Of a DNA stretch of 64,000 nt, positions 1 to 64,000 are shown piece by piece. Every line of letters begins with the position of its first letter. Positions within the stretch are counted from its first letter, which is position 1. Origin of the DNA: an uncultured Gammaproteobacteria bacterium (GTDB lineage Bacteria; Pseudomonadota; Gammaproteobacteria; CAWCPV01); NCBI GenBank assembly GCA_963797555.1, contig CAWCPV010000003.1:1-64000 (forward strand), given 5' to 3'. Position numbers and translations under genes: made by a program. The notes beneath the pieces are model-generated. The model had not been told where the DNA came from, ran no database searches, and saw nothing but the letters and a program-made list of their open reading frames with translations.

Positions 1-810
1 GCGATGTTGGCTCGCCGGGACCGACGGTCATGACCTCATTCTTCACTTGAAACATTTCGGTCATGGGTCGCCAATCCAGTTTTGCCGTCTCGCTGATTTG
101 CGCGGGCGTCACAATCACGTCAATCAGATTTTCATTAATCACCATTGGCGACACAACCCCGGCATTGATTTGGAGGGTCTCAAATAACCGGTCGTCGACG
201 ATCACGTTTCCGTCCACCTTTTTGATACCCGCCGCAGCGACCTGTTTCGCCAAATCGTTCAAGCCCAGCCAGCGGGTCTTCGGGCGTCAATTCCACACTT
301 GGCAGCGCATTCGTGTCCCCATGATCGGCGTTTGTGATATCAATCGTTCCATCCGGCTTGGTGCGTCCGCCCATCGTCAAATCGCCGCTCGCCACCAAAA
401 TCAAATCGCCGTTGAGCGTTCCGTCGGGACTGATGACTCCGGTCGCATAGATCGGCGTCGTAAATGTATAGTCCGCGCCCAGCGCATCCTGCGCGGCAGC
501 GGTTGAAAACAATTTCGCGGTGGAACCCGGGACCATCATCACGTCCGGGTTCAGTTCATACAACGTTTCTCCTGTCGCAACATCGGCGACGAGCAGTCCC
601 CACGCCGAATGTTTGTATTTCGCATCGTTGATAATCTCCAGAATGGCATCGGGGAGCGGGCTTGCGGTTTGGGTCGTTGCGGGTGGGGAGGGTGGGGTTG
701 CAGTGGCGGTTTGCAATCCGGCAGCGTTCGCCGTTGCACAACCGACACCGAAAACGATCACCAAACCGCAAAGTCACGAATAGGGAAAGCGATGTCTCTT
801 TACGCAGCAT
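1..810 (-). CDS. dacB: D-alanyl-D-alanine carboxypeptidase/endopeptidase (peptidase S13, PBP4-like); runs off window start; frameshifted
   Basis: SxxK motif PGSTAKLF and GDLILVASGDLTMG in ORF 180..764; ATG at 810 preceded by GGAGG; signal-like N-terminus across a frameshift near 770. Confidence 0.8.
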
Positions 811-876
811 GAATTCCTCCTTGGTTTTCCGAATGGGGTCCGATAAATTTGATTCATCTTGGACTATAATGATTTC

Positions 877-1224
877 ATGTTTGAGCACAAAAACGAGCCG
901 CTCCTCCCATTCAGGGAATTTCGCAATCGCGTCGTTCAATTTTTCCTCATTGCGTTTGGCGTGACGTTGGGATGGCTCGTTGTCGGGGGGGTGGGGTTCC
1001 ACTATACCGCGAATCTGTCTTGGCAAGACTCCCTGTACAACTCTGCGATGATGGTCAGCACCATGGGACCCGTCTTTACGTTCACCACCACCGTCGCCAA
1101 ACTCTTTGCTTCGTTTTACGCTCTCACCTCCGGTCTGGTCTTTATCGGCACGGTCGGGATCGCCTTTGCCCCCATTATTCACCGCTTTTTCCACTTGTTC
1201 CACCTCGAAACCGCCGACGATTAG
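877..1224 (+). CDS. Small membrane protein resembling a 2-TM ion-channel pore domain
   Basis: MFEHKNEPL start; two hydrophobic helices flanking SWQDSLYNSAMMVSTMGP pore-helix-like segment. Confidence 0.6.
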   Translation: MFEHKNEPLLPFREFRNRVVQFFLIAFGVTLGWLVVGGVGFHYTANLSWQDSLYNSAMMVSTMGPVFTFTTTVAKLFASFYALTSGLVFIGTVGIAFAPIIHRFFHLFHLETADD

Positions 1225-1501
1225 TGCAACAACATGATGAAATTGCGCAATACGGCTAACCTAACCCGCCAAAGAATATGGGCAAGAGCGCACGCGCGAC
1301 CACGCAGTTTCAGGTTGTTGCACTATTAGGTTATGGACCATTTGCTTGCTCCGTTTCTGAAACGTATCCGCGCCTTGTCGCCCGCGGTGAGAGATACGCG
1401 ACGCGTGCTGGAAGTGGGTTATGCACGGCTTGCGCTCGAACGATTCTTCTTGGTTTGCCGTCCATCTCGGGCGTGTGCGCGATGTGCTGCCTTTCGGAGG
1501 A

Positions 1502-2500
1502 ATGTAATAGCGTTGCTCGCGCTTGCCGCTGTCCGTCCTCCTTTCTTTTGTGCCGATTTGGTTCTATGCCTATATCGTCTACTGGTTGGACCGTTTCGAG
1601 CGCGAACCCGTCCGGTTGCTCGTCGGCATCTTTTTATGGGGTGCGTTTGTTGCCACTATTGGCGCGGCAGTCTTGGAAGTGCTATTCACCGCAGGTGTTC
1701 TCGCCGTAACGGGCAGCGAATCTCTCTCTGAACTGATAAACGATGCGGTCTTTGCGCCCATCGTCGAAGAATCGCTCAAAGGCATCGCCGTTTTGATTGT
1801 GGCATGGGTCTTTCGTCCCGAATTTGATTCGCTGTTGGATGGCATCGTCTATGCCGGCATCGTCGCCTTTGGGTTTGCGGCGATGGAGGATGTATTTTAC
1901 CTGTTCAGCGGCTATCAAGAGCAGGGCTGGAGTGATTTATTCGGCTTGTTCTTTTTGCGTATCATTCTCACCGGGTGGAACCATGCGGCGTTCACCGCGT
2001 TCACGGGCATGGGCATCGCCATTGCCCGCTTGAATACTAATTTGCTGATCAGGCTCGCCGCACCCGTCGCCGGTTGGGCGCTCGCCGTCATTCTACATGG
2101 CACGTTCAACGGGTTGCTTTCCACGCAAAACGGTGCGGGCGTGCTGCTCGCGCTGTGTATCAGCTGGGTCGGTTGGCTTGCCGTTTTCGCGATCGTTATT
2201 TGGGCAATCGCGGGCGAAACGCGCTCGCGCCCGCACATTCCTGCGGGAAGAGGTGGAACGCGGCATCCTTTCGCCCGCCCAATACCGCATCGCCACTTCC
2301 GCGCTCGCGGCGACGCTCACGCGTTTTGCCGCGTTGGGCTCGGGGCATTTTTGGGAAACCCGTCGCTTTTATCAACTCTGCGGGGAACTTGCACAAAAAA
2401 AGGAACACTCCAGAAATACGGACAGGAGCGCGGCAACGCCGTCGAAATTGAAAGACTGCGCGCCGAGCTTTCGCAATTGGCATCGGTTGCGCGTGCCTAA
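1502..2500 (+). CDS. prsW: PrsW-family intramembrane metalloprotease (frameshifted; start uncertain)
   Basis: Motifs APIVEESLKG, GFAAMEDVFY, WNHAAFTAFTG, LHGTFN; C-terminus continues in another frame (LREEVERGILS). Confidence 0.8.
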
Positions 2501-2573
2501 AGTTTGGCATTTTTTGGCGTTCCGGATGCTGGTCTTGGCATTCAAAGACAATTATTATCTACGAGGCTCGGAA

Positions 2574-2890
2574 ATGAAATCTCATCTGCCGCTGACCGGT
2601 CTCGTGTTTTTAAGTTTGGTTTTGCTTGTGCTCGCGCCCGTGCCGATTGCTGCCGGCGGCAACCTACGCTTTCCCAAAAATGATCTCTCCTGCGTCGGGG
2701 ACTGGGGAGACCCGAAACTGGCGGACCTTGCCGACAATGGTGGACCGACGCACACCATGGCGCTCTTACCCGGCAGCGCCGCCATCGGGCGGGGCAAAAT
2801 TGGCAAATGCAATGCTTCGCCGATTAATGGTATGGACCAACGCGGGCTACCGCGTGCTGCCCCGTGTGACAGCGGCGCTTATGAGGTGCA

Positions 2891-2894
<4 letters not shown>
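2574..2894 (+). CDS. Short exported protein with choice-of-anchor Q-like C-terminus
   Basis: Signal peptide then [26 protein letters not shown]...DQRGLPR...CDSGAYE. Confidence 0.55.
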
Positions 2895-5828
<2,934 letters not shown>

Positions 5829-5832
<4 letters not shown>

Positions 5833-6932
5833 CAGCGATGGTCGCTACGGCGATGAATTGGGGCGAAAGTATCATCTGGCGGCGCGTGTGGGGTTTGTCA
5901 CTCGTAAGTTGGGCATTCGTTATCTCGGGCATGTGTGCCTTTATCGGTTTGCTGTGGGATGGCGCATGGCACGCCTCGTGGGGACGCGATACGTTTTTTA
6001 TTCCCCCGCATGATTTAATGTACGGCGGCATCTCGCTTTCGATGGGCATGGCGATTGCCGTCCTCGTCACGCTTCTCGCGCCACCCCCGCGAAAAGGATT
6101 TTGTGCATGTCGGTCCGCTTCAAGCCCCTTTGGGTATTTGGATCGCCATCGTGGGCATGGCGTTCATGTTTGCCGCGGCGCGTGTATGATGACTGGTGGC
6201 ACAACAACATAGGTCATGTGGAAGGCGACGTGGTTCTGTGGAGCCCGCCCGCATTTCCTCGGGCTGGTTGGCGCATTGGTCACGCTCGGCGGCGCCGTCC
6301 TCTTTGTCCTGCGCGAAGTGCCCATCCCCACGCGCGCGAACGGCAAACCCCTCTGGCTGTGGGAACGGTTGGACGTGCCTGCCCTCGGCTTGGTGCTCAC
6401 GTTCAGTTATTTCGCCTTTTTGGTCTCGGCGATTTCGATGGACCGCTATATCATTTATGATAAACTGCGGTTTGACGGTTCGCTCTATCCCATTCTCGCG
6501 CTCATCTTCGGTCCGGCGCTGTTTGGTGATTGCACAGCGGGTCACGAACCGCGCGGGCACTGCCACATTTTCCGTCATCCTCGGGTTTATTCTGGCGGCG
6601 CTGGTCGCGTTCATCGTCCGCGACCTGTTTCGGCTTTCCCAAAGCGGCGAGTCTGCCCATCATGGGGCTTTTTAGCGCCGTCTTGCTCGATCTCGGATTC
6701 AAGCGTTTTGGCGGCGGTTACAAATGGCTGCTGGTCTTTGGACCGTGTTCGTTTTGGTCTTTTATGTGACCGAATACTTTTGGGCTTGGTATCTCACCCG
6801 CTATCCGTGGTGGCCCATCGAGAAAACGCTGGTCATGATTCCCGTTGGCATTGTTGTGGGTACGGCAAGCATGCTGATCGGGCGCGTGGATTGCCGCGCG
6901 GATTGACCGTGCCGGCTTTATCAAGCACGTGA
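5829..6932 (+). CDS. Polytopic membrane protein, hypothetical (frameshifted)
   Basis: Repeated WDxxWH...PPH motifs (LLWDGAWHASWGRDTFFIPPH; DDWWHN..WSPP) and multiple TM segments. Confidence 0.5.
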
Positions 6933-6958
6933 TCGTCAAATAACTCGGAAGGGTTTGT

Positions 6959-7456
6959 ATGAGCACTTTATCCGACTATACACAGGACCAAGTCGAAAAA
7001 CTGATGGCAGCCCCCATGCTCGTCTCGATGTATATCATGGGCTCGTCGCTCTCCGGACCTGTCGGCTTGGTCAGAGAAATGATGGCGGGCGTAGAGACCG
7101 CCATGAATGTGGCAAAAGATGCCGCGCCGGATTCCGTCTTGGGCACGCTCTTTTCGGAAGACAATATGAAAGCCCAGCAGACCAAGATGCAGGAAGAGAC
7201 CCGCGAGAGCACCGAGGGTGCGGAAAATATGGACCAAGCCAAAACCAAAATGCTGGACGACATCAAACAGTCTGTCAGCATCATTTCCGCCAAAGGCTCC
7301 CCCGTCGAGGTCGCTGCCTATAAAAAATTAATGGTGGACGTTGCCGAACAGGTTGCCCACGCCGCCAAAGAAGGCGGTTTTATGGGCATCGGCGGCACTC
7401 TGGTCAACGACGCGGAAAAGACTGCCATCGCAGACATCCAAGCCGCTGTTGCATGA
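6959..7456 (+). CDS. Hypothetical helical protein
   Basis: Intact 165-aa ORF, ends VAHAAKEGGFMGIGGTLVNDAEKTA; RBS-like GGAAGG upstream. Confidence 0.7.
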   Translation: MSTLSDYTQDQVEKLMAAPMLVSMYIMGSSLSGPVGLVREMMAGVETAMNVAKDAAPDSVLGTLFSEDNMKAQQTKMQEETRESTEGAENMDQAKTKMLDDIKQSVSIISAKGSPVEVAAYKKLMVDVAEQVAHAAKEGGFMGIGGTLVNDAEKTAIADIQAAVA

Positions 7457-7464
7457 CGTATCAT

Positions 7465-7495
7465 GTGTAGGGCGAATTAACGAATTTGCCTACAC
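7465..7495. terminator. Intergenic hairpin (terminator or GTAG-type REP)
   Basis: gtgtagggcgaatt-aacg-aatttgcctacac directly after stop at 7456. Confidence 0.5.
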
Positions 7496-7590
7496 GTGCC
7501 GTTGTTTACAAAACCTCAAGCCCCCAATCCGCGTGACGCGAGTATAATGCTTGGGGTTTTTCTTTTGCTCCGCGCGAAAGAGGTATTGCC

Positions 7591-8626
7591 ATGCAGTTCT
7601 TGTGGTCGCCTTTGCTGTGGTCGCTTATATTGGTGCCGCTGCTCCTCGCTTTGTATCTATGGTTGCAAACGCGACGGCGGAAATATGCGGTGCGGTATGC
7701 CAGCTTGACGCTGGTCAAACCCGCCCTCACCTCGACCGCCCACTGGCGTCGTTACATTCCTCCCGCGCTGTTTTTTATCGCCCTTGCCGTCATGCTGGTC
7801 GGGATTGCGCGCCCGGTGGCGCTTGTGCGGACGCCCCGTCAGGAAGGAGTCGTGATTCTTGCCCTCGACGCCTCGTTGAGCATGCGTGCCGAGGACATGC
7901 AGCCGAATCGTTTTGAAGCTGCCCGTGCCGCCGCACGATCCTTTATCGACAAACGCGGTGCCGGGACCGATATCGGTCTCGTTGCGTTTGGCGGGAGTGC
8001 CGCCATCGTCCAGTTGCCGACGACCAAGCCGGGCGACCTGAATTCCGCTCTCAACACGCTCTTTTTACAACGCGGCACCGCAATAGGCGAGGGCATTCTG
8101 ACCTCCCTCGACGCCATCGCATTGGCAAATCACGAAGGTCCCGTGCCCAATGCGAACGCGGACCCCGACGCCGAACGGGAGTCCTGCTTCAACCGGTACC
8201 CGCGGGCACGATTCTCCCTGCTATCGTCGTTCTCTTGACCGACGGGCAGAACCGCAACGGCATAAACCCGCTGGAAGCGGCGAAAATGGCGGCGGAACGC
8301 GGCGTGCGGGTCTATACCGTTGGCATCGGCTCGCGGGATGGCGGGTTCATGCCCGGTGGGTTTGGCGGCGGCGCGACATTTGGCAATCAACGCGGGTACC
8401 GGCAGGAATTGGACGAAGACGCCCTGCGTGCAATTGCCGACGAGACCGGCGGCGAATACTTTTACGCCGCCAACGAGACCGAGCTGGAAAAAATCTACTC
8501 GAACCTCGGCTTGAACCTCGTCCTGAAATTAGAAAAGCTGGAGTCACCGTTTGGTTCACCGCAATCGCAGCTCTATTCCTCTTTGGTGCCGTGGTTCTCT
8601 CTATCACATGGAGCACCTTTAATTGA
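7591..8626 (+). CDS. VWA-domain membrane protein (BatA-like); frameshifted
   Basis: N-terminal TM, MIDAS DASLSM, TAIGEG, LTDGQN, RVYTVGIG, C-terminal TM. Confidence 0.85.
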
Positions 8627-10843
8627 TGCCATGTCGCTCGCGACGGTCCTCCTTTTTGATTCGTTCAACTCGCCGCGCCAAGCCGGTCCTTGCCCACGAA
8701 TACGACGCCATGTACCGCCTCAAACCGCAGCGCAAATTGTGGTTACACGCGCGCAGCGTCACCTTCCCATTGAAATGGCTCTCGCTGTGCATCTTGTCTG
8801 CACTCTTTCTTTTTGCAAATGCCGATGTTTCCGCCGCCCCTAACCCGGGCGGCGCGTCATTGAGAAAAGCGGTTCTTGCGACAAATCAGTCTGACGCGGC
8901 GCAAACGAGCGGCAGCAACTTTGAACCTGTCTCCTGCTCCGCCTTCAAAATCTCCGGGGATGCTTTTGACTGCGGCTACATCACCGTCCCCGAACTCCAC
9001 GCCGACCCGAACGGCAAACAAATCAAACTCGCCGTCGGGGTTTTGCCAAGCACCAACACCACCCCGACGCGTGATGCCTACGTCGTCGCGGAGGGCGGAC
9101 CCGGCGGCAGCACCCTCGACACGTTTACTGCGTTTTTCCAACAGGGCTATTACCCCGCAGTGGATACACTCCGCGCCGAGCGCGACGTCGTCCTCTATGA
9201 CCAGCGCGGCACGCTCTATTCCCAACCCGCCCTCACCTGTCCCGAAGAACTGCAAGAGACCTTCGATACCATCGAGCAAGAGATCCCGCCGGAAGAATCC
9301 CTGCGTCTTTCGGAACAGGCGGCGCTCGCCTGCCGCGCCCGCTTGGTGAAAGAAAGAGTCAATCTGTCCGCGTACAACAGCATCGAAAATGCCTTGGACA
9401 TTGAGGATGTGCGCCGGGCGCTCGGCTATGAAAAATTCGACCTTTACGGCGTCTCGTATGGCACGCTCCTCGCCCTCCATGCCCTGCGCCAAACTCCGGA
9501 AACGTTTCGCAGTGTTATTCTCGATGCCGTCGTTCCCGCGCAAATCAATCCGAATTCCGCCATCGCCGAATCCCAAAACCGCGCCTTTGAGCAGTTATTT
9601 GACGCCTGCGCCGCCGATGCGGACTGTGGTCGCGCCTATCCGGACCTCAAACAGGTTTTTTACGCGCGAAGTGGACGCGCTAAATACAGCACCCGCGCGT
9701 GTCCCCCTCACCGACAAAGACACCGGCAAGACCTACAACGCGGTCATTGACGGCGACACGTTCATGGACATCTTGTTCCAGTTCATCTACAACACCGAAA
9801 TGGTCCCCGCTCTGCCGGAAATGATTTATGACGCGCGGGCGGGACGCTATACGTTGATTCAAGCGCTGTATCCCACCTTTGTCTTTGACCGCACCTTTGC
9901 GAGCGGCATGTACTATTCCGTCATGTGCGCTGAAGACGCCGACTTTAATCTTGACGACCTCACGCTCGACGGCGTAGACCCCCACATCGCCAGAGCCCAA
10001 GCGCGGGACACTGCCGCTTTTCTGCAGCTCTGCCAAAAGTGGGACGTGTCGCAGCTGGGCGCGTCCGCCGACGAACCTGTCACCGCCGATATCCCGACCC
10101 TCGTCTTTTCCGGCGATTTCGACCCGATCACCCCACCGCCCAACGGCGAGGTTGCCGCCGCGACCATCCACCCGAGTTATGCCTATGATTTTCCTGCATA
10201 TGGGCACGGCGCCATGACCAGCGGGGATTGCCCGAACGAGATGATTGCCGCGTTTGTGCGAAATCCCGGACGCGCCCCGGATGCCCAATGCATCAAGCAA
10301 GAGGCGTCGCACGTCACCTTTATCACGCCCGCCAACACGCTTCTCTCCGCCGGCATTGGCGCCTTTCAATTCGAGATGCTTCAGGGCAATGTACAAGCAT
10401 TCCTCATCCCCATCGTTCTCGCTCTCGTCCTTGTCTCCATCTGGCTCTTCGGTCCCATCGCTTGGCTCATCCGTCGCGCTCGCAAACAGCCCTCGGAACC
10501 TCATCTCGCGGCGCGCCTCGTGCCGTGGGTCGCCGCGTTCAACTCTCTTGTCGCGATCGGCTTTTTTGTCATCGTCTTTGTCCTCTTGGTCGTCACTGCC
10601 CTCCGCAACGACAACACCATCGCCCTCGTCCTCGGCGCGCCGCGAGCGTGGTTCGTCGTCTATCTTGTGCCGCTTTTCTTTGCGCTCTGCGCGCTCGTTC
10701 TCACTGCCCTCGTCGTCCTCGCGTGGCAGCGCCGCAACTGGGGCATTCTCCGCCGCGTCTATTTCTCCTGCCTTGCCGTCGCGTCCCTCGGGATGGTCGT
10801 CTGGTTCGCCCTGAATGGAATCCTCCTGCCCGGCATCCAATAA
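8623..10843 (+). CDS. Alpha/beta hydrolase (TAP-like peptidase) with C-terminal TM helices; one frameshift near 9670
   Basis: GGPG, DQRG, YGVSYGT nucleophile, GDFDPITP, GHG. Confidence 0.85.
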
Positions 10844-11183
10844 GAAATGATCTCAAAATTGCTTTTCCAACACCGATGGTGCGTCAGATACACGCAAGTA
10901 ACACTTGCGTGATCTCGTTCTTAATTTTGAGATAGTTTCCAAGATGGTTGCCCCTCCCCTCGGGAGAGCAGCCGGGGTGACGGGTGTGCCCGACGGGTAA
11001 TAAACGGCGTTGCTGACACACGCACCAATGCAAGCTGCAGTTAACAATTTCTTCGGGATGCGATACAATTCAATCCTCTTGTCACAGCCCGACCCGCACG
11101 AATTTGTTAGAAATCCGCAAGGAATCTTCAAGAAATCCAAATAAAGTCACAATTGGGAACGAATATTCAAGCAAGGAGTCGAA

Positions 11184-11582
11184 ATGACTGAAAAGATAAA
11201 GAAACCCGACGCCGAGTGGCGCAAGCAGTTGACACCCGAGCAATACCGTGTCACCCGTGAGCACGGCACCGAACGCGCTTTTACAGGCGCCTTGAACAAG
11301 GCAAAAACACCGGGAACCTACGTCTGTGTTTGCTGTGGCAATCCCTTGTTCACCTCCGACACGAAATTCGAGTCGGGCACAGGTTGGCCCTCGTTTTATG
11401 CGCCCATTGATGATCAAGCCATTGAGGAAGAGCGCGATTATGCCTACGGCATGGTGCGCGTGGAAACCCATTGCGCCAAATGCGACGCCCATCTCGGGCA
11501 CGTCTTTGACGACGGTCCCGCGCCGACGGGCTTGCGGTACTGCATGAATTCGGCAGCTCTCAATCTCATTCCAAAAGAATAA
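11184..11582 (+). CDS. msrB: Peptide methionine (R)-sulfoxide reductase
   Basis: [45 protein letters not shown]. Confidence 0.95.
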
Positions 11583-11601
11583 TTTCTCAAGGAATAAACA
11601 A

Positions 11602-11634
11602 TCGGGCAGGACAAACGCGAGTCGTCCTGCCCGA
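11602..11634. terminator. Intergenic inverted repeat
   Basis: tcgggcaggac ... gtcctgcccga, perfect 11-bp stem after msrB. Confidence 0.5.
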
Positions 11635-11666
11635 CCGCAACTTGTGATCTCCATCAACTCAAACCC

Positions 11667-12578
11667 ATGCCACTTCATCCCGATGCTCAAGCCTTTCTCG
11701 ACCTTCGCGCCTCCCAGGGTTCGCGCGACATTCATGAATTGACTGTAGAACAAGCGCGTGCCCAGTCCATCCGCCTAAATACCGGTGTCCCCGGCGCGCC
11801 CGTCGCCCGCGTCCGCGATTTGCAAATCTCCGGGCTTTATGGCGCGATCCCGCTGCGGCTCTACTACCCGAACCATAACCCAAACCTGCCGATTCTGGTT
11901 TTCTTTCACGGCGGTGGCTTTGTCGTAGGAAATCTGGAAACGTCCGATGCCGTGTGCCGCCAGTGGGCGAACGCGACCGGCTGTCTCGTCGCCTCGGTCA
12001 ACTATCGCCATGCCCCCGAACACAAATTCCCCGCCGCCGCCGAGGATGCGTATTATGCGACGAGGTGGGTCAGTGAAAATGCGTTAGAAATTGGCGGCTG
12101 ATGCCTCGCGTCTCGCCGTATCCGGCATCAGCGCGGGTGGCGGGCTTGCCGCGACGACTGCGCTGATGGCGCGTGACCGTTCCGCCCCGCCGATTGCCTT
12201 TCAATTACTGTGGGTGCCGGTACTGGATTGTAATTGCGAGACAAATTCTTATCATCAAAATGCCGAGGGCTATGGTCTGACGCGGCAAGGGTATGCAGTG
12301 GTTTTGGAATCACTATCTATCCGACTCTTCCGACGGCGCGAACCCGTACGCTTCGCCTCTACGTGCCGCCGGAGCTCTCCAATCTCCCGCCCGCGTTCGT
12401 GCTCACCGCGGAATACGACCCCTTACGGGATGAAGGATGTGCCTATGCGGAACGACTCCGCGCGGCGGGGGTTCCGGTCGAGGCGCGCACATATGAGGGC
12501 ATGATTCACGGCTTTCTCGGCGAGCAAGCATCCCAAGATTCCTTTAACGCCGTTCGTCGCGCGCTCCGAGTGCAATGA
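11667..12578 (+). CDS. HSL-family esterase/lipase (frameshifted)
   Basis: [35 protein letters not shown]. Confidence 0.88.
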
Positions 12579-13824
12579 ACCTGCATCCCTCCTGCATTCC
12601 CCCGCAGTACAATGGACACTGCTTTGCCGATTTGCCCGCGACAATTCGCTATTGGCTTACGGGCAAAGGCGAACCAAAGTTCGCCCCGGATGTCTTGGGG
12701 GAATATAACAAGCAATATGATATTGTTTTTTCCTTTTTTATTGATTCGCTTGGCTGGGAATTGTTCCACAAATATCTCGACGAAAATTCTTTTTTCCGTC
12801 GTCTCGTCGCGAACGGGCGCGTCACAAAAATCACGTCACAGTTTCCGTCCACGACCGCCGCGCATGTCACCTGCATTCATACGGGCTTGCCGGTCGGCAA
12901 GAGCGGCATCTATGAGTGGCAGTACTATGAGCCAAAACTTGACGCGGTCATTACGCCGCTCCTTTTTTCGTATGCGGGCACGATGGAACGCGACACCCTC
13001 GAACCCTCCGGTGTGAACCCGAAAACGATATATCCTACGGGAACGCTGTACGATTCTCTGCAAGCAGAGGGCGTCTCGGCGTATACCTTTGGCTGGCGTT
13101 CCTTTACTCCTTCCACCTTTTCCAACGTCGTCATGCACGGCGCGCAGGCTGCGTCCGTTTCTCACTCTACCCGAGGGTCTGTTGAGTGTCGCCGCCCATG
13201 CGGCGCAAGCGGTGACGCCCGCGTATCTCTTTTTCTATTACGGCGACATTGATACCATGTGTCATACGTACGGTCCCTATGCCGTGGAGACTCGCGCCCA
13301 GATCGAAACCTTTGCTCATGCGATGGAACACTGGTTTTTGCCGTTTGTAAAAGGTCTCGGCAAACGCGCGCTGTTTTGCCTGTACGCCGACCACGGGCAC
13401 ATGAGTGTCACGCCGCAAAACACGCGCTATCTCAACACGCAGAAACCGTATCGTGATATAGTGCCCATGCTGCGAACAGACGCGGCAAGGCAACGTGCTC
13501 GTCCCCGCCGGTTCGCCGCGTGACCCCTTTCTGTATGTCCGTGAAGAATGTCTCGACGACGCGTACGGTCTGCTTTCGAACGTGTTGGAAGGGTATGCGG
13601 ATGTGGTCAAAACAGCGAATCTTTTAGCGGCGGGCTATTTCGGTCCTTTGCCTGTTTGCGCCGAACTACTCGGTCGTTTGGGAAACCTCGTCGTTTTGCC
13701 GCACCCCGGCAACTGCGTCTGGTGGTTTGAAAAAGAAAAGTATGTGCAAAAACATTTCGGGCATCACGGCGGACTCTCCGCCACCGAAATGGAAATCCCG
13801 CTCGCCCTCATGGAAATAGAATGA
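12575..13824 (+). CDS. Alkaline-phosphatase superfamily (nucleotide pyrophosphatase/phosphodiesterase-like); frameshifted
   Basis: FIDSLGW, FPSTTAA, DTMCH, ADHGH, GHHGGLS..EM. Confidence 0.8.
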
Positions 13825-13873
13825 CAGGAGACCGCCATGAAACCCACCAAGCGCATGGGTGGAAAAGAGTAAC

Positions 13874-14167
13874 ATGTCCGCATACATCATTGTACAGATC
13901 CAGGTCCATGACCCCGTCGCCTATCAAGAATACATAAAAGGGGTTCCCGCCACTCTTGCGTTATACGACGGCAAATTTCTCGTCCGCGGCGGCAACCACG
14001 AAACGCTCGAGGGCGATTGGAAGCCCGAGCGGTTTGTCATTCTGGAATTTCCGAACGTCGAACGCGCTCGCGAATGGTGGTCGTCGCCCGAATACCGCGC
14101 CATCGTGGACATCCGCTATCGGAACGCGGTCTCGCAAATGATTTTGGCACAGGGCTATGAGGCATGA
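13874..14167 (+). CDS. DUF1330-family protein
   Basis: MSAYIIV, GKFLVRGG, VILEFP, WWSSPEY. Confidence 0.85.
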   Translation: MSAYIIVQIQVHDPVAYQEYIKGVPATLALYDGKFLVRGGNHETLEGDWKPERFVILEFPNVERAREWWSSPEYRAIVDIRYRNAVSQMILAQGYEA

Positions 14168-15486
14168 CGCAAAAGGTCTGGAATACGTCCGTCGAAACAC
14201 TTGACCCGCAAGAATTGCGCTCCCTCGAAGATACCCTGCTAACCCGACAGTTTGCCTATGTCATGGCGCACAGCCCGTTCTATCAAAAAAAATTCGTCGG
14301 TATCAATTCTGTTTCCAACCGTAGTGAACTTGCCGGGCTGCCTTTTACGGAAAAGGATGAGCTTCGCGCTTCGCAAGAAAACACCCCTCCCTTTGGCGAC
14401 TATCTCGCCGCGGACCCGCTTGATGTTTCACGCGTCCACAAAACGTCGGGCACGACCGGTCGTCCGCTCTATATCGCTCTTGCGCGGCGTGACATCGAGA
14501 CTACGCATGAATGTGGCGCCCGCGCCTTTTATGCGGCGGGCTTGCGCCCCGGCGATCGCGTGATCCACTGTCTCAACTATCAACTCTGGGCGGGCGGCGT
14601 CACGGACCATCTCTCGCTGGAACGGGTGGGCGCGACCGTCGTTCCGTTCGGTGTCGGCAATACGCGCGGGCTTGTTCCAAACCATTCGCGACCTCAAGAT
14701 AAACGCCATCTCTTGCACGCCGTCTTATCTCGTCCACCTCGCCGGCATTGTGCGGGACGAATTACGTATTGAACCGTGCGAGCTCGGTTTGCGCAAGGGC
14801 TTTTTTGGCGGCGAACCCGGCTTGCAAAATCCGAGCGTGCGCGAAAACATCGAGCGTACGTGGAATCTTCGCGCGATGGATGCCAATTACGGCATGGCGG
14901 ATGTGCTCTCGATTTTCGGTTCTGAATGTGAGGTGCGCGACGGTCTCCATTTCCATGGGCAGGGTGTCCTGCTTGTCGAGCTCGATTGACCCACAAACAG
15001 CGCGCCCCATCGAATTGAGAAACGGCGCGGCAGGGGAACTGGTCTATACGAATCTCGTGCGGGAGGCGCAACCACTGGTACGTTACCGTTCGCGCGATGC
15101 GGTGGAAATTGTTTCCATCGAGCCATGTGACTGTGGGCGCACAAGTTTTCGCTTTCGCGTTTTGGGACGCAGTGATGATATGCTCCATGTGCGCGGCGTC
15201 AACGTTTTTCCCGCCGCCATTGCCGAAAACCTTGCACTCTTTCCGAACCGGTTGACGGGCGAATTTCAAATTGTGCTGACGAGCCCGCCGCCTTACAATG
15301 AGCTGCCATTGCGCGTGGAACTCTTGCCGGGTGTGCCGGTGGACGAACACGCATTCTTGCGCGAGCGACTGTTTGAATCACTGCACCGGCAGCTTGAATT
15401 TCCGCGCCGCCATTGAATTTGTCCCGCAGGGCGCTCTCCCGCGCACCGAGGGCAAAACCGGGCGCATACATCGCGCATATAATTAG
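14164..15486 (+). CDS. Phenylacetate-CoA ligase-family protein (frameshifted)
   Basis: LPFTEKDELR, TSGTTGRP, TPSY, GGEPG, YGMAD, PLVRYRSRD, GRSDDMLHVRGVNVFP. Confidence 0.88.
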
Positions 15487-15541
15487 GACTGACCCGCACT
15501 TTATCCGCCACCAAAAATCCCGCTTCCGAACCGAGTCACTC

Positions 15542-16317
15542 ATGCCCGATCTTCAAGTCGAATTCTCCGAAAACACGCTTACCGTCACCTTTAACCGTCC
15601 GCAGGTCATGAACGCGTGGACCGTCGAAATGATTCGCGATCTCAAAAAGACCCTGAACGACGTGGCGCGCGACGGGCGCACCCGCGTGGTCATTTTCCGC
15701 GGCGCAGGCGATAACTTTTGCACGGGCGCGGATATCAACGCGGAAAAAAATTCTTCCCTTGTCTCCTACCGCGCCTTTGTCAGCGACATCCAGGACATCA
15801 CCCGCGCGCTGCGGGTCATGGATGCGGTCTCGATTGCGTCCCTACAGGGCTATTGTCTCGGCGGGGGCATGGAACTCGCCTGCGCGTGCGATTTACGCAT
15901 TGCCTCGGAGGACGCGCGCCTCGGGTTTCCCGAAGTCGGCATCGGGCTGACGGCAACCAGCGGGGTCGCGCATCTGCTCCCGCGTCTCGATTGGCACTGC
16001 ACGCGCCAAGGAGATGCTTTTGACGGGCGATTGGATCGGGGCAGCGGCGGCGGAGCGGATCAATCTCGTCACACGCGTCGTGCCGCGCGCCGATTTAATG
16101 GCGGTGACCAAGCGGCTGGCTGACAAGATTGTCTCCGCGCGCCCCGCTCGCCGTGACCACGCAAAAACATCTGCTCGATGCCGGCGCGGATGCCTCGCTC
16201 GATTCCGCCCTGCAAATGGAGGTAGAAGCGATTCTCACCACCTTTGCCTCGCGCGACGGTCAAGAAGGTATGACCGCGTTTCTCGAAAAACGCGCGCCCC
16301 GCTTTACGAACGCGTGA
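15542..16317 (+). CDS. Enoyl-CoA hydratase/isomerase (frameshifted)
   Basis: FNRPQVMNA, FCTGAD, GYCLGGGMELACACDLRIA, FPEVGIG, EGMTAFLEKRAPRF. Confidence 0.88.
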
Positions 16318-17069
16318 TGTCGACCAAGAAAAAACGTCAACCGGTCGATCCGGTCAAAAAAACTATCGGCATTCTCGCCGAACGTTCACTCCATGCCGCG
16401 TTAAAGCAATGGTATGCCCAAGTCGGCGACGAGACCGAAGTGCCGCTGGAGGGCTTTCACATAGACCTTGTGCGCGACGACCTCCTCATCGAAATCCAGA
16501 CGCGCAATTTTTACGCCCTCAAACGCAAACTCCCCAAACTGCTCGAAAATCATCGCCTGCGTCTGGTTCATCCGATCGCCGCCGAAAAATGGCTTGTGCG
16601 CGTCGCCGCCGACGGCGTCACCGAAATCTCGCGAAGGCGTTCACCCAAACGCGGCACCTTTGAAGATATCTTTGACGAACTGGTGCATGTTCCGACGCTC
16701 CTGACGCATCCCAATTTTTCGCTCGACATTCTGCTCATCCGGCAAGAGGAAATTCGTCGTGTTCGCGGCACCCGCGAAAAACCCGCCAAGCGCACGCGCT
16801 TTCCGCGTGATTGGGACCGGCACGACCATCGTCTGCTGGAGGTACTGGGTTCGCGTCTGATTCTCTCCCGTGAGGACTTGCGGGGATTTCTTCCTATCGA
16901 TTTGCCAAGCCCTTTTACGAACCGCGAGCTGGCTCGTATGCTCGGCAACAACTATCCCCGCGCGCAATCAATGACCTATGTGATGCGCCAAATTGGTATC
17001 CTCGACGTGGTCGGCAAACGCGGGCGTTCGATTCTATACGCGCCTACGGGTGAATCGGACAGAAGTTGA
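16317..17069 (+). CDS. Conserved hypothetical protein, possible PD-(D/E)XK-fold nuclease
   Basis: ERSLHAALKQWY, IDLVRDDLLIEIQT motif. Confidence 0.55.
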   Translation: MSTKKKRQPVDPVKKTIGILAERSLHAALKQWYAQVGDETEVPLEGFHIDLVRDDLLIEIQTRNFYALKRKLPKLLENHRLRLVHPIAAEKWLVRVAADGVTEISRRRSPKRGTFEDIFDELVHVPTLLTHPNFSLDILLIRQEEIRRVRGTREKPAKRTRFPRDWDRHDHRLLEVLGSRLILSREDLRGFLPIDLPSPFTNRELARMLGNNYPRAQSMTYVMRQIGILDVVGKRGRSILYAPTGESDRS

Positions 17070-17117
17070 TTCGTGTTCTGTGTCGTCACGCAGGGCGTGA
17101 CAGGAGTTTCGGACCGG

Positions 17118-17757
17118 ATGCGCCAAATTCTCCACCTTGACCTTGACGCGTTTTACGCCACCGTCGAAATGCTCCTCAACCCCGCGCTGCGCGGCAAACC
17201 GCTCATTGTCGCGATGGGGGACATTAACACACGCGGGGTCGTGGCAACCGCGTCGTACGCGGCGCGCAAGTTTGGCGTTCACAGCGCGATGTCCCTGCGC
17301 GAAGCAAAACGCCTCTGCCCGCAAGCGATTATTGTTCCCGTGCGCCACAAAATCTATTCTGAACACTCGGCGCGCGTGATGAGCCTCTTGCGCGAAATCT
17401 CCCCTTTGGTCGAACAGGTCTCGATTGACGAAGCATATATTGAAATTACAGCCGAACGGGATGGGGTCGCCGCCGCGCGCGAAATCCAACGGCGCATCCA
17501 CGAGGAACTGCACCTGTCATGCACGATTTCCGTCGCGTCAAACAAACTCGTCTCGAAAATTGCATGCAACACGGTGAAACCGCGCGGCTTTATTGTGGTT
17601 GCGGGGGGAGAGGAAAAAAACTTTATTGCGCCCTTGCCGGTCGGCAAGATACCGGGGGCGGGGCAGGTCACCCGCGCGAAATTGAAATCGAAATGGGGCG
17701 TCGAAACAATCGGCGATCTCGCCAACGTGCCGGTCGAGGAATTGCGCGCCGAATTTC
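17118..17757 (+). pseudogene. dinB: DNA polymerase IV, truncated at the segment junction
   Basis: ILHLDLDAFYA, ASYAARKFGVHSAM, SIDEAY, SNKLVSKIA, IPGAG; homology stops at ELRAEF, little-finger domain absent. Confidence 0.85.
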
Positions 17758-18128
17758 CAACTGGGCCCGTCGTGCCAGCGCTGTCCACTGCCCAGACACG
17801 CCAGCGGCCTGGCTGCGCGTCCACTAAAGCTGAAGGTGCAGGTGGGTGACATGAGACCTGGGGGTAGTGTTGACTGTTATTCCGTTGAACCGCTCTCGAT
17901 AGCCCGAGAGGATCGAAGAATACCCCCGGCCCGCCCCGCAGTGCCGAAGCCCGCACGCGGCCTCGAACCGGTACCGCGGGCGGACAGAGATTGCGGTATA
18001 GTATCTGGCGCGCGTGTCCGGCGGCCGTAGGGACCTCCGCGAGGCGAGATCACCCCGCCGGGTCAGGCGCACCGATCCATCCATCCGGCTTAAGAGAACG
18101 CCGCAAAGCGGCGAAGGGAGGCAACCAC

Positions 18129-18458
18129 GTGGACATCAAAGAATTTCTCTCCTGGATTCCCGGCTGGCTCGGCTTCCTGCTGCTCATCATCATCGGCCTG
18201 CTCATGGCCATTCACGGCATCTTCAACCCGCTGGGGACCGTGTTCACCCATGGCAACCGGGTGGGCTTCATCGTATTCGGTCTCTGCGCTCTGCTGGTCG
18301 GGGCCTTCTCCTGGATCGTCGGCGGCACCTCACAGCCGAAGGGGAGAGCGGGCACCGTGGGTGTCAAGGTCGCCATCGGCGACCTGCCATGGTGGGGGTT
18401 CCTGGTCGACGCCGGGCTCGTCGTCGTCGCCATCGTCCTCTTCCTGGCGCTCAAGTAG
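18129..18458 (+). CDS. Small 3-TM membrane protein
   Basis: GTG after GGGAGG; three hydrophobic segments; strong GC3 codon bias. Confidence 0.55.
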   Translation: MDIKEFLSWIPGWLGFLLLIIIGLLMAIHGIFNPLGTVFTHGNRVGFIVFGLCALLVGAFSWIVGGTSQPKGRAGTVGVKVAIGDLPWWGFLVDAGLVVVAIVLFLALK

Positions 18459-18707
18459 GGCACTGACGGACCGCTCGCCGCCGCGAGCGGTTCCGCGGCC
18501 GATCCCGGCTCGGAGGTCAAAACCATGCGGGCGGTGAGCAGCGCATAGGCTGCTTACCGCCGGACTCATTCTTAAGGCGCGTTTAAAGCGCGGGACGCAT
18601 ACGCTTTGCGAGACCGGGCCTTCGCCTCGGTCAGGCGGGCGCATTGGATGATCAAGGTCTCCGAAGGCTCCAGCCCACGCCGCCTCGAGGGGTCCGTCGG
18701 CAGCCAT

Positions 18708-19385
18708 CTACTTGATGGTCCTGATCTCGAAATAGTCGACTCGGATACCATCCTCTGGAGGAAAGCTCTCCATATCGTACTGCTTATAGGTATAGGCAGA
18801 GATTCTAGGCCTTCCGTTGAGGTTGGGGAAGATATTTGTGCCCGTGGGTGACCAACCCTTTCCGTCGAGGCTATAGAAACCAGTATACTCGACGCCTTTT
18901 TTCTTTATCTTGAAGAAAAGAGGACCGGAAAGGTTTCCAGGCTTGATGGCAACGGCCGACCACTCATCGCGTACATTTTTGCCCCAAGTAATGGAGTCCT
19001 TGCCTTCGTATTGGAGCGAAATGAAATTCTTGTCGTCCCTCGTAAGCCGCAGTCGAATCACCTGACCTTCCTGTTGCGGCGGCGTCTGGAACTTGACTTC
19101 GATCTCGCAGTTCTCGGGCAAAGGCTTATCATATTCAAACTCGTTCTTCGGGCCTTTCTCCGTATTCGTCATCACGATAAGCAAGTACTCGTTGTCGATC
19201 AGCGTCCACCGGTCGGCGTCGTTGCCGAGGACGGTCCATTCCGGTCGCAGAGATGTTCCCGTGAAGTCATCGCGAAATACCACCTCCTCTGCGGCCTGTA
19301 CCGATGTAGACGCCGCCAAGATAATGCCTATCATGAGCCCGAACCGGGGCAGACGGCGACTACGAAGCAGTTTCGTCTTGGTCAT
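18708..19385 (-). CDS. Exported ConA-like/beta-xylosidase C-terminal (DUF1349-like) domain protein
   Basis: Signal peptide, FRDDFTGTSLRPEW, YTGFYSLDGKGW, VDYFEI. Confidence 0.6.
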   Translation of the reverse strand: MTKTKLLRSRRLPRFGLMIGIILAASTSVQAAEEVVFRDDFTGTSLRPEWTVLGNDADRWTLIDNEYLLIVMTNTEKGPKNEFEYDKPLPENCEIEVKFQTPPQQEGQVIRLRLTRDDKNFISLQYEGKDSITWGKNVRDEWSAVAIKPGNLSGPLFFKIKKKGVEYTGFYSLDGKGWSPTGTNIFPNLNGRPRISAYTYKQYDMESFPPEDGIRVDYFEIRTIK

Positions 19386-19571
19386 GGTACGCTCCTCCTG
19401 AGCTGGAATGGACATGATCGATCAGACTCGAGTTGTCGGACTGAACATCTTTTCAGACTCCATCCCGACGGTGAAGGGCGTTCGCCCCGCGCCCTGCCAC
19501 GTTGACGGGAATACATCGCCTTTAATGACCACGGTAGAAGTCTCATTCGCCGAGATTCAAAGCATCGCGTG

Positions 19572-20330
19572 TTACCCACTCCTGGTCCCCGTCGGTCGGG
19601 CAATTGGGGTCAAAGCGAACGAGATAGCTACCGCCCCTGTAGTCCATACTTTGCCAGGCGCCCATTTGCCACCGCCCGAGCTAACGTCGACCTCGACCAA
19701 CACCGAGAGCTTCTGCGCCGGTGGCCCGGGCGGAATGAGTTTCTTCTTGAACACGTGCCCAAAGGGTACGCGCGCCTCGGAGGAGAAGCTGTACAGTACC
19801 CGAACGGAGTCCGCACCCACCTCGACCACCTTTGCCGGGTAAGCGCAGCTCTCGTTTTCCCAGGTGGCGAGCACGGCCTCCCCGACTTGGAAATCGCGCG
19901 TCATCTCCCGTCCACGATCAGGGGGGAATGCGGCCATCCCGCCAGTTCGTCGCAGACGGGCTGCTGCGGTTGCCGCGCCCGGCTGCGGGCCCGGCTTCGG
20001 TCGGACTCCCTCCGGCGGCGCCGTGGCGGCACCCAGCGCGAAAACGAAGTCCCCACGAGCGAGCAGGTAGTCCGCTATCTTGCCGTACTGCGGGTTCTGC
20101 CGCCCGAACTGCGGCACTACTCGCTGCAGGTACAGGCCCAATTCGGTCCCGGTCACGTAGCCGTCCTTGTCCAGGTCCGCAAGCCCCCGCCCGATGGCAT
20201 CGACGAAGGCCGGCGCGAACACGCTCCGGGCCGGCACGGTCTGGTTCGCCTTGCCCGCGGTGATGAACTCCCGCACCGGCTCGGCCGTGAGATCCGAGAT
20301 GTGCGGCGGCACCGGCGGGAGATCGCGGGC
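19572..20330 (-). pseudogene. C-terminal half of a caspase-like (C14) protein fused to a Tudor/Agenet-like domain; catalytic half missing
   Basis: PVREFITAGKANQTVPARSVF..DLDKDGYVTGTELG..QNPQYGKI..RGDFVF closely matches the caspase at 61192-62539; no HG/SC dyad upstream; FQVGEAVLATW..YPAKV follows. Confidence 0.6.
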
Positions 20331-20775
20331 GCCGCCGCCTGCCGCTGGTCGATGAAACGAAAACTGGGATCGTCGCGGGCTCGGCGTATCCACGTGGCCC
20401 GACAGGGCTCCGCGGTGGCGGCCGTCGCATGGCGGGCCCGAGCCCTGAAACAGCGGCCCGCCGTTTGAACGGCCTTGGCCTCGCGATTGACGCCACCTCA
20501 CGGCCGGGTCATACTCGGTCACACGGGACCACGCTCCCCATGAAGCGGCACAACAATAAACGGGAGATCTCGCGCCGCGCTGCCTACGCCAGCGGAAATT
20601 CCCGGAGACTCGAAGCCCGGAAGACGTCACCGCGCCCCGGCAGACTCGTAAGGGCCAGCGCAGGATGGAGGAAGGACTACAGCGGATGGGGTAGCCGCTA
20701 AGTTGGGGTTGCTCGTCGGACAGCCCGCACCGAGCGGTCGCCCCGTGAGATCATCACTTCACGGGAGAACTCAGT

Positions 20776-22854
20776 ATGTCAAGCAGACGTTGCGCTGCCA
20801 TAGCGTTTTTGCTGTCGGCGATGTGGATTGTCGATGTCAGCGCCGCGCCCGCCTCACCCACCAATTATGCACTGCTCATCGGTATCCAGAAGTATGACGC
20901 CCCCGGCGTGAACCCTCTCGATGGCCCGCGAAACGACATCGTCCTGGTGGAGGAGCTACTGCAAAAGCGCTTCCGGGTTCCGAAGGAGAACATCACTACG
21001 CTCCTCGATGCCCAGGCCACCCACAGCGAAATAGAAAAGGCTTTCGCGCGGCTCGCCGAGCGGGTAAAACCGGGCGATTTCGTCTATATCGACTACTCGG
21101 GGCACGGCTCCGAGTATCCCGATAAGAGGGATGAACGTGGCGAGGATCAAACCTGGGTCAGTTATGGAGCCCGTTCCGACAAGTTTGCAGGGATCGACCA
21201 CTACGACGTGCTGGACAAGGAGATCGACTCGTGGCTGGTGCCCCTTTATCAGAAGACCGACCACATCGTCTTCGTCTCCGACTCGTGCCACTCGGCCACC
21301 GTGAGCCGAGGCGAGATCCGCGGCGTACGTAGTGCGAAACCAGAGCAGACGACCAGCCACCCAGCGCTTCAGAAGCCTTTGGCTCCGGAACCGTTCCGAT
21401 CGGCCAAGGCACCCGGCATTCGCATCGGAGCCGCCCGTGACCCGGAGAACGCCGTCGAGATCGTCGAGCAAGGGAAGGCCTACGGCGTGTTCACCTGGTT
21501 CTGGGTACAAGCACTGGAGCAGGCCAAGCCCGGCGAAACTTGGGATGACGCCTTCAAGCGCGCCTACGCGCTTGTCACCACCCAGCGCGGCGCTTATCAG
21601 CGCCCGCAGATGGAAGGGCACGCCAACTGGACAGTGTTCGGTGGGCGTTTCGAGGCGCTGCAGCCGACTGTGCCCGTGACCGAGGTGGACGAGGCGGCGC
21701 GGACCGCAACGATCGCGGTGGGGGCGGTCAACGGCGCGACCGCGAAGTCGGTCTACCGCCTCTACCAGCCCGCCGGCGCGCAAGCGGCCGAGCCCGCCCC
21801 GACCCTCGAGCTGACCAACGTCAGGGCATACTCCAGCCTGGGTGCCCTCAAGCGGGGCAGCCTCAAGAAAGACGACCTTGTCATCGAGGCCGAGCACGCC
21901 TACCCCTTCGACCCCATCAAGGTGGCCGTCGAGGGCGATTACGTCAAGGACAAGGACCGGGCGCTCGCGCAGCGCATCGAGGGCGCCGTGAAAGGGCTGA
22001 AGGGCTTCGAGCTGGTCGGGCAGCGCTCCCAGGCGGACTGGATAGCCTATGTCCTGCGGCCCGTGCGCGGCGGGGGCGGGCAATACGTCTACGAGTCCAA
22101 GCACACCCTGCCTCGCTCCTCACCGGAGCAGCCGCCCGAAGTCTGGGTGATAAGCCCCCAGGAGAAGCTGCTGCATGAGAAGATGCGCATCCCTCTAAAG
22201 GACCCCGAACGGGGCCTCGCGACGCTCGCGGGCAACCTGACCACGTTTGCACGGGTGCAGGAGCTGAAGCGGCTCGCCGCCCAGGGGACACCCCTGCCGG
22301 TCACCGTGACCGCCTTCCGGCTGCAGGCGGCGCCCGGCTGTGACAAGGACTGCGTGCGCCTTCCGGGGCAGACCGGCGGGGAGCGGACCTACCGCAAGCA
22401 GCCCGGCCAGCCCCTGGAGGCGCTGCGCTCGGAGTCGTTCAAACGCGGCGACATCCTCGGCTTCGCCGTCGAGAACGACGGCCGGGACCCCCTTTACGTC
22501 TACCTGCTCGACATCGGGCCAGACGCCGACGTGCACGCGGTGTTCCCCGCTGGCTACGAGGCCCGGGAGCACGCGCGCCTCGGGCCGGGGGAGTCCCGCG
22601 ATTTGAGTCAGGAGGCTGGCCTCCTGCTCGATATGCGCGGCACGGAGATGGTCAAGCTCATTGCGAGCAGCGAGCCGATCGACGTGAGGCTGTTCGAGCT
22701 CGCTGGCTACCGAGCGGTGCAGGCGCAGAGGGGGGGCACCCTCAACCCGCTGGAGCACCTGCTCGCCTCAGCCATGTATACCCGCGGCCAAGTGATGTCC
22801 GTAGCACCCAAGAGCTGGGGGACCGAGCAGGCCGAGTTCCCCGTGAGCGATTAG
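20776..22854 (+). CDS. Exported caspase-like peptidase C14 with C-terminal DUF4384-like domain
   Basis: Signal peptide; ALLIGIQKY, YSGHGS, SDSCHS dyad, YGVFT; C-terminal YVYLLDIGPD..VFP..GTEMVKLIAS. Confidence 0.85.
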   Translation: MSSRRCAAIAFLLSAMWIVDVSAAPASPTNYALLIGIQKYDAPGVNPLDGPRNDIVLVEELLQKRFRVPKENITTLLDAQATHSEIEKAFARLAERVKPGDFVYIDYSGHGSEYPDKRDERGEDQTWVSYGARSDKFAGIDHYDVLDKEIDSWLVPLYQKTDHIVFVSDSCHSATVSRGEIRGVRSAKPEQTTSHPALQKPLAPEPFRSAKAPGIRIGAARDPENAVEIVEQGKAYGVFTWFWVQALEQAKPGETWDDAFKRAYALVTTQRGAYQRPQMEGHANWTVFGGRFEALQPTVPVTEVDEAARTATIAVGAVNGATAKSVYRLYQPAGAQAAEPAPTLELTNVRAYSSLGALKRGSLKKDDLVIEAEHAYPFDPIKVAVEGDYVKDKDRALAQRIEGAVKGLKGFELVGQRSQADWIAYVLRPVRGGGGQYVYESKHTLPRSSPEQPPEVWVISPQEKLLHEKMRIPLKDPERGLATLAGNLTTFARVQELKRLAAQGTPLPVTVTAFRLQAAPGCDKDCVRLPGQTGGERTYRKQPGQPLEALRSESFKRGDILGFAVENDGRDPLYVYLLDIGPDADVHAVFPAGYEAREHARLGPGESRDLSQEAGLLLDMRGTEMVKLIASSEPIDVRLFELAGYRAVQAQRGGTLNPLEHLLASAMYTRGQVMSVAPKSWGTEQAEFPVSD

Positions 22855-22913
22855 AGAACGCCGCAGGTCACAAGCATCGGAACTCGCCGACCCCGTCACC
22901 GTCGAGGAACGCC

Positions 22914-23618
22914 ATGCTGGAAGCACTGCGCACCCCGTTTTTCGTGATCGCGCTCATCGCGCTGCTCTTGGTGGTGCTGGTGGAGCTCGCCTCGGTGGGC
23001 TTTCTCGGGACCGTCGCCACCGACGCTTACGGCAGCCTGCAGAATCCGGGCTACGGCATCCGGTACCTCGCGCTGCTGGACGGTCTACTGCTGTTTACGG
23101 TGGCCTTGATGGCCGTCTCGCTCCTCGTTCCTGAGCGCATCCACGGGCGCGTGCAGGGGATCGTGACGCTCATCTTCTCCCTGCTCCTGCTGCTGGGCGC
23201 CATCGTGCTCATTTTCGTAGCCATCGGTCTGCTCATGCTCATGGTCTCGCTGCTGCTTGCGGTGCCGTTCGGGACCATCGCCTACATGGCGGCCTTCGCC
23301 GACTTCAGCGTGGGAGCAGCGCGGGCAACGCTGGGCACACTCATGACCCTCAAGCTGGTGTTCGCGGTGTGCCTGATGCTGGCCCAGCAGCGCTTCCTGG
23401 AGAACAAAGGGCTGGTGCTGCTCATCCTGACCTCGCTGCTCGCGAACGTGATCGTGAGCTTCCTGCACGGCTTCGTCCCCGGCTTCCTGGTGAGCATTAC
23501 GGACGACGTTGGCGCTATCGTGGTGGGTATCCTGGCCGCCATCTGGGCGCTGGTGTTTCTGATCGGCTCCATCCCGGCAGTGATCAAGGCGCTGCGGGTG
23601 GACCGGGCACTGGCGTGA
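22914..23618 (+). CDS. Polytopic membrane protein
   Basis: Intact 234-aa ORF with about 6 TM helices; GAGGA RBS. Confidence 0.7.
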   Translation: MLEALRTPFFVIALIALLLVVLVELASVGFLGTVATDAYGSLQNPGYGIRYLALLDGLLLFTVALMAVSLLVPERIHGRVQGIVTLIFSLLLLLGAIVLIFVAIGLLMLMVSLLLAVPFGTIAYMAAFADFSVGAARATLGTLMTLKLVFAVCLMLAQQRFLENKGLVLLILTSLLANVIVSFLHGFVPGFLVSITDDVGAIVVGILAAIWALVFLIGSIPAVIKALRVDRALA

Positions 23619-23709
23619 AGGCGGCGGTCGGACGGCGGGCTTCGCGCCCGCCCAGACACTACACGCCAACATATGGGGCTACCGGCTGCCCATGCCGTTA
23701 TACACATCT

Positions 23710-23803
23710 CGTCGTTCCGCCAGGGAATGGCGGAACCCAGAACACAGGGATATGGTGGTGCCTTCCTGGCCCCTGGATTCCGGCAATCCATGCCGGAATG
23801 ACG
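23710..23803. repeat. Double-hairpin palindromic element (REP/RPE-like)
   Basis: gttccgcca-gggaa-tggcggaac and attccggca-atcca-tgccggaat; ends are imperfect inverted repeats of each other. Confidence 0.7.
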
Positions 23804-23897
23804 GCAGGATGCTGATTTGTGTATAAGGGTGTGGCCGGCTGCCTCGGTCAACTTGCCGTTGGGGTATTCCGCGGTGCACGGCGTGATTTTTTCACTC

Positions 23898-26132
23898 GCC
23901 CAGTAGTAAGGATGGGCGTAGGGCCGGGCGGGGTCGGGCACGTAGGCGGGGGCCTGTGGGCCGGATTGGCTGTCCGTGCCTACCCGCAGCACCTCGCCGC
24001 GGTCGCCTGTCGCCCCTGGCGTCGGCGCCGGCACGCTTAGCTTGCCCTGCATCATCTCGACCTGGGCGCGGCGCAGCGCCTCGGCCTTGCTTAGGTGCTC
24101 GCCCTCGCGCAGCGCGTACATGCGCTCCATCAGGGCCGCGGTGGTCTGGTCCGCCACGGGCCAGAGGGTCGCGAGCACGCCCTTGGCGCCCTTCTTCTCC
24201 GCCGTGACCGCGAGTCCCTCGACCTCCCGGCCCTGCCCGCTGCCTACCGCCGTCTCGCAGGCGGACAGGGTGAGCAGATCGACGTTCTGGAAGTCGTAGT
24301 GGCCGGTGCGGATGTCCCTCAGGCTCAGAGTGCTGCCATCGCCCAGGAGCAGGAAGGAATCGGCCTCGGTTGGGCTGAACCGGAAGTGGCTTGCCACGTG
24401 CACCACGGAATAGCGGGGAGAAAGGTCGCGCCGCAGCTCTTCCCGCGTGAAGTCCTGGTCGAGGTGGATCGTGCCTTCGAGCACACCGCCCGCGTGCCCC
24501 TGGCCCTTGACGATGCCTTCGAGCTCCGCCTTCGCGCCCGGAAGCCGCGGAAAGTCCCGCAGCGCCTGCGTGACCCCGAAACCGGCCGCCTTCCAGGCCG
24601 CCTTGGGCCGGTCCTTGATCCGGTCGGCCGCCGGCTCGATGTAGACCGCCACCGCGTAGCGCTCGGCCAGATACTGGCGGCCGTCGTAGAGAGCGGCGAG
24701 CGGCACATAGCGCAACACCCCGTCGAGCGAGACCATCAGGGTCTTGGCGTGTGCCTGCTCCAAGTCTTCGGCGAGCGGGGCGATCAACAGGTCGTAGAGC
24801 GCTTTCGCCCGCGGGCGCGGGTCGAGCCTGGGGCTGCGCAGGGCTTCGAGCAGCTCGTGGGTGAGGCGGTTGATCGTTTTCTCGCCGGTGGCGAGCCTGT
24901 AGGGCTTCTGCACGTCTGCCGTGGTGAGCAGGATGCACAGCCCGTCTTCGAGGACGATGTACTGCAAGAGCACCGTGCCGGGGCCCAGCTCGCCGACCGT
25001 GCCCATGCGGGCGGTATCGAACTGGCGCTCGGCGAGTTCCTTCACCCGCGCCTGGTCGAGCTGCGCGAACGACCGCTTCAGGTCGTCCAGCATATGAGTA
25101 AATGCCTGGCTCGCGACTTCGAGGTCGGCCTCGAGCTGCTGGAGCCGCACCCGGTCCTGGGTGCTGAGGGCGGATGGGTCCTTACTCTTGAGCGCGCGCT
25201 GCTCCGCGCCGAGCTTTACAAGCTGAGCGGCGATTTGCTGGTAGCGCGCATTCCAGGGCTGCTCCGAGACAGTGTAGCCCACGGTGGTGGCACGCACATC
25301 CGCGGCGGCGTCCCGGCGCACGAAGTCGAAGTACTCTTCCTCCTTCAACATCGCCAGCACCTGTTCGGCCTCGGGCAGGCGGCCCGCATCGATCAGCCGG
25401 TCGGCGAGGTCACGATAGACCTGGCTCTTGTCCGTGAGAAAGCTCTTCTGCAGTTCACGCTCGAGCGTCGTGAGCTGGCCACGCATGCCCTGAAGGTTGA
25501 CCGCCTGCTTGCCGTAGAAGATGGCCTCCGAGGGGCGCTGCTGTTGTGCCGCGAGCTGTGCGAGGTTGGCCTGGACGGCGCCACAGCACCTCGGGAGACC
25601 TTCCGCCCGCGACGACCGCGAGCGCCCGCTGGTAGAGCGGCTCGGCCTTGGCATAGGCGCCCATCTCTCGATACAGCTCCGCCAGGTTGTTGAGGCTTGT
25701 GGCGGTGAGCGGATGCTCGGGGCCGAGGACCTTTTCGAAGATGGCGAGCGCCCGCCGGTACAGCGGCTCGGCCTTGGCGTAGGCGCCCATCCAGTAGTAC
25801 AGCTCCGCCAGGTTGTTGAGGCTCTTGGCGGTATCCGGATGCTCAGGGCCGAGGGCCTTCTCGCGGAGGGCAATCGCCTTCTCGGCCAGCACGATTGCCT
25901 CGGCGTAGCGGCCGCTTCGGTAGAGTGCTTCGACCTTCCGGCTCAGTGCGTCCGCTTCCGCAGCAGCATCCGCGGAGCCGTGCTCAGGGCCGTCGGTCAC
26001 GGCCTGCTCGACGAGAGGAGGCGGTGCGCCCTGCGCTGTCGTCTCCTCGGCGAACACGCACGTCGTCACCACCAAGCCCGTCAGGGCGGTCACCAGAGCC
26101 AAGCCGTATCTCAGCGTGGTCAGAGCAGTCAC
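23898..26132 (-). CDS. Exported TPR + CHAT (caspase-clan) protease; frameshifted, last residues lost
   Basis: Signal-like N-terminus, TPRs (LGPEHPDTAKSLNNLA), LYDLLIAP, DGVLRYVPLAAL, HVASHF and LSACET dyad, ATLWPVAD, HPYYWA then unrelated sequence. Confidence 0.85.
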
Positions 26133-26162
26133 GCTGCAGCCTCGAGCAGCGGCGCGACTAAC

Positions 26163-26785
26163 TCCCTGAGGTAAGCCCCCGGCTTTGCCGGGGGACTCAC
26201 CGAGGTTTGACCTATACGACGGTCGTCGTGAATCTCCCATCTCCGCCAAGAGAAGGAGACGCACGATGAAAAAGTACCAGAGTCTGATCCACACGAAGTG
26301 GGACTGTAAGTACCATGTGATATTCATCCCGAAGCGCAGGAAGAAGCGGATCTTCGGGGCGCTGCGCCGCCACCTAGGACAGATCTTCCGCGAGTTGGCG
26401 GGCCACAAGGAATCGAAGGTAGTTGAAGGGCACCTGATGTCGGATCACGTGCACATGTGCCTGAGCATACCGCCCAAGTATGCGGTGGCCAATGTGGTGG
26501 GGTACATGAAAGGCAAGAGCGCTATCCAAATCGCCCGGAGGTTCGCAGGCAGGCAGCGGAACTTCACCGGAGAGAACTTCTGGGCACGCGGGTACTTTGT
26601 ATCCACGGTGGGCTTAGATGAGGCGATGGTCAGGGCCTACATCCGGAACCAAGAGCAAGAGGACGAGCGCTACGATCAGCTAATGCTGGGGACATAGGTC
26701 CAGCCGCCTTGGGCGGCTCCCGGTGTTATGGCGCCTTTGAGGCGCTCACCCAATAAGCCCACGGCTTTGCCGGGGGTGAGTTAAC
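26163..26785 (+). mobile_element. IS200/IS605-family insertion sequence (tnpA only)
   Basis: Subterminal hairpins cccccggctttgccggggg (left) and ccacggctttgccggggg (right); TAACTCC at both boundaries; tnpA inside. Confidence 0.85.
26266..26697 (+). CDS. tnpA: IS200-type HUH (Y1) transposase
   Basis: CKYHVIFIPK, DHVHM HUH motif, KGKS, FWARGYFVSTVG, YIRNQ. Confidence 0.95.
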   Translation: MKKYQSLIHTKWDCKYHVIFIPKRRKKRIFGALRRHLGQIFRELAGHKESKVVEGHLMSDHVHMCLSIPPKYAVANVVGYMKGKSAIQIARRFAGRQRNFTGENFWARGYFVSTVGLDEAMVRAYIRNQEQEDERYDQLMLGT

Positions 26786-27145
26786 TCCAGCGGAAGCCCC
26801 AATATGCGGCAGTCCGGAGGATATAGCGGGCGGCACGAGGAGACGGCGCCATGGAACCAGCCGCTCGGCGGGGCCATGAACGGGGCTGCCAGCACCGCCA
26901 CGCTCATTGACCCGTGGCGCAACAAGCCTTCCAATGTTCTCGGGCGGCGAAACTCGTCATGACCGGCCCGGCGGCTGCCCGGAGAGGGCGATAAGGAACC
27001 GGGGGGAACAGACGAAAGTTCACGGGAAAATACGCGGAAGACGCCTCAGACTGCCCCTCGCCCACGTCTTGCCGCGTGTTGTGCCCCCGCGGGCAAACTT
27101 GAATCTGATAGTTCTCATACTAGCCCAGCCAGCCGATGCGGGGGG

Positions 27146-27754
27146 CTACTCGATGTTCACCTGGAGGCGCCGGCCGCCTGGCACGCAGCTCTCGCAACAG
27201 CCTTCGCACGTCAAGGTCAGGGTACCACCGTCGCTCAATGCCACCAGATCTACCGGCTCTCCCGGGCGCTTGCGCAGCCAGCAGCTCCACGTCGCGCCTT
27301 CTTGCTTTTTCCCGGGCTCGTACTTCAGCTTGAGCTTGAGGCCGGCGGGCAGCGGCTCTTGCGGGAAACAGTTCGGGTCAGCGCCTTGCTTGAACGGCCC
27401 GTCCTTCTGGAAAGAGGCCCAGACGTAGACTCCGGCACCCGCGTCGGACACGCGCACCGACGCCTTTCGGTACTTCGGGCCTTCCGCGCCAGCCCCCGGG
27501 ATGTGCATCGCGCAAGATTGCCTGGCCTGGGTCAGCGTAATCGGGCGGTCGGCAGGCTGGTCGTCACAGCGCAGTCGGCTCAGGTCCAGCCGCGGCCCGA
27601 AGCCGGAGAGCCAGCCGGTCGCCCGAGCGACCCAACTGTCCTGTGTGGCGGAGGGGTTGGACGGCTGGCTGGCGTTCATGTGGAAGCCGACGGCGAGCGC
27701 CGCGAGGTAGAGCAGCGCAAGGACGACGAGAGCCACGATGAACAGCCGTTTCAT
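27146..27754 (-). CDS. Exported/membrane-anchored Cys-containing hypothetical protein
   Basis: N-terminal hydrophobic helix; downstream of CIS operon on same strand. Confidence 0.6.
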   Translation of the reverse strand: MKRLFIVALVVLALLYLAALAVGFHMNASQPSNPSATQDSWVARATGWLSGFGPRLDLSRLRCDDQPADRPITLTQARQSCAMHIPGAGAEGPKYRKASVRVSDAGAGVYVWASFQKDGPFKQGADPNCFPQEPLPAGLKLKLKYEPGKKQEGATWSCWLRKRPGEPVDLVALSDGGTLTLTCEGCCESCVPGGRRLQVNIE

Positions 27755-27844
27755 GATGCCACACGACGTGCGTGAGAATTGCGGGAAACGTCAGGCATTT
27801 CAGGCTCGTCCCTCTGCCTCGGTCTCGACCGGTCGGTGCCGTTT

Positions 27845-29008
27845 TTACCTTGGGATCGCGTGCAGCAATGGCATCGCGTGCAACTGTTGTAGTTTCAGCG
27901 CGGGTATGTAGATGCGCAAGTTACCGGGCATGTGGATACTCACCTCGGATCCGGCCAGCACCACCTGTCCCTCCGGGGGCGTTGTGGAAACGACGCCTTG
28001 GTTGAGCTTGTCCTGGTCACCTGTGACCTTCACCAAGAGCTTGGCCGCGGTCATCTTCCCCAGCGCGTTCTGCAGTGTGTCCCCCTTCACGGTTGGAACC
28101 TTGACGGAGTCGCCTGCCACCCAGAGAGTGACCGCATCGCCTGGTTTCGCTTTGCTGAACGCTTCGGGGACCTGTCGGGTGACCTCCCCCACCTTGAACT
28201 CGAGCGTCGCCACCGCAGGCTCCTGCTTCACCGCCTTGAGCCCTGCACCCGTGAGCTGTTGCTGTGCAATCTCTAGCGACAGGCCGACGACGTTGGGAAC
28301 CGGGATCGCCACCGCCACCTCGGCCGCCGGCTTGGCCACCCACAAGGTGACCGGCGCGTCCTTGGCCACCGGCGCGCCGGTCTGCGGCTCCTGCTTGAAC
28401 ACGAAGCCCGGAGCGACCTCCGCGGTCTCCGTCGACTCTTCTTTGATGTTCTCGAGTCCGAGGTCTTTGAGCGCCTTGCGGGCGTCCTCGATGGTCATCT
28501 TCTTGGCAACCTCGGGCATCACTATCTCGCCGCCCTTCGGCCAAACCAGCCAGGTGACGAGGCCGCCCACGAGCAATACGACGGCCGCAGCCACGGCGAC
28601 TATCCACCAGGGAAACGGTTTCTTGACCTCGTCCTGTTTTCTGATCGGCTTTTCTTCGGGCGTGGGCATTTCCACCGACACCGTCGGCCCCTCCGTGACG
28701 TCCTCGCCAGCGCGTCCCTTCGCCGTCGAGTACACCTGCAGCTTGAACTTGTATGTGCCTGGGGCTGTGCCCGCGGGCAGCTTTGCCTTGACGGTGATTT
28801 GGTCCGTCTCGTTCACGGCCAACTGCCGCTCCGCCGGGCCCTCGATGCTGAACCAGCCCTCCTGGGCTGGCGGCTCCACGAGAACTTCGGCGCCTATGCC
28901 GAGTGGCGCCCCCGTAATGTTGGTCACCGAAAAGGCATGCTCCGCCACCCCGTCCTTGCTCGCCTTCACGGTCTGGCTTGCGGGTGTCACCGTCACGATG
29001 CTCGTCAT
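27845..29008 (-). CDS. Ig-like domain + TM + 3 PASTA repeats; last coupled gene of CIS operon
   Basis: FSVTN..W..I..ERQL N-terminal domain, PWWIVAV TM, repeats MPEVAK/VPNVVGLS/VPTVKG; overlaps upstream stop. Confidence 0.85.
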   Translation of the reverse strand: MTSIVTVTPASQTVKASKDGVAEHAFSVTNITGAPLGIGAEVLVEPPAQEGWFSIEGPAERQLAVNETDQITVKAKLPAGTAPGTYKFKLQVYSTAKGRAGEDVTEGPTVSVEMPTPEEKPIRKQDEVKKPFPWWIVAVAAAVVLLVGGLVTWLVWPKGGEIVMPEVAKKMTIEDARKALKDLGLENIKEESTETAEVAPGFVFKQEPQTGAPVAKDAPVTLWVAKPAAEVAVAIPVPNVVGLSLEIAQQQLTGAGLKAVKQEPAVATLEFKVGEVTRQVPEAFSKAKPGDAVTLWVAGDSVKVPTVKGDTLQNALGKMTAAKLLVKVTGDQDKLNQGVVSTTPPEGQVVLAGSEVSIHMPGNLRIYIPALKLQQLHAMPLLHAIPR

Positions 29009-29574
29009 TTGCCCTCTCCTCGGCCTGCGGGGCCGAATTCTAGCTCATAGGTCACGTAAGCCGGCTTCTCCTGGGCGATGATGCGGTCGATCAACGCCCG
29101 GTGAGGCGCCGCCTCCTCGGGCGCGCGCACGCGGATATGAAACGGTTTCGGCAAGCCGTCCGCGCCCGCCACGGTCTGGTCGATCTCGAAGCCGCGCAGG
29201 CCGGTCGCCGTCTCCAGGAACGAGCGCAGCCCGCGGGCGGTGCCGCGCCACTGCGACAAAAACGCGGCGGCGGCGATGAGTTCGCGAAGCCTACCCGGCC
29301 CGGTGGGCAGGGACCGGGGCGACCAGTCCCCAGGCAGTGCCCCCGGAGGAGGCGGCGGGAAGAACCGGTCCAGGTCCACCCACTCCGCCAGGAAGGGCAA
29401 GAACCGATCCGGGGTCCGGTAGGCACTGAAGGCGCAATCCACCGTAGCGAGCACCTGCTCGTCCGGACCGTGCAACGCCTCCATCAGCTTCACAATCGCC
29501 GACATCGGGCTGCCGTTGCGTAGCGTCCGCTGGAAGACCTCGGGGAGCAAGCGCTCAATCTCGCTGGCCTTCAT
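29005..29574 (-). CDS. CIS baseplate/tail protein (P2 gpI/gp7-like)
   Basis: LLPEVFQ, FLPFLAEWV, WRGTARGL, EKPAYVTY. Confidence 0.8.
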   Translation of the reverse strand: MKASEIERLLPEVFQRTLRNGSPMSAIVKLMEALHGPDEQVLATVDCAFSAYRTPDRFLPFLAEWVDLDRFFPPPPPGALPGDWSPRSLPTGPGRLRELIAAAAFLSQWRGTARGLRSFLETATGLRGFEIDQTVAGADGLPKPFHIRVRAPEEAAPHRALIDRIIAQEKPAYVTYELEFGPAGRGEGK

Positions 29575-32167
29575 CCTCGCTCACCACTTCGATGTCGTGC
29601 TGCCCGGAGCAGAACAGCCAGCTTGTCGGCACCGTCACTTGGTCGGCAAACTCTTTCGCAGAGCAGTTGCGGAAGCGCTCGGCCTGGTCCTCGCTGCAGT
29701 AGACGCCGGCGCTCCCGGCGGCCATCACCAGCCCGCCTTCCGGGCCCGCCATCACCGCATCCACCGGCTGGTGCAGCCGCTCGGTGTCGCGCAGCGGCAG
29801 ACCGCTGTCGAGCGCGGGCGCCTTCCATTCAGGCGCGCGCGCATCCGTGTCCAACTTCAGCACCCCGCCCCGGAAAGAGGCGGCGAACACGGTGGAGCCG
29901 GAGAACGCGAACGAGCGGCAGCCCCCGGCCGCCCAGTTCTTCTGGAGCGCGCGCCACCCCTCCGGGCTCTCCGCGGTCCCCGTGAGCCTCCAGCGAAAGC
30001 AGCCGTGGCCCGGGGCGGTGCCCGGTGCATCGACCCCGGCCCAGAGGTAACGGTCCGGCCCGCGGTGCTGGACCGTAAGCACGCGTACCAGCTCATTCTC
30101 CAGCCCGATGGCTGTGAAGGTGCCTGGCCTGCCGCCGCTGCTCGACAGAAACACCCCGTGGTCACTGCGGGCCGCTACCGCGACACTGGTCTGCCCCCAC
30201 ACGTCGGTGGAGACGGCGACCGAGTAGAAGCCGAGGTTCGGATCCTTGGAGTCCACCAGCACCGGCAAGGGGACCGCCTGCTCGCCCCAGGGCAGCTCGT
30301 ACAGTCCGCCCTCGGCGGCCAAGAGCAGGGCGGGGCCGCCCTCGCGCTCCACCCAAGCCATGTCGTCCACGCGGAACCGGGTTTGCGGGCCCTGGCGCCA
30401 GCTCTCCGCGCAGTCGAGGGAGAAGTAAATGCGGGAGCTCTCCGGCGGACCCTGCAGCCGCGTGCCGACGGCCACCAGCCCGGCGCGGCTCGCGCGGGCC
30501 ACAGCCTCGCGCGGGAAGGCTTTGACCGCGACGACCGCCTCCTCCGGGAAGCGGCGGATGAACTCCCAGCCGGCGCCGTCGTTCATGGAGCGGAACAGCC
30601 TGTCGCCGCTAGCCGCATACCACGTACGCGGCTGAAAGGCATCGGCCTCCAGCGCCGCGACCTGCGCGTCGGGCGCGTCGTCCACGCACAGCCGCAGCGT
30701 GCTCACCGACTGCACGCCGGGCTCGGAGCCTATCAGCTTGTAGACGTGCCAGACGCTCAGCGCCTGACCGAATGGCCAGCCGGGGGCGTCCGGGCTGCGC
30801 CACAGCGGGTTGATGGTCTGGTAGAGGCGGCGCAGCACCCGCGCCTTCACCGCCGCCGGATCCTCCTCGCGGTGCACGATGAGCCGGGCCGCGACCCGCA
30901 CCGGCTTGCAGCGAGCCCAGGCGACGACGCAGTTAGTGCCGAGCGGCTTGCGCTGGTCCAACGCGTCCTCGATCTGGCGGCGCACCGGCTCGACCTGCTG
31001 CGCCTGTAAGTCCTGCACGGCCACCGGACGGTCCGTGGGCAACTCGCCGAGCAGCCGCGGCACCAGCAGCACCTCCACGGTACCCGGCTGCGCGTGCGCC
31101 CACAGCGTCGCCCGGGTGAAGGCGCGGGCGCGGTCGACGGCCCCGGAGGCGCGCACCGCAGTGAGCTCGAAGTCGCGGGCCGTTACCGCCCGGCGCAAGG
31201 AGTGCAGCTCTTGTGGACCGCGGATCAGGGCGTTCTCCAGAGTCTCCGCCGCCCGCCCTCCGGAGGCCGGCGCTGGGTTCGTGACCGCGACCCCGGGGAC
31301 GGGGTCCTTGAGGACGGTGAGGGTGTTGGCGGCGACGTTGCCTTCCGCACCGCCGCCGCGCCGGTACCAGGCGCGGATCTGTCGGCCCGCGGCGGGGACA
31401 GCCGCCAGGGCCTCCGCCGCCTCTTGCAGCTTGCCGTCCGACCCGGCGGCCCGCACCGCGGGGGCGAAAGCGATGCGGCCGGCCAGGCGGTCCGCAACGT
31501 AAACATAGGGGTCGGGACCGATGTCGGTGAAGTTCGCGACTTCCCGCCAGACGCGGAAGGCCCGGCCATCCGCCTGTCTGGCGTGCTCCTGCACGGCGAT
31601 CTCCTCCGCGGCGGCTTCCACCCCGACGACCAAGTCCAGACCGTCCCCGCTCGGGGCGACGATGGGAGGCCGTTTTACCTGGACCGAGAGCCCCGGCAGC
31701 CCCGTACTTGTGCCGAGCTGCTCCCCCTCGACGAGGTCGCAGTGGTAGGCCAAAGTCTCGACCTGCGAGGCTCCCGCCTCGATGGCGACGGTCTGCAGCG
31801 TGACGAATACCGGGGCCTCCTGGCCAGGCGCGGCCCGCGCCGCGGTCACCCGCGTGCCGCGCGGGATGACCGTGGGACCGTCGATGGGGCGCGCCAGGCT
31901 GAACTGCAGCGTCGCGCAGGCGGCGCCCGGCGGCTGCAGCATGACGCCGATGAGCCGCAGGAACTCGACGTATGCCTTCTCCGGCAGGCGGTTCAGCCGG
32001 TAGATCATGACCTCGGTGAGGTGGGCGAATACCTCCAGCAGCACCATGCCGGGATCGCCCGGCGAGAGGTCCGTCCACTCGGGACAGGACCGCTCGATCA
32101 GGCGCTTCGCTTCCGCCACGAGGTCATCGAAGCGGCGGTCGTCGAGATTGGGCGGACGCAGTGGCAT
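29555..32167 (-). CDS. CIS baseplate J/gp6-like protein fused to BNR/Asp-box beta-propeller region
   Basis: PNLDDRRFDDLV..PEWTD..DPG, GGGAEGNV, RAVTARDFE; C-terminal SxDxGxxW-like repeats. Confidence 0.85.
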   Translation of the reverse strand: MPLRPPNLDDRRFDDLVAEAKRLIERSCPEWTDLSPGDPGMVLLEVFAHLTEVMIYRLNRLPEKAYVEFLRLIGVMLQPPGAACATLQFSLARPIDGPTVIPRGTRVTAARAAPGQEAPVFVTLQTVAIEAGASQVETLAYHCDLVEGEQLGTSTGLPGLSVQVKRPPIVAPSGDGLDLVVGVEAAAEEIAVQEHARQADGRAFRVWREVANFTDIGPDPYVYVADRLAGRIAFAPAVRAAGSDGKLQEAAEALAAVPAAGRQIRAWYRRGGGAEGNVAANTLTVLKDPVPGVAVTNPAPASGGRAAETLENALIRGPQELHSLRRAVTARDFELTAVRASGAVDRARAFTRATLWAHAQPGTVEVLLVPRLLGELPTDRPVAVQDLQAQQVEPVRRQIEDALDQRKPLGTNCVVAWARCKPVRVAARLIVHREEDPAAVKARVLRRLYQTINPLWRSPDAPGWPFGQALSVWHVYKLIGSEPGVQSVSTLRLCVDDAPDAQVAALEADAFQPRTWYAASGDRLFRSMNDGAGWEFIRRFPEEAVVAVKAFPREAVARASRAGLVAVGTRLQGPPESSRIYFSLDCAESWRQGPQTRFRVDDMAWVEREGGPALLLAAEGGLYELPWGEQAVPLPVLVDSKDPNLGFYSVAVSTDVWGQTSVAVAARSDHGVFLSSSGGRPGTFTAIGLENELVRVLTVQHRGPDRYLWAGVDAPGTAPGHGCFRWRLTGTAESPEGWRALQKNWAAGGCRSFAFSGSTVFAASFRGGVLKLDTDARAPEWKAPALDSGLPLRDTERLHQPVDAVMAGPEGGLVMAAGSAGVYCSEDQAERFRNCSAKEFADQVTVPTSWLFCSGQHDIEVVSEDEGQRD

Positions 32168-32598
32168 CAGATCTCGGCTTCCGAAAGATAGAGCGGAAAC
32201 AGGAGCCTCTGGCTGTGCTGGGTGGAGCGCACCCGGTATTCCAGGAGGATGTCCATGCGCGTCGGGTCTTCGGCGCTGCGCCCCGCGTCTACACGCAGGA
32301 TGTCGATGCGCGGCTCCCAGCGCTCCAGCGCCTGGCGTACGTAGTGCATGGCCAACCCCGCGCTGGTGTCGTCGTTCGGACTGAACACCACGCGGCCCAG
32401 ATAGCAGCCGTACTCGGGGCGCATCACGCGCTCGCCCGGCCGGGTGGTCAGCAGCAGCAGGATGGCCTGTCGCACCGAGAGATGGTCTTCCACCATCTCG
32501 ATGCCACCCTTGGTCGACAGACGCAGGCCCGTTCCGGCCTCCCCCTCGTCGAAGTCGGGGTGCACGAAGCGCCAGGCGCGGTAACGAGGCCGCGCCAT
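32167..32598 (-). CDS. GPW/gp25 baseplate wedge protein
   Basis: LLLTTRPGERVMRPEYGC, WEPRI. Confidence 0.9.
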   Translation of the reverse strand: MARPRYRAWRFVHPDFDEGEAGTGLRLSTKGGIEMVEDHLSVRQAILLLLTTRPGERVMRPEYGCYLGRVVFSPNDDTSAGLAMHYVRQALERWEPRIDILRVDAGRSAEDPTRMDILLEYRVRSTQHSQRLLFPLYLSEAEI

Positions 32599-32600
32599 CA

Positions 32601-32741
32601 GAGCTTGTGAAGAAGTCGTCGCGAGCGGCCCGAGAGCCAGGCGCACGGAGCGCAGCGACGAGACATATCAGGTAGATAGACGAGGAGCGAGCACCGCGCA
32701 ACGAAGCTCACGGGACGCGCAGTAGATTTATTCACGAGCTC
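32601..32741. mobile_element. 141-bp MITE-like insertion with 3-bp TCA target duplication
   Basis: Terminal inverted repeats gagcttgtgaagaa / ttattcacgagctc; TCA at 32598-32600 and 32742-32744. Confidence 0.75.
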
Positions 32742-33083
32742 TCAGCCCTCCGCGATCAGCGCCTGCCCAGGACTGCGCACCTTGTAGGGCACGGTCCCGG
32801 GCGGCGTGCCGTCGGTGAGTCCCGTGACGGTGTCGAGACACACGCGCCTGCCGTCGATGCGTATCAGGTCGGAGTATCCCGACTGCACACGCAGGGTCTT
32901 GCCGCAGGGCTTGATGGTCGGGCCCACGTTGGGACAGCCCTTGATCGGCCGGCCTTCCGGGTCGGTCTCCACCAGCGCGCGGCGGCGCTCCACGGTCACC
33001 AGGTCCTGCGTGGCGACGATGTTCACGATACCCAGCTCGTGGGCACACACCAGCACGGCGTCCTCGGTGAGCCAGCGCATCAT
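32742..33083 (-). CDS. PAAR-like spike-tip protein
   Basis: LVCAH, IKGCP, KPC, IRIDGRRV, GLTDG; immediately after the spike gene. Confidence 0.7.
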   Translation of the reverse strand: MMRWLTEDAVLVCAHELGIVNIVATQDLVTVERRRALVETDPEGRPIKGCPNVGPTIKPCGKTLRVQSGYSDLIRIDGRRVCLDTVTGLTDGTPPGTVPYKVRSPGQALIAEG

Positions 33084-34651
33084 CCCCTCTGGAAGTCGAT
33101 GGACTGTCCCCGGATGGTGACCGCCCTGCCCGGGGCCTCGATCTCGAGGTCCGCCGCCGCGTGGATGCGCACCGTGCCGCCGGCGAGCTCCACGTAGCTC
33201 CCGCTGCTCGCGAGGAGCCGCGCACGGCCGGGCGACAGCTCCAGACGGTGGCCGCCGCTGTTGTCGACCCGCACCCGCCCCTTGTCGTCGTCGAGCTGGA
33301 TGCGCTGGCCACCCGGCGTCGTGAACGTATAGCGCTTCACCGCGCCCCCCTCCACACCCGCATCCGGTGGTCCCTGCTTGCCGTAGAGGCCGCCCAACAC
33401 CACCGCCTGGCCGGGATCCTCCGCACCCACCAGCAGCAGGACCCGGTCGCCCACGTCCGGCAGGCTCACCAGCCCCTTCTTGTCGCCGGCGCCGGGTGTC
33501 AGCACCTCCAGCCAGTCGCTTTCCACGTCCTGGTAACCGGGCAACGACACTCGCACCCGGCCGAGACGCTCCGGGTCGTCCACCCGCGTGACCATGCCGA
33601 TGGTGGACACCGCGGCACGCGAGCGCACGCGCGGCTGAGGCGCCGCCGTCTCGATCTCCGACAGGAAGCCGCGCTCGCGGTCCACGGTGTGGTTCACCGA
33701 GGTCAGCACGTAGCGCCCGTCGAGCGCGCGAGTCAGGCCTTGGACATCGATCGGCGTTCCCGGGCGGAGCCGCGGGTCGCCCTCCGCCATACCCCACAGG
33801 GCGACCTCACCGGCCGTGCGCCGGTCCAGCTCGGCTTGCGCCAGTGCGCTCGCCTGAGCATCGGACTGTACGGTGACATCGGCGAGGGTGCGGGCACCTT
33901 TCGCGCCGAGCCGCTCCGGCGGCGCCTCCGCCGCCACACGCCGTCCCACCCGTGTCCCACCCGCCGCGCCGCGTCGGGCCTCGGCGAGCCAGGGGTCCCA
34001 ACCCAGGGCTTCCACCGATCGACAGGCGGGCTCGCCGCTCACCTGGACGCGGGCATCCAGCAGCGTCCGTCCCATGGCGAGGGGAAGCGCCGCGCCGATC
34101 CCCTCCAGGCTCAGCAGATGTAGCGTCTCGTCCCGCAGGGTGAAGTAGAGCCCGGCCCGCTCCGCGACCTCGATCATGAGGTCCAAGTCCGACTGCCGGA
34201 ACTGCATCAGGGTGTCCCACTCGGGACCGCTCTCGGCTGCCTCGATCTCGATGCCCAAGTCCGCTGTCAGCTCGCTCGCCAGGTCCTTCAGGGTCACGCG
34301 GGTATGGCGCCGCACCGGCTGGCGCTTGCGCAATCGGTGCAGCAGGTCGTAGGCGCGCAGGCGGACGAGCATTCCTCCGGCGGGCCCGTACTGGATCTCG
34401 GCCGCGGTCACCTGCCCGTCGAACAGGACCGGCGTGGTGCGCTCGATTGCGAGGTGCAGGGACATGCCGGGCAATGACGACGCCCGCTCGGCGAATCTCG
34501 GGTCCGGGTCCACGAAGGTGAGCTCGCAAAGGGTCGGCAGCGAGAGCCGCTGCTGCACCCGCACCTCGCCGAGCGCCCGCGCCTCCTCGGGCGCCAGCGA
34601 CGCGCCATCGAGCTCTACGACGAGCTTCGGAAGGCTCGCCAGCGCACTCAT
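33080..34651 (-). CDS. VgrG-like hub/spike (gp27-gp5, baseplate assembly protein V)
   Basis: RVQQRLSLPT, QFRQSD, GDPRLRPG, DPERLGRVRV, LPDVGDRVL. Confidence 0.88.
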   Translation of the reverse strand: MSALASLPKLVVELDGASLAPEEARALGEVRVQQRLSLPTLCELTFVDPDPRFAERASSLPGMSLHLAIERTTPVLFDGQVTAAEIQYGPAGGMLVRLRAYDLLHRLRKRQPVRRHTRVTLKDLASELTADLGIEIEAAESGPEWDTLMQFRQSDLDLMIEVAERAGLYFTLRDETLHLLSLEGIGAALPLAMGRTLLDARVQVSGEPACRSVEALGWDPWLAEARRGAAGGTRVGRRVAAEAPPERLGAKGARTLADVTVQSDAQASALAQAELDRRTAGEVALWGMAEGDPRLRPGTPIDVQGLTRALDGRYVLTSVNHTVDRERGFLSEIETAAPQPRVRSRAAVSTIGMVTRVDDPERLGRVRVSLPGYQDVESDWLEVLTPGAGDKKGLVSLPDVGDRVLLLVGAEDPGQAVVLGGLYGKQGPPDAGVEGGAVKRYTFTTPGGQRIQLDDDKGRVRVDNSGGHRLELSPGRARLLASSGSYVELAGGTVRIHAAADLEIEAPGRAVTIRGQSIDFQRG

Positions 34652-35439
34652 TGCCCGAGCCCGAGGTCGGCGAGCCGCGGCACTTGGAGCAGCGAGCCGA
34701 AACACAAGTGCAAAGGGTCGGCGATACCGTTGAAGTCCGCCAGCAAACGCCACAGCCCCGGGTCACCGTAGTGCAGGTGCGCGACCTGGTCCAGGCGCTC
34801 ATCGCACATGGGAGGTCCCTCGGCCTCCTCGGCCGCGGCCTCGGCGCCCCTCAGCTCGTGGACGTCGGCTCGCTCGGCCGCAACATCCCGCACCTCCTGC
34901 GCCAGCTCGGTCCAGGACTCGGGCGCGACAGCCCCTCCCGGCGCAGCGGCGCCGCCTCCCATAGGCAGCGCGGCCGCGGGCGGTTCGGCGATGCGCGCGA
35001 GCCGCATGCGCAGCCACGAGCGCGTGGGCACTCCGCCCGGGGTGAAGTGTTCCAGCCGCTCCGCGACCGCGATCACGATGGCCGGCATGTTCCGGCTCTT
35101 GCCCCAGACGACACGAAACTTCGGCAGCCGGCCGTAGCTCTGCGGATGGCGAGTGTTCTCGGCCAGATCCCAGATCGGCGCCGTGAGGTCGCGCACGTCG
35201 TCGCTCGCGATGGAGGACCCGGCCAGGGACACGTCGAACAGCAGGTCCAAGTCCAGCTCCGTGCTCCCGCCGCCGGTGAGCAGCAACGGGTCGTCCGCAA
35301 GCTCCGCGCCCGCGACCAGGCCCCCGGTCGATCGGCGCCGTTCGACCCCGGCGCGGCGGCGCAGGACAAGGGTCTCCGGGTTGAGGAGGCAGCCTAGCTG
35401 CTCCCCCGTATCTTCGAGCAGGAAGGCTACGCGCTCCAC
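34648..35439 (-). CDS. CIS tube-initiator protein with LysM-like C-terminus
   Basis: LNPETL, LDLLFD, VVWGK, AERLEHF, ERLDQVA..YGDPGLWRLLA.FNGIADPL. Confidence 0.75.
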   Translation of the reverse strand: MERVAFLLEDTGEQLGCLLNPETLVLRRRAGVERRRSTGGLVAGAELADDPLLLTGGGSTELDLDLLFDVSLAGSSIASDDVRDLTAPIWDLAENTRHPQSYGRLPKFRVVWGKSRNMPAIVIAVAERLEHFTPGGVPTRSWLRMRLARIAEPPAAALPMGGGAAAPGGAVAPESWTELAQEVRDVAAERADVHELRGAEAAAEEAEGPPMCDERLDQVAHLHYGDPGLWRLLADFNGIADPLHLCFGSLLQVPRLADLGLGQ

Positions 35440-36854
35440 GGAATGCCCCTTTGCTCCCTGTCCAGGTGCCGCTCCCTTTCTGCTCGGAGGCGCTCCGCAG
35501 ATAGGACCCGGGCGATAACATGCTCACCGCCGCCGGCAGGCGACGGAAGGCTGGGCCACCGGTCGGGTGATTCGTCGGAGATCGGGGAATCGGCGGTCAC
35601 GGATTCGGGCAGGCTGGGCCAGGCGCCGGCGGAACGGTGCGCCGGCGCGAGCCAGAAGCCTGTCGCCGCGAGGGGCGGCCCGCCCGATATGGGCCCCTCT
35701 GGCACCGGGCAGAGCCTGATGCCGCCCGGACCGGCGGCAATGCTCGGGTATTCGGGCTGAGGCTGACCGGCAAAGGTCCGAGGCGGCGCCGTAGCGGCCT
35801 GCGGACCTTGGGTCGACCCCGCGGGCTGTTCTTCTACGCCTGCGGCCGACGATGTGCTCGGCGCTGCCAAAGGCTCTGTGCGCTCGGGAAGCAACGCATG
35901 CCTGAAGAAATCGAGATCCGGAGCAGGGGCCGTCGCTCGCCGGTTCGGCTCTCTGCGAGGCGGGGCTTGTGGCTCCGGCACTCTCGTCGCCGTGGCCGCG
36001 CCGGGGGACTGCGGCGGCACTGGAGCCGGTCCCGCTCGGCTCTGCGAGACCGGAGCCGTCGCGTTGGGCGACGACCGTCTGCGCGGGGGCTTCCACCAAG
36101 GCCGCTGCGCGCCGGTGGAGGCAGGCCGGCGGGTGACCGTGCCGGGCTGGCGCGCATCCGACGAAGCTACCGGGACGGCGTTTGCTCGGGGCTCGGACCC
36201 GCTCACCGGCGATTCCGGGTTCATTGCCGGCCCCGGCTGGGCGAGATTCGGGTTCGTACGTCGCCGATCGGGCGCAGGCACCTGCCGCTGCTCTTCGTCT
36301 GGCCGCTGGGGCAAACGCGGGGCGGACCATTCCGGCCTTACGCCAGCCTGAATCCCGGCGCGACGCACACCGGCGGCCTCCGCGGTCGCGGCCGCCCCGC
36401 GCATCCTGCCCGCAGCGCCCTCGGCCTCATCCCGGGGCACCTGCGGTCGGGAATGGTCTGTTCCGCAGTGGGCCGCATGCGAGTGCGGGGAGACCCCAAT
36501 GGGCGACGGAGGCGCGGAAACGGCCGCGGGGCCGCCCGTGTCGGTTGCGGGGAAAGTCTCCGCGCTCGGCTCCGGGGAAGGCAGCATGGCACCGGACTGG
36601 GCACCGCGCAGAAGCTGCGGTGCATGCCGGCGCACCAATCGCAGCCAGTGTTCCGGGGCACCCACGGTCGGCCGGACGGCCATCCCGTCCACCTGCCGGG
36701 ACTCACCCGGAGCCGAGGCGGTCGCCGGCATCTCGTCCGGCTCTCTTCGCTCTACCCCCGGCTGCGGTTCCCGAGCAGCCTCCAACCTGTCCGCCAAGGC
36801 GCCCAGCCACTGCGCCAAGCGGCGACGCAACGCCCGTTGCATCGTCCCGGTCAC
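35427..36854 (-). CDS. Pro/Ala-rich low-complexity CIS-associated protein
   Basis: Fills gap between tube and initiator with coupled ends; ends WPSLP..RHLDREQRG. Confidence 0.45.
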   Translation of the reverse strand: MTGTMQRALRRRLAQWLGALADRLEAAREPQPGVERREPDEMPATASAPGESRQVDGMAVRPTVGAPEHWLRLVRRHAPQLLRGAQSGAMLPSPEPSAETFPATDTGGPAAVSAPPSPIGVSPHSHAAHCGTDHSRPQVPRDEAEGAAGRMRGAAATAEAAGVRRAGIQAGVRPEWSAPRLPQRPDEEQRQVPAPDRRRTNPNLAQPGPAMNPESPVSGSEPRANAVPVASSDARQPGTVTRRPASTGAQRPWWKPPRRRSSPNATAPVSQSRAGPAPVPPQSPGAATATRVPEPQAPPRREPNRRATAPAPDLDFFRHALLPERTEPLAAPSTSSAAGVEEQPAGSTQGPQAATAPPRTFAGQPQPEYPSIAAGPGGIRLCPVPEGPISGGPPLAATGFWLAPAHRSAGAWPSLPESVTADSPISDESPDRWPSLPSPAGGGEHVIARVLSAERLRAERERHLDREQRGIPWSA

Positions 36855-36856
36855 AC

Positions 36857-37288
36857 TCAGTCGGCGCGCTTCAGTTCATCCGCGACCAGTGTCATGGTTT
36901 CGATCGCGGCGGCGGGGGCCATGGCTTCGAGCTTCGCCGCTCGCCAGTCCGTCAGCCAAGCGCGGAACAGGTTCCAGCGCGTGACCTCCTGCACCGCGTC
37001 GGTGCCCAGGAGGATGATGGAGACGTCCCTGCGCGTAACCTTTCCCTCCAGTCCTTCTTTGAACCAATCCCAGAGCGAGTTGGTCTTGCTGAGGCCATAA
37101 CGCAGCGTCACCTCGCCGACCTTGGCCCAACCGGGAAGCCTGCGCACCCAGGGCGCATCGCCGCCCGCCCGGTACTCGATGGCCTCCACCTTGACCCCCA
37201 GGCCGCTCACCTCGGTGAAATACGCGGCCGTCGCACCCTGGATGTCGAGTTTGAAGCTGTACGCGCGATAGATATCGTCGTCGGGCAT
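36857..37288 (-). CDS. Tail tube protein (T4 gp19-like)
   Basis: FTEVSGL, IEYRAGG, VTLRYG, LWDW, RRDVSI, RWNL..AW, AIET. Confidence 0.92.
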   Translation of the reverse strand: MPDDDIYRAYSFKLDIQGATAAYFTEVSGLGVKVEAIEYRAGGDAPWVRRLPGWAKVGEVTLRYGLSKTNSLWDWFKEGLEGKVTRRDVSIILLGTDAVQEVTRWNLFRAWLTDWRAAKLEAMAPAAAIETMTLVADELKRAD

Positions 37289-37319
37289 GGACTGGCTCCT
37301 CCGTCCGTGATCTGTTTAA

Positions 37320-37414
37320 CCGGTCATGGTGACTTTCGCCGCGTCGCATCATGAAAGCGCGCGCCATGACCGGCTCCCTCACCCCTAGCCCTCTCCCGCG
37401 AGCGGCGAGGGGGA
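37320..37414. repeat. Intergenic palindromes (REP-like) between sheath and tube
   Basis: ccggtcatgg...ccatgaccgg stem, then ccctcacccctagccctctccc..gaggggg. Confidence 0.45.
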
Positions 37415-37450
37415 ATTTGGTGCGCCTTCGGGGCACCTTCCCGTCAAGCA

Positions 37451-38674
37451 CTATGCGGCGGTCTGCACTTCCGAGCCGCCGGCCCACTGTCCGATGCGGA
37501 AGACGATGAATTCGGCGGGCTTCACCGGAGCGATGCCGATCTCGATCACCAGTCGCCCCGCATCCACCACCTCCGGCGGGTTGGTCTCGGCGTCGCATTT
37601 CACGAAAAATGCCTCGGCCGGGGTCGCGCCCAGCAGCGCGCCGTCGCGCCACAGCAAGGTCAGGAATGCGGTGACATCGCGGATCACCGACTGCCATAGC
37701 GTGAAATCGTTGGGCTCGAACACCGTCCAGCGAGTGCCGCCGGCGATGGATTCCTCGATCATGTTGAACGTGCGCCGCACGTTGATGTAGCGCCACTCGC
37801 TTGCCTCCTCCGCCACGGTGCGCGCGCCCCAGACGCGGATCCCTGCATCGGGGAAGAAACGGATGCAGTTCACCCCGGCGCTGTTCAATTCGCCCTGCTC
37901 TGCGCGCGTCACCCGGTACGTCAGCCCCACCGCCCCCCGCACCGTTTCGTTGGCCGGCGCCTTGTGCACGCCGCGGGTGGCATCCGTGCGCGCATAGATC
38001 CCGGCCATGTGGCCGGAAGGAGGCATCCTCTCCACGCCGGCCCCGTTCATGGGGTCTCGGCCCACGATCCAGGGAAAGTAGAAGGCGCCATAGCCGCCAT
38101 CGGAGTTGCGAGGCCGCATCCCGCGCCCCGCACCCGCCCCACGTGCCGCCTTCTTGCCCTCGCCCTCGTCGCCAGCGGGCGGTGGCCCCGCAGTGGCCAC
38201 TTGCTTGAGCAAGTCGACGTTGTCCACCTCGAGCGGCGCATCCATTATCGCGACCCGGTCTCCGAGTCGCTCGCAGTGGGTAAGCAGCGCGTCGTAGGAG
38301 ACGGCGTCGGTATAACCCGGCGCAGCGACAATCGCCACCTCGTCGATGGCGTCCAGGGCCCACAGCCCGGTGCGGGTGCGGGCATCTCCGCCGATAGGGT
38401 TGTTCTGCCCGACGTTCACCACGTAACAGCGCGCCCCGCCGTTCATGAAGAACCCGAACACCGCCCGCGCCAGGTCAGTCCCGGGGCTGTCGGCGGGTGC
38501 GAACTCCTTCAGGAACTGGGACCAACTGTTGCAGGCGAAAGGCTCGTTCGGATGGGCGTCCGGCTTCGGCGCGACGCCGACGAAAGCGGCGGTGCTGGTA
38601 CCGACCGGCGCGATCGGCCGGGTGCCCATGGAGACCTCCTCCACATAGACGCCGGGGGTGAGATAGTTCGGCAT
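37451..38674 (-). CDS. Contractile tail sheath protein
   Basis: YLTPGVYVEE, FFMNGG, PPSGHMAGIYARTD..RGVHKAPAN, WGART, WRYINVRR, VFEPN, KPAEF. Confidence 0.95.
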   Translation of the reverse strand: MPNYLTPGVYVEEVSMGTRPIAPVGTSTAAFVGVAPKPDAHPNEPFACNSWSQFLKEFAPADSPGTDLARAVFGFFMNGGARCYVVNVGQNNPIGGDARTRTGLWALDAIDEVAIVAAPGYTDAVSYDALLTHCERLGDRVAIMDAPLEVDNVDLLKQVATAGPPPAGDEGEGKKAARGAGAGRGMRPRNSDGGYGAFYFPWIVGRDPMNGAGVERMPPSGHMAGIYARTDATRGVHKAPANETVRGAVGLTYRVTRAEQGELNSAGVNCIRFFPDAGIRVWGARTVAEEASEWRYINVRRTFNMIEESIAGGTRWTVFEPNDFTLWQSVIRDVTAFLTLLWRDGALLGATPAEAFFVKCDAETNPPEVVDAGRLVIEIGIAPVKPAEFIVFRIGQWAGGSEVQTAA

Positions 38675-38675
38675 G

Positions 38676-39362
38676 TCAGACCTCCATTGCCTCGAAGTGA
38701 ATGACCAGCGGTTTCCGATCTCCGGCCACGTGTTCCACGGTGACCGTCTGCTCGTAGCCCTTGGCGCGTATCTGCAGCCGTTTCTGGGGCGGCTCGGCGG
38801 GAACCGCGGCGAAGCGGAAAACCCCCCTGGAGTCCGTGTGCGTCGTGAGCCGCGGCGACCCAAGCTCCACATGGGCGTCGCAGACCGGCAGATTCCCCGG
38901 TCCGAGCAGCACTCCCACGAGCGAAGTGAGCGGGGAGTGATGCACCTCGGCGGGCTTTCGCACCCGCCCGACTTTAGGCTCCGCTCGCGGCAGCCGCAAC
39001 GGCATGCGCAGCATGAACGCGGGGCGCGGAACGATGCCCAAAGCGCTCCAGAAAACCGCTGCGGGCGGATCGAGATCCACCTTGAATTCCGGGGATTCCA
39101 TCGCAGCGAACACCAGTTGCCCCAGCATTCGGTGGGCCTCTTGGGGAGACTCCGCCCGCGCCGTGACCAGATAGCGTAGACCGAGCTGCAGTGGGGGCGT
39201 GCGTGCCGCAGATACGCCCGGCGCGTCGGGGAGCAGATCCAGCAGGTAGAGGTAGATAGCCGGCGCCGCATCGGAGTCGTTGGGCGGCGTGAACCGGACG
39301 TCAACGTCCGGCACGATGGCGCCCGCCCAGTCTTTGAGGCGCTGGTCGAGATCCTCGATCAC
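38676..39362 (-). CDS. Pvc16/Afp16-like cap protein with C-terminal carboxypeptidase-regulatory-like domain
   Basis: IEDLDQRLKDW, IYLYLL, LRYLVTA, LGQL, FWSALG; first gene of the operon. Confidence 0.65.
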   Translation of the reverse strand: MIEDLDQRLKDWAGAIVPDVDVRFTPPNDSDAAPAIYLYLLDLLPDAPGVSAARTPPLQLGLRYLVTARAESPQEAHRMLGQLVFAAMESPEFKVDLDPPAAVFWSALGIVPRPAFMLRMPLRLPRAEPKVGRVRKPAEVHHSPLTSLVGVLLGPGNLPVCDAHVELGSPRLTTHTDSRGVFRFAAVPAEPPQKRLQIRAKGYEQTVTVEHVAGDRKPLVIHFEAMEV

Positions 39363-39904
39363 GGCGCTTCCTCCCTCTCTGACGACCGGGACAGACACTG
39401 CCCCGAAAGCTGTCAGCATCTGCCTAGGACGGCGTAACGCGACAAACTCTTCTGTGCTTCCGGCGCTCCTCCGATGACCGCCAGCGCGTTTATCTGCCTC
39501 GCGTTGGGAGCCTACGTTACTCTGGCGCTTTTCCGATTGCAACGGCTCGGTGACACCGACGCCCGGGAGATATGGCCGTCCGCAAAGAACGCTGCATCCC
39601 TCGCAGTTCCGTTGCCGGACCGACAGGCGCCCATGTTCGCCATCGGGGCCCCTGCACGGAGGTCGAGGCCGCTGTGACCGCGCGGGCGCCGCCCCAATCT
39701 CGAGAACGGACCGCAGCGGTCTTCTCGCGCATGTTGGGAATCGTGTTCTATCTTTAAGGGTGGCCGGCATTCCCCGATAGACGGGTAGGTCGGGTTAGGC
39801 CCCCGCAAGGGGCGAGCCCCGGGCGTCGGCGGTGCCAATCCGCGGCACCCTGACCCACATCGGGACCCTTTGCCACCTTTTCATCGACAGGGAGGAGAGA
39901 ACGA

Positions 39905-41824
39905 ATGGCCAGCATCGTCACAATCACGCCCACAGCCGAGAGTGTGGCGTGCACTCCTGGTGGCTCCGCAGAGCACAGCTTCAGCGTCACCAACACGACC
40001 GGCGCGCCCATCGGGGTCGGTGCGAGAATCGTCACCGCCGACCCCAGTCGGGAAGCGTGGTTCACTATCCAGGGAGCTGCCGAACGCCAGCTTGCCCCCA
40101 ACGAGACCGACCAGGTGACGGTCTCGATCAAGCCGCCAGCAGGCGCGGCACCAGGCACTTACAAAGTCAAGCTACAGGTTTTCTCGTTGGAGCGCGGGCG
40201 CGCGGGCGAGGACTTCACCGACGGGCCGACCGTCGCGGTCGTGGTCGGCCAGTTGCCTCCTCCGCCACCGCCGCCGCCCGATGGCCGGTCCCGCTGGTGG
40301 ATAATGGCGGTCGTGGGCGTGGTGGCACTCTTGGTGGTCGTAGGGCTGGTCACCTGGCTGCTCTGGCCCCCCCGTACGCCCGAGGTGCCGGACCTCGCGG
40401 GGCACACGTTGAAGGAGGCGCAGTCGGAGCTGGAGCACGTCGGACTCACGGTCGGCAAAACCAGCGCGAAGCTTACCGGAAAAACTGCGGAAGGCCAGGT
40501 GATCGACCAGACGCCCGAGCCCGGCAAGCCCTTGAAGAAGGGCGATACGGTGGACCTCGTGCTGGAGGCGGCGTCGGTCGAGGTGCCGGACGTGGTGGGC
40601 AAGAAGGTAGTGGAGGCCCAAGAGGCGCTGAAAAGTGCAGGTCTCGCGGTGGGCCCGATCGCGGAGCAGCGTACCGGCGGGGCCGCGGGCGGCACGGTGC
40701 TGGGGCAAGAGCCTTCGAAGGGGCAGCGCATTTCACCCCAGTCGGCGGTCGCACTGACGGTGGAGGCCGCATCGATCCCCGTGCCGCGCGTCATGGGGCA
40801 AACCCTGGCCGAGGCGACGCGGACCCTGAGAGATCGCGGCCTGGTGGTGGGCGAGGTAACACAGCGTCGGACAGGCGGAACCCCGAGCGTGGTGCTGAAC
40901 CAGAGCCCGGACGAGACTCGGTCCGTCCCGCCCGGCACGGCCGTCGCCCTCACGGTCGAGCAGCAGACCGTCGCCGTCCCCAAGGTCGAGAACCTCGACC
41001 TGCAGAACGCCATGCGCGCGCTGGTCAGCCAGGGCTTGAAGCTCGGCGCGGTCAGCGAGCGCCGCGGTGGCGCTGCCCCGGGGGTCGTGCTGAGCCAGAG
41101 CCCGACCGAGGGGCAGCAGGTGGCTCCGGGCACCGCAGTCAACCTCGTTATCGAGCAGCAGAAGGTCACCGTGCCCCAGTTGCAGGGCCTCGCCCTGCAG
41201 GCTGCAACCGGGCGGATTTCCGCCGAGGGCCTGAAGGTGGGGACGGTGACGAAGGCGCGGGAGGGCAAGGCAGCAGGTACGGTCATTCGACAGAGCCCCG
41301 GCGCGGGAGCCACGGTGATTCCCGGGACCGCGGTGGCACTGGTCATTCAGGACCAGCCTCTGCCCGCGTGTCGTTGGACCCGTTCCGTCTCCGAGGAGTC
41401 GCCCAGCTCGGAGAGCTGTCCGAGCGGTTTCGCGCTGAAAGGCATCAAGTGTAGCGGCAGGTACTGCGACAACAAGGCGCTTTATTGTTGCCCCTATCTC
41501 ACGGAGGGCGACAGGCGGAGCCGCCTCTCGTGGTCGGGCTGGATATCCGAGGAGAGGCCCAACAACACCGCCACCACGCGCTCCGGCTTCGTCGCCGGAC
41601 TGCAGTGCAAGGGTGCCTACTGTGACAACGTCAGGCTCCAGTACCTGAGCACCCCGGACCTCCGCAACACCGGACACTGCAGCAACCAGCCTTACGTCTC
41701 CGAAGAAGGATCGGGAACATCCATTTGCGGAGGGTACGGCACGTTCGTGGCCGGGATGAGCTGCAAAGGAAGCCACTGCGACAATGTATCGTTAGAATGT
41801 TGCGGGTCCGACCTGGGCCGGTAG
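39905..41824 (+). CDS. Ig-like + TM + 5 PASTA repeats + Cys-rich triple-repeat domain
   Basis: N-terminus paralogous to 27845-29008; five VP..G..A..L...GL..G repeats; three (V/I)SEE...CxGx(Y/H)CDN repeats. Confidence 0.85.
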   Translation: MASIVTITPTAESVACTPGGSAEHSFSVTNTTGAPIGVGARIVTADPSREAWFTIQGAAERQLAPNETDQVTVSIKPPAGAAPGTYKVKLQVFSLERGRAGEDFTDGPTVAVVVGQLPPPPPPPPDGRSRWWIMAVVGVVALLVVVGLVTWLLWPPRTPEVPDLAGHTLKEAQSELEHVGLTVGKTSAKLTGKTAEGQVIDQTPEPGKPLKKGDTVDLVLEAASVEVPDVVGKKVVEAQEALKSAGLAVGPIAEQRTGGAAGGTVLGQEPSKGQRISPQSAVALTVEAASIPVPRVMGQTLAEATRTLRDRGLVVGEVTQRRTGGTPSVVLNQSPDETRSVPPGTAVALTVEQQTVAVPKVENLDLQNAMRALVSQGLKLGAVSERRGGAAPGVVLSQSPTEGQQVAPGTAVNLVIEQQKVTVPQLQGLALQAATGRISAEGLKVGTVTKAREGKAAGTVIRQSPGAGATVIPGTAVALVIQDQPLPACRWTRSVSEESPSSESCPSGFALKGIKCSGRYCDNKALYCCPYLTEGDRRSRLSWSGWISEERPNNTATTRSGFVAGLQCKGAYCDNVRLQYLSTPDLRNTGHCSNQPYVSEEGSGTSICGGYGTFVAGMSCKGSHCDNVSLECCGSDLGR

Positions 41825-42212
41825 CGGGAGCCGCGCCGCCTCGCGGGGCCCGCCTGAGCGGCACAAGTCGCCCAGGGCTCCTCGCGGGGCGGCTCTTACT
41901 TACAGAGCAGCGCCTGTGTTCTGGGGTTCCTCGGCCGGTTTGACTGGTGGGAGATGCATGACCTGGCGTTCGGGCGCGGGCTTCTCTTTTCCGTCCGATG
42001 TGCCGGCTCGGGCACACATTCGCCGTGGGCCGAATACAGGCCGGCAGGCTAGGAACGCGCGGCGCGGCTCCATGCACCACGATCCGCGGTTGGCGGGATA
42101 GAATTGAGAAACAGGGCGCAGTCTTGACGCTTGGACCAATTCCTGGCCTGAGAGCCTGTAGTGAATGACGCAAGACGAGGGCTACCGCAGCGCTAAAATC
42201 AACGGCTTGTTA

Positions 42213-42234
42213 TAGGAGCGGCTTGAGCCGCGAA
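42213..42234 (+). repeat. GTAG-family REP
   Basis: TAGGAGCGGCTTGAGCCGCGAA; inverted near-identical copy at 54147-54170. Confidence 0.6.
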
Positions 42235-42358
42235 CGGTATTTCTTCACAAGACCTCATGCTCGGCAGGGGCACCACACGGCATAAAAATGACTGTTTTCA
42301 AGGCAACTCTGAGTTCCCTCCGCCAAGTGTGATTGGGGTGTCCGAGCAAGACATCCTG

Positions 42359-44347
42359 ATGGGCGGTGCCCGGCGCATCGAGATCGGCCGCGACGCCGTC
42401 GGCAACACCATCATCACCGGCGACGGCAACGTCGTCGGTGATCGAAGCGGTGCGGCGCCTTCCGGACCCGCAGGCCGCGCCACCCGGCTCGGCCCCAACC
42501 CTTACAAGGGGCTGGCCGCGTTCGACGAGGACGACGGCGAACGTTTCTTCGGGCGTGAGGCCCTGACCGGGAAGCTCTGGGAGGCGTTGCTTGCGCTGCA
42601 CGCGCCGCTGGACGCATCGCCTCCCTTGCGGCTGCTCGCCGTGGTCGGACCTTCGGGCTGCGGCAAATCCTCCGTGGTGCGCGCAGGGCTGCTGCCTGAG
42701 CTGGCGCGCCGGCCGCTCCCTGGCCTGGAGCGCTCGCGAGTCGCGGTGCTCACCCCCGGGGCGCACCCGCTGGAGGCGCTCGCCACCGTGCTGGCGCGTA
42801 TCGCGACGGACGATCCGGCCCCCATCGCCAAGGCGCGAGAATTCGCAGAAGAACTGAAGAGACCCCCGCACGACGGTCTGCGGCGCATCGGTGACGCCTT
42901 CCCGGGCAGCGCCAGCGCCCCCCTCGTCGTGCTGGTCGATCAGTTCGAGGAGGCTTATGCCCTCTGCCAGGACCCCACCGAGCGCGATGCCTTCATCGCC
43001 AATCTGATGGAGGCGGCGGCCGACCGCGGCGCCCGGGTCTCCGTGGTGCTGACGCTGCGCAGCGACTTCCTCGGTGCCACCGTGCGCCATCCGGCCCTCA
43101 ACGCGCCATCGCCGACCAGGGCATCCTGGTGCCGGCCATGGGCGAGGACGAGCTCCGCCGGGCCATTGCCGAGCCGGCGCGGCGGGCCGGCCATCCGCTG
43201 GAAGAGGCCACCGTCGATCGGCTGATCGGCGAGACCCTGGGCCGCGAGGGGGCGCTGCCGCTGCTCGAGTTCACCCTCACCCGCATTTGGGAGGGGCTTG
43301 CCGAGGGCAAGGCACCGGCCGAGACGCTGAGGGCGTTGGGCGGGGTGGGCGGTGCGCTCGCCGGGGAGGCCGAGCGGCTGTTCGAGCGGCTGACCGAATC
43401 CCAGCAGCAGATTGCGCGGCGTGCCTTCCTCGCCTTGGTGCGGCTCGGGGAGGGCACGCGGGACACGCGCCGGCGCGCGGTTCTCCCCGAGATGGTGGCT
43501 GCGGGCGAGCGTCCCGAGCAGGTGCAGGAGGTCCTGCGCGCCTTCGCGCGGGCGGGCGAGCGGCTGGTCACGCTCTCCGACGGAGGGCGGCGAGGTGTGG
43601 GCGGAGGTTACCCACGAGGCCCTCTTCGAGCACTGGACGCGGCTCCAGGGCTGGTTGACGACGGGTCGCGACGACCTGCGCTTTCACCGGCGCCTCGCTG
43701 AGGCGGCCGAGCACTGGGACCGGGCGGGACGCCCCGAGGGCCTGCTCTGGCGCCCGCCCGACCTGGATCTGCTGGATGCTTTCCAGCGCCGCGCTAGAGC
43801 GGACATGACAGCCCTGGAGGTGGACTTCCACCACACCTCGCTGGCTCGGGAACGGGCGCGTCGCCTCGCCAAGCGCGCGACGGTCTCGGGCCTGGTCCTG
43901 CTGCTGATTCTGATGGGGGGCCTCGGGGTGCTCTTGGAGCATCAGCGTAGGCTGGCCGACGAGCAGACGCACGAGGCCGAGACGGCTCGTCACCGCGCCG
44001 AGGAGCAAAGGGGCCTGGCGGAGCAGCAGAGGCTTCAGGCCGACATGGCTCGGCAACAAGCCGAGGAACAAAGAACTCTCGCAACCGCCAGGGAGCTGGC
44101 GGCCAGGGCGAATCTGGCGCTCGCAAGCTTTTCTGAATGGTGTAGTGTCCTGAGCACGCTTCTGTCCGTCGAGTCAGTCCGGCGACAGCCCACCTTCGAG
44201 GGCCAAATGGCTCTGATGGCTGGTCTACGGGTGCTGCGCTGCCCCATCGCCCGCCTTCCGCATGACGCTTGGGTCGAGGCCGTCGCCTTCAGCCCGGACG
44301 GCACGCGCCTCGCCACCGCAAGCAAGGACAGGACCGCGCGGCTCTAC
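42359..44347 (+). pseudogene. nSTAND1-type NTPase-TM-WD40 protein, truncated after first WD40 repeat
   Basis: PYKGLAAF..FFGRE, GPSGCGKSS, VDQFEE, TLRSDF, GALPLL, HEAL..W; single VAFSPDGTRLATASKDRTARL repeat; N-terminal IITGDGN motif. Confidence 0.8.
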
Positions 44348-44434
44348 GATAAATTCGTGGCGCGCCTCCGCGCGCTGCTCGCCGCTCAGGTAGTCATCCG
44401 CGCTGACAGGGGTCCAGTGGGCGTGCGAAGCCAT
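44348..44434 (-). pseudogene. N-terminal fragment of a Uma2-family endonuclease
   Basis: MASHAHWTPVSADDYLSGEQRAEARHEFI, then collides head-on with the WD40 fragment. Confidence 0.55.
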
Positions 44435-44600
44435 GGCTTCCCATCGCTGAGGTCGATGCCGCCCATCATAAGGACCTGAAGCGGGAACCACAAACGCGCC
44501 GCAAGCGCGGGTGCTGGGGAGTCCACGGCGCAGCCGTGTCGGCCGCCATCCCGCCGGGCAACGCTGGGCTCTGCCCACCCGCCGATCAGAACCCAGAAAC

Positions 44601-47441
44601 TCAGAAATCAGAATCCGCCAGGGACACCACCACCCGAAACCCCAGGGCGTAGCCGAAGCTGCCGGGATGATCCCTGCTCCGGTAGGCGCAGCGCGCGACC
44701 CTGCGGTCGCTGCTCCAGGAACCGCCGCGCACCACGCGCGGGCCCTCCGCCTGCGGGTCCTCTCGCCCGTCCTCGGCCGATACGGGTAATCCCGGTAGAG
44801 GCTCGCCGTCCACTCCCAGACGTTGCCGGAGAGGTCGTGGATGCCCTGCGCCGTGGCACCGGAGGGATAGACGCCCACCGGGGTCGTCCGCAGCACGCGC
44901 CCCTCGGCGGTATTGGCCCGCTCCGGACTCCAGCGGCGTCCCCACGGGTAGCGCCCTCCGCGGGGGTAGCGGGCGGCGCGCTCCCAGGCCGCCTCGCTGG
45001 GGAGGGCAACGCCCTGCCCCGGCGCGAGGGGCGGCTGCGCGGCGTCCCCCGCCGCCCGCCACCGGTCCTGGAGCCACAGGCAGTACGCGCGCGCCTCGAA
45101 CCAGGTGACGCCCACCACCGGCTGGCAGGGGTGGTTGAAGGGCGCGTCGTCCCAGTAGGTCGGCCGGTCCGCGGGGCGACTCCCATAGGACTTTTTCATC
45201 TCTCGGGCGAAGTCCTCCTCGTCGAGAGCCAGAGCGTCCTCCCAACGGGCCACGATCTGATGACTCCAGCCCTGCTGCCCAGCCGGCGCGGGTTCTCCTT
45301 CAGCCAGCGCCATAGGTCGATCAGGTCCTCGACCGCCTGGCTCTTCAGCTCGCCGCGCCGCCAGGCCCGAGCCTGGGCGTCGGCCACCAGCGCTCGTCCT
45401 GGTAGCCCCCCGCCTGCCAGAAGCAGGCGTACTCGGCATTGGTGACCGGGTAGCGGCCGATCCAGAAGGCCGGAAGCGGGACCTGGCAAGGGGGGAACTC
45501 GTCGCCAGCCGGCACCTTCGAAAGCCGAAGCCGGAGCAGCTCCCAGAGGCTCGAGCCCACCCGAAAGGCGCCCGCCGGCAGGGGCACGAGGGGCCGCAGC
45601 AGCACCCGCTGCCCGTCCACCGCGAGGGCCTGGAAACGCGGGTCGCCCAGGCTGCCCAGGGCTTCGCCTGCGGCGATGCGGTGGCGCAGGTGGACCTTGC
45701 GGTTCCCCATCGCCGCCAGCAGGTCGTTCTGGACGCCCTGGACCTGGCCCGGGTCCGCCGCCGCGCCGACCTCCGACAAGCAGCGGGCGGCGAGCACCGG
45801 GTTCGCCCGGCGCACCGCCTCGACGAAGGCGCCAGCATCTTCCGCGAGGCCCGCGGCCAGCACCGTCGGCTCCTCCCACCCCGTGGTCGGCGGCCCGGGC
45901 AGCGGCTCGTCCGGCCCCAGCGGGCCCGGATCGGGCATCTCCCGGACAAGCCTGCGCTGGCGCCAGCGGGGGGCGAGGTCCTCGCCTTTGGCGAAGCGCG
46001 AGAGCAGGGCGCGCGCCGAGAAGTACTCCTGGAGCTGGTGGTGGTAGAAACGAAGCTGCTCCTCGGCGCGCGCGTCCCGCTCGCCCTCGCGCCGCGGCTC
46101 CACCTCGGTGTCCAGCAGGGTGGCCGCGAGCCCCAGGCGCTCGACGACCGCCGGGGCAACGTCCACCGGGCCGTCGGCGGTCTCCACCGTCCGGGGGATG
46201 CGCTGCCGCGCCTCTTTCCGCGGCAGCCGCACACCCGCCCCGAAGGGCTGCAGGGTCTCGGCCAGACCGGAGAGCGCCATGGCGAGGGCTTCTTCTCCGG
46301 GCCAGTCGGGGTGGTTGCGGTCGTGCTCCCGGGCGAGCAGCAACCTGACGAAGCCCTTGAACAGGGCGGCGCGGCTCCGCGGCCAGTCCCCGCCTTCCTT
46401 GACCAGGGCCGCCAGCATGGCGAGATACCAGGGATTGCGCACGAGGTCGAGCAGCGGGCTTCCCTCCAGCCTGCCCCAGGCCTCCCCGGCGAGCTCCGAG
46501 GTCAGGTAGCGGGCGAGAAAGGTCTGCACCCGAGGGTCGTCCAGGCGCTCGATCTCTACCTGAGGCAGCCCGAGGGGCTCGCCGTAGTCCCGGCTGCGGC
46601 AGGTGACCACCACCTGGTTGCCCGGCCGCTCGGCGAGCTTTGCGATGAAGCGGCGCCACTCCCCCACCCGCACGCGATAGTCCCGCTCGTCTTCGAAGGG
46701 CATCTCGTTCAGGGCGTCGCAGAGCAGCAGGACACCGCCGCCGTCCACCCGCGCCTGCAGGTCGGCGGTCCCGACCCACTTCCACTGCGCCTCCAGCAGC
46801 TCGTGGGGGGAGCGGTAGCCGCGGTAGTCGGCGAGCGGCAGGAACACCGGGAACGGCCCCTGCCCTTCCTCCAGCCGGCGGCGCGCCGCCTCCAGCGCCA
46901 GACGGTACAGGGTGGTGGTCTTGCCGGCCCCCGGCTCGCCCAGAAGCGCCACGGCGTGGTGGCGGCCGAGCGCCTCGGCCACGTTCTCCAGGCGCACGCG
47001 CTTCACCTGGCGCTGGGGCCCTTCCCCGAGCACCTGCAGCTCCGTGTACTCGGGGGCCAGATCCTCGCTGGTCAGCATCCCGGCCAGCGGCACGAACTGG
47101 GTCGCCCAGCGCCCGTAGCGGGGGCTCACCAGCATCGCGGCCAGGTAGGCCCGTTCGTCCCCCTGTCGGGCGGCGGCCGGCCAGAGGTCGGACGCAGCCT
47201 CCCTGGAAAGGGTCACCTGGGGAGCGCCGGGTGCGCTGACCATCAGGAGCCCCCGCGCGGGGTCCGCCTGGAGGGTCGCCTGGCGATCGGCGAGCATCTC
47301 CCGCAGGACGGAGAGGACTTCGTCGAGCTGCTCCGGGCTGAAGGGGCCAAGACGGAGGTTCAGGTCGCGGCCGATGACCGTGCCGGCCTGCACCGGCCCC
47401 GCGTAGATGGCCCCGCCTCCCGTGTCGATTCAATCCGGCAT
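44601..47441 (-). CDS. DGR target 1: NACHT NTPase + FGE-sulfatase (C-type-lectin fold) domain; frameshifted, in-frame TGA at codon 4
   Basis: GEPGAGKTT, LLCDALNEM, VVTCR, FYHHQLQEY; [39 protein letters not shown]; N-terminal IDTGGGAIYAGPV. Confidence 0.88.
44622..44738 (-). repeat. DGR variable repeat VR1
   Basis: 117-nt match to TR with 14 substitutions, all opposite TR adenines. Confidence 0.95.
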
Positions 47442-47467
47442 GTCTTGGCTCAGGGGTGCACAAGATC

Positions 47468-47663
47468 CCCGGCGCCGTGCCGCTCGGGCGGCAGGACGCC
47501 GGGCGCTGCGCTATTCGGCCGGCCGCGGGGCTGCCGCGGGCGCGACCCGGACCGGGCTGGGCTGGCTCTTCTCCCTGGCACCGTCCCGCATCGCTGGATG
47601 ACGGGATCTGCCGGCCGTGTCAAGCGGGCTGCGCCCGCCATGCCTCCCAGGGAAAACGGCTAT
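47468..47663 (-). ncRNA. Structured spacer downstream of TR (probable part of the DGR RNA)
   Basis: Hairpins at 47468-47503 and 47584-47606 immediately 3' of TR. Confidence 0.55.
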
Positions 47664-47780
47664 GGACACCACCACCCGAAACCCCAGGTTGTTGTTGAAG
47701 TTGTCGGGATGATTCCTGTTCCGGTAGGCGCAGCGCGCGTTCCTGCGGTTGTTGTTCCAGGAACCGCCGCGCACCACGCG
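47664..47780 (-). ncRNA. DGR template repeat (TR)
   Basis: Reads [39 protein letters not shown]; 9 AAC + 1 AAT codons, 25 adenines; directly after avd. Confidence 0.95.
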
Positions 47781-47807
47781 CGGTGGCAGCCCGGCCCGAC
47801 ATCCAGT

Positions 47808-48155
47808 CTAGCGCAATTCTCTCCCCGGTCGACTCTTGCGCCAACCGCCGAGCAGCCTGCCGATTTCCTCCACCATGCGCGAGACGTGCTCGTACTGCCC
47901 GTCACTGAGAAGGTCCAGGTCGCGGCACAGCCGCAGGTGGAGCCGCAGCTTGACCAGGGTTACGTCGGCCTTCTGAAGCATGGGCTGAGCGTCGCTGGCG
48001 CAAGCCGCCTCAATCAGCTCCTCGTGGAAACGCAGTGCCGTTTCCTGTAGGGCCTGCGCCAGGACGAAGCGCTGCTGTCGGGGAAACCGCAGGGTGGCCG
48101 GTATGAGCCAGCGCAGGAGGTCGTAGGTGCGGGAGAAGATGGGTGATTCCTTCAT
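47808..48155 (-). CDS. avd: DGR accessory variability determinant
   Basis: IFSRTYDLL.W...FPRQQRF.L, LRL..DL, EIGRLLGGW; between RT and TR. Confidence 0.92.
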   Translation of the reverse strand: MKESPIFSRTYDLLRWLIPATLRFPRQQRFVLAQALQETALRFHEELIEAACASDAQPMLQKADVTLVKLRLHLRLCRDLDLLSDGQYEHVSRMVEEIGRLLGGWRKSRPGRELR

Positions 48156-48226
48156 CGGCGCCAGCGTTCAGCGACGTAGGGCAGCTCGACCTGCCGCATC
48201 ACCGCCCGGCGGCCATCAGCGGACGG

Positions 48227-57531: not shown

Positions 57532-58160
57532 GGCCGGCGCGTCCACGTCGTGCAGGGTCTGGGCGGGCTCGGCAAGACCGCGTTGTGCGTCGAGGCCCTC
57601 AAAGTCTACCGCCGGCAGGGCCGCGAGGTCCTCCACCTCTGGTGCGCCGAGGTGGAAGAGTCCGCGGATGCGGTGGAGGGGCTGGTCCGCCAGCTCGAGC
57701 AGGCCGCCGCGCCGCTGGCCGGCGAGGTGTGGGACGCCCTGCTCGCCGGCCTCGACCAGGTGGCCGCCGCCCATCCCGACCTGCAGCGTCCGGCCGGGCG
57801 CCTCGGGGTGCTCCTCGCCGCCCTCCTGGCCCGCGAGGGGCAGGGGCCGCTGGTGCTCTACCTGGACAACCTCGAGTCCCTGCTGACTGCGCCCGAGGCG
57901 GAGGACGCCTTCGGCGACTGGCGCGACCCCGAGTGCGCCGCCCTGTGGCGGGTGCTGCGAGAACGCGCCGCGGCCTCCGCGGGACGCCTCGCGCTGCTCG
58001 CTTCCTGCCGTTACCGCCACCGAGACTTCGCCGACGTGCTGCTGCCTTTGCGGCGGCTGCCGCCCGACGCCCTGTGGCGGCTCATGGGGTGGTTTCCCGG
58101 GCTGCGCCGCCTCTCCCGCTGGAGCCTCAAGCGGCTGGTGGAGGGGCTCGCGGGCCACCC
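57532..58160 (+). other. Inverted internal segment of the CHAT-STAND-TPR gene
   Basis: Plus strand reads RRVHVVQGLGGLGKT..LVLYLDNLESL..LAGHP, the missing middle of the minus-strand gene. Confidence 0.85.
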
Positions 58161-59973
58161 CTGGCGCAGGTCCCGGCGCAAGGCGTGCAGCTCCCGGCGG
58201 CGTCCCACGAAGCCCTGGCGCAGGATGCGGGTGCGCGACCCCGGCGCCACCTCCTCCTCGAGGCGCTCGGGGGGAGCCTCCACGGTCTCGGTGTACCGCT
58301 TGGGGATAGGGAGCCCGAGGGGATAGTCGGGGCCGCGGTGGTAGAAGACGAGCTGGGCCCAGGCAAAGGGGGTTAGGCCACCGGAGGCTCCGGAGGCGTC
58401 GCGCAACACCTGGCGGGCGTCGGGCACGAGCGGCCGGGCCATCGCCTGCCGGGCGGCGCGCACCGCGTCGCGGGTACGCCGGCCGCGGGCGATCTCGCCG
58501 TAAAAGGCCGCCTCCGCCCAGGTGGACTGGGCGTCGTAAACCGGGCCGAAGTAGGCCACCACCTGAGCCACGCCGTCGCGGTGGAGCAGCGCGGCGGCGG
58601 AGGCGATGCCGGCCTGCTCGCCGGCGCCCAGGCTGGGGGCATCGCCCCCGTGACAGCAGGCGAGGTAGAAGAAACGCGGGAACCGCGCCGGTGCGGCGCG
58701 GCGCATATCCTTCAGCAACCGGTCGACCGGCACGCCGTCCTGGCCGCCGAAGGCGTCCTCGAACACCAGCTCGCCCGGCCCGCCGTGGCCGGAGAAGTGC
58801 ACGCCGAGCGGCGGCGGGTTGGCACGCAGGCCCTCGACCAGGTCGTCCAGCTCCCCCATCTCGTTGACCTGCACCCCGACATGATCGTGCAGCGCCCGGG
58901 TGATGTAGTAGCTCTCGGCCTCGTAGTCGAGCCCGCTGCCCTCGGGCGCCGAAACGTTGATGAGCAGGCGCACCGGCTCCGCGGGCGGGGCGAGGACGGG
59001 TGTCCCTGGGGCGGGGACCGAGCGCGCCACGTCCAGGCGTCCTTCCTGCACGGCGTAACGACCTTCGAGCCGCAGCAGTTCCCAGGGGAGGGCCAGGATG
59101 AAGTCGTCCGCGCTCTCGATTACCAGCAGTGGCGGCGGGCCGTCCCCGTGGGCGGCCGCGGTGAGCGTCTCGGCCTCTTCGGGGGCGAGCACTCGCCCCA
59201 GCGCCTCGCCCAGCGCGAGAGCATGGGCCTGGACCGCCTGGCGCTCGCCGTCGTCCTCGATGGCGCGCCGGCTGAGCCGCCAGAAGCCCTCCAGGGCGGG
59301 GCCGAAGCCCGGTGTCGCGGCCCAGGGCACCGGTACCGTGCGGGAGGCGCCTCCGGCCTCCGACCGGCTCGCCGCGATCTCCCAAGCGGAGCGCGCTTCG
59401 TCGGCATAGCCGATGGAAAGGGTCAGGGTGGGCAAGGGCACCGCGCCCGGCACGTCCTGGGCCTTGAGGACCCCACCCTCCAGTTGGGCAATCAGCTCCG
59501 CCGTCAGCTCGGTGATGCCCGGAAACACGTAGACCCGGTTGTCGTCCCCGGTGATGATGACGTTGCCGTGCGCATCGTGCCCGATGTGCACCTGCCTCTC
59601 CCCGTTCATGCGCCCCCTCCTGCTCCCTGCTGCGCGCTTCGCGCGGCCGGAATTAGGGTCGGCTTTCCCGCCGACCACGGCACCCAGGTTGGAAGTTTAA
59701 CCTGCCCCGGGCGGACGGTAGGCTTCCCGTCTTGGGTGGCGTTACCGAATCCAGCGGCCCTCCCGGAGGGGCGGCTAGGCTCCCGCCGTCGTCCACTCGC
59801 GAGTGGCCAGCAGACCGTCCTCGTGCAATACCAAGTTACCCCTGCGGTACCGGACCGCCGTCGGCCTTCCAGCCTCCTCCGGGGCTGCTGACCATGCCCG
59901 GCTTCCAAGAATGAACAGCGCGTGTCACAGACCCAAGAGGCGGAACCGATGTGGTCCTTCCAAGCCCGACACG

Positions 59974-61181
59974 TCATGGCCACCAGCGGCCCACATCCCC
60001 AACGGCGTGCGCGACCTCTACCAGTGCCTCTGTGCCGCCCATGCCGGCAATAACCGGTGCGCTTGGAACCAAGACTTGCAGCATTTCATAACGCGATCCG
60101 AGCATGGCAGCCGCCACCAGGCCACTCCAGCGGAAGTGCAGCATTTGGCGCGGCAGCTCCACAAACCCGGCAAAGCAGGACAGGGCCTTGGCTCGCAAAT
60201 TCTGATCCCCGATGCCCCGCGCCACCCCTAAGGCTTGCCCGAGCAGCGGCTCGGGCAGGTGCGGCAACAGATCCGCCAGGACCCCGGCCCGCTCGGACTC
60301 ACTCCCGATGCGCCGCATCGCCTCCAGGGTTTCGGCCAGAACCGAGGCGCGCAGCGACTCTGACAGGTACGGGCGCCAGTCGGCCGAGGGCCTCGGCACG
60401 CTCATACCCATCCCCGATAATGCCGCGCGCGCTCGCTGAAGAGCGGCTCCAGGCGCGCAACCTCGCGCGGCACGTCGACGTTGAGGGCGACCGGGACCGG
60501 GCGCTGGGTGGCGACGACGTAGACGCCCTGGGGCAGGCCGCGCGGCAGCGCGAGTACGTTCTCCCCGCTTTCGGCGGGCAGCTCGTCGAGCGCGTCCACC
60601 GCCAGGACGATGGGCTCGTCCGCGCGCTTGGCGTCGCGTTTCGCCGCAGCCTGCTGGAGCGGCCGGCTCAGGTAATTCGGCTGGCCGGCGTGCTGCGGAA
60701 GCGCCGCCACCTCGGACTCGAGCAGCCACGCCCGCAGGAGCTGGGCGGCGAGGCTGCGGCGGGCGGTGGCCGGGTCGTGGCCGCCGGGGAGCTCCGGGAA
60801 GTGGTGCACGTAGGCGCGCTCGCGCACCAGGTGCGCCAGGTAGGCGGTCTTTCCCAGCCCGGCGGGCGCCTCGATGACGAAGTAGCCGCGGTCATGGGTG
60901 CGCAGAAAGGCATCCAGGCGCTCCGTGAGCCAGCCCCGCCCGGCGAAGCGCTCCAGGTGCACGCGCTCGAACACCTGGGCCGGCGAAAGATAAGCGTCGA
61001 GCAAGGGCTGGTCCGGGCCGACGAACACCTGCTCCGCGCTGATCAGCAAACTGTTGACGACGTTGCCGCCGACCTGGATGCGCCGGTCGTGGATGATGCT
61101 GTGGTCGCCCTGGACGATGTTGCCGAGGTTGTCCCCGTGCACGTCGGCCCGTCGGTCAGGGCTTTGCGGTTTGCGGAACAT
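59974..61181 (-). pseudogene. STAND/NACHT-like NTPase with N-terminal amyloid-like motif; apparent large internal deletion near 60410
   Basis: FAGRGWL, APAGLGKT, LAVDALDE, LPQGVYVVATQRP joined abruptly to helical-repeat C-terminus ending VGRWWP. Confidence 0.7.
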
Positions 61182-61191
61182 CGGCTCGGCG

Positions 61192-62539
61192 CTATTCCTT
61201 GGCCTGGTCCCGGCGCCCGTCGCGGGACACGCGCACGCCGTCGCCGCTGATCAGCGTGCTGCCAGTGACGTCGCCCCCGACCTGGATGCGACGGTCGTGG
61301 ATGATGCTGTGATCGTCCTGGACGTTGTCGCCCTCCACGTGGACGTGGCGGCTCTGTCGGGGCTCGCGACGGCGCCGGAGCCAACTCCTTCCGAGCCAGC
61401 CCAGACCGCCCAGCAGGAGGGCGGTGCCGATACCCGAGAACAGTGCCTCCCAGTGGGCGCCGACCCAGCGGCGCAGCGATGCCCATGCCCCCTGCCCGTC
61501 AGGAGTGGATGCGCTCGGCCCGGTCGGGTTCTCTCGCACTGCGATCGCGGTGGACGAGGCTCCCGCGCCGATGGTCTGGACTGGCGTACCGATCAATACC
61601 TCCCGCTGCGGACCGCTTGTCGCGCAGCGCTTGCCCGCTTCCGCCGCCGATGTCTCCTTCAGCTTGAACACGAAATCTCCGCGGGACAGCTCGTAATCCT
61701 TGATGGTGCCGAACTGCGGCGTCTGAGCTTCATGCTCAGACACGGTATTGCGGAGGTAGAGCCCGAGTCTCCATACCGGTGACGTAACCGTCGCAGTCCA
61801 GGTCCCCCTTTCCGAAGCGCAGCGCGTCCACGAAGGCCGGCGCGAAGACGCTGCGCGCCGGCACGGTCTCATTGGCGCTGCCGGCGGTGATGAATTCCCG
61901 CACCGGCTCGGCCGTGATACGCGCGATGTGCGGGGGCTGCTTCGGCAGCTCACGCGCCTGGAAGACCATCCCGGAGAAACAGCTATCGAACAGGAACAGG
62001 TCGTGCTTGGCCTCGATCTCCCGCGCCCAGAGCAGCACCTGCTCCATACTCACGGCCTTTGCCTTGAAGCCGTTGGGGTCCGCGTCGGGGCTGGGCGCGT
62101 CCACGGGGACGATATAGCCCATCTCGATCCCGTCCTCGCGCTTCAGCGTGTAGCCATGACCGGCGAAGAAGAACACCAGCCGGTTGTCGTACACCCGCCC
62201 GTAGCGGTCGATGAAGTCCACGAAGGCCGCGCGGAGCTGCTGCGCGCTGGCGTCGAGGAGCTTGACGACCTGGAAGCCCTGCCCCTTCAGGGTCGCTTCG
62301 ACCTGGTCCAGCTCACCCGGCACGCTCTCCAGGTCCGGCCAGCCCCCCCTGTAGTCGCTCTCGCCGACGAGCAGCGCGTGACTCTCCCGGTAGAGGCCGA
62401 CCTGTTGCCCGCTCGGGTCCGTCACCACGACCACGCCGCGCTGGAGGTCATCGGCGCCCGGCAGGGCACCGAACCAGAGGACGGCGAGCACGGCGAGGAT
62501 GCTCCCTCCCTTGCGAGCGCGTGCTCTCCGGTTATTCAT
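61192..62539 (-). CDS. Signal peptide-caspase(C14)-TM-amyloid-like-motif protein (one frameshift near 61770)
   Basis: HALLVG, FFAGHG, FDSCFSG, REFITAG, DGYVTG, RGDFVF; TM ALFSGIGTALLLGGLGWLG then RSWLRRRR; tail DHSIIHDRRIQVGGDVTGSTLISGDG. Confidence 0.82.
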
Positions 62540-63009
62540 GACTCCCCCCGGCATCGGCCGGCTGCCAATGCGCGAGCCTGGACCGCTGTTCCAGCCAGAT
62601 ATCGGCCTCGCTCGCCCAATCGAAGGCGCGGGTCGGTCGGGGCGATGCGGGAACGACGGCCGCCCGACCACCAGTCCTGGCTTGCGTCGCGGACGCAGAG
62701 GTGACGATGCTTAGCCTCTTCCGCTGAGGTGCTCGCGAAGGCTCGCGAACCTGTCCACCCGCCCAAGACCCGATCCTCGTCCTGCGGAGCGGAGTGGTCA
62801 AGACTGACAGCGCTCATAAGCGACCCGCCGGGGGGTCCGTTTGGCGCGCGCGGTTTATCGGTGCGACCGAGCAGCCTCGGACCGACCACGGACCGTCGGG
62901 CTTCGGGGCTCCGTGCACCCTCAAGGAGTGGGTGTTAGACTCGCCGGTGATGGGAACCCAGTTCCAAAGGCGCTCGGCCGAAAGGGCGACACTCAAGGGG
63001 AGGAAGGGC

Positions 63010-63387
63010 GTGCAAGAATTCCTGAACTCGAAGTCGATGCTCACTCCCGGAGCCGCTGGCGCGACCACGACGCTCATCACGGGCACGCTGGTCAGCCAGT
63101 TCGGGCTGCCCGGCAACTGGACCGGGCTCGCGACCAGTTTCCTCATCGGGCTCATCGTCTGGGCGGACAAGAGCCTGCCCGTTGTCCAGCGCCTCTTCGT
63201 TTATGTGGTCAGCTCCATGGTCATCTTCTCGGTCGCGATCGGGCTCAACGAGGCGGGCCGGGCGGCGACCCAGCCGAAGCAGCCGCCGGGGTATCAGACG
63301 AGGGAGGTCCCGAGGGAAGCCCCTCCCCAGAAGGAGGCGAAGCCGTTCTTCCAGAGCTGGTTCCAGCGCCAAGGTGAGACTCGCTAG
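63010..63387 (+). CDS. Small membrane protein
   Basis: GTG after GGAGGAAGG; EFLNSKSMLTPG start, 2-3 TM helices. Confidence 0.6.
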   Translation: MQEFLNSKSMLTPGAAGATTTLITGTLVSQFGLPGNWTGLATSFLIGLIVWADKSLPVVQRLFVYVVSSMVIFSVAIGLNEAGRAATQPKQPPGYQTREVPREAPPQKEAKPFFQSWFQRQGETR

Positions 63388-63419
63388 GAAAGTTCTGCCG
63401 AGGGTTGCCGGGTGACGGC

Positions 63420-64000
63420 ATGACCAAGCTCCCCTGTTGGGCGGCCCGCACGTCGGCATCCCTGCTATTCATGCTGCTGCTCTCGGTTGGCGGGTTCGCG
63501 TGCCACGGCCCCCCGTCCGGGGACGAGGACATCTCACTCGCGAACTGCCCCCTCGGACCGGCGGTGGAAACCGCTGGGCACCAACGTCTCGCCCTCATCG
63601 TCGGCGTGGGGGATTATCGGAGCGAGCGGGTACCGGACCTCGCCGGGCCGCCCAACGACGCGCGGCGCATCTACGAGCTGCTCACCGGAAAGGGTGGCTA
63701 CGGCTTTCCGAAGCAGAACGTCTGCTTGCTGCTCGACGCCGAGGCGACCACCCGGCGTTTCCGGAAGGTGTTCGAGAAGGCGCTGGTGGACCGGGCGCAA
63801 CCAGACGACGTGGCGGTGTTCTACTTCGCGGGGCATGGCTCGCAGACACGCGACAGAAACGGGGACGAGCCGGACGAGTGGGACGAGACCTTCCTGTTCC
63901 ACGACGCGCGCACTCCGGGCGTCCATGACCTGGTGGACGACGAGCTGAACCGGATGCTCGCGCACCTGCACCACAAGACCCATCACATCGCGGTCATCCT
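63420..64000 (+). CDS. Exported caspase-like peptidase C14, runs off window end (frameshift after the leader)
   Basis: Leader ending GGFAC; RLALIVGVGDY, NDARRI, FYFAGHGSQ..DEPDEWDET, LVDDEL. Confidence 0.85.
   Translation, partial: MTKLPCWAARTSASLLFMLLLSVGGFACHGPPSGDEDISLANCPLGPAVETAGHQRLALIVGVGDYRSERVPDLAGPPNDARRIYELLTGKGGYGFPKQNVCLLLDAEATTRRFRKVFEKALVDRAQPDDVAVFYFAGHGSQTRDRNGDEPDEWDETFLFHDARTPGVHDLVDDELNRMLAHLHHKTHHIAVI

Follow-up and report, generated by a model that had tools for sequence, protein, structure and literature searches.

A probable decayed NLR/caspase gene pair with matched tail and head motifs in an uncultured gammaproteobacterium

In the known cases of matched-motif (amyloid-type) signaling, the effectors controlled by NLRs are soluble or membrane-inserting and act in the same compartment as the receptor. 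In Apaf-1/caspase-9 and the other death-fold platforms, a STAND oligomer gathers caspase protomers by way of a matching N-terminal adaptor. Bacterial Apaf-1-like STAND proteins with a fused caspase are mentioned in the accessible excerpt of one report (PMC13581612). [quoted passage not shown] According to the excerpt available, the Bab/Agp pair of E. coli is an antiphage Abi pair (bioRxiv 10.1101/2024.11.07.622273). For the effector-associated domains EAD1-11, the sections available to us propose homotypic coupling, in which one copy lies at the N-terminus of an NTPase and another on the neighboring effector, often a caspase or trypsin peptidase, and report that such systems are enriched in multicellular bacteria (Kaur, Burroughs, Iyer, Aravind 2020, PMC7159879).

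The locus considered here lies near one end of a 64,000-nucleotide stretch (the window) of contig CAWCPV010000003.1 from an uncultured gammaproteobacterium. We propose, with a probability of about 0.6, that its two genes are the decayed form of an NLR/effector module of the matched-motif, BASS-like (amyloid-signaling) type. In the assembled genome this module is dead, as a +1 frameshift parts the catalytic domain of the caspase from its TM/motif portion and the NLR gene has lost everything between the NTPase core and the last repeat. Like BASS pairs, the two genes are adjacent and collinear, with the stop codon (TAG, 61192-61194) of the caspase tail and the ATG (61179-61181) of the NLR 10 nt apart on the minus strand, and the C-terminus of the effector and the N-terminus of the NLR share a motif about 25-36 residues long that lacks Pro and Lys. 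Small Bell-like helical proteins are the partners at related loci of the same NTPase family, and the pairing recurs at the level of the family motif whereas the private variant carried by this pair occurs once. Unlike the BASS pairs, the effector is an exported Peptidase_C14 protein rather than Bell and a membrane helix separates its catalytic domain from the motif (the word “transmembrane” is absent from the accessible text of Dyrka 2020), among AAA_16, NACHT, and NB-ARC only AAA_16 reaches its Pfam cut-off in the NTPase, the motif is charged, with many D and R residues and few Q and N in comparison with the BASS composition as far as it is given in the available text, and both genes are broken; the likeness drawn here is one of architecture. 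With fungal HET-S/NWD2-type pairs the locus shares an NLR head homologous to the effector tail, for which templating from the oligomerized receptor to the effector has been proposed (summarized in Dyrka 2020), and pseudo-repeat-like partial units (…GDN…, …QGDHS…, then a full unit), but the fungal effector shares the compartment of its receptor and is a pore-forming HeLo domain, from another domain of life and without sequence similarity to the window. EAD islands, in the portion of their description at hand, carry FGE-sulfatase (FGS) domains with DGR diversification, which are seen in the window too. In Apaf-1/caspase-9 the adaptor is a CARD domain and all components are cytosolic, whereas the caspase domain encoded in the window would be across the membrane.

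The pair is recognized by a direct repeat. A sequence-only reading had reported 58 identical bases out of 65 between 61060-61124 and 61268-61332, with the corresponding peptides in the caspase tail and in the next gene, and comparison within the window gives this same match and extends it without gaps to 61037-61124 and 61245-61332 (73/88 identical, 83%). A match of 58/65 has a binomial probability of 2e-25 per placement, or 8e-16 once multiplied by 64000^2 placements, and the runners-up among direct repeats in 59000-64000 are only 20-32 nt long at 73-83% identity. Both copies found by the repeat search read as motif peptides on the minus strand, the tail copy (…GDNVQDDHSIIHDRRIQVGGDVTGSTLISG…, 61245..61332) aligning with positions 4-27 of the head-family HMM (E 0.13 genome-wide) and the head copy (…GNIVQGDHSIIHDRRIQVGGNVVNSLLIS…, 61037..61124) with positions 4-20. 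Because the copies differ at 15 of 88 bases they are no identical assembly duplicate, the origin that the sequence-only reading had itself raised; no read contig bridges both copies. At the protein level, 24 of 36 aligned residues of tail and head are identical, including a 14-residue identical core whose codons show three synonymous and no non-synonymous differences, compared with four synonymous and ten non-synonymous differences over all 32 aligned codons, and an insertion (…Q-x-D-H-S-I-I-H…) is common to both. The plus-strand ORFs at 60057-61250, 61054-61782, and 61928-62704 were rejected as genes, as GC3 peaks in the minus-strand frames instead.

The effector had been taken for a single caspase-TM protein, but it is divided between two minus-strand frames. 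Part A (61736..62539; Pfam, GC3 of 0.82-0.96 in its frame) begins with MNNRR at 62539 and has a signal-like hydrophobic segment after MNNRRARARK (KD19 maximum 1.75 at residues 13-31), followed by a Peptidase_C14 domain (PF00656, E 2.4e-12, 47.5 bits; cut-off 21.4) whose translation shows both catalytic sites, His in FFFAGHGY and Cys in FDSCFSG. The domain is interrupted, with the frame switching past DGYVTGME, ahead of the final conserved elements, and part A ending in a premature stop (61736-61738) after ...DGYVTGME+TRALPPQYRV. MAFFT alignment of this gene, the second caspase of the window, with three paralogues of the same genome (on contigs C14, 6731-6805 and 10497-10571, and C3, 20106-20180) opens one 1-nt gap in each of them, placing one extra base (GGAG-A-CTCGG) at 61774..61778 on the minus strand, and caspase homologues read DGYVTGxELGxYL unbroken across this site. 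A programmed frameshift was considered and rejected, as inspection by eye found no slippery run at GGAGACTCGG and the extra base is missing in the three paralogues. Part B (61192..61776; GC3 of 0.72-0.90 in its frame) carries the end of the caspase fold (LGLYLRNTV...QTPQFG...GDFVF), a linker, a probable TM helix and the tail, and tblastn alignments of the paralogues run contiguously over the A/B junction. A second caspase paralogue on contig C14 also changes frame, which could reflect decay or a local assembly error.

The probable TM helix (ALFSGIGTALLLGGLGWLG, 61390..61446, minus strand) reaches a KD19 of 1.52, which is the highest value in the ORF though just under the classical TM threshold of 1.6 for a 19-residue stretch, and is followed by RSWLRRRR and by the motif-carrying tail of 65 residues (61195..61389), the translation of which is covered by a gene-caller product (P0271, 183 aa). 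The positive-inside rule is well established. The sequence-only reading had placed the motif in the cytoplasm and the caspase outside, a topology that is plausible given the N-terminal segment, the positive cluster, and the signal-like N-terminus in 101 of the 111 caspase homologues that begin with M, and is tempered by the sub-threshold hydropathy of the helix. Judged from the sequence, the ancestral effector would have been an exported Peptidase_C14 caspase with a single membrane helix and a 65-residue cytoplasmic tail bearing a copy of the NLR head. The combination of exported caspase, TM helix, and motif tail was found in none of the 119 closest caspase homologues and in none of the other matched pairs; the fusions that the sources name for the caspase clade are PEGA, FGE-sulfatase, and DUF1566.

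The neighboring gene had been called an NLR, and its STAND-type P-loop stands, but it is a remnant of only 259 aa comprising the head motif and the P-loop core (60402..61181, minus strand; Pfam, homologues, AF2), with the last ~125-130 residues of its homologues in other frames. The Walker A motif GLGKT that the sequence-only reading had noted after the head occupies residues 108-112 (60846-60860) and the Walker B motif is VDALDEL. The Pfam score for AAA_16 is 36.1 bits (cut-off 32.6), and those for NACHT (17.9) and nSTAND1 (16.3) are below their cut-offs. Homologue searches gave 2173 matches, 1285 of them at E<=1e-10; most of the best 150 of the 2173 are 1200-1800 aa long, and the 259-aa product stops where the homologues run on for 500-1500 residues. 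AF2 models residues 57-256 with pLDDT >90, and residues 1-54 with pLDDT ~40 and without secondary structure. Downstream, in frame -2 rather than the frame -3 of the NTPase, tblastn reveals the remnant of the last repeat(s) and the C-terminal cap (59974..60372, minus strand, ending …DVGRWWP), aligning with residues 635-758 of 758 in P0123, 1704-1823 of 1823 in P0220, and 1663-1793 of 1793 in P0184. The gene therefore keeps, in two frames, only the equivalents of residues 1-236 and 635-758 of P0123, and comparison with full-length homologues puts the deletion junction at 60345-60405 and the loss at ~400-1300 internal residues. Accordingly, the tripartite STAND architecture with a helical/winged-helix module and a C-terminal repeat sensor is absent from the present NLR. 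The NTPase was found in none of 40 GTDB relatives, none of which is nearer than the same class.

The motif belongs to a much larger family. Its second half in the window is the head conserved at the N-termini of a large family of STAND NTPases, with a consensus of about G-[DE]-R-S-[IV]-A-[VI]-G-G-D-[AV]-I-x-S-[IL]-[LI]-[VI]-T-G-D-[HN]-N upstream of the P-loop domain; the family with this head spans at least five phyla, and the motif recurs on Bell-like, caspase, and TIR partners. Fusions at the N-terminus of family members include DUF4062, EAD1, and Trypsin, and since about half of the members with such a fused domain lack the head motif, the motif is modular and lies outside the NTPase fold. 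Among the 94,831 ORFs of this genome, all matches to the head HMM are in the window: two other NLR-type heads, the two caspase tails, and the present head. Calling this pair independent of the other caspase pair of the window, with a different motif, was therefore an overstatement, as both caspase tails carry the family unit G-D/H-R-x-[IV]-x-V-G-G-x-V-x-G-S-T-x-x-x-G-D-G-x-R-V and the DTGGG unit of the other is an additional one upstream, the two also occurring side by side in L066 and P0184. The present tail keeps the canonical family ending GST-x-x-x-GDG-x-RV, which is lost from its own NLR head. The private form of the motif is much rarer. Residues 1-60 of the head had no match among proteins of 455-2000 aa, and the 65-aa tail matched only the window's own product among proteins of 115-2000 aa, both searches being blind below ~38 bits; a search of metagenome contigs gave two loci only, at 50% identity. 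When the tail alignment was searched across the phylum (400 genomes and this one), clear matches came only from this genome; the best foreign match (E 1.2e-4, in G194) had no head-HMM match, and the remainder, spread at E<=1 over 201 of 401 genomes, were at noise level. A literature text search with the motif strings matched no paper.

The proposal that effector tails repeat the adjacent NLR head in a modular fashion is borne out at related loci. Of 80 genome loci searched with the head-motif HMM, 12, belonging to Actinomycetota, Planctomycetota, and Chloroflexota, have a second copy in a neighboring ORF. This copy is at most 18 residues from the ORF end in all of the 12 but L010, where it is 160 residues from the end and ahead of a TCAD2 domain. 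A 13th locus, L066, encodes a TIR_2 protein with an internal copy. The partners in L007 and L010 are Peptidase_C14 proteins; the others are small and helical, with a hydrophobic helix at the N-terminus, a feature by which the actinobacterial ones were judged by eye to be Bell-like. L007 and L010 are intact natural pairs. BLAST of heads against their loci also revealed matched pairs with other motifs in L023, L041, L043, L056, L059, and L066. Pair-specific interaction codes, as the sequence-only reading had envisaged, are evident for the window pair, with a tail/head identity of 0.67 compared with 0.31-0.44 in the 12 other loci and at most 0.33 between its tail and any other head, but only weakly so in general, the identity over the 12 pairs, which are kin and not independent, being 0.379 within and 0.353 between loci.

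We put forward the following hypothetical mechanism for the intact ancestor. Binding of a ligand would lead to oligomerization of the NLR and clustering of its heads, and these would recruit the caspase tails, or template them, through beta-sheet co-assembly of their identical motifs, whether truly amyloid or not. The clustering of the tails would gather the periplasmic caspase domains across the membrane, and the caspases, activated by proximity, would cleave envelope or periplasmic targets. Co-assembly, amyloid formation, and caspase activation are inferred steps. Head and tail would have been copied from one another after the lineage gained the insertion, with the 14-residue core kept identical since. 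A structure prediction with two heads and one tail scored 0.15 against a mark of 0.32 and counts neither way on binding.

It is possible, though on balance rather unlikely, that the motif is instead a homotypic, non-amyloid adaptor, a short beta-hairpin or beta-augmentation tag that binds one-to-one without templated polymerization, with the logic of the EADs. This would differ from the mechanism above solely in the physical nature of its second step. The EAD rule in the available text (PMC7159879), with one copy on the N-terminus of the NTPase and one on the neighboring effector, is identical to that seen here, EAD1 is fused directly upstream of the motif in P0159, many relatives retain the motif despite a fused effector domain, and the charged, Q/N-poor composition is in keeping with such a tag. 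However, EADs fold into domains of ~90 residues for which Pfam models exist, whereas ~25-36 residues are too short for a globular domain and AF2 assigns the motif no structure; no EAD model matches at E<=0.01 in the four ORFs of the pair or elsewhere among the proteins of the window, and the Bell-like actinobacterial partners are the published BASS context.

We regard it as unlikely that the organism carries an intact, working module and that the extra base and the NLR deletion are metagenome assembly errors, arising from a strain consensus or from mis-joins in a variable island. The genome is a MAG (84.6% complete, 20 contigs; rpoB and rpoC were not found in it, and the look-alikes of its gyrA in the Atlas are mostly Pseudomonadota, a weak pointer to its lineage), and the lesions have no covering reads: the sequencing runs found give only small shares (0.11, 0.07, 0.07, 0.00), and exact read-derived matches are limited to short contigs from runs X1-X3 over 61324-61647, leaving the frameshift and the repeat-bridging stretch uncovered. 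Frame breaks are also dense in the island (caspase1, the CHAT/NB-ARC gene, and the 42-44 kb NLR) and affect one contig C14 paralogue, and a relative of ~91% identity from a marsh metagenome has both the NTPase and the TM region, in short contigs only. Against such errors, secA and gyrA are each one open frame across the whole model and long ORFs are common (66 high-GC3 ORFs of at least 1000 aa in the genome), the extra base near 61776 sits outside any homopolymer, and the NLR has lost at least 400 residues by a join of unique NTPase sequence to the last repeat with a change of frame, which is no simple repeat collapse. The sequence-only reading had overlooked the disruption of both genes and of the sister pair in the window.

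That the motif is a by-product of ectopic recombination, a 5' piece of the NLR gene copied onto the 3' end of the caspase gene and never an interaction code, is improbable: a like event did occur nearby, where 181 nt of the NLR1 5' end (52306-52486) are duplicated at 53328-53508 (99%) and destroy caspase1, and the motif is on no other exported caspase and its private variant was seen nowhere else in searches that are weak below ~38 bits, but the copy is in frame, lies after the TM helix and the positive cluster, has its own stop and is old (83% identity), its 14-codon core has only synonymous changes, its GST-x-x-x-GDG-x-RV ending makes it no plain copy of the present head, caspase1, likewise laid out as SP-caspase-TM-tail, has motif units of its own, and tails with the motif recur beside these NTPases in other phyla.

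The decayed matched-motif module is our preferred reading. The architecture of an effector tail matched to an NLR head is already known from the BASS type, as the accessible text of Dyrka 2020 describes. What is unusual here is an exported caspase linked through a membrane helix to a tail with the motif in the cytoplasm, and a head and tail that are 67% identical and share an insertion, compared with 31-44% elsewhere. This architecture could also be a non-functional local accident, since no second, intact exported caspase with a TM helix and motif was found and both examples in the window are damaged. For the same reason, with both genes damaged and no intact twin found, the worth of the locus itself is limited. 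The comparative part stands apart from the window pair and provides natural intact pairs for experiments, such as L007 and L010. A bolder hypothesis, which we consider doubtful, is that intact modules carry out inside-out NLR signaling, in which a cytoplasmic STAND protein would template an amyloid-like assembly on the tail of a periplasmic caspase and so bring about envelope proteolysis, with lineage-specific insertions (…QxDHSIIH…) insulating the pair from island systems that use the family motif. If that is true, matched-motif assemblies would pass a signal across a membrane, and bacterial caspases would act in the envelope under the control of an NLR.

The pair under study consists of a Peptidase_C14 caspase gene (61192-62539) and, after it, a gene for an NLR-like STAND NTPase (60402-61181), in a window (G000:C3:1-64000) with a G+C content of 65% that comes from a 5.35-Mb MAG of 20 contigs and 84.6% completeness; all genes in the finding are on the minus strand. 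The 65-bp repeat reported in the sequence-only reading is real and far beyond chance, since 61060-61124 and 61268-61332 are identical at 58 of 65 bases (2e-25 per placement, and 8e-16 once every placement in the window is counted), and it extends without gaps to 61037-61124 and 61245-61332 (73/88), which are the N-terminus of the NLR (head) and the C-terminus of the caspase (tail). The head and tail peptides translate as quoted in that reading, and the spacing of 10 nt between the caspase stop codon (61192-61194) and the NLR ATG (61179-61181) is likewise as described. An identical duplication made in assembly is ruled out because the copies differ at 15 bases. At the protein level, tail and head are 0.67 identical over 36 aligned positions, compared with 0.31-0.44 in 12 other pairs; set against any head but its own, the window tail scores no higher than 0.33, and the window head scores no higher than 0.23 against any tail but its own. 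Based on this identity and on an insertion relative to the family (…DNVQDDHSIIH…) that both share in a MAFFT alignment, we conclude from the sequences that tail and head were copied from one another after the lineage diverged.

The head is a module that lies outside the NTPase fold. With the 259-aa NTPase as query, HMMER retrieved 2173 proteins at E≤1e-3, and in the 150 best matches the alignment mostly begins at about query residue 32, a few residues from the N-terminus of the match. The family head, …G-[DE]-R-S-[IV]-A-[VI]-G-G-D-[AV]-I-x-S-[IL]-[LI]-[VI]-T-G-D-[HN]-N-x-x-F-[VI]-G, is immediately N-terminal to the conserved YERLxDAY…GR.WL…GLGKT; the window NLR head, HDRRIQVGGNVVNSLLIS, is a divergent version, and the caspase tail, HDRRIQVGGDVTGSTLISGDGVRV, is nearer to the canonical form. 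Its modular nature follows from its presence, judged by eye, in roughly half of the relatives whose N-terminus is fused to another domain (DUF4062, EAD1, Trypsin), and from the AF2 model (35-row alignment), where residues 57-256 exceed a pLDDT of 90 but residues 1-54 are at about 40 and lack secondary structure. An HMM of the head, built from the 78 of 149 matches caught by an anchor pattern, finds matches in the source genome only within the window: an NLR head (42227-43222, +), the N-terminus of a CHAT protease (58014-59696, -), the tail of caspase1 from the sister pair with the DTGGG motif, the head of the NLR studied here and, weakly (E 0.13), the tail of its caspase.

The pairing of heads and tails extends well beyond this window. 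From species-representative genomes we collected 80 loci that encode relatives of the NTPase; they include Chloroflexota, Actinomycetota, Acidobacteriota, Planctomycetota and Cyanobacteriota together with one Noviherbaspirillum and one Methanotrichaceae MAG. A neighboring ORF, mostly directly upstream, carries a second copy recognized by the head HMM in 12 of them (L006, L007, L009, L010, L012-L015, L017, L018, L022, and L026), and in 11 of the 12 this copy is no more than 18 residues from the ORF end; that of L010 is 160 residues from it, ahead of a TCAD2 domain. The copy in L066 is internal to a TIR_2-TCAD2 protein. Pfam analysis of ten partners identified Peptidase_C14 in L007 (Planctomycetaceae MAG), Peptidase_C14 plus TCAD2 in L010 (Anaerolineales MAG) and TIR_2 in L066, and gave nothing credible for seven small partners, which start with a hydrophobic helix, have a helical domain after it and, by eye, resemble the Bell proteins of the literature. 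When each head was compared by BLAST with the other ORFs at its locus, further pairs with different motif types emerged in L023, L041, L043, L056, L059, and L066 (the last of DTGGG type), plus a doubtful one in L034; Arg/Pro-rich matches were set aside as noise. Two of these are further matched head/tail classes in the same NTPase family: the L023 head (…GNIVQLVKAEG.S.I…QQVF; Thermoflexales MAG; 6974-11263, 11486-12055, 12093-12506) recurs C-terminally in two small ORFs downstream of it, and the L041 head matches the tail of the upstream ORF at 15 of 18 residues (6558-6959/6845-10876).

Because second copies recur beside relatives of the NTPase, in 12 of 80 loci and in the additional BLAST pairs, a modular, repeatedly assembled effector-tail/NLR-head system is supported in general, as the sequence-only reading had supposed. 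That interpretation was right in kind, but the kind was already known: the architecture is that published as bacterial amyloid signalling sequences (BASS), where a CHAT caspase-like effector is already named among the non-Bell cases (Dyrka 2020, 10.1101/2020.01.06.895854). The EAD concept of Aravind applies the same coupling logic to folded domains (Kaur 2020, PMC7159879). A general pair-specific code, also suggested earlier, is not demonstrated: identity in the 12 other loci is only slightly higher within loci (0.379) than between them (0.353; permutation p 0.02), and these loci are non-independent kin.

The locus itself is probably a relic. The caspase frame is discontinuous between its catalytic and TM/motif parts: the first starts with MNNRR at 62539 and ends at 61736 after …DGYVTGME, encoding a signal-like segment and Peptidase_C14 (E 2.4e-12, both catalytic sites seen), and the second, which lies in the next frame and reaches 61192, encodes LGLYLRNTV…QTPQFG…GDFVF, a linker, a hydrophobic helix, RSWLRRRR, and the motif. 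Alignment with three same-genome paralogues reveals a single surplus base in this gene (GGAG-A-CTCGG), and the caspase-TM protein originally described is not one open frame. The NLR product, at 259 aa, ends where its homologues, mostly of 1200-1800 aa among the 150 best listed, continue, and a sequence that corresponds to the far C-terminal end of full-length homologues follows about 60 nt past its stop in another frame. Since the region matches residues 1-236 and 635-758 of P0123 (758 aa) and residues 1704-1823 of P0220 (1823 aa), two such homologues, the NLR as assembled lacks between 400 and about 1300 residues.

The sister pair is likewise damaged. A 181-nt duplication (99% identity) links 52306-52486, the 5' end of NLR1 (start MEEKD…), with 53328-53508 inside caspase1, where it takes the place of the end of the caspase domain, and the caspase1 tail changes frame between its DTGGG and GDRGVAVGG… units. 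Could the system be intact and the lesions errors of assembly? The assembly is not error-ridden in general, because secA and gyrA are each a single open frame across the whole model and there are 66 high-GC3 ORFs of at least 1000 aa; neither rpoB nor rpoC was found in the MAG. No intact twin of the exported caspase-TM-motif/NLR pair turned up among the 119 closest caspase homologues or the other matched pairs. We put the probability of real decay at roughly 70 to 75% and leave the remainder to assembly error. The rival reading, that the shared motif is a meaningless recombination product, has a precedent in the 181-nt duplication next door; in the studied pair, 14 of 32 aligned codons differ between tail and head (4 synonymous, 10 non-synonymous), and the 3 differences in the 14-codon core DHSIIHDRRIQVGG are all synonymous, which suggests, though the counts are small, that the peptide has been preserved since the copying.

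Other elements share the island. Long ORFs on both strands at 27000-41000 (e.g., 36860-37315, 29558-32707, 33083-34762) are, we presume from their N-terminal sequences, tail-tube and baseplate genes of a contractile injection system. A STAND-like ATPase (42227-43222, +) has the best head-motif match of the genome (GGARRIEIGRDAVGNTIITGDGNVV, E 2.3e-6) and is followed by an ORF in a different frame (43394-44476, +). The CHAT protease (58011-59678, -; PF12770, E 2.8e-10) begins with the family head motif MNGERQVHIGHDAHGNVIITGDDNRV; P-loop and TPR sequence comes after it in other frames (55801-58000, -), and the whole looks like an all-in-one CHAT-NLR that is frame-broken too. A diversity-generating retroelement (DGR) comprises an RT ORF (48297-49680, -) and a 130-nt repeat family (44612-44741, 47654-47783, 49478-49607). 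If the 47654 copy is taken to be the template, its adenines account for 16 of the 18 positions at which the 44612 copy differs. The C-terminal domain of the DTGGG-head NLR is of FGE-sulfatase type and has the variable copy at its 3' end, and for this reason the sensor domain appears to be diversified by the DGR; FGS/DGR links are described in related conflict systems (Kaur 2020, PMC7159879).

Our proposal for the intact ancestor of the studied pair is that it most probably operated as BASS or HET-S systems do. Specifically, oligomerization of the sensor would cluster the heads, which would recruit or template the tails, either as a true amyloid or, if the motif is instead a non-amyloid adaptor, as a simpler beta-sheet assembly, and the clustered tails would bring caspase domains together across the membrane for activation by proximity. 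The simplest topology agrees with the earlier claim of caspase outside and motif inside, because positive residues are N-terminal and RRRR follows the helix, but it is predicted only, and the helix (KD 1.52) is slightly under 1.6.

Besides the likeness of tail and head, the effector sets this pair apart. Sequence comparison identifies exported caspases as its closest relatives: 101 of the 111 homologues that start with M have a signal-like N-terminus, and their C-terminal additions are, per the sources, PEGA, FGE-sulfatase or DUF1566. Paralogues include a minus-strand fragment at 19983-20330 and two signal peptide-caspase-FGE-sulfatase genes on another contig of the genome, C14 (5790-7540 and 9500-11210), one intact and the second with a frame change near 11031. 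With the window caspase itself set aside, the best 120 of 437 homologues leave 119 sequences, and none of these carries the motif (best HMM E 1.4). The caspases of L007 and L010 share 68% identity, match the window caspase at only 28-32% over 80-98 residues, have no hydrophobic segment and belong to a different C14 clade. Two exported caspases in the window have hydrophobic helix, positive cluster and motif tail in order, and the parts of the literature searched offered no account of an effector built this way. What is new here is the TM-anchored exported caspase together with a concerted, private motif.
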